Below, piece by piece: positions 1 to 64,000 of a stretch of DNA of 64,000 bases. The notes beneath the pieces are model-generated. The model ran no database searches. It was not told the origin of the DNA and was given only the letters and a program-made list of their open reading frames with translations. This DNA comes from Neoechinorhynchus agilis (taxonomy: Eukaryota; Animalia; Acanthocephala): assembly GCA_051530055.1 (NCBI GenBank), contig CM121341.1:930001-994000 (forward strand), written 5' to 3'. Each line of letters begins with the position of its first letter. The stretch's first letter is position 1. Position numbers and translations under genes: made by a program.

Positions 1-1803
1 TAAGGAAGCCATAGTAGGGCGGAAACGATGTAGATTCGCGTCGTGCTCGACTTTGTTCATTCCACATACAATTATATCGTCAAGATAAGAGAACGTTCCC
101 ACGAGCCCCGAGGCCTCAATAATTGAATTCATGAACCTTTGGCAAGCTGCAACACCGTTGGTTACACCCATGGGTATTCTCTTGAACTGATAAAGCTTTC
201 GATTGGCTTCAAAAGCGCTGTATCTTCGTTCCTCCGGTAGAATATCGATCTGATAATATGCATTCTTAAGATCTAGTTGGCTAAAAACTTTGTACTGAGC
301 GATCGCGTTTGCGAGGTCCGAAATTTTAGCGAGGGGATATGCGTCCAAGTAAGTAAACTTGTTTATGAGTCAACGACAAGTCTTCGTTTTCCATTATCCC
401 TTTTGATGACGACAATCTGAGCTCTCCAAGGGGAGGAAGATTCCTCAATAATATTTCCTTCCAGCATCCTGGCGATCTCGGAACGAATAAACGCCTGATC
501 GGATAAGCTATAAGATCTGCTCTTAGTCGCAATCGGGTGGCACTTCTCTTTCAAGTTTGAGAATAGTCGAGGGGAGCTGGAATAATTAGACAAGTGGCGG
601 CCACTGGAACCTTGAATTCGGACAATTTGCCGTTTGAGGTGATTGTTAAGCGTTCGTGAAGGAGCAGAAAGGGCAGTCCTAATATTACGTCGATGCAGAG
701 TTCGCTGATGACGAAGATGGAGATGTCCGAGTAGTCGATCTGCCCGCATTTGAAATCGATTCAGCTTTCACCAGAAATTTTTCGAGTCGAACTTCCAGCA
801 GCCAAGTTAACAGTCAGATTCACCTGGGAGTAAGGTATTCCGAGTCTATCGGCTAGTCGTTTGTTAATAAAGTTTAGAAAACTTCCGGTATCGATGAGAG
901 CCGATAGCTGTATCGAACCTATGCTTATCATCACCTTCATGAGAGAAGCTCCTGGGTGAATTGCGGTGCTCGGGCATACAGCGGAAAGTTCATTGATGGA
1001 TTTAGCGCGATTTCTGGAGGATCTGCAAACTTTGGTGAAGCGTTTCTCGCAGGACATTGATTTCTATAGTGGTTTTTATTCCCACCGAAGAAACATTTTC
1101 TTTGGGGAGAACTTGCCCGGCGATTGAGAGCAGCGCTCATCTCTGCCTCCTCAATATTTCTGACATAGCAATCAGTTTCGGAAGGCACCGCATTGATCGA
1201 CACTTCGGAACAACGGTTGTATTGTTCTTGTGCTTCGTAAGAGATTTGTACTGATTTTGCGAGTTGAAGAGCTCTATCCAAATCCAGATTTTCATTTTCT
1301 AACAAACGTTGACGGATCGAGTCGGATTCTAATAAGGATATAAAAGCATCCCTTATCGCATCGTTGCGATATTGTTCAGCTGATACATTTTCCAATACGC
1401 AATCTCGGACCAACAAGCACAAGGCTTGTATGAATCAGCTGATATCCCCGTCGTCGTTTTGCTTACGCATCGTCAATAGATGTCGAGCCAGGATTTTGTT
1501 TGGCTTTCGCACATACAACTTTTCCAGAGTGTTCATAGCTTCATCATTCGACTTGCTATCTTCAAGTAGTTCATAGACGCTACTGCCAACAGACAGGAAG
1601 CGTAGTTCCAGTTTGTCAATATGTTTATTAGAAGGTTGATTAGAGACGAACTGGAAGTTTCGTTTCCACAACCTGTAATGTTTTTCTGATCCGGATTCAT
1701 GTGGCAAGATGTCAAACCGTTCGGGTTGAAACGTTTCCTTGAAGATCCTCGAGGAATCATCTGTTCTCGACGAGGTGTATGACATTGGAGAGTTTTCTGC
1801 CAT
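1..1803 (-). mobile_element. Ty3/Gypsy LTR retrotransposon gag-pol, frameshifted and running off the window start
   Basis: Minus-strand pieces in gag-PR-RT order: gag (1435-1803, 937-1422, degenerate zinc knuckle), protease ALIDTGS (761-1057), RT motifs SPWRAQIVV, LDLKNAYYQ, PMGVTNG and YLDD near position 80. Confidence 0.9.
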
Positions 1804-1836
1804 TATTGACCAAAGGTGGCTTTTTGCACATTAAAT

Positions 1837-1997
1837 TGTTGAGAATAATATAGAAACCTTAGAGGTTTTATTGTGCAAAAGTGCAAGGTTGCGAAGTGCG
1901 AATCAAACGGTGGATATGAAGGCGCGGTAGAATTGTTAGATATCACTACAACCAGACCATAAAGGTTGACTGGTAGATGGAGTCGGTAATTGCAACA
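1837..1997 (-). repeat. Candidate LTR of the adjacent Gypsy element
   Basis: Minus-strand segment begins TGTTG and ends CAACA (terminal inverted repeat typical of LTRs), just upstream of gag. No second copy in the window. Confidence 0.35.
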
Positions 1998-1999
1998 CT

Positions 2000-2570
2000 G
2001 GAGAGATCGCAATTTTTTCTCGTGAATTCCATAAATCCTTCGACGAAACGTTGGCCCATAAACAAAACTCTCAACTTCCCACCGAAATAGGTAGTCGAGG
2101 AAATTCTATCCACGTCGTCCTTGAACGTTTTGAGGCAATAGCCACAGTATGTGGCCATCTCTTAGTTGGTACTTCCAAAATAGAAGAATCGTCATGGAAT
2201 GCATGGCAGTTGGGTTTGGGTTATTTGTCTTCGAGAATACTACTCCGGACCACCGGAGGCGCAGGAATTCTCAGAGAATTGGGCGGCCGTTTGCCACCCT
2301 CCGCTACAACGCTAGGTTGCGAAAACATTGTGGTTGCCAACCGTCTTGATTATGAACTGTATGATTCGCGCCAAATATCGATCCGCTCGCACTGCGCCAC
2401 ATATCGATCGGGGCCCGTGAGAGCTACATCAATGACCACGGTGTTTGTGAAGAGTCAATTATTTAAAAACCCCAATAAAAACAGTTATGTCGGACACCAC
2501 AAGTGGCGACAAGGTATTATGAACCATTCTAAAGCAGCAGCAACTATTGTAGCAGTTGCTAACGCGGGAC
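2000..2570 (-). mobile_element. Degraded retroviral-type integrase-like remnant
   Basis: Broken reading containing AQCER, resembling the integrase NGQCER motif; many stops and frameshifts. Confidence 0.3.
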
Positions 2571-2629
2571 GATCCTAGAGGAGTTGTCAAGCAGCGGTTC
2601 TTCGTCTTTTTCAGGAGGAAAAAGGAAAT

Positions 2630-4560
2630 TGGCGACGCCAAGTAACAGTTGGATTTTCATTCTGCGGCACAAGTTATCTGCAGTTAAGTGATGATGAGGG
2701 ACATGTTTCTCTCTTGGGTTGGTTGGTCCGACAACGTATCACTTGATAGCGATTCTCTGCGCTGGCAAGAGTTAAATGAGTACACATATGAAGAGCTAAT
2801 AGAGCTCCTGGACGCTCACTATACGCTACCAATTCAGTTCGTTGCGGAACATTTTGCATCAGTGCAAAATGAAAAGTGGCCAAGCGTGGTCCCCATGATA
2901 GATTCTCCTTGCGATAAAGTGACGTGCCAACTTTGCCTTGTGCAGAACGCTTGACAAGGGCGTCCAGGAACGAGGCCTCTCCGTTGATGTTCACTTCTTT
3001 GACTGTCCACTGTATGTGTGGATCGTGACTGTTCAGTTCAGCATTTAGTGAATCTTTGTTGTGGTTTGAATCAGTCAGAATAAATACGTCGTCCACATAA
3101 CGCCACTACCGATTTACATGACTATGAAGCTCCAAGAAAGTGGACTCCCACGATCGCATGTAGATGCTGGCCAAGGTCGGGGCTAATGGCAATCCCATGG
3201 CTATACCATCCTTTTGATCGCAGAAAACACCCTCAAATTCAAAGGCAGTCATACTCGTGCACCACTGAATTAGGGACTGCCACGTGCAAAGGCCCAAACG
3301 CGGTTCACTACAATTCTTTGATAGTAACATAGCCGATAATTCGATCGTTTTAGTCAACGGGACATCGGTGAACAGAGCGTTCACAACGGCCGTAAACATT
3401 CTGTAGTGCTTAAAGTTAATTTCCCTGATCTCAATCGCAAACGTGGGTCCATCCTTGATGTGCGAGGAAGAAGTGATTAAATTCATTCGTAATAAATAGA
3501 GAAACGCACATTTATTCGGTGGTGATCGCGTCATGTTGTAAAATTGAGGACTGATCACAGACCGGTTCAACAAATTCCTGAGAAACCCGTTAAATTTTGT
3601 TTCTCTGCTCGTGGTCAAGCGTATGCTTCCTGGATCGCAAATTTACGATAAAAAGCTCAAATGTGCAAAGCAGTAGATAACCGTACCAGGGATCAAATAG
3701 TGATTAGAACGCCACACGATGTATTTAGGAATAAAATTCTCCAAATGACAGCATCTTCATTGAACGATGTGATCAAAATATGTGAGACTTTCGAAATGTT
3801 GAAAGATACGTCGTGGAAAGAAAGGAATGTGGGTCGAGGATCCCTGATCAACTCAGCCGGAATGCAGCAAGATATACTTAACAGTGAGCACCTCGAACTT
3901 GATGAGATGCCACAGCGACGGAATGAACCCTATCAGAAGGTAAAATATGGGAAAGGACGTCGTGGAAGATGCGAACTCGAACACAACCAACAGTTTTGTC
4001 CAGCTAGAGATAAAAAGTGTTTCAATTGTCAGCGCCTGGGCCATTTTTGATCATGTTGTCAATAGCGGAATTCTATAGATCAATTGGAGGAGCTGAATGC
4101 GATAACTGATGCGCACGACCCAGCGGAAGGACAGGATTATATTCCCAAAATAGATATCCAAAAAAGATGAAATCACAATCACAGAGGAATATAATACCGG
4201 CGCGCAGTGTATTCGTATTGAAATGATCGATTGGCGTAGAATAGGGCAGCCGACTTTGACTCTTGTTAAACCCCTGCGGGCGTATGGTGACAAACGTTTG
4301 CATACGCTGGGAAAATGCGAGATCAATGTGATTTTCTAGAACAAGACAAGAACGATTAGAAGTTATGGTCGTACGAAACGGCAGGTACAGTTTATTCGGA
4401 CGCCCTTGAATCAACGCTTTTGAAATTCATTGGCCGAATTATGTATGCCGTAGCTTATTCCACCAGCAGGTTGAAACAGAAAGAGAATCCACCGTTTCCA
4501 CAATCGAACAGTGGTCAACTAAACATAAATCGATTTTTGACTGTTCGACCGCCCGGTTAA
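2630..4560 (+). mobile_element. Second Ty3/Gypsy element (gag-protease), split by a Penelope-like insertion
   Basis: PBS-like TGGCGACG near 2630; gag YEELIELLDAHY..VAE.F..VQNE stops near 2880 and resumes near 3620 (RTRDQIV; zinc knuckle CPARDKKCFNCQRLGHF); degenerate NTGAQ protease motif near 4200. Confidence 0.75.
2880..3620 (-). mobile_element. Penelope-like element reverse transcriptase fragment
   Basis: LFTDVP, DGIAMGLPLAPTLASIYM, YVDDVF, EASFLDALV and LYRK motifs; near-identical to about 23285-23690. Confidence 0.85.
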
Positions 4561-4599
4561 CAATACAGAAATATCCTTAACAATCGCCTTCAATGGAAC

Positions 4600-5790
4600 C
4601 CCAAGTAAAATTTCTAGAGATCGGGTGAAGGGATTCCTAAATGTCGGAGATGTTTGAGGAGATAAATTTTAAAGGTGTTGTGCTTTAGAGAGAGTGATGT
4701 ACGAGTCCCATTTCAAGTTTGATTGAAATTGGAGGCCTAGAATTCTTAGTTATGTTACTCGTACGATGTCAGTTAGAAGATCGGGCGAGGATGCGGGGTT
4801 GCGGGAGAATGAAGGGTTCATTTCGAAGCATTTAGAGAAATTCAGGTGGAGTTTGTGATTGGTTCAGAAATCTTTCATGTTGTTGATTTCGTTAGATGTT
4901 AAGGAGAGATAGAGGTGGGGTGGTTATTGAGTGATGAGGGTGAGCTCGTCGACATTTAAAAAGAGTTTAGAGTGAGAGGAGAGAGTTTTGATGTCGTTTA
5001 GGAAAATATTAAAGAGAAGTGGTGACAGCACAGCACCTTGAGGTACGCCTTTGGTGAAGAATAGGCTGATAGTAGATGTAGAACGGCAGTGATTGTATCG
5101 TTCGCGATTGTGAAGATAAGATTCGAGCCAGCAGATCTGCCACAGGTTTAGACCAAAATCGGAGCAGGCCCGGGGAAGGAGTGAATGGTCTACGGAGTCG
5201 AATGCTTTCGATAAATCCAGTTGAATGAGGCGGGTGATTTGGGAGGGATTATTATCGAGGTTACGTAGAAGCGTGTCATAAATGCAAAGTAGGGCATCGG
5301 TTGCAGAAAATCTGGGCCGGAAGCCAAATTGTAGAGGCGATAACTTTTCGTTGAGAAGTGAAAGGCGAGATTTAAAACATTTTTCGATGATTTTTGAAAA
5401 AGCGGGTAGAATGGAAATTGGACAGAATGATTTGGCCGAAATAAGATGTCCCTTTCTGGAACAAGGATAACTTTAGCAGTTTTCAAGCATGAGTGGTCGA
5501 TGCCATATAAAAAGCTGTGATTTATAATGTGGGTTAAAGGTAGATGAGTTCGGGGATGATGTAACGAAGAGCTCAGTTTGTGATTTCGGATTGAGAGCAC
5601 GAATTTCCAGATAATTTCATATGATACTGTAATACTTCATATGATGAAACTAATGGGAGTATCGGCGAGTTGACAAAAGTTTCAGGTGTGGACGTGAAAA
5701 ATTGTGTAGTGTCTGATGTGGACCAGTGACTGTAAATTGAGTCAGGGCACAGGTTCTGATTAATGGAATCCAGAAACTTTCAATTCAGCG
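4600..5790 (-). mobile_element. CR1/L2/Jockey-type LINE RT fragment, degraded
   Basis: LTHIINHSF..G....CLKTAKV and GVPQGAVLSPLLFNIFLNDI motifs, with frameshifts; similar to the element at 17980-19520. Confidence 0.85.
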
Positions 5791-6534
5791 TAGGTAAAAT
5801 TAGGGAAGGGATCCGCGTTGCGTAGACCAAGGGAGTAATTGACGGCGTTTGAGCTGACAAATACTCAGACACTAAAGTATCGACGATATTCTTAGGATCC
5901 AGCAGTCCATCCGCTCCAATCACAGTTTGTCCGAAATCCTCTCCCGTTGAAAGTGTCATTTGTTCACCGTCCAAGTGAGCTACCTGATCAGTAGCCGCCA
6001 TCAAACCAACCTGATCGTTCGCTATTTTATCTAGCTCTTCGTTATACTCCAGTTTGGGAACTCCATGAGAAAGTCTGTGCCAATTGTGACGATCAAAGAT
6101 TTCTTTGATAAATTGTTCAACTCTTTATATTTGCAAACAGAAATCACCCATTTAAGAACACACGAGTACATACCTTCGTCAAATACACTCATTTCACTTT
6201 CACTCATTGCATCCAGCAGTATTTGCTTTCCTTGGAAAAAGCGTGCAGGGGAAATCGTTCCCCTAGTGCCACTGTCCAAATCTTCGTTCAGTCGAGTATC
6301 TTTCATCTTAACGGAAGCGTGCCCATGGGGGGAGTCTAGTAAAGCTGTATTATCTGGTTCATCGCCCGTAAAAACATCTTCAGCTTCGTGATCGTGAGAT
6401 TCCCATCCACTTTGATCTAGAGATTCGTTAGAAGGTTCGCTCTCGTCTTCTTCATCATCTAAAATGAGGACTTTTTACTTTTTATTGGGATATTAGTTGC
6501 TTGAAGTACCGTAGGAGCAACAGCCTCCAAACAT
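5780..6534 (-). CDS. Divergent CAP/SCP-domain (GAPR-1/GLIPR2-like) protein with acidic N-terminus; 3' part missing or beyond the TE block
   Basis: ATG at 6534 (MFGGCCSY). GT-AG introns 6459-6509 (51 nt) and 6121-6173 (53 nt) give in-frame joins. Exon 3 reads EQFIKEIFDRHNWHRLSHGVPKLEYNEELDKIA, matching the CAP HNxYR..HGVP.L motif. No GHFTQ half is seen. Confidence 0.6.
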
Positions 6535-7159
6535 TTCGCTAAGTATTTGAAATCTTGAGCTTCTGACGATTAAAAGGAAGAAGGATGTTGCTTAGCGACT
6601 ATATTTACTGGATAGAAATCGAAATGGTATTTTCGAAAAAAAAATTCGTTCATCCTGCATATTTACGTAGGAGACTGATAAGCATTAAAATTAAAATTAA
6701 AAACGAAAAAATATGGATTTAGTACATATTTTCTAGAGGTAGTCTCTCATTTAATTAGTGAGTTCGACGAAATATTGTGAAAAGGAATCAATAAATTAAT
6801 CCTTATTTCCCATCACAAACCAAAAAACATATCCATGAACAACCTATTTACAATATTATGTAAATGGTTCGGATCATTAAGTTTTTAAAACACCTCAAGC
6901 TTTCATGTTTTTAATCGCTATTTGATAGGACGTTAAAACTAGTATATCATAGAATCTAAAAAAAATCATATTTAAAATAAAAAATATTTTCGTTACGTTT
7001 GTCATTATTAAAGTTGCGTTCGGTCCTCATTGAATTCGCAGTTCACTGCCCAATATTCGCCCGACTACATCTTTTGATCACTAAAAGTGCAGCGTTCCGT
7101 TAATGAGCACTACCCGTCGGTCAATCTCGCTATTCAATAAATACGAATTAAATAATAGT

Positions 7160-7708
7160 TCAAAAAATGGAATTGTAAAGAATCGTAAGGATAAGACCTG
7201 CGTTCATTCCGGCGATAAATCCAAGACCTCCGTTAACGCTTTCTTTGATTGCTAATTCCGACGCTTGGACTCCAGCGGCGATCCCATACCCTGCAACGGC
7301 TCCTACCAAACATGCTCTATCGATTCTCAATTGTTTATTGGAATGCCGCAGGCGATAAGCCCGATCGAGGATGCCTTCCTCGTCCCAATGAATAGATTGA
7401 AATCTTATAAGTGTAGCCAGAGGTCCAAGGGCGAATCCACCTAAGAGTCCGATTTTCGCACCCGTGAAAGCAGCTTCTTTTATGACAGCGGCTCTTAAGG
7501 CAGGTTCAACCTTCTTTGCATCATAATAGAACTTCCCAAGAGCTGTAATTCCACCAACAAAGCTCATGAGTTGAAGACTCTTCATGGTGACATGAGTGAC
7601 GATTTCCGTCTTTGGGTACGGGATATGGCGAAGTTCCTCGTCCGTTAACTTTTGACCAACGAAGTTGCGGATAAATAGGCATCGACGGGTCGGACTGTCC
7701 TCTTCCAT
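7160..7708 (-). CDS. Intronless ~182 aa small membrane-type protein, DUF1757-like
   Basis: Clean ORF with RNFVG..L.DEEL..IP.PK.E...HVT.KS and DEEGILDRAYRLR....Q.RIDR motifs recalled from that family; TTTCAG immediately precedes the ATG. Confidence 0.6.
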   Translation of the reverse strand: MEEDSPTRRCLFIRNFVGQKLTDEELRHIPYPKTEIVTHVTMKSLQLMSFVGGITALGKFYYDAKKVEPALRAAVIKEAAFTGAKIGLLGGFALGPLATLIRFQSIHWDEEGILDRAYRLRHSNKQLRIDRACLVGAVAGYGIAAGVQASELAIKESVNGGLGFIAGMNAGLILTILYNSIF

Positions 7709-8229
7709 CTGAAAGATCAAATCAAAAATGGTTCTTAAATAAGATTATTGAGGCACAAGTCTTTCATTGATGCACTATGGCGTAGGCTGCAAACGAAAAA
7801 TCAATCTTGGGAGGCGTGAAAATCGAGCTCTACTTGGAAGGAATCGCAGAAGGCATGAGTAGGGCTCTATGATGGTGCTGTTACCGGTGAAGCATGTCTT
7901 GTCGTTCTATCACGATGCTAAAAAGGGAACGAAATGAGGAAATGGCGTTTATTGTGAGTTATTTTGAGCAAATGGAACACAATCTTTGTTGTTACTAAGC
8001 AAAAGTACAACGGCGAGTTAATTTTTTTTAATCGTAATTTTTGATCAGAGGCCGTTTAATTTTTGACAGCATTTGAGACATATTCTCGATCAATATTTTT
8101 CTTTTAATTTCTATTAAAAGTACCAATATATTCTGAATTTTTGAATTACGTCTTACGCTATCGGTGAAGGCTTTATAAGGAAAAGGTTAACAAAAACGGT
8201 TAAACTATTTAAATGCACTTCCCAATTTT

Positions 8230-9026
8230 AAATAGAATGGTACGAATCAAAAAAATGATTCACTGCTTTCATAAAATAAAAAACGTGGACGTGTTTTAAG
8301 AGAAACTTTAGTCATTACGGTGATTAAGGCGGTGAATAGTAGTAGATTGTCGATTTGGTGACTGTACAGAAATCTATGAAAACTCAAATACATTTATATG
8401 AAATTTTGAAGAGATGACAAAATGAAAGTCTATAGAGAATCGCTCAATGGCAAAAATATTGTCGTAAAATTCTACCTGTGAATCTCTTTAATTTCAATGG
8501 TAAAAATCTTAATCGATGATAAGTGTAAACTGCCGTTATGATGAAGTTTAAACTCACCCTACACGCCGGATAATTTTTTTATGTAAATTTCGGATCTCAT
8601 TAGACGAAGGAGGTTCTTTTCCACCGCAAAGCGTCTCTGCTAAGGATGGTTTTGTTAGCGGATGCTAGCAAATAATGACGGATGGCATCTTTCTGGCGCG
8701 AAAGTGGAGTAATCGTTGCGCAACCTGGTGCCAATTCTCGTTCTCAATAAAATTGCGTCTCAGATTTTGCTAAGATGAACGAATTCGGTAAAGTATCGAT
8801 CATCGATTTCCATCAAAGCAAAAAATAAGCACTGGGATTAGAGGTTCGCAGTTAAAGGGCCGGGACAACACAAACGCATAAAACTAACGCAGTTTTTCGA
8901 GCTAAAATATCCATAAAATTGTGGATGTTCAACGAATGTTCTTAGAGGATACAGAGCAGAGGAATAACGCCTACGTGAAATTACAATGATTGAACATTGC
9001 GAAACGTTCAGTCGCAACAATGACAA
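8230..9026 (-). CDS. Hypothetical multi-exon protein
   Basis: Open segments join in frame through GT-AG introns (119 nt, 60 nt, and a GTGAGT donor near 8557). No recognisable homology; start codon uncertain. Confidence 0.3.
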
Positions 9027-9619
9027 TTCTTGGGAAAATGCCGGGATTATTCGACAGAAAATATCAGAAATAAATGAGTCAATTTAAATCCGAGGGGTGT
9101 TATAACTACCAAAAGGAATGAAAATATTTTTCTCATTTTTCATTAAAAATTTCTTCCTTGAAATTGAAACAAGAAATCTCTGACCGTTAAATATGATTGC
9201 CTTGTCTCTAAAATCGATTGCCACAGAAAGATAAATTTTCTGTTTTAATAAAAAAAATTAGAAAAATAATTTAATCCAACATTTCCACATGACTATCGCG
9301 AAATCATTGCCTCTATTAACGGATCACGCATAACAACCTCTTCTATTAGTGTAAATATTCGAAGCTTAAAATATTACCAAAATTGTGGATGAAAAACGTA
9401 AAGAAACTGGGCGCATTTCGATCCAATCGAACAACTCAATTTTGTGAAAGTAGCTCAGCAAAGTTTTCAACGTATATAAAATACGCTCATAATCACCTTT
9501 AGATGATAAGTCAACTTGATTTCTGCCTTAAAAATATATCACTTTTACCGATAAACTTTAATGATTGATATCTTCTCAAGAAAAATCATTTTAATTTCTT
9601 ACCACCGCTCTGGATTACT

Positions 9620-10200
9620 CAACTGCCGTCCGGGTGTAACGGTCGAAAGGAGGAATGCAGCGGGAATGATCCTGTCCTCTGATCGCCAGTGATTCGTCTC
9701 AATCTCTTAGACAATTGATTTGCCAGATCCTGCGCCGCGGTACCAAACGACCTGGGCGTCTCGACGCCAAAGGGAACGAAATAATGATTTCAATCCAGGT
9801 CCCTGTATTTTGTCCTTTTGCGTTCCTCAGCGGCGGTTGCTGCTCCCCCTGGTTTAATGGTGACGGATTTTATGTTGCTGACTGCGAGCGTGGCGTCCCA
9901 GAGAAGGTATTTTCCTCCTCGCCACGGACCCAACCCTCCCATTCCACCAAAGACACTCTGAAGGAAAGTTTCACGTGGCATCTCCATTTCGCTGCAAAGG
10001 ACGTATTCGTATCGTCTAAAGTATATCGATGCGCATCTAGAAAAGTCATGTATTCAACATTTCTCAGTTTCATCAAGCTCGTCCTCGGCGGTACCTTCAT
10101 TTTATTTATTAGATAACAAGAATTGGACCTATGTACCTTTGGACCCTCTTGTGGCATTGATTTTGATGAAGATGAGGTAATCGTTATTTGAACGATAAGC
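9620..10200 (-). mobile_element. CRE-clade (restriction-like endonuclease) non-LTR retrotransposon 3' fragment
   Basis: PWRGGKYLLWDAT..LA.S, GGAATAAEERKRTKYRDL and HYFVPFGVET motifs; frameshifted. Confidence 0.75.
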
Positions 10201-10479
10201 AATATTGGTTTGAAACGGTGGAATGCGGATTTGGTGAGGTCGGGTGAAAATGTACATTCGGGTGGGAAGTTTGGTGTTCATTGTTTGCAGGGGTGCTTAT
10301 GAAGTTGGGTCTTTCCTTAGGTTCATTTCGGACAATGATATCCGAGAAAATTGGGCAGCATGGAAAAAAGGAGACGAATTAGGATGCCAGCATTGTAACT
10401 TTTATACGGGAAAGCAATTGGCGCAATAACAAACGACAAATTGTACTCAATTTTGGAGAAATTGAACGCCTCCAATGAT

Positions 10480-12145
10480 TGTGCTAACTGGGATTGTTAC
10501 CTTCACGGCTACTCAAGTTGTTGTCTTCTCATATGGATACAAGATTATAATGTTGGATATGTTCTTTACTCTCGTTCACCGTAGAGTGGTGCGATTTAAA
10601 CGACACCAACATTATTGGGAGTTACCTATTTTAGAATACTAATAAGTTGAAGAATCGAGTAGGCGACCAAATCGGTAAGATTCTCTACATTTGCCATTAT
10701 TGTCCCTATTCGAGAAAGTGAAGGGAAACCGATGCGCATGTCGAAGCGGGACACGTGGATAAAGAGGCTATTGAAAACATTAAAGTTGTACAGGCTCTTG
10801 GTGACCAGAAAAAGATGTTCTCGGAATATGAGAAACATTTGGATCATGCGAAACGGACTGGAATCAAGAAAGCAACAGTTAATGGAACAATATTATCATT
10901 TTTCGCTTTTACTTGTTCCGTTTGCTATAAATGCACTTTGTTTCTGGAATTATTGTTTAGGTCTACACCCGGTAAATGATTATTTACTAAAGACGTTTCG
11001 AACCTCGCCGGGTTCATCATCAGTAACTGATTCCCCGGTACCTCGCATATCGACACTTTGTTTCTGCTATGGATCCAAGTTACTCTCGGAAACATCGCTA
11101 GCGTGAATTCAGCTATTTTTACGATTTAAAACACTATGCCTCATCTATCAGCTAACAATGAAGCTCGTGCTATGTTAATGATCTATAAAAAATTATTAAA
11201 AGTAATAGTGAGATTCAAAATGAAACGTTGAACGGCTTGAGAGAAAATATTGCTCTAGCAACTAATGAGCACTTTAAGAATCAAGATATTGTCGTTGAAA
11301 ACGTATCATTCACTTATCCAACCTGCAGTTATGCTCAAGGTTTTAATCAATTTAGTATCCGAATTCCAAACAGAAATACAACCGTTTTAGTGGAGAAAGT
11401 TAGTGCGGGAAATCTACTATTGTTCAGTTACCTCCTCGATTTTATCAGCACCAAGACAAGCGAAGTATGAATATGATGGAAGTTTTAGATATAGAAAAAG
11501 CGTTCAAAAGCTACAATTTTAACATGCAGGCCTAATGCATTAGCTCACTCAAAGTTCTGATTTGAACGTAGGAACATCTTTAGCCTCCATTTGCAAATAA
11601 AAACAGTTCCTGTGTTGATCTATATTCCAATTCGAAGCATTTGCGATGGAGCTTTGGGACTAATGCAGATCTTGTTCGAAGTATACTTTGTCCAAATGGT
11701 GGTAAGCGTTTCCAATTGTGGCATTCATTATAGAACGCAAAAGGTCAGAGATTTGTCTTATTTTCCGGATATTTTGAATAGTTTTATTGGTCGCTCAAAT
11801 CTTTTTGGCTTTCACATTCGGAGTTTCTAGAGATAATTACAAGAAAAACGTCACAGGATTGCGGGTTTTCATTTATTCATGAGGAACGATATTCCGTATT
11901 TCGATAATCCTAATAATAAACCTAGATTATTCTGAAGTACCATGGTTCAAGGCTCGACGGGAGTACAAATCGGTGTTAGCGCATCGAATCAATTCATTCT
12001 GGGCACTGAAATTATTGGTACTTTAGTATATGAATGGGAATTGGCACTTATTCTGATGTCGTGCGTTCCTTTTGTTGGACGATCTGAACTTTTCGTCGAT
12101 ATTTTTCGTAATTTTATTGCGCAATTTTTATTGGAACATTCTTGA
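10480..12145 (+). pseudogene. ABCB1/P-glycoprotein-like ABC transporter pseudogene
   Basis: EAIENIKVVQALGDQKK...YEKHLDHAKRTGIKKA; NBD start VENVSFTYP; Walker A broken (GES-stop-CGKSTIVQL..RFY, out of frame); second TMD piece VQGSTG...WELALILMSCVPF. Confidence 0.75.
10945..11060 (-). ncRNA. Single-arm hammerhead-bearing Penelope-type repeat inside the ABCB pseudogene
   Basis: Minus strand reads CTGATGA T GAACC CGGCGA GGTTC GAAAC GTC; same family as 32814-33041. Stem I pairs poorly. Confidence 0.55.
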
Positions 12146-12775
12146 ATAAATAGCTCTTTGAGTTTGACTTCCTTTAGTAGGTGTGCTTTTGGACGGTGGC
12201 GCCAACTAAATTCTTCGCAAATTTCCAGCCTGAAAAGTGCTTCGTTTGCATGATCGTAGAAAACACTCTGACCGTTTCGATAAATTCATCTGTGTATATT
12301 TTTAAGGACGAATAACTTAAGAACTGTGGCAACTAGCGAAAATCTGAAAACATATTTGGAATCAGTGCGTCGAGATGAACTAAGTTGACATAATCGATAA
12401 ACGACAGCTATATTATTAACGTCGGAAATCGCATTTTTATACTTCGTCAAAAGTCATAACAGTGAAAGATTTAAATTCGAAAATTTTATACGCTTGAGGT
12501 GCTTATTATTTACCGTAAAAAACCACCTTGGCTATTCTTAAGATTTATGCGGTAATATTTATTTCCGAAAGCCTCTTGGGATTCAATGTGCTTCATTTTT
12601 TTACAGTGAATTCAAATAAAGTTCACTTTTATTTTCGCTTTACCGTAAAACTCGGAGATTTATGAAGTTGCGTAAAAATTGTAAACCCAAAAGATTATCT
12701 CTTATAGGATGGCTGTATTTTTGTTTCGCTTTAATAAACTATTTAATCCTTTCCTCGGCTTATTAGTTTTCCCTA

Positions 12776-12910
12776 TTGGCATGAAGCCACACCGATCTCT
12801 TACATCAGAGAAGTGATTAGGGATTCAGGGCTGAAGTCCACTTGACAACCTCAAGTCTAAGTGATTCAATCACTTCTATGATGTAAGAGATCGGTGTGGC
12901 TACATGCCAA
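12776..12910. mobile_element. MITE-like fold-back element
   Basis: About 40 bp inverted arms (TTGGCATG.AGCCACACCGATCTCTTACATCA and its complement) around a short spacer; no clear TSD. Confidence 0.6.
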
Positions 12911-13010
12911 GAAAAAAACTAAAAAGTTGAGGAAGGGATGTCCTACATATTCTATACTATACTGAAAAAAGAATAATAGAGCCTTTGGAGATATGCCACA
13001 ATTACGTGTC

Positions 13011-13230
13011 CTGAAGGAAAAAATTATGAATATATTAATCTGAATTTTCGACCAATGCGTTGGTCTTCTTCAGTGATTGTTTGTAAGTTTTTGATAAGAC
13101 GAACTCGGATATTTAAAAACTTACAAGCAATCACTGAAGAAGACCAACGCATTGGTCGAAAATTCTGATTAATATATTCATAATTTTTCCTTCAGTTCAC
13201 CATCATAATTAATTCCTAAATGAATATCTA
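13011..13230. ncRNA. Fold-back element with two divergent minimal hammerhead ribozymes
   Basis: Plus copy 13129-13170: AATCA CTGAAGA A GACCAA CGCA TTGGTC GAAA ATTC TGATT, with perfect stems I and II. Inverted copy at about 13042-13079. Direct repeat CACAATTACGTGT at 12997-13009 and 13231-13243. Confidence 0.75.
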
Positions 13231-13405
13231 CACAATTACGTGTTCCTTAGAACTTGATAGTCAGAAAACGATGGCAAACTTGGATGGACTGTTTGCGGAT
13301 ACAAAGACTTCATCAACGATTAGAAATGAGTTTATTGAACATTGACAAAGTGTGATAATTGTGATCTTTAATGGTATTTTCGCATGAGTTTATTCACTGG
13401 GTTTT

Positions 13406-13756
13406 TTATCCGTTGCTAAGTGATGAAAACGAAGGATCTCCGCTGCATCTGGACCAAGCTCCTGAAGAAGAGGAAGTTAGTGTTTGACTCACATGACCGT
13501 GACTTTGTCTGGTTATGGTACTCATTGGTTCTCGTTGTAATGAGCTGATGGAACTTAAAGACGAAGCTGAGGGCGATGAGCTAAGGTAATCAATGGAGGA
13601 CGTTATTAGATAGGCACTGCTGTTCGAACTGTCGTCTGTACTTCGTCGATGAACGAGTAAAAGCAGATTATTGAGGGAATCGGATAGTGGACGGTGGTTG
13701 AACACGCTCACATAGCGCAAAGTGTCTCCGTGTGCCGGATTGAAGCCGAGCATTGT
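13406..13756 (-). CDS. Ser-rich open segment, probable exon of an unidentified gene
   Basis: 115 aa ORF preceded by the acceptor-like CTAATTTTCAG; no homology recognised. Confidence 0.35.
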   Translation of the reverse strand, partial: TMLGFNPAHGDTLRYVSVFNHRPLSDSLNNLLLLVHRRSTDDSSNSSAYLITSSIDYLSSSPSASSLSSISSLQREPMSTITRQSHGHVSQTLTSSSSGAWSRCSGDPSFSSLSNG

Positions 13757-14649
13757 CTGAAAATTAGTCTCGACTATGTGTGCACGTTCGGGTAAATTAG
13801 CAACGATAAAAAATGACGAAAATGAGCGGAAATGATTGATGGGAACTCACGCCCAAGACAAAGAATTTCCAGTTCTTTAAACACGGATATTTCGAGCTTA
13901 TGCACTAGGTCACAGACGACTTAAATACCAGTTCGAAGTGTTAGACAAAAGAGGTACAATATAAAAAATAGAACATTAAGTGTTTTGGTGTTGTTCTTCG
14001 AGGAAAAAAGCAAAGAATGGAACCGGTGTTATATAACCTTTCCGTAAAGAGAGGCGGCGGGGTCCTAACGACGAATTGTATCTTTTTCTCTCTCTCGATC
14101 TCTGGTGTGTGTTTACAACCTGTTTGGAAAAATTGAATAACGACCAAGGTATTTGTTTTCTAGTCTGGAAATCTTAAGACACTCATAGGGTAAATGCAAT
14201 TTTAAGCCTTAAGTGAATTGAAAAGGAGTACCGAATACGTTGGCGAATTTAACGACAGTATTGTGGATTTGTATGCTTTAGATTCCATATTAAAGAAAAC
14301 ATTGGAAGCTTAAGTGATATGTAGATGAAAATGGATGCATTCTGAAGAAATGTCAATGTCTAAGAGGAAGCGCATAATGGAGCTCTCAGCAAAGTCTGCG
14401 CTAAATTTAATTTTCCCCAAAAATTAATTCAATTAGTCAAAAAAAAGCGCTTTCGCAAAATTTTTGGTCCGTAATCATGCACTGTGCTGGCAAATATGAC
14501 TAAGGACCAAAAATGCTTAAAATTCACATTCGCAAAAGTAACAAAACAAAAGAGTGTCGCATTAAAAAGCGAAAACAAAGCAAAAAAATGAGACACTCAA
14601 GAAACTTGAAAATCTTTTCTTATTAATAAGATAACAAAAACCTTTTTTA

Positions 14650-15820
14650 TATAATGGGAACAATTGTAAAGATCACCACCAAATATTCTTTGACGTTGAT
14701 ATCAAATTGTGCAAGAAAACGAAAAATATATCCAATCAGCAAGCGCTTGTTAAACACTTGAAGCCTCAAGCTCCTCTTGACGAAGAATTCACTTGTCAAA
14801 CAACATCAAGCCGTCTGTTTTTTCACAGGAATACGTCCTGACGATGTGACATATTTTTCAGTGGCATTGAATTGGCTTCATAAAGTGCATGCTGGAGTAA
14901 GATAAATTCTAAAGGATTTCCTGCAAAGTTATGTGCACTTAGATTACAAGCTTAAGAATTAATCTTCTAATAAAGCGAAGCTCATCGCAGTCCAGAAATT
15001 TCGTGAAAGGTTACGTGGGACAGTGAACAAAAATTCAGCGCTTGGACCTTTGATTCCGATTTTTTAGGATATTTTAATTCGGACACCACACAGCATATTT
15101 GTTGAATGCTAGCGCAAAATTCTACAGTAGAGGATTTTCGGTCGATCGCGCATCTCAAACTCAATCAATTTCCTATCATCAAAATTTGATATAACATTTC
15201 GAAACACCGTGCAAATTTTTCAAAATTGCGGCTAAAAGTGCCGTTGACGATAGATGAATTCGATAAAAACGTGGCTATTAGGATTTGCCGTAAGGAGAGA
15301 GGCTAGACATATCTGGGCAATGCTAAGTAGACCGCACGATTTCGAGATTAATCTCTTAAAATGGCAGAGTCTGGAATTTTCACACATATAGAATTTCCCA
15401 TCAGAGTACACCGATTCCGAGAAGTTCTCAAATGAAGAATGGTAATCTGGTCTAAACGAGATCAGCTACCAAATCATGGATGATACCACAGTGATTTGCA
15501 ATCAGAATTCCTATCGAATGAACGTCGACACGCTGCAACTGAGCGCCTTGATGGGTGTGTGTGTCAACCACGCACAGCTGCCATCAATCAGCAAGAAGGA
15601 TTCTTTAATGTGATCCGCTGGATTCATGGTATATTGTGCGTGAAGACGAAGATTGCCGGATAAAAAAGGAACGAAACCGCCGATTATTTGTGTGTGTTGA
15701 TTTTGTTTTGGCTGCCGTACGAAAACGCTCATCAGACGGCGTGTTCTTACCACGCGTACGGAATGTTCATCAAGTGAGGAATGCAGTTCGTCATTTCGTC
15801 TTGTCATATTCAAACTCAAA
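14650..15820 (-). CDS. Possible cryptic multi-exon gene or pseudogene
   Basis: Several consecutive 35-100 codon open frames in changing frames with protein-like composition. Exon structure could not be resolved. Confidence 0.2.
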
Positions 15821-17149
15821 ATTTTTCATCCTTCATTTCACCCACGCACAAAAATTCATTAAAACTAATAAAGCAGATCTCATGAGAAATGAAGATCTTG
15901 CTCCTTGAAGAGAAACCATTTGGGTGTTGTGGCAGCAAATAAGCAATTCCGAATTCATATATAATTCTTACAATCGTAAATCTTAAATTCGTCTTTACTG
16001 GAGTAGTTAATGTCAAACGTGAGTTTATGAGACTCATTTACTAATTTACATAAATGCTAAAGTGGTTTCTGTTTTTATTTGACAATTATATTTACAGATA
16101 TGCAAGCAGTAATAATAAAAATCTTTTGGAGAAAATTCACAGGACTTTATTTCGAGTGCTGTGTTTCATTTAAAATGAATCTTATTAATTTCGACAATTC
16201 ATGAAAAGGAAATATGCCGATTTGTCAAATTTTAATCAGACTTTGTTTTTGTAACCAAAACTTGTCCATTTTACACACTGCAACTAAGAAAACTTCTAAA
16301 ATCACAGAAGCGAATGTACTCATCCTTTATAGTAAGAAATGCAGGATCATAAGAAATAGAAAGACAGATTTAAACAAATGATTATATGAGTCATCATGAC
16401 AGCCAATGAATATAAAAAATTTTAAAGTTACTAAGCTTCATAATTTTTAAATCAAAATTTGTGTTCAGCCTCTTTCAAGCGTGACAGCAGAGCACCATAG
16501 TGTATATCTAATGAGTGAAAAAACGATAAAGAAGAAGTGATGTTTATTCATTGTTGAATCTGGTTAAGAGACAACTAACTCTCAATCGAATTAATCTCCA
16601 TTAATGAGTGAAGAAAAATCATTTATCAAGCTCGCCTTCGAAATTAATTTGCTTGTTCTATTTAGTTACCCAGCTATATATCTCCAACATAGCAATCGTG
16701 CGTAGAACCAAGACACAGGAAACGTTTATCTCTGCTAGTAACACTCTCTATAGGCTCAATGCTTTCCAACGATTTCTTGATGCATTTTAGTCCACATAAC
16801 ATTTATAATTCAAAGATCGTTAAGTGAAAGGAACTGAAAAAGTCGATTCAAAAAGTGCGCCTCCTTACACTTGCGGCAATAGCGCTTTTAAAACCGACTT
16901 TAAAACACTAAAAAGGATTTATACTAAGTAACTTTTCGATGCTGGTTTACTCAGATAATAAACCCACAGAAAAATAAGTACTAAACTATTAATAAAAATG
17001 ATAGCACCAAAAAACAAGCACGTAAAGACAAGATAAACTCCATGAACATTCAAAAAATTTATATCGAGATAATTCATCGGGATGGTACCACACAAACAAC
17101 CAAAACACCCCACAAAAAAAATTTTGACTAGTGGTGAAGATAATCCCTG

Positions 17150-17370
17150 TTAAAAATCATTTTATTTTCTCCATATCGCGAGTTTTTCCCTCCTCGAGAT
17201 TTGTTTGTAAACATGCAAATTTTCGAGGCCTCAACCTCCTTATCAAACATTGTTGGCAGAGGAAAATTCATGCTAACAATGCTTGATAAGGAGGTTAAGG
17301 CCTCGAAAATTTGCATGTTTACAAATAAATCTCGAGGAGGGGAAAAACTCGCCGTATAGAGAAAATGGAC
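17150..17370. ncRNA. Fold-back element with two divergent U3:A8 hammerhead motifs
   Basis: Plus copy 17278-17316: AATGC TTGATAA G GAGG TTAAGG CCTC GAAA ATTT GCAT. Inverted copy at about 17204-17251. Confidence 0.6.
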
Positions 17371-17979
17371 TGAACCCCTCGAAGGAAAAACTCGATCGAA
17401 TCATTTTATTCTTCTAAAATATTTCGAAAGAGAAAACCTCGCCTTATCAATCATCTAAAAAACGTTTTTGGTTATGGTTCTTTTCTATGTTTAGTCTAAA
17501 AGGCTCGGGTTGGCAGGTTCGAGTACCGTGTGCCCGCTCGTAAACCCTGCACCCAGGATTATCTTCACAGCAATTCAAAATTCAAAAATCTGTGCGAACA
17601 CGAAGATATACAAATCCACGTTGGATTAGTCCATTGGATATACAAGAACGCCTTCGCTCACCGGCAAGCTTACGATAAAAAATAGACATTGTATACAAAC
17701 ATGAAATCGTTAATTAACTCTTGCATTAACTTCATAAATAAACAAACACATGCACTGTCACATATACAAAAGCGACAATACACACTTTGAGAGGCTAAAA
17801 TAAATTTGTTTCAACCTCGTAAATTGCTAAAATAAGGTCGATCGAACAATAACATGCGGTTGAGAAATCAGTGGATAATCCACCAACTGATCAACATGCG
17901 GGTGTGCAAACCGATTTTCGTCGACATGATCAAATACACTCCGAACTTAGAAAGGCTAAAATCGTTGGAACAAAAGAGT

Positions 17980-19520
17980 ATATTTCTCAGGCGTTACCTT
18001 CGAACAAAGTTGTCTGAGAGGGTGTCTCAGAGAGCCACGGTAAAAACATAGCCCGAGTAGTATCATAATTCTAACTCTACCTTTGTAGATTGCGTGTTTT
18101 TCAGGACCATTCCTAGGAAAATCATTCGCCTTTCCAGCTGAGGCCCATCTTGAATGCCCCCTTTCTTGAAAATGCTCCAAATAAACGTGAATAAAGCATA
18201 CAACACATGCAATCCAGATTTCCCCCACCACGAAAAATGCCCAATGCTTAGAAAGACAAAAATCTTTCTCTGACCTATCAAACTCCGACCTCCTTGCTAC
18301 CCTAAATTCTATCAATGCGCAACTTTGTGACTCTCACTCGAATACAAATAAAACATCATCCCCTTCCAGATCTACATCACCTCTCTCAGCTCCTACAGCT
18401 TCATCTCCCATGATTTCCACGTATGATGTTCGCATTGTTCTCCAGAAACTACCACGCAAATCATCCCCTAACTCTCCAATTCCCAACTGGGCTCTACGCT
18501 TTACTATCCCAGATTTAATTGATCCACTTACCCATATAATCAAGCCAAAGTTTCATGAACGGAATCTTCCTTAATTGCCTTAAAACAGCTCGGGTAACCC
18601 TGCTCCCGAAAGCATTCAAACTTATATCCACCTCAAGTTTTCGACCCATCTCTATCTTACCTTCATTCTCTAAAATCTTAGAGAGATGCTTTAAAGCGCA
18701 CCTTCGGCCAATCTTCAATCGAAAAATTTTACCCATTCAATTTGGTTTCCGGCTCGGCTTTTCTTGTACGAAAGCTTTTCTTTGCACCTACGATTCCCTT
18801 CTTAATAATCTCGACGCACGCCCTTTATTTGTCTCTCGACTCACCCAAATCGACATTTATAAAGCTTTTGATTCCGTCGATCACAATCTCCTCCTTGACA
18901 CATGCTTTAAATTTTGTTTTGCCGCCTGGAAAATCAAATGGTTTAAATCCTTCCTAAACAATAGATTACAATTTATCGAAATAGGGAGCATCACCTCGAA
19001 CACCTTAGCAATCATCAAAGGAGTTCCCCATGCAATTTTTCTTCTAAACTATTCAAAAAATAACACCTTTTCACAAGAGGTGCTATCTAATATGCTCCTC
19101 CGAACTCCTGTCCTTAGAAAAACACCTTTTTCTAATCTTTCAAAAGCACTTTCTCTTCTTCCTTAATTTCTACCCCACATTTCTCCTTTTACTCACACTT
19201 AGAACACTCGCGTCGCCCCAACATTTTCCATCCTTCATTTCCCCACACAAATCTCTACCTTCGCTCTTTCTTCTTTACTGGTCAATCCTCCAAATGCGAA
19301 TTGATTCGAAGGAAAGAACGAAAACCAACAACTAACAACTTAACCAACTAAAATCAGATAAATCTCCCACAAACAATAACCACCAATTCCCACCCCAGCG
19401 GGCATTCAATCGACCGGATGCTCGCACCCGACCTGACAAATCAGAACTCGAGTACGCACGAGGACCCAAAGGAACATGGTTTCTCTGTTTGTATCAATAA
19501 AATGTGTTATTATTATAATT
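17980..19520 (+). mobile_element. CR1/L2/Jockey-type LINE ORF2 fragment with 3' UTR
   Basis: CLKTARV..LPK, FRPISILPSFSKILE, QFGFR.G.SC, DIYKAFDSVDH and KGVP motifs; frameshifted; ends in a short (TTA)n tail near 19515. Confidence 0.85.
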
Positions 19521-20129
19521 TGCAGGAGCTAAAAGGTGAAATGAAAGTAAAAATATTTTAGTTTAAAAGGATCAATCTTTCTTATTAGTCCTCTTAGAAT
19601 TTTCCCCTTACAGTCATAGCTTTATTTATTTTCTAATTTCTCGTCAAATTCTTTAGTTTAAGATGCTTTAATATTCGAAAATTCTTAAATTTAAAAATTT
19701 ATATCCTAATAATCGAACCAATAACTTCATGTAATTTTCTAGTAGAATTATGTAAATGAAAATTATGGCGAACCTTAATAACAATTTAATAGCGTGTCGC
19801 GAACGGCATAAAGCGTTTCCTTTGGGCTCTAAACTAATTCATCTTTCAACTTTACGCGCTGCTTCCGTTGACAGAGTTGGAGAAAAGTTGGAACGGTGCT
19901 GAATAAATTTTTATACTAAAAGTTTGCATTTTCGTCACTACACATTTTCAGCGGTGGTTCAATGTATTAAATCGGATCAAATCCTGTTTATGAATCAAAA
20001 TTCGTGGACCGATGGATAAATTCCCCTTTCGTATAATTTTATCATATTTTGGTTATTTTTTCTTATTTTTTTATGAAGATTGGCCAGCCGGTAACTTATA
20101 TCAATGTGTGGCCTTGTGGTGAAATAAAT

Positions 20130-21835
20130 TATTAGTTTCATTTTGCCGATATTTCACGTCGGATAATTATGACATTATCAATTGTTTATGGAAATCCTAG
20201 GAAAATATCGTAATTATCCGACGTGAAATATCGGCAATAAACCAGTCAATGAAAATCCACAAGAAAATGTCGGAATTATCCGATGTGAAATACCTGAAAT
20301 AAATGCGTTAGATTTAATCCCGGGGCATTGAAAGTACCAGAAGGTGGTATATTTTTCCCGAAGACAATAATCCAAGAAATAAATTATTAGTTTCATTTTG
20401 GTACTTATAACGCTCCCAAGATTTAATCTGACTCATTTATTTCCGATATTTCTTCGGAAAATTCCGTCATTATCAATTGTTTATGAAAATCCATAAGAAA
20501 ATGTCGGAATTATCCGATGTGAAACACCTGAAATAAATGAGTTAGATTAAATCCTGTGGTGTTAAAAGTGCTCCCAGGATTTAATCTGACTCATTTATTT
20601 CCGATATTTCTTCGGAAAATTCCGTCATTATCAATTGTTTATGAAAATCCATAAGAAAATGTCGGAATTATCCGATGTGAAATACCTGAAATAAATGCGT
20701 TAGATTTAATCCTGGGGCATTGAAAGTACCAGAAGGTGGTATATTTTTCCCGAAGACAATAATCCAAGAAATAAATTATTAGTTTCATTTTGGTACTTAT
20801 AACGCTCCCAAGATTTAATCTGACTCGCTTATTTCCGATATTTCTTCGGAAAATTCCGTCATTATCAATTGTTTATGAAAATCCATAAGAAAATGTCGGA
20901 ATTATCCGATGTGAAACACCTGAAATAAATGAGTTAGATTAAATTCTGAAGTGTTAAAAGTACCAGAAGGTGGTATATTTTTCCCGAAGACAATAATCCA
21001 AGAAATAAATTATTAGTTTCATTTTGGTACTTATAACGCTCCCAAGATTTAATCTGACTCATTTATTTCCGATATTTCTTCGGAAAATTCCGTCATTATC
21101 AATTGTTTATGAAAATCCATAAGAAAATGTCGGAATTATCCGATGTGCAATACCAGAAATAAATGAGTTCGATTAAATCCTGGGGTGTTAAAAGTGCTCC
21201 CAGGATTTAATCTGACCCATTTATTTCCGATATTTCTTCGGAAAATTCCGTCATTATCAATTGTTTATGAAAATCCATAAGAAAATGTCGGAATTATCCG
21301 ATGTGAAACACCTGAAATAAATGAGTTAGATTAAATCCTGGGGCGTTGAAAGTACCAGAAGGTGGTATATTTTTCCCGAAGACAATAATCCAAGAAATAA
21401 ATTATTAGTTTCATTTTGGTACTTATAACGCTCCCATGATTTAATCTGACTCATTTATTTCCGATATTTCTTCGGAAAATTCCGTCATTATCAATTGTTT
21501 ATGAAAATCCATAAGAAAATGTCGGAATTATCCGATGTGGAACACCTGAAATAAATGAGTTAAATTAAATCCTGGGGCGTTGAAAGTACCAGAAGGAAAT
21601 ATATTTTTCCTGAAGACAATAATCCAAGAAATAAATTATTAGTTTCATTTTGGTACTTATAACGCCGCTCATTCCGTCATTATCAATTGTTTATGAAAAT
21701 CCATAAAAATGTCGGAATTATCCGATGTGAAATACCTGAAATAAATGAGTTAGATTAAATCCTGGGGCGTTGAAAGTACCAGAAGGAAATATATTTTTCC
21801 TGAAGACAATAATGAAAGAAATAAATTATTAGTAT
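20130..21835. repeat. Satellite of mixed ~157 and ~235 bp fold-back units
   Basis: The GAAAGTACC-type anchor recurs at spacings of about 392, 235, 392 and 233 bp. Each unit has inverted ATTTATTTCCG / CTGAAATAAAT arms. Confidence 0.9.
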
Positions 21836-22379
21836 TCACTGCATCAATGACATGCGCCCAAGATTGTCAACGGAGCCATTTACTCACGTTGCTTTCGCTA
21901 AGAGCGCATATCGTCTCCCACGTGATGGATTCCTTATTTAGCATAATCTGACGATAAGATAATATCTGAGCGAGATTTTGTTGCTCGTAGATGCTAAAAA
22001 AATAAGAGTCCGGATCCGTCCCCTATAATCGACTTGTATTGTGGATGTTTGTAATAGACGAAAAGTTTTAGTTTAAAAGTTCAAGAGTACTTAATTCATA
22101 TGCCGTGCATCTTAGTTTTAATTTGTCTAACATGCGCAAACGCTGTGTTTTTAGCATTATGTTCATTATTTTGCCCGTGAAATTTTAATATCTGATTTTT
22201 TTTAGAAGAACTTAGAATTAACTTTAGGAAGCGTCTTGACATCCTTAGATTTCACAAGAAAGTCTAATGCCGTGAACTTTTCGCCGGATTTTACTAAACA
22301 GAATAATTTTTTATTCTTTACGAACCCAGAATAATCTATATTTAGATGTGTTACTTTTATTTCAACACTCAATTATTTA

Positions 22380-23700
22380 TAATTTTTGGTGAACATACTC
22401 CCGGTCATAATCTATTTGATTTATTGGAAATATTTCGCGAGGTAACCTCGCCTCATCAGTCATCTAAAAATGAGTTTTACACATTAAGGTTTTAAGCTCG
22501 AGTGTACGGGATCGCCAAACCCGAAGTTCGGGGACCAATCATCCGATCGATACCCCTGCGCTGTACTACGTTTTTTCCATGATTTTAGCATTGATTTTTA
22601 TAGCACATCGCTGGCTGGCAGTTTCAAGCTAAAATTAGCTTTATTTAATCCCATATTGTTTAACACAGCGATGCGCAAGGCCTCCAAAACAAGCCGTCTT
22701 TTTAAGTTTTGCTCTATTTCTATAAAGTTGGTGCCACCAAAATCCGCTCGATGCTTACATGTCTCTTGATGATTGGAGATTGCCAAAGAATACTCAAATC
22801 GACTGCAGGCTTCCTTACGTAGAGCGACCCTCTTCTTGATGTCCTGTGTCGTTTCTCCAATTTAGACTCTATCACACTGTTCACAGTTCATTCGGTAGAT
22901 TCCATTGAGTCGGCTCAATTCTACCCTTCTTGAATGTGCTTCTAAGAGCGATTTCTTTAGTATTGTAAATACGAATTCCAACCTTCTTACTCATAATGGA
23001 TTAAATCATTTGATTCGTGTCATCATCAACGAAGTGCACTCTTTCGAAGCATGCAGGCTCTGCCGAAGATTTGTTGTTGTTATGCGGATGGTAGTTTCTG
23101 CCTCTGATTCCCCAGTCTATAATCCATTTGGGATATCTCCTTATTTTCAGTTCCTTTACTATCCTCTCCCTTTCCCTAATCCGTGCAAATCGAGTTGATG
23201 AGATAAGAGAAGCTCTTCGGAAGTAGGACACGGCAACCGAGATTTTATACCTCATCGGTTGGTGACTTGACCAATGTGGTGGTCCCCATGATAGATTCTC
23301 CTTACGATGAAGTGACGTGCCAACTTTGCCTTGTGCAGAACGCTTGACAAGGGCGTCCAGGAACGAGGCCTCTCCGTTGATGTTCACTTCTTTGACTGTC
23401 CACTGTATGTGTGGATCGTGACTGTTCAGTTCAGCATTTAGTGAATCTTTGTTGTGGTTTGAATCAGTCAGAATAAATACGTCGTCCACATAACGCCACT
23501 ACCGATTTACATGACTATGAAGCTCCAAGAAAGTGGACTCCTACGATCGCATGTAGATGTCGGCCAAGGTTGGGGTTAATGGCAATCCCATGGCTACACC
23601 ATCTTTTTGATCGCAGAAAACACCCTCAAATTCAAAGGCAGTCATACTCGTGCACCATTGAATTAGGGACTGCCACGCACCAAGGTCCAAAAGTGGTTTA
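22380..23700 (-). mobile_element. Penelope-like element 3' half: RT C-terminus, GIY-YIG endonuclease, 3' UTR with hammerhead
   Basis: YVDDVF, EASFLDALV and HWSSHQPMRYK motifs; endonuclease tail AISNHQETCKHRADF...RRLVLEALRI; hammerhead CTGATGA G GCGAGG TTA CCTCGC GAAATATT on the minus strand at about 22425-22462. Confidence 0.85.
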
Positions 23701-24689
23701 CCGGCTTTCTGCTAATTTCAGCCGAGCCCTAAGCAATCTTTTCATCACCACCTTCAGCCTTTGAGTTAGCCTTTATAGACGATTGTCTTGCTTATCAACA
23801 AACGTATAAAAGAAGAAAATAATCGAAAGCAATCGCATCATGGTAATGGTTCGTTTTAAATTTTGCAGTACGACGAGGGAATGCTGCCAGCGTGATGAAA
23901 AGCCGCGGCTCTACAGAACATTATCTTCCAAAACTTGTAAATTTTAATAAATTTTAAAATAAATATATTATAAGTTTTAAAATCCCTCATCTAATTTTCA
24001 AGTTTGGGCACAATAAAAAATAAAAAACTCTCACTTGGACAAATTAATTGGAGAAGTAGAATTTATAAAAAATTTATATTTAGTGATTAAATTTAAACCT
24101 TGCAAGATACGTCGTACTACTGCATGCATTCTTTTTTTTTATAAAGTCCGTCAAATGCAAAATAATATTTGTAGTTCCAAAGTTTAACATTGTAGCAAAT
24201 TAAGGAGACTCGTAGAATTTTGTCAAACGATTCAAAACTGTTCCCCTAAGTTCCATGACCTGAAACGTTTCTCATTTTTAAGCAAAATCTGATTTGAGCA
24301 CAAATAATATCTGAGGACCGAAATTCGTGGCGGTTTTTCCCCATTTAAATGGACTTATTTATTAACCACTTAAACGATGAATAAAATAGAGATTAATCCG
24401 GGTGAAGATAATCCGGGTTTGAAATCATTTTATTTTACTGAAATATTACGAAAGAGGAAACCTCGCCTTACCAATCATTGCTACACATATTTAAAAACTT
24501 ACAAGCAATGATTGAAAAGGCGAGGTTTCCTCTTTCGAAATACCAAGATTATCTTCACCACAAGTCAGAAATTACAATCCCGGTGGATTTTCTCTCGACA
24601 TGATTAATCATGGTGTTGTCTCCTCCGAAGACAGTAATCCAGGGGATCAAGAGATATTAATTCTTAGAAAATTCAGCGATTCATATGAG

Positions 24690-25030
24690 AACTAATGGTG
24701 AAACAAGCAAAGATTTGTGCAACTTAAATTTAGAATATAGTTTCTTTTTTGTTCAGCCCAGTTGGACTGGACGAAGTTGCTGGCCCGTTTTCTCTGTAAT
24801 ACGTTTGCAGAGAATCTTTCCTGCGAGTCGGCGTATCGTCGAAGATACGGCGATGGGACGGATCCCACCTTCTTTTTTGTGAGCGCACACAATGAGGCTC
24901 CGAAAAATAGGTCCTTTGCAGCGGGGTTCAGGTCCACTCCAGTCAGGCGGTTGACTATTCGAGAAAGCGCACTTCCTAGAGCGAGAGCTGCTTCACCAGT
25001 TGAAAAGGACATCATGTCCTTTAGGTGCTG
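24690..25030 (-). mobile_element. CRE-clade non-LTR RT fragment
   Basis: FFGASLCALTKK(E)GGIRPIAVSSTIRRLAGK...LRPVQLG, with one frameshift in the A run. Confidence 0.75.
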
Positions 25031-25129
25031 AGGCCTTAGCCCAAGATGAGATGGCCTTTTAAGTCTTTTGGTTCTTTAAATTCCGAACATCGATTTGGCT
25101 ATCGAGAGTTTTCGTCAAAAATATTCATG

Positions 25130-25672
25130 TTTTTATATGCCGGTGAAAAATTACAATACTTTATTCCGATATTTCGGCGCACAATCGTGTACGCGTTTAT
25201 TAAGGTTGTGTGTAATTTTTCACCGCCACACAAAAACATGAATAGTTCAATCTTCAAATATAAATACTGAAAAGAAAACATTTTACGGTTCCAGGAGCCG
25301 GTGAAGTGGCAAAAAGGGGAGAAATGCCTTGATAAGTCGCTTTGCATTTTAAAAATCTCTCATCGTTAAGACAACTGATGCCGTCGGACCGGTTGAAAAA
25401 TGACTGAACCCAGGGCCGCCAACTACTTTTTTTTATCAAAAAATCAGCGATTCAGAAGCGGAATTCGCTTCAAATCCAAATGTTGAACGCCGTATTTAAT
25501 AAAGACATTTCGGACTTCGTCGGGTTCACCATCTCAGTTGTTCGCGGCGACGATTATTACCATTCTCTCTTGCCTGACCTTTCCGTCAACTGTATGACAA
25601 CAACAAAATTGAATTTTCTTTTGTAAAATTTGCCCTCTGAGGTTGTCGCACCAAACGTCATCATCGGGCGTT
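25130..25672. repeat. Dispersed repeat shared with 57330-58135
   Basis: 25288-25670 is near-identical to 57755-58135, and the left part matches 57330-57450. Confidence 0.85.
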
Positions 25673-26028
25673 GACTAAAAAGCCAATACTCACTGTCAGT
25701 AAGTTTTACACTAAGTGTTCACTCTGCGCTAGTCAACGGTTTATGTACATTTTGACTTCTGATTTTTTATCAAGTTAGAAACTTCTTCATGGATGTCGTC
25801 ATTATGCGAAAAGGCGCGGTTGGATTTCCAATATCCTCAGACCACGAGGAGAATCAAATTTAATCGGAGAAAGCTTGAAGAGCATTATAGAAATTCGTAT
25901 CAATTCGACTCAAGCAAGAGTAAAATTCAAATTTAATACTGATAAAGCATTTTTATGGGTGGCTCAGCCTGTAGTCTTTTTGATAGATTTTTTATGAAGA
26001 TTAACCAGCCGGTAACTTATATCGATGT

Positions 26029-27963
26029 CATATATCATTGTCCTCGGGGTAAATTTGACTGTACGTTGGCGAATCCTGTCCCTGGTGTTGTCGTTACTCA
26101 TTTATTTGAGAAATATTTCGCAAGGTTTTCCTTGCCTCTTCAGTCTCTAAAATGTAGCTGACATAAACAGCATTCACAGCCGGTCAAATCTGGATGCAGC
26201 TCAGATCCGCGGGTTTGCCAATACGCGAAGTGTGGGGCGTTCGATCCGCACACACCTCTTGCGGTTTGTTACCGACTAATTTGTTCGTCGTGCTACGCAA
26301 CTTTGGTAGCACCAGAGTGAAGTTTGATTTTTTGCCTTCCATCGTTGGATTTTCCCGGATGTGAATGCCCTAAAGAATCAGTCTTCTTCTCAGATCCGGT
26401 TCGCTGGATATGAATGCCGCTTTTTCAAAATCCACCTTGTGCTGCGTTGTTTGCTGGTGGTTCGAGATTGCTAAGAATTTGTCGAAAGTCCTGCGAGCCA
26501 GTTTATGCTGCGAGATCCGTTTCTTGATCCCTTGCATGGTTTGTGCAACGTGGACACTTGAGCAATTGCACATGGAATTTTGTAGATCCCTGATTTGGTC
26601 TCTTGTTTGGTATTCCTCTTGAGAATACCCGCGATGGATGCGCAACGTTTGAGGACAATGATATATGGCATTAAGAAACAGTATGGCGATAACTGTACGA
26701 AGGGCATTAGCCACCTATTAAAAACGGAGATTAGGCTTCTTAGCAGCAAACAAGGTCTTAAATTCATGCAGACATGTAGGGACGAGAACTTAACACCGAA
26801 GTGTGTCCGACTAAAATCAGGCATAATTGGATTCCAGGGATCATTCCTACAGCGCTCCTGTTATGGACAATTATTTAACTTCGGCATTGTAGAGATGATG
26901 AAGCGAATATGTCACATTAAGAACGATTCCATGAGCACATGGGAAGGGATGAGCTGACGGACAGCGTTGTCCTCCTCTGATTCCTTTTCAGATAACCGAA
27001 GAAAAGCTTCCTGACGAAGACGCAAGGCGTCGAAAATTTGAGCAGCAGAATATGATATGATTGCGAGAACCGGAGACAAGGGTAATCGGGAACACACAGT
27101 AATCACACAACTTAAGAATGACCAGACAGTTACTATCCTTAAATCTGACAAGGGACGCGCCCTAGTTGCCGTAGATACTGAAGAGTATACCGATGCGGCC
27201 CTCAGTCTGCTGGACTCTGGCAGGGCCAGGATGATTTCTTCAGAAAGCAGGGATTGGATAGAAGAAAAACAAAGGATCACCAAAGTTCTCAGATCACGAG
27301 TCTTCCCTGAATGGGCCATCGAAATCGGTCCCAAAAAAGCAACACATAGCGGCCATCGCACGAAGAAGGAAACTACATGACACAGCAACCAGAAAACTGA
27401 GGCGCCTCAAGTACCTCGCTCCAAATTTTTTGATTTACAACAAACGTTGCGCATCCATTGCGGGTATTCTCAAGAAGAAAGCCAAACAAGAGACCAAATC
27501 AGGGAGATCTCGCAGCATAAACAGGCTCGCAGGACTTTCGACAAATTCTTAGCAATCTCGAACCACCAGCAAACAACGCAGCACAAGGTGGATTTTGAAA
27601 AAGCGGCATTCCTAACCAGCGAACCGGATCTGAGAAGAAGACTGATTCTTTAGGGCATTCACATCCGCGGAAATCCAACGATGGAAGGCAAAAAATCAAA
27701 CTTCACTCTGGTGCTACCAAAGTTGCGTAGCACGACGAACAAATTAGTCGGTAACAAACCGCAAGAGGTGTGTGCGGATCGAACCCCCACACTTCGGATA
27801 TTAGCAAACCCGCGGATCTGAGCTGCATCCAGATTTGACCGACTGTGAATGCTGTTTATGTCAGCTACATTTTAGAGACTGAAGAGGCAAGGAAAACCTT
27901 ACGAAATATTTCTCAAATAAATGAGTAACGACAACACCGGGGACAGGATTCGCCAACGTACAA
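26029..27963 (+). mobile_element. Internally deleted Penelope-like element with inverted pseudo-LTRs
   Basis: 26061-~26520 is the reverse complement of ~27490-27960 (GIY-YIG tail, 3' UTR, hammerhead). Plus-strand N-terminus LKFMQTCRDENLTPKCVRLK and ILKSDKG motif; RT core absent. Flanked by TTATATCGATGT at 26017-26028 and 27964-27975. Confidence 0.85.
27870..27920 (+). ncRNA. Minimal hammerhead ribozyme in the pseudo-LTR; better-paired copy on the minus strand at about 26103-26152
   Basis: GAGA CTGAAGA G GCAAGG AAAA CCTT(A/G)C GAAATATT TCTC AAATAAA; palindromic stem III region. Confidence 0.7.
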
Positions 27964-27964
27964 T

Positions 27965-28271
27965 TATATCGATGTGCGGCCTATTATAACACGGCTGTTA
28001 ATTTTAATGCCCGTGATCCCGACTGAGGGTCTAGTGGTTCGAATCCGTTACCACCAATGACGCACAGCCAAAGAGGACGAAATACCGCTGAGGGGAGGAA
28101 ACTCACTGATGAGTCCCGCCTCCTGGAGGTATCTGAGGATCCGGAGGAATGTACAAACTCGTACCGGATGGTTCAATGCTTTGAGTAATTGTATTACTAC
28201 TCTGAACCAGGTCGGTGGGCTGTGTGCCCAAAAATTAACAGCCGTGTTATAATAGGCAACACATCGATATA
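27965..28271. mobile_element. Element with 41 bp terminal inverted repeats and an internal tRNA T-arm/B-box-like motif
   Basis: TIRs at 27965-28005 and 28231-28271 (2 mismatches); AGTGG TTCGAAT CCGTT ACCACCA at about 28033-28056. Confidence 0.55.
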
Positions 28272-29904
28272 GATATTTTTATTATTTCATACACGACCGA
28301 ATGGACACACAGTCCACCTTCGAAAATACTGCTGAAGGGAAGAGGAAACTCACTGATGAGTCCCGCCTCCTGGAGGTACCTGATAATCCGGCGGGATGTA
28401 CAAACTTATAACCGTACGGTCTTTGGGCATTGGGCGCAGATCAGCGCGGCATTTAAAAGATAAATAACTTCGCTCTCCGATAATTCCAATAACGATTTTA
28501 AATATGCTTCTTGTGATGTGCAATTGAATTAAACTTTATTTTGAGAAGTGTCGTGCTTTACTTTAGACTTTAATAAAGAACATGAAAACGTTGACAAAAA
28601 CTTAATCCAACTGAGCACAAATCTATAGAATTTTTTTAACAAATATACAAAATTTACTAAAAGCGAATTCAAAGAACGTTAAGAAAAGAGTTTTCTTCTC
28701 AGGCGTAACAGGACTTCGTGCCGAAGCTTCAGTGCCGCGAAAAAAAGTGGTAAGAGTAAACTGACGTTCTTGTTAATAATCTGTGAAATATTTTTTCAAG
28801 AATGTAGACTCAAATCGACATCAGATGTTTTAAAAACTGCGGCGAAATTTTTTTGTCGAAGAAACGGTTTTAGTATTTCAAAAAAGGCAGCATGCGGTTA
28901 TAAGATTCTAAAATTTTCGGAAACTACGTTTAGAGTATTTGCAGCATCGCAATTGAAGTTATCGACTGTAGGGAATTAACGCAACGAGAGGTAAATAATT
29001 TTTAGGCAATTCCTATCGACCATGGTCGTCGCTAAATAACTATTGCAAGCAAATGCGATTAAATACATTGATTACTCGTCCATTTTATTTATTACAACGA
29101 TACATGTTATTAAAGTCACTCGGTTCGGATCCTGCCATGTCGTTGTGTATGCTCTATTTTCAATTGGGAAGAGTGGAGTTCCTAGGTTTCGAGCCGATAT
29201 CAAAACTCCCCAAGGAGCACTCCTTCCATTTCTCGCTCAAAGAATTCACAAAAAAAGAAGCTCATCCATTATAATACATATTTTTACATCAAAAATCTAA
29301 CTTTTTGCTCATTGATAATATATTTCGTTTGAAACGTTTATGTAAAAGAGTAACAATTTATTCCAGCCGTTATGTGAAGTCTTCTTATCTAAAATTTACT
29401 ATAAAGGGCCAATTTAAAAAAGTAAAAAATATTAACGAATGTATCGTTGCTAATCAATTTTACTCAAAGCGAAGAACAATAGCGAAGGTCATTAATGATC
29501 ATTCTAGAAGGGTCTATTTAATAACTGTTCTGCGCACTTAGTTCGCAAATAAAAGCATGAATAAACAGAAAATCGAAGCACGAGATTGAGCCGAAATCGC
29601 TTCATCTAAAAGACAATTTGAACATTTGCGATGATAAATGAAAATTCTACATGGTGAGGATTGAACCAATTTTTCGCTTCTTTTCGATGCGGCGATATAT
29701 CCGATTGCATTGAGAGTACATGAGTGTTCAAATAAACATCGGCTTTAAAATCGTCAAACGGTACAGTCTAATCACTATCATCTTTCTTTAAGATTTTTCA
29801 AGAAGGCGGCTCACGTACACCATGGTGGACACAAAAATTGTCCCCATTTAGAGGAAAACGGAAAGCGTTACTTGTTGGTTTGAGGATTGCATTCGGGTGG
29901 TGGG

Positions 29905-30065
29905 ATTTATTGTTGTTTAGGTCGCTTGTCGACACCCGAGGGCGATCGTTAAAGACGAATTTATATTTCGACCGATTGAATCGGTCATTGTCAATTCAAT
30001 CGGTCGAAATATATTCGTCTATAACGATCTACCTCGGGTGTCGACAAGCGACCTAAACAATAAAG
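29905..30065. repeat. Fold-back element, related copy at about 43165-43350
   Basis: Long inverted arms TTTAGGTCGCTTGTCGACACCCGAGG...CCTCGGGTGTCGACAAGCGACCTAAA; minus-strand TTGACAA T GACCGA TTCAA TCGGTC GAAATAT hammerhead-like core. Confidence 0.75.
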
Positions 30066-31473
30066 TTACTTGTTAATTGAGCATTCTCCAAGACTGCTTC
30101 GTGCATAAGGGAAATGACTGATTCGAATCCCCACTAAAGTCACATTCTTCGAGTTCGCCAACGTTATATAATGGACGCCCACTGAGACCAAGGGAGAGCT
30201 CGTTTTTACCTACAAATTTAGACTCACGGATGATTGAGGAAAAGTCGTGCCGGTACACGATATAGCGATTCGAAGTGCAATTTCCTCACACTGCCCTATC
30301 AACGCTTGTGCCAACCTGCCGACTTCATGTTCAAGATGGGATTTCATTATATTTACGTTATAATGAATGGTAAGTGCCTCTGTAGAATCTTAATGAGTAT
30401 TTGAAGCAAAATGCAGTTAAATCCAAACAGCTTTTCCACCTTGCCGCCAAATTTCATTTTTATTTTCTAACTCCTCGGTTTTGGTTGGGTAATGAAATGA
30501 ACATAATCGAGCACCTATTGGACTTTAAGTAACAAATTGAACATTCACTTTGTATATTGATAAATCGCATTGATTTATTGTGCTAGATATATTGTCCTTA
30601 TCTTTTTCAGAGATAATAACAAGGTGAACGATGTTATCTTGGCTGTAAATGGCATCAGCAAATACGAAAAATTAGACTGAGAAGTGATTAATGCCATTTG
30701 TCAAAATGAATTAGTCCAATTGAATGAACACTGCTAAATTTACCTAAAAGGATATTGATTTCAATCAATTCCGTTGAATCGGTCATTGGTCAGGGATTAT
30801 AACATCTTTCAGTATTGGTTGGATCAACGAGTATTAAATTATCGACTTCGAGCGTCGGTAACGATGAACTACAGTCGGTGTTTTCTTTAATTTAGAAGAA
30901 AGATCTCTAAATGCGAATTTGAATTTATGGTTAGACAAAACGGGCGTAGTATCAGATGTAATGATTGGAAGAACAGGTTGAGGGACGCATCGGCGTCGGA
31001 TTAATTTTCACTCTCGCGATTTATAGATTAATCTATAAGTTTCGAATTTTGGAGATATACGTTCACGCTTTAGATGAAGTTCAGTTAGCTTTGATTTGCC
31101 GAAAATCTATAGAATGAAAGATTTATTCCAATTGCCTTATTTATGGTAAGGCAAGATTGTTAGGCATTGAAGGGACCAGTAACATTTAACTTTGCAAAAT
31201 GTATAATTCTGTAACCTTGGCAATGACCTTATTTATGGTAAGACAGAGTTGCAAGGCATTGATAAGGTGGGTGAGATATAATTTTGTCTGTATACAAGGC
31301 GCTTTTTGTGTGCCGTTTAATGAAATCGATTGAAAAGTTTAACCATCTTTTGTTTCCGTCTGTGTAATAAGAAAAATTGCAAATTCCGTTTTGTGGCAGT
31401 CTCCCCAAATCCCACCTTTTCAAACCTCTAAGGAAGCCAATGAATGGTAAGATTGCATTATTAATAAATTACG

Positions 31474-32040
31474 TTAGGCATAATAGTTTTCAGTGTAAAT
31501 GAAATAATCGCCCTCTGGCCACGGTTCAGTAAAGGTAAGATCGGTAGAAGTTCTATAGTCATCATCGTTGTCGGACCGGTCGCTTTCCTTAACAAGATCC
31601 AAAGCAGGAACAATAAACGGTTTTATCGCGAAAAGCCGGGCACAATTAATGTTACAAATAATCGTATAGATTCCTCTGTTTTTAAATGTCTTCAGCCAAT
31701 CATTCCTTGTGAACAACAATGAACCGGTAGAGAAACAATATTCATTACACTTTTTCAAATTCCTATAGCTATAAACATATTGTGCTCCTACTTTCTTAGC
31801 AACTTGATCTGGAAAACCAATGGGATGAGCCGGATGATGTCTACTGCAATTGTGATAGCAATTTATCAGATGATCTGTTATCTCTTTGGACCTTGGTTTC
31901 CATTTCAACCTATCAAATAACACCGAACCGGTGTAGTGGCAATAGTATTTGCATAAAAAGACATCGTAATCGGTACATGAAAAAATAAGCAAGAAATTTA
32001 TTGTGAATACCGAGATTGCAAATTTCAGATGTTCTATCAT
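31474..32040 (-). CDS. Intronless secreted-type Cys-rich protein with two internal repeats
   Basis: Open 188 aa frame from MIEHLKFAISVFTINFLLIFSC (signal-peptide-like); duplicated C-x3-C-x2-TGS-x-LF-x-R-x2-W...C-x2-NC-x-R unit; acidic C-terminus. Confidence 0.55.
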   Translation of the reverse strand: MIEHLKFAISVFTINFLLIFSCTDYDVFLCKYYCHYTGSVLFDRLKWKPRSKEITDHLINCYHNCSRHHPAHPIGFPDQVAKKVGAQYVYSYRNLKKCNEYCFSTGSLLFTRNDWLKTFKNRGIYTIICNINCARLFAIKPFIVPALDLVKESDRSDNDDDYRTSTDLTFTEPWPEGDYFIYTENYYA

Positions 32041-32813
32041 TTTATGAGGATGTATTTTTATTAATATTGACAAATTTTTACTTTTATCTTTTGGCAATTA
32101 CCATGGTAACGCAGTTTTTCCATTTTGAAATAGTCTTTAAAATCCAGTTTTGATCGCCCGTGCTTAATCCTACAGGAATGATAATATTAACCTCTTTTAC
32201 TAGAGTTAATCTCGCATTTCTTTGTATATTTTGTCCCATTTATTAACTAAGTCGAACTATAACTTTTGCTCCTAGAGAAGGCTTCCTTGATGTGGAGAAT
32301 TGACAGCTTTTTCAAAGTAAGGAACTAAAAATGGAACTGTGCTCTGATTCGCTAATGTTTAGATTCATTTCCCAGGCAGCGATACGATTCGTGGAATGTA
32401 ACCTTAATGGACATAAATTAATGCCTAAATTTATAGATCGAATACATTAATGAAATGATGTTTTAAAATTGAAAAGGTGTGTACAAAAGAACATGATTAC
32501 ACCCATTGTAGCATTCGAAAAGTTGCCAAATACTTGTACTAATATTTCTCAGGTCCTCAAAAAAAATCATTTTTTGCAATCTAAAACTCGAATAGTCAAA
32601 ATGCGCTTAAAATGCAATCTAATAAAACACTGTTCTAATTGTGAGTTTTAGCACCAACAAAAAACAAAAGTTCAAGAACTTGCGCAATTTAATTGGCTAT
32701 GTCTTTTGCGATTAAGTAACAAGAAACAATTCAGAAATTGATTAAGGCTGACTTAAATTTTACCTATGGCGAATTATATAAGATAGACAACCGATACATA
32801 CGATTGTTGTATT

Positions 32814-33041
32814 AAAATGTCGATATGTGAGGTATCGGGGAACGTGATTGGAAATATTGTTCACGTCTACAGCCGGTAAATAATTATTTATTAAAGACGT
32901 TCTGCGAACCTCGCCGGGTTCATCATCAGTTTTAAAATCACCCATCCTCTTGTATTTTAGAACTGATGATGGACCCGACGAGGTTCGCAGAACGTCTTTA
33001 ATAAATAATCACTTACCGGCTGTAGACGTGAACAATAATTC
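32814..33041. mobile_element. Miniature Penelope-type fold-back element with two hammerhead-like arms
   Basis: Inverted arms with CTGATGATG(A/G)ACC...GGTTCGCAGAACGTC; 13 bp direct repeat CGATTGTTGTATT at 32801-32813 and 33042-33054. Confidence 0.8.
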
Positions 33042-33904
33042 CGATTGTTGTATTGTTGTGTATATTTTTGAAATTGGCAAAATAAGCTAAATTGATAGTA
33101 AAATGGAATCGAGGAGACATGTTGCTTGGCTTACTTTACATCGTCCTTCAAATCAACATTTTATACTTCTTAAGGCTGATTTTTAATGTCGCCTTCGACA
33201 GTTTGACGATAAAATTTGTCATTAATGACAGCAATGGAGATATAAAGTTGTGATTATTGAAACACCTTAGTGCACCTCTATAAATCGACTAGGATTTTTT
33301 TATTCGAAAAAGTTCAAACCAAACAGTTTACCTTCGCCTTGTTGATTTGAAAACAAAAAAAACCTGAGTAAAGAGACGATAAGTTATTTCGTACGAAATT
33401 AATGATGCAATAAACTTCGATTTGGAATGCTACCATATAAAAAGACAACTGTCCTCAATTTCTTAAAATGCGAAAATTTTCCTCGGCCAAATATAAGATT
33501 GATTCTTCATTTGTATTATAGTGAGCATATCAGCATTTGTATGAATGATAAAGAGCCATTAGTTCTCATTTTAATTAAAAACTCTAATTCAGAAACTAAA
33601 AATGAGCGGTGGATATGAAAACACGGAGAGGCAGTTGAATAAGTACAAAGAACAGTTTTAATAGCTCAAAGCGTAGTATAGTAAACTCATTTTAGAAATC
33701 CCAAATGTCTTGAATCAAAAGAAGATCAAATCGTGTGTATATCGTGTAAAATCTAATTTTTTCAGAAATTAACTTATCTTGTGTTTAACAATTGGTGTAT
33801 ACATCAAAATAATTTGGCTCTTATGTGTTTAAGACATAGTTTAAAGGATTCCAAGAACCGCCCTGACTTTTTCTCGTGAAATGAAAAGTCACTATAGGAA
33901 TAAA

Positions 33905-34565
33905 CTACAATGACAAAGGTAAATTTGAGTCTTTTGGGATACAGTTGGTGTTTTTCGCCCTTAACTCCATGATTTCTCGAGCATATGACCGAGCCCATTC
34001 CATTTTAAGCCTTGATAATGATGATTCAAAGAATCGATCAAGTCGAAGGGAGCGATGAAGACATTCGTACTCGTACGCCTGAACGATCATATCGATCACA
34101 TCCATATGACGAACAACCTGAGACTCTAAACTTTCCCCATTCTCGAATTCCTTATGACTTGATGAGCTTTAAAGATCCCCCAGATCCTTGATCACCATGT
34201 CGCATAAACAATGAAACAAATTTAGACTTTCGTTCATTCGAAAATTCCCGCAATAGGTCCCCCAACTCCATAACAGCTTCCATCTCCTTTGCATGTTTCA
34301 CCTCAGAAGCTACTTTATCCCTCGGTGTTATATCACCAACTAAACTCTCAGCCAGATCATGAACCAATGCCATTTCGACACATTTAAAGCGGTCCACCTT
34401 AATATCTTGAGGGAGAAGTTGACTTACCGACAATGCCATCCTAAACGAGTGATCAGCAACACTCTCAACCCGACCTGGAACACCACTCTCAAGCCACCCT
34501 TTCCTGAGCGTTCGTTTCAGTTGACCGGCTAACAACATAAACTGAAGTCCAAACGACGCAGACAT
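33905..34565 (-). CDS. HDDC2: HD domain-containing protein 2 (5'-deoxynucleotidase), two exons
   Basis: LKR..RKGW, ESVADHSFRMA, MALVHDLAESLVGDITP and DVIDMIVQAYEYE motifs; 52 nt interruption at 34151-34202. Confidence 0.9.
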
Positions 34566-34814
34566 TTCGAAGTGTTAGAGAGCAAGAAATTCGAGGGACG
34601 GAGATGTGGTCGAGTTATACAATCAGAAGAATCCTACTTCTCTAAAACAAGATTCACGGACTTGGGAAACATTGGGGAAGAAGGAAGTTTTTTAGTCCAC
34701 TCAGTGTAACCAATTACGGAGCCGCATTCCTACCTCCACACCCAATGACTCATTCAAACCAATGTTCAATTGCACATTTACTGTAAGCTTAACACTCGAT
34801 TATCTTCAATCAGA

Positions 34815-35591
34815 TCACGTTCGCCGCTTCTTGTTCATCAACGGTCGCTGCAGACGAGATGGTCTGCTCCTACTCCTATTCACAGCACGTTCAATTACAG
34901 TACCACTTTCATTGGGGACTTCATGTTCTTCTATTTGAGGACTTTCTTCGATCGTATGGTGATTCATAGCCGCAAATCCTTGGAGGAATTCAAAAGCGAG
35001 ATAATCTGGATTTAGTTGAAGCATTTGATTCTCCGAATTCGCTTCATAGATCGCCTCTTGGACCATTGAATGCTCTTCAGGAGCTTGGACCTCCTGCTGT
35101 GGATATTGTGACCGAGTAACTACAATCTTTATATCATCCCTTGGTACAATGTCAATCAAAAAATCATACTGTTCACTTCTAGACACTGCTGAACATACAT
35201 CACTCCTTTGAACGGTTCTTCTGCCTCCTTCTTGAGCACTGACCCAAGCGCGAAGTGTCAACTCGCCAATAAAGTACTCCGCCGCTTTCGATAGAAAAGA
35301 ACTCACATCACAACTTATCATATTGACAGTTTCGTCCATCTTAACGATCTTCTTGACTCTCGCCAATGGTAGATCGTAGGTACGGAGGAATACACGGTCT
35401 GCATTTGTGAGTCTCTGAGTGACATCAGGCCAAAAGTTTGTCAATCGAGCCTGTGCCTCAGCTAATCCATCCAGCATTTCATCGCTTAATCGGCCTAACC
35501 TATCCGATTGCCTCCTTGATATTGGTCTTGATATCGCAAATTCCCCCCGCATTGTACGCTGGGGCAACATTTCGTCGCTTTCATTATTCAT
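34815..35591 (-). CDS. NFYC: Nuclear transcription factor Y subunit C (histone fold), intronless
   Basis: LPLARVKKIVKMDE.V.MIS, FIGELTLRAW, RRTVQRSDV and YDFLIDIVPR motifs; likely ATG at 35591. Confidence 0.9.
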   Translation of the reverse strand: MNNESDEMLPQRTMRGEFAISRPISRRQSDRLGRLSDEMLDGLAEAQARLTNFWPDVTQRLTNADRVFLRTYDLPLARVKKIVKMDETVNMISCDVSSFLSKAAEYFIGELTLRAWVSAQEGGRRTVQRSDVCSAVSRSEQYDFLIDIVPRDDIKIVVTRSQYPQQEVQAPEEHSMVQEAIYEANSENQMLQLNPDYLAFEFLQGFAAMNHHTIEESPQIEEHEVPNESGTVIERAVNRSRSRPSRLQRPLMNKKRRT

Positions 35592-36783
35592 CGTTGCAAT
35601 ACTAAAAAACCCAAGGATACTGACCGAATTAGCGCGTGCGATCATTGGCTACATAAATGCAGCCAATCACAGTCCACGCGTATGGAACATTTTTCCATGC
35701 ACACACACAAACACGCCTAAACCCCACACCATGCATACTTTTCAATAATGTCATTCGGCGAAAGGCAGCCAATAGGATTGATGTTGCATTACGAGAGCAA
35801 TGCAAGTACTTGCTCAGACTTTCAGATAGAAAGCGCGTTATGAGGCTCTCGGAGAAAAATCAGTGAAAACATTCTTGATTGACGCAAAGTTTGGGAATTG
35901 CGTGCGCGTGTGTGTGTTTTCATGGACGAACAGGTACGCAAAAAACATTCCATCGAAACGTCATCATTTTTATAAGACTGAATTCTTCCGTATGATGACG
36001 TGTTACCAATAAGGAAGAGGGATATTTGGTCGATTTTTGTCATTGTTTGATTTCTATCTAAACTTGAAGTGCGTCTTTTTTATTCTGATCTAATCGCAAT
36101 ACAAATCTTCTCTTGTTCGCAAAAAAAATACGTTTTTTAAGCGATTAGTATCCAACAAATTATTGAAACGTCGCTCTCAGTTTTACTCGATTCCTTTTTT
36201 TTATCTAAGTGTGAACACAAAAGAATCGCGCATTAAGTTAAAGATATTCCCTTTTTTTGTTTCTTTGTATATAGTTCTGTAGGCGAGTATTCACTTTACT
36301 AAAGTAACGAAGTATTCGAGAAACAATTCTCTGAGTGAAATTTTATGATTTGTTTGAAATCGAACGATTGATACAATTCCATTTAACTATATGTAATCAT
36401 ATTTTATAGGCTATTTAATTTGAGAGTCATGAAATGAAAGTTTTCTAAATATAGTTTGCAGTATTTCTATCGCGTAAAATATTCATTGCCTTGAACACAG
36501 ACGCAATTTCTGAGTCTAAGACGTGATTGGCTAGAAAAATTGAATGTATAAACAAAAGCTTTTTACTGGTCTGTGAGCTAGAGCACTTAATGATAAAAAA
36601 GAATATAAACTTTGCTCTCAGCCAGACATAAAATAAAATAGTTTTTAATTTTATAGAATATGTTCGACTCACTTTTGCATGTTCAATTGCGAATACAAAA
36701 ATCAAAGAAAATAAACACGCTCAGTGATTTGGAGTCTAAAAGCTATGCTTTCTTCTCGTTAAACGATCATTTTTCATGCTTTC

Positions 36784-37110
36784 GATATGCGAGGAGTAGG
36801 TACCGGACTATATGATTAGAGAATTATTGTTTAGAAGTTTTCACCGAATGAACAATTTTTTATTGATATAAAAAACACGTTTCGAACCATGTAATTGGTT
36901 CATCATCAGTTCTAAAATACAAATAATTAAATGGTTATTCTGCTCGCACACGCGCTAATGGTTGATTTTGTTGTTCCATTTTTTATAACCATGAAGGCAG
37001 AGTTTGCAAAGCACGTATGAGAGCAGAATAACCAAGTGATGATGAACCAATCACGTTGTTTGCAGAACTTTTTTCAATAAAAAATTATTTACAAATTCTA
37101 AACAATAATC
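36784..37110. mobile_element. Same miniature hammerhead fold-back family, with a longer spacer
   Basis: CGATATGCGAGG tail; minus-strand CTGATGA T GAACC..GGTTC GAAAC; degenerate plus arm near 37035; TTTTTCAT(G/T)CT flanks. Confidence 0.65.
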
Positions 37111-37318
37111 CTAATTTTTCATTCTGCATTCATTTTTAGAAATTGATTTAAAATCTAACCAATAAAAGGGTTTTCATGGTCATTACAAAATCTTATTACA
37201 TGACCAAAATACGAATGAAATTTAGTTGAACCCCCCCCACCATAATTAAGCTGAATCACTGAATTTTAAGTTTTCGTTCTCCTATGAGATCGACCACCTC
37301 CATTTTCTTACAGATTTC

Positions 37319-38855
37319 ATGTTAATCGCCTATGTGCCGCCATTAGTGCTCCGTTGTTTCACCCGCCGCCGTCGTCTGCACTCATTGATTTCGCAGTTAT
37401 CGCTGCCGCATAGATCGCCGCCGCAAATCCGTGCCAAAAGCTACCTTCTCTCGTCCTGTGTAAAAGAACTCCGCCTCGTTATGGACAATGGAACAAAGTA
37501 TTTGGACAAGACTCAGTTTAATAGGACAATCAATTTGCCTTATGTAATTGTCGACAAGAAATACTACGAGCTATGGAAAGATATGCTCAAACACAATACA
37601 TTTCGTCGCAGCTCTTCGTGCAATTGTCGCCCTGACACTACCCTTCCATCGGATGATCCTCTACACGAAACCCATAAGAAACTATTTTTGAACAATACTG
37701 AATTTACGTGTCTAGAAGACGTTCAAAGATATGCAAAAGAAAAGTATCGGGAACGTCTTGCTCCTCAATTTCCGAATCCATGGACTCGGATCTGTAGATT
37801 TGGCCATGAGGACGTGTATATTACATACGAAAACGTGAGTATATCGGATGCGATTTCTGCAATACTGCCAGAAGATCTCGTTGACACTAGTGTGAATAGA
37901 GGCGGATACAAAGCGATAGGACATATTGCTCAAGTCAATCTGCAGGATGATGTTCTGCCTTATAAGTACGCCATAGGACAGATTTTGCTGGATAAGGTTT
38001 CGGGATGCAAAACAGTTGTAAACAAACTAGGAAAAATCGAGAATCTGTACAGAAATCTTGAATTTGAATTGATTGCCGGTGAACCTGATTACGTTGCTGA
38101 ATGTGCTGAAAATGATTGTGTTTACAAAGTCGACTTTACTCGTGTCTATTGGAATCCGGGATTGTCGAGTGAGCGAGAACGGACTGTAAAAGCAATTGAT
38201 CGTGGATCGATTGTGTTTGATGTTTTTGCTGGTATTGGTCCATTTAGCATTCCGCTAGTTAAGAAGAGATGCGAAGTTCATGCAAATGATTGGAATCCTG
38301 ATTGTTACGAACATATCATTCATAACATTGAGAAGAACTGTAAAACTTTAAAAGAAGCGGAACATTTATTTACTCCTTATAACATGGAAGGTCGTGAGTT
38401 TTTAAGGACAGTCGTCGTGCCAACCATTCTTGGCGAAAAAGTTAAACATGGTGACGGTCTTAATTCTAATGAAAACGTTCATATTATCATGAATTTGCCT
38501 GGATCCGCCGCCGAGTTTTTAGAATTAGTGGTTAAGAGTGTGTGATTGCAAAACTTCTCAACCACTGGTCGTAGACGAACTTGTTCCAATCTACGAAGCC
38601 CGTCCGTCTGCAACCAGGGCTCATGTTTTCGTTCAATGTTACTCATTTTCGCATTCAGAAGTCGGAGTGAACCAGCTGAGACGTCAAATGAATCGCATTT
38701 TCAATACCGATTTTAATGGATTTGTCAAAATTCGAGAAATCAAGCACGTGGGACGGTACAAGAATACTTATTGTATACATCTTTGCATTACAAAAAACAC
38801 AGACGAGTTCATGTTCCAGCAACATGTTAGCTCTTTTCGTGCCGGCCATGAGTAA
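37319..38855 (+). CDS. TRMT5: tRNA (guanine-37-N1) methyltransferase Trm5, two exons
   Basis: IGHIAQVNL, KTVVNK, FELIAGE, VYWN..L..ERER, DVFAGIGPFSIP, ANDWNP, MNLP and VQCYSF motifs; interruption at 38523-38574. Confidence 0.92.
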
Positions 38856-39290
38856 ATCAATGGGAACGGTCTTTTAGAATGTACAGGCTTCGTTTTTGTT
38901 TTATAAAGGATTTATTTTCTCCAAATTACATTTCAATGTAAAAATTTATTACTGTAAGAGAGATTATTTGAACATTTTCTTTGCCATTAGACGGTCAGCA
39001 AAACGGATTTATGGCTTCATAAGTTTTTTATTTCGCACAAACCGCCTGGATTATAATGCAGAACCATTTAAAGGTTTTTCTGGCGGAAATGTCTTAAATA
39101 TACGTTACTAATAATATAAAATGCCGTGCATATCAATTATTCTTTGATTCCTTCGCTGACTTGTTTGAGTCAACCATGAGCGAAAAAAATCTTAAATAAT
39201 ATGTATTTTAATTCGTCCGTGCTTAATTAACGTTCTCTTATTTTTTAGAACATTTTCACATAAAACTATCTGACGGAATCAATTCGAAAG

Positions 39291-41509
39291 ATGGGCAAAC
39301 GAAAGCATATCAAAAAGCAACCCGAGATGAGCGAAAGAGACCAATTGCACTTACAGGAATTCGGTACAAACCATCCCATTTATGACAAAATTTCAGAAAA
39401 TCATCGTGTTGACCTTAGTAAAACGAAATTAAAGAAACCGAAATTAGTTACTGAATCCGTGGATACGTTCGCAGAAGACGACGTGGATATCAACGCCTAC
39501 AATGATTTGCTGACTGATTTGGGCCTCACGAGATCCTATCGATCCGCAATAAAGGATACTTTTGAGAATACAAATGACATTGTTGAAAGTATAGAAGAGT
39601 ACAATGATGATAAGAGTGAGCGTTCTGGACAGTTTGTTGAATTTATGAGCTGGTTTAAGCTGTGTCGAGGATTCTTAAGTATCTCCATAAAGAATCTTTG
39701 CACTTAACCATATTATGTCTGATGAATTTAAAAAGGAAGATAGCAAGAAGTTACATGGTCTAATAGGAGCTTCTGTGATCGACGACGATAATGTGAAATT
39801 ATCTTATAAATATTTAGACCAATTTAAAGAGTCAAGAATCACGTCCTTTCCAGACATTGAAGATTTTGTTGATCAGAAATCATCCATTATGAAACACTAT
39901 TTAAAGCTCGTTACAAAAACCGTTAATCCAAAGCTAAACAAACTTCTTTTAAGGTCGATATTCCAATACAATGACGTTTGTTTCAGTTTGTCTGATGGGA
40001 ACTTGCAGGCCGCTTATTGTGCCCACAGCGTCTACCATGTCCTGCGAACTCGTGGAGTTGTTTTAGCCGGAGATCAGAAGGTTAAAAATGGTGAAGAAAG
40101 TCTCGATCAGGGATTCACTCGACCTAAAGTGCTATTTTTGGTTCCATTCAGATCAGTGGCACTTCGGATAAACGGCGAATTTTCCTCTTAATAGGAGAGA
40201 AATTCACAAATTATCTCAGTAGATCAAGTTCAAGTTTTTTTATCAATACCAGCACGTTTGAATTCATCCTGATTGGGTTTTCGGATCTCGTGGGGCAAAA
40301 TGTACGTTTATTTGGGTAGCTGAGAAATAACAAAAAATTCGTGACCCTATGGAAAAGATGAAAATCGCCAAAGCTGAAATGATTATTGAGTTAATAAAAC
40401 CGAAGAATAGTAATCAAATTACGATGTCTATGAATCGTCTATTTACCGATTACGGTATAGATTCCGAATTAGAAGAAGTAAAGATGCGCAAAGGGGATGC
40501 GAGCTGGCGAAAGACATTTCGTGGCAACATCGATGACCATTTTCGCCTTGGAATCAATGTTTCACGTCGATCACTTAGCCTCTTCGCTCCATACTATCAA
40601 TCAGACGTTATAATAGCATCTCCTCTTGGTTTGAAGACCTTAGTGACTGGGAGGAAGGAAAAAGCGATCAATTTCCTTTCTTCGATTGAGATAATGGTAA
40701 TCGATCAAGCCGAAGTAATTCTGCAACAAAATTGGGATCATGTGATTTCAGTGATCAATTTAATCAATCGAATTCCATCGGATCCAGCTCATATTGATTT
40801 TTCCCGGGTGCGACATCGTTATCTTGACGGTCACGCATCGAATTTTAGACAAACGATCGTAATCTCTCAGTATCCATCATCGTATTTTAAGAGTTTGATT
40901 GAACGCTGCAGAAATATTAGAGGAGCTTTGTTTATTGATCGAAAACTATCTGAAGGTTCAATTCGACTCCTGCGATTTCCGTTAAAACAAACATTTGTTT
41001 GCCTCAGTAGTAAAGATCGAATAGATGAATTCTTTACTAAAATCATAGAGCCATACACGGGTACTCATATTCGTACAATTATCTATATTCCCAGCTTCTT
41101 CGATTTCGTGTTAATCAAAAACCGAATGAACGATCTACGGACAAACGATCTAAAATTCACATTTTCCATTTTGACTGAACAGTGTTCCTCCAAAGACGCT
41201 GACCGATCTCGGTTTCGTTTCTTTCACAACAAAACTCAATTTCTACTGCTAACTGAACGGTATCATTTTTATCGAAGACATAAAATCAGAGGTGCTGATC
41301 AAGTCGTGTTTTATGATCTTCCAAATGATCCTCGATTTTATGCCGATTTGTGCCATATGCTGGACGAAAGTGCAACCAAACAGTGTATTGCTGCATTTGA
41401 ACGTCGAGATGTAACTAAACTCGTGAATGTACTTGGACAATGTTTAACGGCAAAGATCATTTGTAACAATGATGACAGAGAAGTTTATGTAATAAAATCG
41501 CGTTCATAA
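39291..41509 (+). CDS. UTP25: U3 snoRNA-associated protein 25 (DIEXF), three exons
   Basis: AYCAHSVYHVLRTR, DQGFTRPKVLFLVPFR, FRGNIDDHFRLG, YYQSDVIIASPLGL, FLSSIEI, QNWDHV and LLTERYHFYRR..IRG motifs; interruptions near 39632-39692 and 40172-40373. Confidence 0.92.
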
Positions 41510-41884
41510 CAAACGAAATCCTTTACTATCATTTCTTATCCAATAATGCCTTTAGAGATGGACAATAATATAAATTTCAGTCTTCGATTCATTCTAAAAG
41601 CACAGTGAAAAGCAGCGATAAATGTCGATATTGCTTGCTCGTTAATCCAAATGATTTTCCGTCTCTTCATTCATGTATTTCAAACAAAGATTGATGAGTG
41701 TATCGTAATTGCCAAAGTAGATTTTTTGGCAGGCAAAATCGCATCGCTACACTTCAACTGTTTTTGCATGATTCTTAAATCCTTAAAGAAATCAATATGA
41801 TTAGGACACCGCCGTTGTTTTCAATATCAAAAATAACAATATTCAGCCAATTATATCGATGGGAGAATGTTATACATTCAAAAT

Positions 41885-42085
41885 GTCGATATGTGAGGAG
41901 GTACCGGGTTATATGATTAAAAGTGTTATTTAGGTCTTCACCCGGTAAATACTTTTTTTATTAAAAACGTTTTGAACCTCATCAGGTTCATTATAAGTTC
42001 TTAAAACGAGATGTAAAGAACTCATTATGAATCTGACGTGGTTCAAAACGTCTTTACTAAAAATTCTTTACCGGGTGAAGACACG
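41885..42085. mobile_element. Degenerate copy of the miniature hammerhead fold-back family
   Basis: ATGTCGATATGTGAGG tail; inverted GTCTTCACCCGGTAAA..AAAACGTTTTGAACC arms. Confidence 0.7.
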
Positions 42086-42404
42086 TTCAGCAGCATTCAG
42101 CCTTGACTGCTAAAAATTCCTGCAGGAGCAATAAATTCCTTTTTGTAAAAGGTATAAACGTGAACAGATCTTCGTCTATAGTTTCGCAGACATTTTGGCA
42201 CCAGAATCATGATGAAGTCGAAGGTATGAAGGATGGAATGCAATCGTATAGTTTTAATGTAGCATTCAAACTAAATTTATTCCCAAAAAACAATTTACAC
42301 AAGAGCGAGTTTTGTATTTCCAGCCAATAAGGTTCCTTTATAAAGAAGTTGTTCATATATATGTATTTTTTTGATGATGAGAGGAATAGAGATTGATTTC
42401 TAAA

Positions 42405-42540
42405 TTCCCAATATTTTGTCCGTTTCGTCGGACTTCTTCAGGTTGCTTGTAAGTTTTTATTTTTTTACGCAAACACACTTAAAAATACTTACAGGTAACC
42501 TGAAGAAATCCGACGAGACGGACGAAGTATTGGGAATTCC
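42405..42540. repeat. Fold-back with paired CTGAAGAA(G/A)TCC...GGAC hammerhead-like arms
   Basis: Inverted arms AATTCCCAATATTTTGTCCGTTTCGTCGGACTTCTTCAGG and CCTGAAGAAATCCGACGAGACGGACGAAGTATTGGGAATT. Confidence 0.6.
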
Positions 42541-43489
42541 GTTAGTTGCTATTTTATCGTTTTACTAAAAGATGAGCTATGGAGCAATAAATTCGTCGCC
42601 CGAAAACAATTTAGTGTTTTTAACATCTTATGCGTGGTTCAATCGGTTACGTTTTTAACGAGTGGTGTAAGATGAGGCTTTTGACCTTACCCGGCTGAAT
42701 TATAGGCACTCTGGCCACCGATTTCGGCCAGTGAAGCGTTGATCTGCGCTCAATGCACATGAACGTTCGGTTATGAGTTGAGGCGGGACTCTTCCCTAAA
42801 GCGGTATTCTCGCCCCCTTTGGTTATGAGACATCGACGATAATGGATTTTGATATCTTCGACCCGAACGGGATTAGAATTTCTAATTATACAGTCATGGG
42901 CATTGAGTACATTCCAACGCTTTCCCGTCCAAATCGGTGGGCGGTGTGCTCAGGAAATCAGCCGCGTATAGTTAAAAACATCATTTTACACTACTCGTTA
43001 AAAATTTAGCGTTTAATCGATCGTCTGAGCATTCAAATAACTACATTCATATTTAAGGAAATATTAATGTTTATTAACACTTAACATTTTATCCGAATAA
43101 TAAAATAAGAAAGGCAAAAGTTTGTTCTATTGAGGATCGCATTCGGGTGCGGTTAGATATGTTGTTATTTTGGTCACTTGTCGACATCCGAGGGAGCTCG
43201 TTAAAGACGAATATATTTTTGTTGACGATCCCGGGTTCCCAATGAGTAATGCCTGGTAATTTTGAGATAGAATTGAACAATCAGTCGACACATATATATT
43301 CGTCTTTAATGATCTCTCTCTCTCGGATGTTGACAAGCGACCTAAATGATAATATAAAGGTTTTTGTTTCATATTCAGATTTAAGACAAAACGTAACTGA
43401 GTACCGCTGCCTTCTTTTTTTATGGCATTCCTTCGACAGTTATCTTTAAGAACCATCTTGTCCTAGAACACCACCGAGTCTTATGTTTT

Positions 43490-44660
43490 CTATTCATTCT
43501 TTTTTTCTTTACGTGGATTAGCTTCTCTTATTCCATTCCACTTGCCGAAAGTAAGCAAAAGATTAGTGTTCGCCTTACGGTTAAACATAAATGCAGCCAA
43601 ATGTAGAATGGATATTAGCAGCACGCATAATGCTAGAACCAAATTCAGCGCAAATCCTCTCTGGAACCAGGACATCAATACTCGTTGGCATCCCGTAGTG
43701 TTCATCGTAGTGGATTTATTGCTTCCTGCTCAACAAGACGAGTGTTTGTGCACACCTATTGTTCCGCCACTTACCGTCGCTGTCGAGTTGGAGGAGCTCA
43801 ATCGAGTTGGCGCACTCGGCGACGCTGATGTGTGATTTGCAACAGCTTCTTGGTGGCGTCCTATGAACATAGTCTTTATACGACTGCCAACCACAGCAAC
43901 TATATTGACGCTGAATGCTAGAGCACAATTGGGCGTTCTAGATTTAAAGGCCGTCCTAATTTTAATACTCACGAATTCACAAATAACTCAAGGAGCTCTT
44001 TTGCTTGTACGGGAATCATTACGAGGTCGTCTTTTGAGGTGACTAAGTCAAAAGCACGTTTCCTGTATTCAATCTCCATTGAGGCAAGCCCCTTCAACTG
44101 CATCCGAATAGTCGACACGAAAGGTAAAATCGTCGTGAATGAACCAAGCGATTGCCTTATCACTTAATAAGCAGGAGTTTTCGGACTTTTTTTGTAGAAA
44201 CATTTTGGTTTATACCCATATTCAGAATCCATAATAGGCTAACAGAGGTGCCCGTTATAAATAGCAACAAATTTATCCACGGGATTGTGAGGCAAATCGC
44301 AGTAAGCATGCATTTTCCCATCTCTTTTCCTCCATAAAATACCATTTTACGCGGAAATACGCGAGTTATGTGATTTTCAACTAGACAAACTAAACATTTT
44401 TCGTAGAATTCTCCAAAAACTATTCCCAATTTCACCTGTAAAAGACATCGACAGGTATGCAATCAAGACCACGAATTGGAACTGGGCGAACTTTCGTTTG
44501 TCCCAGTAAAGCATTTGGGAATTGTAGTCGATCCATGAGATCACGTTCTCGTCGTAGCCGAGTTCCGATATGAAAATCCATTGAATTATTAACGGAAGAG
44601 CCAGTAATAGGGAAAGCAGTGATATCGATAAATTGAAAGTAGATATGCCGTCCAAGGTGC
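43490..44660 (-). CDS. Tetraspanin, at least five exons; start codon not identified
   Basis: Four hydrophobic segments; IQRQYSCCG, PRSCC and TTGC cysteine pattern. GT-AG introns 44381-44435, 44098-44186, 43918-43972 and 43729-43774 all give in-frame joins. Confidence 0.85.
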
Positions 44661-47600
44661 ACTAAAGATAAATGTTTATGAATTTATTGTGGATTAAGAA
44701 CGTCTCTGTCTTAGAAAATAATGACTTAGTCGTTTTAGTTTTTAAAGAATATTCATTGCATAGATTTGACTTAACTTTTAAATAGCGTTAAATAGCAACA
44801 AGCGAAATAACATAAAACTCGTAGCGTTACATTTAGTTAATGACATTATTTTCGAGAAAGCGAGTGTTTGGCACAATATCAAAGCTTTTCCGGAAATCAA
44901 TTTTAAAAATTAGTTTACGACTTTAGCTGAGCATAGGGTGTTTTTCGATAAAAGTGCTCGTCGCGTTACGCAAAGTTAATTTATTAATTTTGCAAAATTA
45001 AACGGATTATCTAAAATTTGAATATTCGAACTTTTATAGATTTTTCTATTCAAAAGGCCAAAATTAGCATAAAGTTTTTAAACTCTGTCGCGTTTCATTT
45101 GACCATTTTAAATGATACCAATTGATAAAAATGAGATGTGGGCTTGTCTTTAAAAAAAATCAAAAACTATGAAGATGAGTACGACGAAGCTCGAAACGTT
45201 TATTTACCAAAAAAATTATTTACCGAGTGAAGACTTTTCAAAATTAGTGGTTATTTTTTGGGATGGGGTACCTCATATACAAACCATAGTTAAAAGAGTG
45301 GTCAAACGTGAATTCGTGTTCCGATTTTTCCCTGGACTTAGTCTCTTTTAGACGAGGAACATAAAGGTAGGTAATATTTGCTTTTCCCTCCACACGTTCT
45401 TTAACAATCACGCACCTCCTGCCTCGATCTTTTTCAACCTAATTGAGCAAAATATAATTATGGTGAAAATACTGCTGGTAATAGCATATTTGATTTATTG
45501 GAGATATTTCGCGAGGTAACCTTGTTACCTGGAGTATTTTCACCATAATTATACTTTGACTAACCCGGAGTATTTTAAATCGATGAATAATGAAACAATT
45601 TGGTTAAATCGCGTTGAGGATCTACTTTCAGGACGCAATTGAACACTAGTGTTCTTACTGTCGGAAATGAATAGCTAATGAGAAAGTGTTCTCTTGTGTG
45701 TGTGTGTGTGTGAATGCATTCACATACGCACAGTAGCAGCGCACTGAACATCGACAACGAATTCTGCCACAAACCAGCCTTGAATAAGGTTCTTTTCTTG
45801 TTTGGAGATACCCTGATACACCCGCTTGTTATGATTGTCTGTCGCTGTGATAGTAATGGAGCCTAAACATTGATTAGTATGACAGTTGATCGCATAGCAC
45901 ACTGTCAGAACAGTGCTCGGCAGTCATTGTCTTTTCCATTAACCGCTTTTTTGGCATATAAACAACTAGAGGTTATCCTGTGTGATTGGTCATTAGTCAG
46001 AAATTTAGCTTTGAAGAATTTGAGCGGAAAAAATTGAATTAAAAAAGACGTGTACGAACCACCAAAAGTAAATAAGAAAAAAAGTAGAGTCGATAGGTTG
46101 CGCTGTTGTGCGGTTCTATCGAAATTTCCCCATCACAAAATCTATTTCTTATATAAAGAATCCTTCAGACGAATTCTCCGGATTGTGCCGTATCAAATAA
46201 CGGGTTAAACCATAAAACTTATTGATGAAGTCTCTATCTTTGAGTTCTCTCTAGCAACCGAATAAAATCGAAATTATTTAAACATTCCATGCATAAACGT
46301 TTTAAAGAACATGCGCCGTCTAGTTGCAGATTTCGCGAACCTCGAGAAAAAACCAGTTTTCAGATCACGGTTTTTTAAAAACTAAAAATTACGAAGGTTT
46401 GTTACAGATCAACCCGTTTATTGTTGAGTAAACCAATCGCTAGAGCTTCTAATTAAACTAGAAATGTTTGAAATTCAAATTTCTCTAGAGAAGGCAACGA
46501 CTGTCTACGGGGATTAAGTCCTATTGCAATTTTCTTGAAAGAGTCAACAAATTGTAGAGATACTCATGGAGTAATCGATAAGGCACAAAAAGCAACATGC
46601 ATTAATGTCTTTATCGAATTAGTTTTTGAGAAAGGAGGGTCGATATGTAGGCTCCAAAGAAACATGAGAAAATGGCACTTTGATGGTAATTAAACACCAT
46701 CTTTCGGCTGTAATTTTTTAGATCAACATCATTCATCCGTCTAAGCGGAAACCAAAGCAATGTTTTGAAGAACAACTCAGTGAAAGGATTCAGAATTTTT
46801 TTCTTGTAGTAAACCAAAGGACAATCTCAGTATAGAAAATTACACAGAATTTTGGGACGTTGAGAAGGTATAAAAGCATTTTAAAGGCCGTTGCAGTCTT
46901 GAGGGGAAACTAAGCATCTATAAGAGTTATTTTTCTGACTTAGAAAGCCATAGTAGTTTCTAGAGTTTAATATATGTTGTTTTTATCTTCAATCTAGCAC
47001 GACGAGCACTTTTGTTTTAGAAGTGAAATAAAATAAGGACAAGCGCCATCATTGAAGCATTCCATCTGTACTCTCAATGGCATTATGGAAGATATCTTGC
47101 TCTACATCCATTGGGACGATGATTCCGATTAAAGGGCAGATTAACCCTAATACTGCTTAGGATATTAATACATAAACCTAGAATAAGGATGCGTTTTTGC
47201 AGTAACATATCCCTGGCATAATGAGACAGTGAGCATCTCTTGCTCCCAGTTGTTCTATTCTTGCTATTTGGTATTTAGCCAACTCAGCAAATGGTTCATA
47301 GCTGAGCGTTTATGCCAATCGGGCATATTTGAGAAAGATTCCGTAAGGCGAGAATGAATGCCAAATAGGAAAACCAAATGTCTTGTGTTTTAATAAAATA
47401 TCTTAAAGCAGAAACCTTTACTAACAAAGGAAAATTAAGACAGATAATTTATACTTTTAAATGCCGTATAACAGCCAAGCTAAAGACCTAAAAGTGGCTC
47501 TGCTTCTCATTTCCTCACAGAAAATTGCCCTCGAAACATGCGTTCTTCCCATCATGGCCAGGCTATCCACATTCTATAGCATTCCTCGTTGCTCGCAGCA

Positions 47601-47679
47601 TCGAGTATTTCATGAAGATGCAATACAAACCTCTAAAAAGATGGCCACTGCTTGTAAGTCTAGAGAACGTTTAGATTTA

Positions 47680-50600
47680 AGCCCCTTCTTCGTCTTTATA
47701 TAAATTAGTAATCGAGTTTTCGCCAATTGATATTTCCACCAACTATTAACTTCCCAGTCCTCATTGCTACTCTAAAGAAATTTTAACACGGCAAGCCACT
47801 TGGATGCCCGATAAAAATCCTTTCGATTTGAGCCCCCTTCTTCGTCTTTATATAAATTAGTAATCGAGTTTTCGCCCATTGATATTTCCACCAACTATTA
47901 ACTTCCCAGTCCTCATTGCTACTCTAAAGAAATTTTAACACGGCAAGCCACTTGGATGCCCGATAAAAATCCTTTCGATTTGAGCCCCCTTCTTCGTCTT
48001 TATATAAATTAGTAATCGAGTTTTCGCCCATTGATATTTCCACCAACTATTAACTTCCCAGTCCTCATTGCTACTCTAAAGAAATTTTTACATGGCAAGT
48101 CACTCGGATGGCCGATAAAAATCCTTTCGATTTGTGTCCCCTTCTCCGTCTTTATAAAAATTAGTAATAGAGTATTCGCCCATTGATATTTCCGCCAACT
48201 ATTAACTTCCCAGTCCTCATTGCTACTATAAAGAAATTTTAACATGGCGAGCCACTCGGATGGCCGATAAAAATCCTTTCGATTTGAGCCCTTCTACGTC
48301 TTTATATAAATTAGTAATCGAATTTTCGCCCATTGATATTTCTGCCAACTATTAAATTCCCAGTCCTCATTGCTACTCTAAAGAAGTTTTAACATGGCGA
48401 GCCACTCGGATGGCCGATAAAAATCCTTCCGATTTGAACCCTTTTCGTCTTTATATAAATTAGTAATCGAGTTTTCGCCCATTGATATTTCCACCAACTA
48501 TTAACTTCCCAGTCCTCATTGCTACTCTAAAGAAATTTTAGCATGGCAAGCCGCTCGATGCCCGATAAAATCCTTTCGATTTGAGTCCCTTCTCCGTCTT
48601 TATATAAATTAGTAATCGAGTTTTCGCCCATTGATATTTCCACCAACTATTAACTTCCCAGTCCTCATTGCTACTCTAAAGAAATTTTTACATGGCAAGT
48701 CACTCGGATGGCCGATAAAAATCCTTTCGATTTGTGTCCCCTTCTCCGTCTTTATAAAAATTAGTAATAGAGTATTCGCCCATTGATATTTCTGCCAACT
48801 ATTAACTTCCCAGTCCTCATTGCTACTATAAAGAAATTTTAACATGGCGAGCCACTCGGATGGCCGATAAAAATCCTTTCGATTTGAGCCCCCTTCTCCG
48901 TCTTTATATAAATTAGTAATCGAGTTTTCGCCCATTGATATTTCTGCCAACTATTAACTTCCCAGTCCTCATTGCTACTCTAAAGAAATTTTAACATGGC
49001 GAGCCACTCGGATGGCCGATAAAAATCCTTTCGATTTGAGAACCCTTCTTCGTCTTTATATAAATTAGTAATCGAGTTTTCGCCCATTGATATTTCCACC
49101 AACTATTAACTTCCCAGTCCTCATTGCTACTCTAAAGAAATTTTAGCATGGCAAGCCACTCGGATGCCCGATAAAAATCCTTTCGATTTGAGTCCCCTTC
49201 TCCGTCTTTATATAAATTAGTAATCGAGTTTTCGCCCATTGATATTTCCACCAACTATTAACTTCCCAGTCCTCATTGCTACTCTAAAGAAATTTTAACA
49301 TGGCGAGCCACTCGGATGGCCGATAAAAATCCTTCCGATTTCGGAACCCTTCTTCGTCTTTATATAAATTAGTAATCGAGTTTTCGCCCATTCATATTTC
49401 CACCAACTATTAACTTCCCAGTCCTCATTGCTACTCTAAAGAAATTTTAGCATGGCAAGCCGCTCGGATGCCCGATAAAAATCCTTTCGATTTGAGTCCC
49501 CTTCTCCGTCTTTATATAAATTAGTAATCGAATTTTCGCCCATTGATATTTCCACCAACTATTAACTTCCCAGTCCTCATTGCTACTCTAAAGAAATTTT
49601 AACATGGCAAGCCACTCGGATGGCCGATAAAAATCCTTCCGATTTCGGAACCCTTCTTCGTCTTTATATAAATTAGTAATCGAGTTTTCGCCCATTGATA
49701 TTTCCACCAACTATTAACTTCCCAGTCCTCATTGCTACTCTAAAGAAATTTTAACATGGCAAGCCACTCGGATGCCCGATAAAAATCCTTTCGATTTGAG
49801 CCCCCTTCTCCGTCTTTATATAAATTAGTAATCGAGTTTTCGCCCATTGATATTTCCACCAACTATTAACTTCCCAGTCCTCATTGCTACTCTAAAGAAA
49901 TTTTAACATGGCAAGCCACTCGGATGGCCGATAAAAATCCTTTCGATTTGAACCCTTCTTCGTCTTTATATAAATTAGTAATCGAGTTTTCGCCCATTGA
50001 TATTTCCACCAACTATTAACTTCCCAGTCCTCATTGCTACTCTAAAGAAATTTTAACATGGCAAGCCACTCGGATGCCCGATAAAAATCCTTTCGATTTG
50101 AGTCCCCTTCTCCGTCTTTATATAAATTAGTAATCGAGTTTTCGCCCATTGATATTTCCACCAACTATTAACTTCCCAGTCCTCATTGCTACTCTAAAGA
50201 AATTTTTACATGGCAAGCCACTCGGATGCCCGATAAAAATCCTTTCGATTTGAGTCCCCTTCTCCGTCTTTATATAAATTAGTAATCGAGTTTTCGCCCA
50301 TTGATATTTCCACCAACTATTAACTTCCCAGTCCTCATTGCTACTCTAAAGAAATTTTTACATGGCAAGCCACTCGGATGCCCGATAAAAATCCTTTCGA
50401 TTTGAGCCCCCTTCTCCGTCTTTATATAAATTAGTAATCGAGTTTTCGCCCATTGATATTTCCACCAACTATTAACTTCCCAGTCCTCATTGCTACTCTA
50501 AAGAAATTTTTACATGGCAAGCCACTCGGATGCCCGATAAAAATCCTTTCGATTTGAGCCCCCTTCTTCGTCTTTATATAAATTAGTAATTGAGTTTTCG

Positions 50601-50693
50601 CCCATTGATATTTCCACCAACTATTAACTTCCCAGTCCTCATTGCTACTCTAAAGAAATTTTAACATGGCAACCCGCTCGGATGCCCGATAAA
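47680..50693. repeat. ~152 bp satellite, about 20 copies
   Basis: The TAAATTAGTAATCGAG anchor recurs at 47701, 47853, 48005 and onward; high identity between units. Confidence 0.95.
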
Positions 50694-51696
50694 ATAATAA
50701 CTGTCCAATCTCACCAAAAGTGTTTGAAGATATACAATAAACATAATTTGTTGTTGACCTTATGCCTAGTTTCCTAATAACGAAGATAGCAAGAATTTCT
50801 ATATTGAGCAACAGTCTTTAACCTCGTCGCAATTTGCGACTTATCTTAGACAGTTTTAGTGAACCGTAGTAAGTGCTATTCACTATCGAGATAGCACTCA
50901 AGGCACAAAAATGGATATGAGCCTAAGACAAGTATTTCCCTCGTTTTAGAGGTAGTTTCTAGATTAATAGAAGAACAAAGCAGCTACCCGAACTACTTTG
51001 CTGACGATTCCCCCATTTTTTCTTGAACATCTACTATAAACATCGTACAAGTGTTTTACGATTTGCCTTATTGGCCACCTAAATCATCAAATCCATGGTG
51101 AGTATTTAGAGCGCTTATAGAACATCGATCGCTAAATGAAGCAATTCGCATTCTTACATTTTTTGTATGCTTTCGGAATTTGTAGCTCGCATTTCCACTC
51201 TTCAGGGTAGTGATTTTATAATTTGTATATTTATTTCATCGTTTTTGAATCAAGAGTAAAATAATTCATCGATGCCTTAAAATTTAATTCTTTACTTTTG
51301 AAATTCACGGCAGTTTTCCTTCACTTTCTTCTTAGAAAGAAGGTAATGAAAGTTATTGTTCTATAGAACTCATACGTTTATCGTGTTTAAATGTTAGCTG
51401 AACTCGATGAAATCGGCAACGGCATAATAAACAAGGGTTTAGAGTAGAAACCAGTTTTATCTTTGGAGATAACTTAAAAAGAAACAAATTTGAGTGTTAT
51501 TTTCAGTCTCTTTTATTCTGTTAGAAAACCTAGAGTAAACTTGAAAGTTGGCAAGAGAAAAGTTTCGCGATGAACCCCGTCGAATATTTTTGTGTAATGT
51601 TAGTTGATCGCTGCGCATACAGAGAGCCCATAAACATATCTCTACTCATTGCGCAGTGTGCGTTTTGAAACGTTGTTCAAATTGTTCGAAGTTAGG

Positions 51697-53046
51697 ATGC
51701 TTAAACGACTTCAGGTACGTACCTGCACACTATTTGCTAACCGGAACGCGAGTGCATTTTCGATCATCACCGCCAATATTCTTGTTCCTTCCTGACCTCG
51801 TTGATTGCAGGTTCGTTCTCGCAATCTTGCTTATTCCTTAATAAGTGGATTGTCACTGACTCGAAAAAAAGTGCGCAACTCAGCAACTGACAGGTTTCGC
51901 AACTACACCACCCTCGCTGCAACAACAACAACGAAGGAGGAGGAGGAGGAAGATAAACTCGACGATATAATGATGAGCACTTCGTCATTGACGGCTCTTC
52001 AACAAACGAACCAGCCATCTCTTAGTCATGGAAGTTCTGCCTTGGTCCGCCGAAGCATCTCGTCCACCGCAGCGGAACCCAGGGTCGTGGGAAGCGTAAT
52101 GCGTTGCTGTTGTAAAGGAGTGCCTAGTAGTTGCGGTAGTGATGAAGTTATATCAGCAGCAGAATCGTTTGTCTCGTCTTCGTCAAGTAAATCAACGATG
52201 TTGATAGCACGCCAACAACCAACCAATGTAAGACCGAGCCTTTTACTTAAGCGATACAAGTCGCATATATTCGGTGGTGGTGGAAACGAAGATAGCGCCG
52301 GTCGCTATGCAAATAGCAGTGTTGCCAGCTCCTCTGATGAATTTTTTGTGTCTTCAGGCAACTATAGAGCTTCTTGTCCAAACATCTATGAGAATCGAAA
52401 TAACTTTCAAGAAATGACAAGGACGTTTTCGTCTTCATGTGATGCTTTGACACTTAATCATCATCGACTCTTTGATTATCCCAGCATGAACGAGTATATA
52501 ACTGATGAAAACGAATATAGGGTCGTTCGGGATCGTAGGTTGAAGCGTGAACCGAGCTATATGGATTCTAGTGACTTTAGTGATTTATCACAGCTTGACA
52601 GGAGAAGCGATTTGCAACATTTGGACGATCGATCACGTCTGGATCTATACAGACGAAGAAGCTGCGGCGGTGGATCGGCTGGTCTTGATCGATGGTTTAG
52701 ACCGTTGTCGCACTTTCCATCCATGGCGTCCACTACTCTAAGCTACTGTAAAAGTTTACTCAGCTGAATTCGTTTCTGTATGAAAGGTGGGAATTAATCG
52801 CGCGCGAATTCATTTGAGTTGAGTAAAGGGTACACGAGTCCCAGGCTTGGATGGTGGAAAGGTTCGTCTTTATCAGGCGATGGATGCCGTACTACAATGA
52901 GTGGTGGTGGTGGTGGTGGTGGAGTCGGGCGTATAGCACGACGGATAAGCACGGTACATTGCTTGCTTTCCATCTCGACAAGACAGATCACGACTCCGCC
53001 AGGAATCAACAACAAATTCTCTGTCTCCGAAACTGATGTCTACTGA
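51697..53046 (+). CDS. Ser-rich low-complexity 5' part of an unidentified gene; downstream exons not found
   Basis: MLKRLQ exon 51697-51714 joins VRSRN through a GT-AG intron 51715-51810. The long open frame continues in the same frame after a stop-containing hairpin at 52758-52823. Confidence 0.55.
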
Positions 53047-53349
53047 TTGATGCTGATTATTATGTAGACGGGTTTTTTCCGTCATAGAATTTGATATTTT
53101 GCATATATATTTATGCATTAGAAGAACGCGATAAGTCTCAGATGTTTGGGAGTTGGGCAGAAGGGTATTATTTGTGTGCCAAGAATCCAGAAACGGCACA
53201 GATGATGCGCCAATCTACACGAAGCTCAAGGGAATGTCGCACGTGAGAGTGAGACAACAGGAGGAGCAGGTTTTAACTTCGTTTTAAAAGAACAAAATCA
53301 ATTGTAGCGCTTCTGAATTGCAAAATTGAAAAGGCAATCTTAAAAGTGT

Positions 53350-53540
53350 TTTTATATGGCGGAAAATTGAAGGAATTTATTAGGTACGATATTTCGGCGC
53401 ACAATCTTGTACGCCTTTATACAGGTTATTTGTAAGTTTTCTACTATTTAAGCTCGAAAGGCACAAGATTGTGACTCGGAAATATCGGACCTAATAAATT
53501 ACTTCAATTTTTTCATCATAAGAAAAGGTCATGAACAATT
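53350..53540. repeat. Fold-back with paired hammerhead-like arms; related copies at 25165, 57325 and 59815-59915
   Basis: GGCG(T/C)AC AAGATT GTGCGCC GAAATATC stem II plus GAAA motif in both orientations. Confidence 0.55.
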
Positions 53541-54724
53541 CAATCCTCAAAAACAATCTTTAAAGTCTTCATTCTTTCAATTTCTTTGGTTAGAGAACCA
53601 AATCGTCCTCAGCTTTCTTATGAACCAATAAACGGAGTTTCTTATATAGAGATCGCTGTATTTTGGACATGAATAATTGCATTAAGTGATTCACTGAGTA
53701 TTGGAACAGATTTCAGTTTAAGTTATTGCGTTCTTCACTTTATCTTAGGTTGCGATCAAGTCAAAATCTGTATAGTTCGATTCTCACAAACTAAACCCGT
53801 AATCGATTCCAAAATCAACCTCGGCAATGTAGCATTGATATCATAAGTTGGTGCACGATTATGAAACACACTTTTAAATCTATAAAACATCTTTTATGTA
53901 GAAATAGAGAAAAAGCACAGAGGGTTTTTGTGCTTATAGTCAATTAGAAGGACCTGAAGTGCCTGAAATATTGTTCACCATTGTAGATTTAAATATTAGG
54001 TAAGCATTTGATGGGTTATTTGGATCCTTCACGAAGGACCTCATTTGAAAATGTAATTAATATCAAACTCCTAACATTTTTGTAGATTGGAGGATAACTG
54101 AATGTGTTCCAACATTGACTTCCTCCAAATTTGCAAGTCCTGAATTCATGAATCTGTTGGAAATTCAAAGTCTTCATTTAGTAGGCAGTGCTTAGGAAAA
54201 TTACCCGGGTGAAATTGCTACCATTTGAAGCCCGTCCTTGGATCATCAAATGTTGGAATCATTTATCACGTGCTTATTGTTCTAGAAAGGTTTTGCTGCT
54301 GAATATTTGCCGAGAGGCGTATAGGGATATAAGGCTTTAGACAATTTGTATTTTCAAATATACGTACGGTAATGGAGTTTTGCACTAAGAGTTCTAAAAC
54401 TTGCGGGAAATCGATCTATTTGTGTAGATTCCATAATGGTTATCTTTTTTGGACGGCTTGTACGACGCACAAAAACGAATACCTTATCAATTTCTTGAAT
54501 TAATCTTTTTATGCAGAGTTCTTCAAGTCATTTTATGAATACGCAGCGTTATAAAGGATCACCATTTTGAACAAATTTTTTGATCTTAAGATTTAGTTTC
54601 GCGCTGATAATCTCATATGTGGCGCTTAATTGATAATAATCTGTCATCATTTTTTTAATCCTCCAGTGAAACTTAGATCTTTGCTCGATATATAATTATA
54701 TAAATTTTTTTCATCCATTATTCT

Positions 54725-55035
54725 CAATCGTACTTCACCGTCCCCAAGACGCTCGCTGCGTTTCCTCGCTGGATAGCCAAGGATATGTTCTGCACTAGGA
54801 ACGAACGAGCCCTCCTGTCATTGGTCGAGTTGATCAGTCGATGCCCCAGTTCGAAAACAAAACTCCTCGCCGCACGTCCGAAAGCTCCTAAGGTTTCCAC
54901 TACGAAGGGGACAAAATGATGAGAATTCGTAAAATCAGCGTATTTTGCAACCTTACGGAGCTCAGCAGCTGATGCGGCTCCCCCAGCCCCGGAGGATGCA
55001 TCTCGCAGATTGCTGGCTGCAAGGGAGTCGACTTG
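54725..55035 (-). mobile_element. 5'-truncated CRE-clade retrotransposon 3' end with an intact reading frame
   Basis: About 100 open codons: VDSLAASNL...AAELRKVAKY....HHFVPFVVETLGAFG...ISLAIQRGNAASVLGT, then stop. Confidence 0.85.
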
Positions 55036-55049
55036 ACAAAATACTTTAA

Positions 55050-55210
55050 AAGAAATATCGATATGTGAGGTAGCGAGGAATGTGATTGGAATTATTGTTT
55101 AGAAGTCTACACCCAGTAAATGATTATTTATTAAAGACGTTCTGCGAACCTCGTCAGAACGTCTTTAATAAATAATCATTTACCGGGTGTAGACCTGAAC
55201 AATAATTCCA
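55050..55210. mobile_element. Collapsed copy of the miniature hammerhead fold-back family
   Basis: ATCGATATGTGAGG tail; inverted GTCTACACCC..TAAAGACGTTCTG arms; ACTTTAA(A/G)AGAAAT flanks. Confidence 0.75.
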
Positions 55211-55884
55211 CTTTAAGAGAAATTACATCGGTTTGCCGAAGCTTTGTATTTTTGTATGATTAAAAACCACGATTCTTTATAGAGTATGTTTATTCTTGAA
55301 TTTATTCGTGTATGAGTTCATGTTAAATTAAGAATATATATTGTCCAACAGGAATTTGTTGCCAAAGCCTACGAAATTTAAACAATTTCTGGTGATTGTT
55401 TTTGTCAGATAAAGTCTAGACTGTCCACTAACACATTTAATAGATTTTTCTATACAACAAATTCTTGAGTTTTTCGTCAAGGATTTTTATTCAGTACTAA
55501 GATGTGCAACACTTGTGGTTTCCATACTTAAGTCCATCAGTGATATTAGTTATCAAAGACGCCTGATTTGAATTATGCTGATTAGGTTACTGTATATTTT
55601 TAGATACCGTATGTTCATTAGATGAAAAAGAAAATTGTACGCGGTGTCTCGGAGTTTATTACTAGCTGAATTTAGAAATTGTAACTTCTTTAAACCTCAG
55701 ATAATGTAAGGTCGGTGGATCGACATCAGTTAATCGTTGTCGACAACTATTTATAGAAAGATTAAGCGCCGGTAAGAACGGAATTCCACCGACTTTACAA
55801 GTTCTATGGTTTAAAAAGTTTCAATTTCTAAATTTAGTTAGTAATAAACTCTAGGACATTGCGTACAATTCTCTTTGTCGTGTA

Positions 55885-56950
55885 ATGAGTAAACGGTATC
55901 TAAAAATATTCAGCAACCCAATCAGCGTAATTACAGACGTCTTGTGTGTGACAGAGACGTTCTGGAACAAATCAATGAACGGTGAACGAGAATCAGAGAA
56001 ATGCTTTGAACGAGTTACTAAAACTCTAAAGGGCTCATTAATTGAAGTGATGAGCACACTTAAGGATGTATTAGTGGAGGCTATTCATTGCGAAACGGCA
56101 GCTTTCAAAAGTGAACAGTTGATCGATGTCAAAAAAGTGCAAAGGGAAGAAAGCTAACTGTTCTGAAAGGCAGGCAAAAGTTTCAAATGTGAATTCTAAG
56201 AAACAGACTAAAGGTTTAAAGGAGAATAAGGTTTTGGTAAATTCCATTAGCATGCCAAACTCAAGCGAAGATTTGTTGGAAACGAATGGTGTTCTAAAGA
56301 CTGCGAAGATTTCGACTATTACAAGGGACTTGGTACCGCCCTTAGAATATATTCAGCCTGGAGTACTTTATGGTTCTAATCTTTCTGTGGAGAAGTATGA
56401 TATTGTGACTGGGATAAAAGGTAGCGATAGGAAAAGCGAAAGCGATTCAGCTGAAATAATTACTATGAAAGTTACGGTCGAACAAAAGGTCCAGGGAACA
56501 CCTGAACGAGTAGAAACAAGAACAAAAGGAGGAACTCCATCAAAATCAATCAACCCTTCGATTCATTTCGGTAATGATACGCCTTCTCCACCCCGGCCAT
56601 CATCCCTCGTTGCTCTGAATTCGACCCTTCGCATCATGCACTTCTCCATCGAGGATAGAAATCGCACCATTTTTATTTCTAATATGCCGGAAGCCCCTGT
56701 TACAGATCCTGTCGCCGCTGATGCACACAACGGCCACCCAATCCTTCGAATCGGTCAACTCCTTTTCCCCGACATTCACTCCACTATTCCTCCTCCATCA
56801 ACAGTTAAGCGCATTCCCTCCAAAAATCCCTTTAACCCGAGACCACGTCTCCTCAAAGTAACTTTCATCTCAGCAGTCATTACCGCTCGATAATCCTTCG
56901 CTATTAACGAACACCCTCGAACATTTTCCTCATCCCAAAAATTCGAAGAA
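55885..56950 (+). mobile_element. LINE ORF1-like fragment
   Basis: Coiled-coil-like start, then EDRNRTIFISNMPE...RPRLLKVTF, typical of CR1/L2-type ORF1; interrupted by stops. Confidence 0.65.
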
Positions 56951-57439
56951 TGATCAACTCCTCAACTTCATTGACTATCGAGATTGCCTATTGTTATGCT
57001 TTGTGTTTGGCACAATATTTGAATTGCGTCCAATCTTGACAATAAAAATTTGTTCGTTTTCGAGCCATACGAAGGTCGAATAAGCATGCAGGCAATAATC
57101 TAGATAATCAAGTTTTGACGAACACATTAAAGTGCATTGAAGCAGTAGCCCGAATCATCCATTGGTCCCGTTTTAGTATTTGAAGTCTCCAGTGTCTAAT
57201 AGCGCGAATCGCTGCTTGATTTTCCAGGCGCATGTCTTAATTTTAACTTGACATTTGTACGACCCAGATATAGTTGATTTATTTGCCTAGATTTCGCCGT
57301 TTTAAGGCTTCAACTGGGCAATTTTGATAAACTCGTACACGATTGTGCGCCGAAATATCAGAATCAATAAATTCTTGTAATTTTTCACCGCCATACAAAA
57401 ACATGAATAGTTCAATCTTCAAATATAAATACTGAAAAG

Positions 57440-59150
57440 AAAACATTTTACGGTTTCAGGAGCCGGTGAAGTGGCAAAAAGGGGAGAAATGCCATGATAA
57501 GTCGCTTTGCATTTTAAAAATCTCTCATCGTTAGGACAACTGGTGCCGTCGGACCGGTTAACCCACCGATTCCATTGTTCCAAACACGATAGCTAAGCCC
57601 AATCGCTACAGCAAGGGTTTAGGCAACGGCGGATATTCCATCTATGCTCGAGTCGGTCGATATCAGTAAAGATGACGGGAAACGATTAAATAGTTCCGTG
57701 GGAAAGAGGAAGTCTCCTTTGGACTTCACATTCCCGAATCTTGTCCCTTAAAGTTCCAGGAGCCGGTGAAGTGGCAAAAAGGGGAGAAATGCCTTGATAA
57801 GTCGCTTTGCATTTTAAAAATCTCTCATCGTTAAGACAACTGATGCCGTCGGACCGGTTGAAAAATGACTGAACCCAGGGCCGCCAACTACTTTTTTTTA
57901 TCAAAAAATCAGCGATTCAGAAGCGGAATTCGCTTCAAATCCAAATGTTGAACGCCGTATTTAATAAAGACATTTCGGACTTCGTCGGGTTCACCATCTC
58001 AGTTTGTTTGCGGCGACGATTATTACCATTCTCTCTTGCCTGACCTTTCCGTCAACTGTATGACAACAACAAAATTGAATTTTCTTTTGTAAAATTTGCC
58101 CTCTGAGGTTGTCGCACCAAACGTCATCATCGGGCTGTCCCCTAAAGTTCCAGGAGCCGGTGAAGTGGCAAAAAGGGGAGAAATGCCTTGATAAGTCGCT
58201 TTGCATTTTAAAAATCTCTCATCGTTAACACAACTGGTGCCGTCGGACCGGTTAACCCACCGATTCCATTGTTCCAAACACGATAGCTAAGCCCAATCGC
58301 CACAGCAAGGGTTTAGGCAACGGCGGATATTCCATCTATGCTCGAGTCGGTCGATATCAGTAAAGATGACGGGAAACGATTAAATAGTTCCGTGGGAAAG
58401 AGGAAGTCTCCTTTGGACTTCACCTTCCCGAATCTTGTCCCTTAAAGTTCCAGGAGCCGGTGAAGTGGCAAAAAGGGGAGAAATGCCTTGATAAGTCGCT
58501 TTGCATTTTAAAACTCTCATCGTTAACACAACTGGTGCCGTCGGACCGGTTAACCCACCGATTCCATTGTTCCAAACACGATAGCTAAGCCCAATCGCCA
58601 CAAAGGGTTTAGGCAACGGCGGATATTCCATCTATGCTCGAGTCGGTCGATATCAGTAAAGATGACGGGAAACGATTAAATAGTTCCGTGGGAAAGAGGA
58701 AGTCTCCTTTGGACTTCACCTTCCCGAATCTTGTCCCTTAAAGTTCCAGGAGCCGGTGAAGTGGCAAAAAGGGGAGAAATGCCTTGATAAGTCGCTTTGC
58801 ATTTTAAAAATCTCTCATCGTTAAGACAACTGGTGCCGTCGGACCGGTTAACCCACCGATTCCATTGTTCCAAACACGATAGCTAAGCCCAATCGCCACA
58901 GCAAGGGTTTAGGCAACGGCGGATATTCCATCTATGCTCGAGTCGGTCGATATCAGTAAAGATGACGGGAAACGATTAAATAGTTCCGTGGGAAAGAGGA
59001 AGTCTCCTTTGGACTTCACCTTCCCGAATCTTGTCCCTTAAAGTTTCAGGAGCCGGTGAAGTGGCAAAAAGGGGAGAAATGTCTTTTTAAAAACCTCTTA
59101 TCATTAAGACAATTGGTTTGAAAAATGGTTGAACCCAGGGCCGCTAACTA
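57440..59150. repeat. ~300 bp tandem array, about five units with one alternative unit
   Basis: The GTTCCAGGAGCCGGTGAAGTGGC anchor recurs near 57456, 57755, 58147, 58446, 58743 and 59043. Confidence 0.9.
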
Positions 59151-59404
59151 TTTTGTTGAATTTTCTTATCAATGGAGACTAAAGATGTTCCTTTGTTCCC
59201 ATCGGAACCCAGGATATTTTCTAAGATGAAAAGAATAGAAATACGAATGGCTTTTATCCGACATTGCGGTTCTGAACTCAATGAGCTGTTGTGCTTTATT
59301 GAAGATTCTTCCATTTTCGTCGAAAGACTCAGAAACTCTTCATTTAATCATTATGAGAGTCCTTCGGGATGTTTGAAATTGGAGAGGTTGTGATCTTGGA
59401 TGGA

Positions 59405-59575
59405 TGTTACATTCAAAGTATAATTTTGGTGAACATACTCCCAGTCATGACCTATTTGATTTTGATTTATTGGAAATGATGAGGCAAGGTTACCTCCTTC
59501 GAAATATTTCCAATAAATCAAAATCAAATAGGTTGTGACCGGGAGTATGTTCACCAAAATTATACTTTGACTTAC
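59405..59575. mobile_element. Fold-back derived from the 3' UTR of the Penelope-like family at 22380-23700
   Basis: Arms match 22381-22440; the loop holds the hammerhead remnant TGATGAGGCAAGGTTACCTCCTTCGAAATATT. Confidence 0.7.
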
Positions 59576-60173
59576 CCAAAAGGATTTTCTCTATCGATGA
59601 TTATATTGAAATGTTTTGTGAGGAATGTTCACTAGTTATTGTTTGCAAAGAAAATTGAAATTAAGCTTGACTAATAGACGCAGCGGGGCGTCCTTGCGAA
59701 ATATTTCACTAAGACACCTCCGCCACTTGTCCATTTTCGATTAATTTTGTCGTTTGCTTGAAGATTCTAAAAAATATTATATATGAAGATTGAACTGTTC
59801 ATAAATCCGATTGTTTTCGAAGGCACAATCTTGTGCCTTCTTTTTTATCAAAGTTGCTTTTCAAAACTAACAAGGAACCTTAATAAACGCGTACAAGATT
59901 GTGCCTTCGAAAACAATCGGATTTTTAAAAATCATTTTAATTTTTCTACGCTATAAAACAAATATTAGTTTTGTAAGAGATTTTGTTGTTGAGACATTCG
60001 CAATTTCAGTCTGCGTTCGACACAGAAGGCACTATGATAAAATCAAAGATTCAAATTTTAATGTTTTACTTCCTTTAAAGTTGATTCGTTTAAAACTAAA
60101 TTTTGCGTTTCATTGTTCTCATTTCAACCAATAAATCAGTGATCGCTTCTCTCACTTTCTTACTCTCCATAAG

Positions 60174-62060
60174 ATGTTTGTGCTTAAAAGTCCCGTTTCC
60201 GGGTTTGCGTTAAACACCACGGAGCAATGGCCTCCAGCTCTCTTCATTTACAATTCTGGCGGAGGCGATTCGAACCTTTCAGTCGTAAAAAGCGATTCCT
60301 CCTTTTATGTATTCGCACCGAAACACCATTTAACAACTCACGTTCAATGCGCTTCAAGGGATGATATTCCGGACGATGTGAAAAAGCATCGATTGGATGT
60401 CAATGAACCAAGAGTAGCCGTTGGACTCAGTGATGGACGTATTTTGCTATTTGATTTTCAATCCCCGAAACCAACAAAAATCGTCATTCCAACTAAACAG
60501 CCTTTGGTCTATATTCGTTTTATTAGTCCGAACGAAATGTTTATTGTTTTCAATAACGGAACGATGTGCCGATACCGCGATGGTGAAATCACGGACTTAA
60601 AAGTAGAACCAATCGATGATCGAGTCATTTGTGCCGTTCATGTGGATCCAAGTCTCGGTTTGTTAGGATGTGAAAGTGGGCGGATTCTTCACATGTACGA
60701 ACATCAAAAGCGTCTTGGAGGTCACACGAGTCCAGTATCGATGATAAAGGCTAATGGATTTTTGGCCGTTTCTGTTGGAATTGACGATTTCTACGTGGGA
60801 GTTTGGTGTCTAAAATCATTTGATTTTAACGGTATCGCTTCAATACCACTCGCAACACATCCCATCGCCATTGACTGTATTGATTCTAGTCGACTTGTTC
60901 TCGTTATGGACGAACGAACTCTTTCTATATTTAATCTAAGTGATCTATCTACTCAAAGAGTTTTTCATCTTGAAAAACAAATGATCGATGCAGTCTTTTT
61001 GACCGATTCACGTGTCGGAATTGTAGCTGAAGATTACTCTTTTGATTCTATTGAAATTGACAAAACATCTACAATTCGCGATAAGCCCACTGAGATCGCT
61101 GCTGTCCCAGAGAAACGAGCGTATAACGAGAATCAAGGGGAAACCGTGAAGGTACGGCCGCTTACTTTTCTCGATCTGATATAGTATTTGTCTTCATTTC
61201 AAACTCCCTGATATCTTTTGCTTCGGTGGATTTCTTAAAAACACGACCAATCGCACTAATTTTTTTAGACATTTTTGATTCTCCGCAATATTTTTAACTG
61301 ATACTTTTGTGTGTTTTAATGGTTTAGGTTACTTCGTTTGTCTCTTCCGAGCTTTATCCTGCTTCAAAAAATAATTCCCCTTAATTTAACTAAGGACTGC
61401 ATCTGTGAGAAATAATACAAATCCAATCGACTTTACCGATAAAATATTGCTGCGATGCTTTTCAAATACGATCGACTAACTTACCCAGTAGATTCTAATG
61501 TTTTTCAAAGATTTTAACGGTCACATCGATGACCCCATGAGTATCTTTTCGCTAGATTTAAAACGCTGTTTCTGGTGTAAATGAAGACATTTACGATGCG
61601 ATCTGCGGATGATGAAACTTCTCTTTGTATGAATTGTCCCTCTGAGGCTGATGAAAGTCTTTTAGCTCAGGCTTTAAGAAGTACGGATCAAACTTTAATA
61701 AGGGCGGCTCTTAATGAACCTCCAGACGAACAATCTATTCGATTGTTAAACGCTGACCAGTTGGCATATTTGATAGATCAACTATGTACGCGGCTGGTCA
61801 ATGAAGGAATTCCTGGAGTCTGTATACAACAGTCATTGGCATGGCTCCGTGCTGTTGTCAAATCTGGACATGTAACCGTGAAAGCTTTATGGCGGATAAA
61901 ACGAATTTGCGACAATCGTTCAGTTCCATTGAATCGAGCAAAAAGGTTAAAGGAAAACATTTATAGCCTTTTAGAGAAGCGTAAGAAGATTTTCGAAAGT
62001 ATTGATAATGGTCGGACTCAACAGATTCCGAACATGGTCTATGTAGATCACGATGAATGA
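60174..62060 (+). CDS. WDR43: WD40 plus Utp12-domain protein, WDR43/Utp5-like, two exons
   Basis: WD motifs (VAVGLSDGRILLFD, LGGHTSPV); GT-AG intron 61152-61586 (435 nt, phase 0); C-terminal SLLAQALRSTDQTLIRAAL motif. Confidence 0.65.
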
Positions 62061-62182
62061 ACAATATAATTTTGATCGATTTGGTGGTGTAATTTAAGTG
62101 TGCTTTTGTGTGTGTTTTTCTTTTTGAAATCTACCATTGATTCCCTGATCTTGTGGAGATCCACGGAAACCCGAACGCATTT

Positions 62183-62760
62183 TTAATTCCCAATATAAGA
62201 TGGCTTACTTGTTAGATAACAGTACAAATAAAATGCGGGTGCAACGACCGCAACTCCGAGCACAATACAAACGAGATGTAGAGTCTTGATGCCTCCACTA
62301 GAATTGTTGTTGTTGTCATTGGACCTCAGTATGGCCGTTGGTGTTGTCTGGATTAGTTTCGAATTCGCCAATGTCTCATCAGCGCTTTTTAGCACACTTT
62401 GAATTTGGTCGGCGTCGTTGGTTGATGGGTTTCTTCTATCTTCAGGAATTGTCTCGGCTTGTATTATGTTCCACAAAGGACCAAATGGAATAGCTGGGAT
62501 CTTTATGGTCCGCAAAGCATGGAAATCCAAATCCGTTGTTATTCCATTCAAACGTCGAAGTTCAGTAATCTATCAAAAAAAGGGAGCTGAGATGAGCAAA
62601 TAACGATATGTAAGACGTGAAAAAAACTCACCGGTACTCGGTATCGGATAGATATACTCTGCAATGAGTCATTCTGGTAAATGGGTCGCTCAATGTACTC
62701 ACAATCAACCAACGGTATGCGATGAACTTGCTTCATTTCCATTTCCATTTTCCTACTCAT
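62183..62760 (-). CDS. LysM-domain single-pass membrane protein, LYSMD3/4-like
   Basis: GT-AG intron 62570-62631 yields DSLQSISIRYRVPITELRRLNGITTDLDFHALRTIKIP (LysM) and a C-terminal TM helix. Confidence 0.8.
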
Positions 62761-62959
62761 TCAGAAAAACTACACTGCAAACGCTTCCTACGATGTATCT
62801 AAAATGCACCGATAAACCAATAATCGATTTTACGGCGAAAAATAAGCGGAAATCATCGATTGGCTCGCCTACGTAGATTAATCGTGCTGACGTCAATGTT
62901 TCTGAAAGAATCAAGGAATCCAGGGTTTGGCGATCGACAAACTTGGGATTTATGCCATT

Positions 62960-63380
62960 TCACACACACACAATATTTCCTAAGTTTCATCGGATTTCTT
63001 CGGATATGAAGAAATCCGACGAAACTTAGGAAATATTGTGTGTGCGAAAGGGAATTAATCTCTATTTTCTCAGTCATTAAACAAAAAAGAAATCCTACCT
63101 CCACCTTTTAACAGTTTGAAGAAATCCGACGAAACTTAAGAAATATTGTGTGTGCGAAAGGGAATTAATCTCTATTTTCGCAATTTTTTTTAACTTTTTT
63201 TATTTATTTAACCAAAAGCAAGCATACATAATTTATAGTTTCTTCGGCGCTCCTATTCGATAGGGAAAAATACAAACAAAAAAGAAATCCTACCTCCACC
63301 TTTTAACAGTTTGAAGAAATCCGACGAAACTTATGAAATATTGTGTGTGCGAAAGGGAATTAATCTCTATTTTTTCAATC
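62960..63380. repeat. Short inverted plus tandem repeat cluster upstream of the LysM gene
   Basis: TGAAGAAATCCGACGAAACTTA.GAAATATTGTGTGTG occurs three times in direct and once in inverted orientation; resembles 42405-42540. Confidence 0.8.
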
Positions 63381-63804
63381 ATTAAACAAAAATCCTATAT
63401 TTTGGAAACACAATCCTGTGCTTTGATTAAGGTAGTTTACTTGTGACCGAAATATCGAACTCAAATTTTCCGCCATATAAAAACATCAAAACAATTGAAT
63501 CTTCAAACGATTCCTAAAATCAAATCTTTGTATCTTAGTTCCCGAGGTTTTGGACGCCCCAAAGTCGATTTGTCGTTGTGTGTACCAGAATCTGGTGCTT
63601 CGTATTGAACCAGCTTGTGAAAATTTTTAGGTTCGGTTCCTGCTGTTGCCTTACAAAAAGTACCCAATTTCACTTTAGGTTTCTATATTCAGTGTAATAG
63701 GTTTAATTTGAAACAAACAAAAAACGTGGCCGAAAATGTTTTGTAAAGATGTTATCCAAAGATTGTTTTTGGTCGGCCGAAGTGAAGAAAAATAATTCAA
63801 ATTT

Positions 63805-64000
63805 CGACATGCGAGGAGTAGGTACCGGGATATTTGATTAGAAAATTATCGTTTAAAAGTTTTAACCTGAGAAATAATTTTTTGCACTAAAGACGTTTCG
63901 AACCTCGTCATGTTCATCATCCGTTTAAGTGTCTTAATTACTAACAAACTGATAATGAACCCGACGAGGTTCAAAAAGTCTTTAGTGCAAAAATTATTTC
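63805..64000. mobile_element. Miniature hammerhead fold-back family copy, cut by the window end
   Basis: CGACATGCGAGGAGTAGGTACCGG tail; inverted TGCACTAAAGAC..GAACCTCGTC arms. Confidence 0.75.

What the first reader, a model, noticed from the sequence alone, without database searches (positions are those of the whole stretch)
33905..52823. Candidate structure-guided non-canonical intron system: non-GT 5' ends, AG 3' ends, fixed +2/-6 terminal stem
Seen: unrelated genes are interrupted by short fold-back segments with no shared sequence. Removing them as HDDC2 34151-34202 (CG..AG, 52 nt), TRMT5 38523-38574 (AA..AG, 52 nt) and 52758-52823 (AC..AG, 66 nt) restores the frame. In all three, intron nt +2 pairs with nt -6 (10/12, 14/15 and 15/16 pairs counting G-U), leaving a 5 nt overhang ending in AG. 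Two GT-AG introns (44098-44186, 6121-6173) show the same register. UTP25 40172-40373 is similar but offset (+3/-5). Known analogues: euglenid nonconventional hairpin introns, Fritillaria borealis non-canonical introns, inverted-repeat introns of Amoebophrya and relaxed donors in Oikopleura. Inference: the stem positions the 5' splice site and replaces GT recognition. A fully relaxed donor with retained AG and this register is not a pattern I recognise from those systems.
Basis: partly seen in the sequence, partly recalled or inferred. Interest (0 to 1): 0.92.

Follow-up and report, generated by a model that had tools for sequence, protein, structure and literature searches.

The report
RNA-confirmed hairpin introns in acanthocephalan
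In the thorny-headed worm Neoechinorhynchus agilis, public RNA assemblies show that short hairpin-forming inserts without GT-AG ends are cut exactly out of the TRMT5 and UTP25 messages while staying in the DNA.

Summary
The core observation is real and now has RNA support. RNA contigs of two runs skip three non-GT-AG, stem-closed inserts. These are 38520-38571 in TRMT5 (52 nt), 39655-39703 in UTP25 (49 nt, new) and 40170-40371 in UTP25 (202 nt). A DNA contig run and raw WGS reads at about 13-26x keep all three and show no empty-site reads. The same RNA contigs remove four ordinary GT-AG introns from the neighbouring tetraspanin gene.

UTP25 intron 2 is AA..AA, not AC..AG, although an in-frame GT-AG alternative was available. 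The TRMT5 junction is ambiguous over five registers. The 'GT-AG intron' 44098-44186 is exon. No single stem-to-junction register fits all three introns.

All three junctions can be read T|A...|A (p about 2e-4). Two carry 4-nt direct repeats (TAGA, TTAA). All three have terminal stems in the best 1% of window background.

The 52.8-kb case is unresolved.

The best reading is transposon-like foldback inserts removed by hairpin-guided RNA excision, possibly like SOS splicing. A relaxed spliceosome is the close rival.

The scan flagged this class before in other windows of this genome, without RNA evidence. No paper in the searched library reports it.

The parts
38520..38571 (+). TRMT5 non-canonical intron, 52 nt. 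The junction is ambiguous up to 38524-38575. It is flanked by the direct repeat TAGA. The T|A register is 38521-38572. A 10-bp terminal stem (two G-U pairs) spans 38524-38533 and 38560-38569.
   Evidence: RNA contigs X1 and X7 skip it, with zero depth inside. The DNA contig (X6) and raw WGS reads (X13) keep it. Fold -15.7 kcal. Duplex energy in the best 0.7% of background. TRM5/TYW2 domain in the upstream ORF.
39655..39703 (+). The junction is ambiguous up to 39659-39707. It is flanked by the direct repeat TTAA. A 14-bp stem with one bulge reaches the last intron base in register 0.
   Evidence: Joint 39654>39704 in X1 and X7, absent from DNA runs. Fold -12.8 kcal. Duplex energy in the best 0.9%. 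Sense strand pairs better than antisense, -15.5 against -9.3 kcal.
40170..40371 (+). UTP25 intron 2, 202 nt, AA..AA (or 40171-40372, also AA..AA). The terminal stem runs GGCG.. / ..CGCC, starting at 40174 and ending at 40369.
   Evidence: Joint 40169>40372 with no mismatched letters in X1 and X7, absent from DNA runs. The Pfam UTP25 profile runs 14-80 before and 82-265 after the insert. Duplex energy in the best 0.5%.
34153..34206 (-). HDDC2 52-nt fold-back insert. The predicted removal is 34153-34204, 34154-34205 or 34155-34206 (equivalent registers, TA-flanked 50-nt element). That gives mRNA ...TTGTTT^AAGGAATTC (Lys).
   Evidence: Homology only. The alignment with P0002 (67% identical) is ungapped across the junction. 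The junction column in 116 homologues holds E44, A18, K15, R14 and M0. Stem -10.6 kcal, 5% of background. No RNA was laid here.
52758..52824 (+). Hairpin of 66-67 nt overlapping the stop codon of an orphan ORF (51805-52767), flanked by TA..TA. It is unresolved whether it is an intron.
   Evidence: Strong stem, -17.8 kcal, best 0.2%. No Pfam family and no homologue apart from the window's own 265-aa product. No RNA was laid here.
43342..43392 (-). Ordinary GT-AG intron of the tetraspanin gene (51 nt). It serves as a control.
   Evidence: RNA joint in X7. Ends GT..AG. No terminal stem (0.84 of background).
43726..43774 (-). Ordinary GT-AG intron of the tetraspanin gene (49 nt).
   Evidence: RNA joints in X1 and X7. 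GTAAGT..CAG.
43918..43972 (-). Ordinary GT-AG intron of the tetraspanin gene (55 nt).
   Evidence: RNA joints in X1 and X7. GTGAGT..TAG.
44163..44215 (-). Ordinary GT-AG intron of the tetraspanin gene (53 nt).
   Evidence: RNA joints in X1 and X7. RNA contigs are colinear over 43973-44162.
37319..38855 (+). TRMT5 gene, two exons. The public or called model stops at 408 aa inside the insert.
39291..41509 (+). UTP25 gene, three exons (39291-39654, 39704-40169, 40372-41509). The NCBI model ACOME3_000147 holds only the last 385 aa.
33905..34565 (-). HDDC2 gene, two exons. The called product is truncated at 137 aa.

Best explanation
Shown: in Neoechinorhynchus agilis, conserved genes are interrupted by short, mutually unrelated fold-back inserts (49, 52 and 202 nt here). 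The inserts stay in the genome and are removed from the RNA at one exact junction, which restores the conserved reading frame. Ordinary GT-AG introns are removed from the neighbouring gene in the same RNA.

Anatomy: a 10-14-bp stem joins the two ends of each insert. The cuts lie in the few unpaired bases outside the stem, 6-7 nt summed over both sides. Every proven junction can be read as exon...T | A-insert ... | A-exon, so the mRNA reads T^A. Two of the three inserts are flanked by 4-nt direct repeats that contain or begin with TA.

Inferred origin: these are miniature inverted-repeat (foldback) DNA elements that landed in exons at TA-containing sites. Removing the element plus one repeat copy restores the sequence that was there before insertion.

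Inferred mechanism, my commitment: pairing of the insert's ends is the recognition signal. A structure-guided cut-and-ligate pathway then removes the insert. This would be the kind described as SOS splicing in C. elegans and human cells: inverted-repeat pairing, an unknown nuclease, the ligase RTCB with AKAP17A and CAAP1. It is also analogous to euglenid nonconventional intron removal. In this worm the pathway would have become constitutive and exact. A cut at UpA leaving 2',3'-cyclic phosphate and 5'-OH ends would suit RTCB and would explain the T^A junctions.

My odds: about 0.95 that removal is at the RNA level and exact, about 0.7 that the inserts derive from transposons, and about 0.5 that the machinery is non-spliceosomal.
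For: -: three joints appear in RNA contigs of two runs at full exon depth. The bin depths equal exon depth times the exon fraction, so depth inside the inserts is zero.
- none of the joints appears in DNA contig run X6 (colinear over 38400-41906) or in raw WGS reads X13 (about 13-26x), which come from a different sample and study.
- the in-frame GT-AG alternative 40156-40357 and an AG 2 nt downstream of the real 3' junction are both ignored.
- the UTP25 Pfam profile is continuous across the junction (positions 80 and 82).
- stems lie in the best 0.5-0.9% of background for 3 of 3 non-canonical introns, against 0 of 4 GT-AG introns below 1%.
- a junction ambiguity of 4 nt or more has probability 0.023 per random segment and was seen in 2 of 3. 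The T|A...|A reading has probability 0.056 and was seen in 3 of 3, which is about 2e-4.
- in the T|A register the 5' exon ends TTT in 4 of 5 inserts.
- the sense strand pairs as well as or better than the antisense strand in all five, and the non-Watson-Crick pairs in the stems are G-U.
- the stem starts within 3-4 nt of the 5' cut, where U1 and U6 would need single-stranded RNA.
- (PMC12779559): SOS splicing is triggered by inverted-repeat pairing, is not bound to GU-AG, resists pladienolide B, acts on RNA while the DNA keeps the element, and is conserved between nematode and human.
Against: - SOS splicing as published is imprecise, with several sites, indels and many out-of-frame products. 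It was shown with 54-nt ITRs. Here there is one junction per insert and the stems are 10-14 bp. Contigs hide minor isoforms, so precision is not fully shown.
- No factor dependence, lariat, circle or RNA-end chemistry could be tested.
- The inserts are single-copy and share no sequence (and the DNA depth), so the transposon origin rests only on inverted and direct repeats.
- UTP25 intron 2 has only a 1-nt repeat.
- In Fritillaria borealis, very similar TIR-derived non-GT-AG introns need the U2 spliceosome.
- The short non-canonical introns (49-52 nt) have the same length as the ordinary introns (49-55 nt), which could mean one machinery handles both.
- Only three junctions are RNA-proven.
Confidence: 0.5

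Rival explanations
1. The inserts are spliceosomal introns. Under this reading the N. agilis U2-type spliceosome has relaxed or altered terminal-nucleotide requirements, as in Fritillaria borealis. The stem, a relic of transposon TIRs, only brings the ends together or is incidental.
For: - Fritillaria non-GT-AG introns derive from TIRs of non-autonomous DNA transposons and need the U2 spliceosome. Their commonest termini, AG/AC and AG/AT, start with A and end with a pyrimidine.
- The T|A register here gives A...T in TRMT5 and UTP25 intron 1.
- The non-canonical lengths of 49-52 nt equal the canonical 49-55 nt.
- CTNAY-like motifs sit 12-15 nt from the 3' end of the TRMT5 and HDDC2 inserts (read from the sequence, weak).
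Against: - No register gives a common terminal dinucleotide, and UTP25 intron 2 is A..A in both registers.
- Neighbouring introns have strong standard GTAAGT or GTGAGT ... YAG signals, so the spliceosome here looks conventional.
- A good in-frame GT-AG pair around UTP25 intron 2 is not used.
- Positions +4 onward are buried in a stem.
- There is no polypyrimidine tract.
Confidence: 0.37
2. In it, a stem in a fixed register (intron +2 pairs with -6, leaving a 5-nt 3' overhang ending in AG) sets the 5' splice site, while a normal AG acceptor is kept.
For: TRMT5 allows this register. HDDC2 and the 52.8-kb hairpin can be drawn that way.
Against: - UTP25 intron 2 ends AA, the AG just downstream stays in the mRNA, and only (4,2) or (3,3) offsets are possible.
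- UTP25 intron 1 allows (7,0) to (3,4) only.
- One supporting 'GT-AG' example is exon and the other has no stem.
Confidence: 0.03
3. There is no RNA processing at all. The skips could be artefacts or DNA differences: reverse-transcriptase template switching across hairpins between direct repeats, presence/absence polymorphism of the inserts between the RNA and DNA animals, or somatic DNA elimination. If the mRNA kept the insert, ribosomal bypassing would be needed.
For: Direct repeats plus a hairpin are the classic setting for RT template switching. The RNA and DNA runs come from different samples. Contigs drop rare variants.
Against: - The skipped form carries the full exon depth and the insert zero depth in two RNA runs. 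RT artefacts are minority products.
- UTP25 intron 2 has only a 1-nt repeat.
- Two DNA data sets from different studies both keep all three inserts, with no empty-site read at 13-26x.
- Retention would truncate essential TRMT5 and UTP25. Exact removal restores profile continuity.
Confidence: 0.04

Closest known systems
SOS splicing of DNA transposons from animal mRNAs (C. elegans, human cells; Zhao et al., Nature 2025, PMC12779559)
   Same: It acts in animals. The element stays in DNA and is removed from RNA. The trigger is pairing of inverted terminal repeats whatever their sequence. Splice sites lie at or near the repeat ends and are mostly not GU-AG. It acts on exonic insertions and can restore gene function.
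   Different: Published SOS splicing is imprecise, with several sites, indels and many out-of-frame products, and is described as a fail-safe for recent insertions with 54-nt ITRs. Here each insert has one exact junction in contigs of two runs. The stems are 10-14 bp, the inserts are 49-202 nt and single-copy, and they sit as fixed parts of essential genes. Dependence on AKAP17A, CAAP1 or RTCB was not tested.
Nonconventional introns of euglenids (Milanowski et al.; Nomura et al., PNAS 2025, PMC12501133)
   Same: They have variable non-GT-AG borders and a pyrimidine|purine tendency at both junctions. A stem brings the ends together and starts about 3 nt inside the 5' end. TSD-like repeats sit at the junctions, there is no polypyrimidine tract, and they coexist with conventional introns.
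   Different: The Euglena code is N3-CDG ... CH'G-N5-6 | R. Here the stems have no CAG/CTG core and the 3' spacer is 2-4 nt, not 5-6. The host is a protist lineage, not an animal.
Introner elements / non-canonical introns of Amoebophrya (Farhat et al. 2021, PMC7789003)
   Same: They have 8-20-nt inverted repeats at the intron ends, 3-5-nt direct repeats overlapping the exon/intron borders, no common terminal dinucleotide, a variable splice site relative to the hairpin, and broken standard gene prediction.
   Different: Amoebophrya elements partly form repeated families. The inserts here are single-copy and unrelated within the window. The host is a dinoflagellate, and the mechanism there is also unknown.
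Non-canonical introns of the tunicate Fritillaria borealis (Henriet et al. 2019; bioRxiv 10.1101/2025.08.15.670264)
   Same: It is an animal. The non-GT-AG introns derive from TIRs of non-autonomous DNA transposons, begin with A and often end with T or C, and lie at lineage-specific positions.
   Different: In Fritillaria about 95% of introns are non-canonical, with preferred termini AG/AC and AG/AT, and removal needs the U2 spliceosome with duplicated U2AF. Here canonical introns with strong signals coexist (4 of 7 in 6 kb) and no preferred dinucleotide exists.

Membership tests
SOS splicing targets | The element is present in DNA and excised from the mRNA | tested here: met
   three joints in RNA contigs of X1 and X7, none in DNA contigs X6 or raw WGS reads X13.
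SOS splicing targets | Inverted repeats able to pair flank the excised segment, independent of sequence | tested here: met
   10-14-bp terminal stems, best 0.5-0.9% of background. No shared sequence.
SOS splicing targets | Excision sites are not restricted to GU-AG | tested here: met
   the ends are TA..CG (and four other registers), TT..AC (and four others), and AA..AA.
SOS splicing targets | Imprecise excision: several sites, indels, out-of-frame products | tested here: inconclusive
   One search shows one junction per insert in two runs. Logan contigs drop rare variants, so raw reads are needed.
SOS splicing targets | Dependence on AKAP17A, CAAP1 and RTCB; insensitivity to SF3B inhibition | not testable with these tools
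   No genome-wide search of this animal and no experiment was possible.
Euglenid nonconventional introns | Signature 5'-N3-CDG ... CH'G-N5-6 | purine exon start (PMC12501133) | tested here: not met
   the stems start with ATT, GTG or GGCG and have no CAG/CTG core. The 3' spacer is 2-4 nt. A purine as first exon base is possible in all three.
Euglenid nonconventional introns | A stem brings the non-canonical ends together; coexistence with conventional introns | tested here: met
Amoebophrya-type introner elements | 8-20-nt inverted repeat at the ends plus 3-5-nt direct repeat over the borders, with non-canonical ends | tested here: met
   TAGA and TTAA repeats in 2 of 3, with p about 0.002. UTP25 intron 2 has only 1 nt.
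Amoebophrya-type introner elements | Members of repeated (multi-copy) families | tested here: not met
   no other copy in the window; single-copy DNA depth over the inserts.
Fritillaria-type spliceosomal non-canonical introns | Preferred termini AG/AC or AG/AT | tested here: not met
   no register of TRMT5, UTP25 intron 1 or UTP25 intron 2 gives AG..AC or AG..AT. The nearest are AG..GT, AG..TA and AA..AA.
Fritillaria-type spliceosomal non-canonical introns | Removal requires the U2 spliceosome | not testable with these tools
   It needs inhibitor treatment or lariat reads. RNA runs are held as contigs only, and read laying was used once.
U12-type (AT-AC) introns | Conserved 5' RTATCCTT and branch site TCCTTAAC | tested here: not met
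   Read from the sequences: no RTATCCTT at any allowed 5' end.
tRNA-type bulge-helix-bulge splicing | Two 3-nt bulges separated by a 4-bp helix formed by the intron 5' end and the 3' exon | tested here: not met
   Checked by hand on the TRMT5 sequence. The 4 nt before the stem (TAGA) cannot pair with the 4 nt after a 3-nt bulge (AGAC).

The most novel reading that the evidence does not exclude
An animal phylum routinely uses a spliceosome-independent pathway as a second, constitutive and exact intron-removal system. The pathway is guided by the hairpin and works by cutting and ligating, like SOS splicing with RTCB. It acts on a large share of the interruptions in essential genes (3 of 7 RNA-proven introns in this 6-kb stretch). 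The inserts are domesticated foldback transposons cut at UpA.
Probability: 0.45. Interest if true: 0.92.

Novelty: new variant of a known kind. Interest (0 to 1): 0.85.

Why it matters
1. This is direct RNA-versus-DNA evidence that a bilaterian animal outside the tunicates removes stem-closed, non-GT-AG inserts exactly from the mRNAs of essential genes. No paper in the searched library reports this for Acanthocephala or other Syndermata.

2. SOS splicing was described in 2025 as an imprecise emergency repair with no known coding targets under long-term selection. A genome in which such inserts are fixed in housekeeping genes would be its first natural large-scale use. It would also be a living model of how transposon insertions become introns.

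3. Practical consequence: public gene models break at these inserts. UTP25 is split into 279 and 385 aa, TRMT5 is cut at 408 aa and HDDC2 at 137 aa. Published counts of 'missing' conserved genes in N. agilis include 280 metazoan BUSCO genes absent together with Seison plus 148 more absent in the acanthocephalan (PMC12256650). These counts may be partly annotation artefacts, and that can be tested with existing data.

Tried and rejected
- An unsupervised census of the window gave nothing. I searched for terminal helices of -12 kcal or better, span up to 320 nt, whose removal fuses two open frames of at least 60 codons. It found 79 hits among 1944 helices. Random segments of the same lengths gave 74, so the test has no power. 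The short hits I inspected were false or unverifiable. For example, 1376-1442 is two copies of a palindrome around an in-frame stop in a retroelement gag gene.
- Transcript-derived proteins of this species are not in the protein collection. Only the broken genomic ORFs came back. The HDDC2 and 52.8-kb junctions therefore could not be read from RNA.
- No close relative of UTP25 was found. The next hit is 35% identical, so conservation of the intron or compensatory changes across species could not be examined.
- U12-type and bulge-helix-bulge readings were rejected on sequence.
- The gap in the WD40-like gene at 61.2-61.6 kb looked like a stem-closed insert. It is better explained as an ordinary GT..AG intron that contains an inverted-repeat element.
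- Rfam gave no hit in the window.
- The assembly accession was not found in any paper. The species name comes from the NCBI protein title.

Full report
**What the window is.** The window is a compact animal chromosome segment. The 386-aa ORF at 40349-41509 is 100% identical to NCBI 'hypothetical protein ACOME3_000147 [Neoechinorhynchus agilis]'. The HDDC2 ORF lies on record CM121341.1 of assembly GCA_051530055.1, which is 19.4 Mb long. They are TRM5/TYW2 methyltransferase (37319-38545), UTP25 (39715-40191 and 40349-41509), a tetraspanin (43.5-44.5 kb, minus strand) and an NC2/NF-Y-type histone-fold gene (34815-35645, minus strand). HDDC2 is confirmed by homologues.

**The decisive test.** The look-up of sequencing runs listed RNA runs of one study that hold 0.65-0.92 of the words of this region, and DNA runs that hold 0.98. 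I laid two RNA contig runs (X1, X7), one DNA contig run (X6) and one raw WGS run from another study (X13) on 38400-44399. The RNA contigs skip three stretches:
- 38520-38571 (52 nt, junction movable by 4)
- 39655-39703 (49 nt, movable by 4)
- 40170-40371 (202 nt, movable by 1)

The depth in the bins that hold these stretches equals exon depth times the exon fraction. For example, 107.4 x 148/200 = 79.5 in X1 and 145.3 x 28/200 = 20.3 in X7. So no contig depth lies inside the inserts. The DNA contig is colinear over 38400-41906. The raw reads, at about 13-26x, show none of these joints.

The same RNA contigs skip four minus-strand GT-AG introns of the tetraspanin gene: 43342-43392, 43726-43774, 43918-43972 and 44163-44215. 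The runs are therefore RNA, and ordinary splicing with strong signals (GTAAGT, GTGAGT, YAG) coexists with the unusual removals.

- TRMT5: the 52-nt removal is confirmed and the 37-nt GT-AG alternative is excluded.
- UTP25 intron 2: the removal is confirmed and the GT-AG alternative of equal length (40156-40357) is excluded. The junction is ...CGGAT^AGCTG, which means AA..AA at 40170-40371 or 40171-40372. The Pfam profile runs to position 80 before and from position 82 after the junction.
- The 'GT-AG intron 44098-44186' is exon. RNA contigs run through 43973-44162 and the real intron is 44163-44215.
- 6121-6173 has no stem above background.

**Are the stems more than chance?** I measured the duplex energy between the first and last 22 nt against 4000 random 52-nt segments of the window. 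The three proven inserts fall at 0.7%, 0.9% and 0.5%. The four proven GT-AG introns fall at 84%, 15%, 5% and 93%. The sense strand pairs as well as or better than the antisense strand in all five candidates, most clearly in UTP25 intron 1 (-15.5 against -9.3 kcal). The non-Watson-Crick pairs in the stems are G-U, which hints at selection on the RNA.

**Register.** Count the unpaired bases between each cut and the stem, and allow for junction ambiguity.
- TRMT5 allows (4,2), (3,3), (2,4), (1,5) and (0,6).
- UTP25 intron 2 allows (4,2) and (3,3).
- UTP25 intron 1 allows (7,0) to (3,4).

No single pair of offsets fits all three, although the sum is 6-7.

What does fit all three is a 5' cut between T and A, with A as the first base of the 3' exon. 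A random segment allows this with probability 0.056, so three of three is about 2e-4. A junction ambiguity of 4 nt or more has probability 0.023 and occurs in two of three. In this register four of five inserts follow a 5' exon ending in TTT.

The exon ends flanking the three proven inserts can also pair with each other, at -5.5 to -6.2 kcal, which is the top 5-7% of background. Those of the GT-AG introns cannot. This is suggestive only.

**HDDC2 and the 52.8-kb case.** No RNA could be laid there, because read laying allows one call of at most 6 kb.

For HDDC2, a 67%-identical relative (P0002) aligns without a gap across the junction, so a 52-nt removal is right. A junction 2-3 nt upstream gives Lys, where 15 homologues have K and 14 have R. 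That junction makes the insert a 50-nt element flanked by TA..TA, as in TRMT5, and gives the offsets (5,1), (4,2) or (3,3). I therefore predict removal of 34153-34204, or the equivalent 34154-34205 or 34155-34206.

The 52.8-kb hairpin is strong (best 0.2%). It overlaps the stop codon of an orphan ORF that has no family and no homologue. The case stays open.

**Rivals to RNA processing.**
- Reverse-transcriptase template switching between direct repeats across a hairpin is a known source of false junctions. Here, though, the skipped form is the only form at full depth in two runs. One insert has only a 1-nt repeat. Retention would truncate essential proteins.
- Presence/absence polymorphism or somatic DNA elimination is unlikely. 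Two DNA data sets from different studies keep all three inserts without a single empty-site read.

**Mechanism.** Nothing here measures chemistry. Four points speak for a structure-guided, non-spliceosomal route:
- There is no common terminal nucleotide pair, and UTP25 intron 2 is A..A.
- Usable GT and AG sites nearby are ignored.
- Stems begin 3-4 nt from the 5' cut, where U1 and U6 pairing would be needed.
- The spliceosome acting next door is otherwise conventional.

An animal pathway of this logic is published. SOS splicing removes DNA transposons from C. elegans and human mRNAs. It is triggered by pairing of inverted repeats of any sequence, is not bound to GU-AG, resists pladienolide B, and needs AKAP17A, CAAP1 and the ligase RTCB. 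Its nuclease is unknown (PMC12779559).

The difference is important. SOS splicing is described as imprecise and as a stop-gap, whereas here each insert has one exact junction and sits fixed in a housekeeping gene. A cut at UpA that leaves ends fit for RTCB would explain the T^A junctions, but this is inference.

The close rival is a relaxed spliceosome, as in Fritillaria borealis. There, TIR-derived AG/AC and AG/AT introns need the U2 spliceosome. The equal length of the short non-canonical introns (49-52 nt) and the canonical ones (49-55 nt) fits that view. I put non-spliceosomal at about 0.5 and spliceosomal at about 0.37.

**Comparison with known systems.**
- The Euglena code N3-CDG...CH'G-N5-6|R is not met.
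- The Amoebophrya description fits in form: 8-20-nt inverted repeat, 3-5-nt direct repeat, variable site relative to the hairpin. However, the inserts here are single-copy and unrelated.
- The Fritillaria termini are not met.
- U12 and bulge-helix-bulge signatures are absent.

**Novelty and context.** Searches of the paper library found nothing on non-canonical introns in Acanthocephala. The N. agilis transcriptome and genome-reduction papers do not mention introns. Earlier agents of this scan reported the same class in other windows of this genome, always without RNA. This report adds the RNA-versus-DNA evidence and corrects the junction rule.

The called or public gene models break exactly at the inserts. 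That bears on published gene-loss counts for this species.

Noticed in passing
window 41880-42460: A multi-copy repeat lies between UTP25 and the tetraspanin gene. DNA word depth is 3000-11000 against about 125 for single-copy sequence. There are many loose ends and variant letters in DNA and RNA runs.
   Followed up: no
window 760-1800 (-): Degenerate LTR-retroelement gag and protease ORFs. The apparent hairpin 1376-1442 is two copies of the palindrome TCAGCTGA around an in-frame TGA, not an intron.
   Followed up: partly
window 60174-62060 (+): A WD40-like gene whose gap (about 61152-61587) reads as an ordinary GTACGG..AG intron. The intron contains a TA-flanked inverted-repeat element (61187-61585). 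So foldback elements also sit inside normal introns. No RNA was checked.
   Followed up: partly
window 56102-56169 (+): A 68-nt hairpin flanked by the direct repeat GCAG, between two orphan ORFs (55885-56157 and 56126-56893). It is a possible further non-canonical intron, with no homology or RNA support.
   Followed up: partly
window 40234: A one-base T insertion polymorphism in a T run inside UTP25 intron 2 (6 of 13 WGS reads). Several exon SNPs appear in the WGS run, and 39629 A>G is also seen in one RNA contig.
   Followed up: no
window 33905-44514; locus L001: Called or public gene models are broken at the inserts. UTP25 is split into 279 aa and 385 aa (the latter is NCBI ACOME3_000147), TRMT5 ends at 408 aa and HDDC2 at 137 aa. 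The 279-aa model uses a roughly 61-nt gap instead of the real 49-nt intron.
   Followed up: yes
window 48009-48245 and 48609-48950 (-): Two near-identical ORFs about 600 nt apart, likely copies of a repeat unit.
   Followed up: no
whole window: The Rfam gathering-threshold scan found no RNA family, and ARAGORN found no tRNA.
   Followed up: no
window 18555-19166 (+): A reverse-transcriptase (RVT_1) ORF, which is a retroelement fragment.
   Followed up: no
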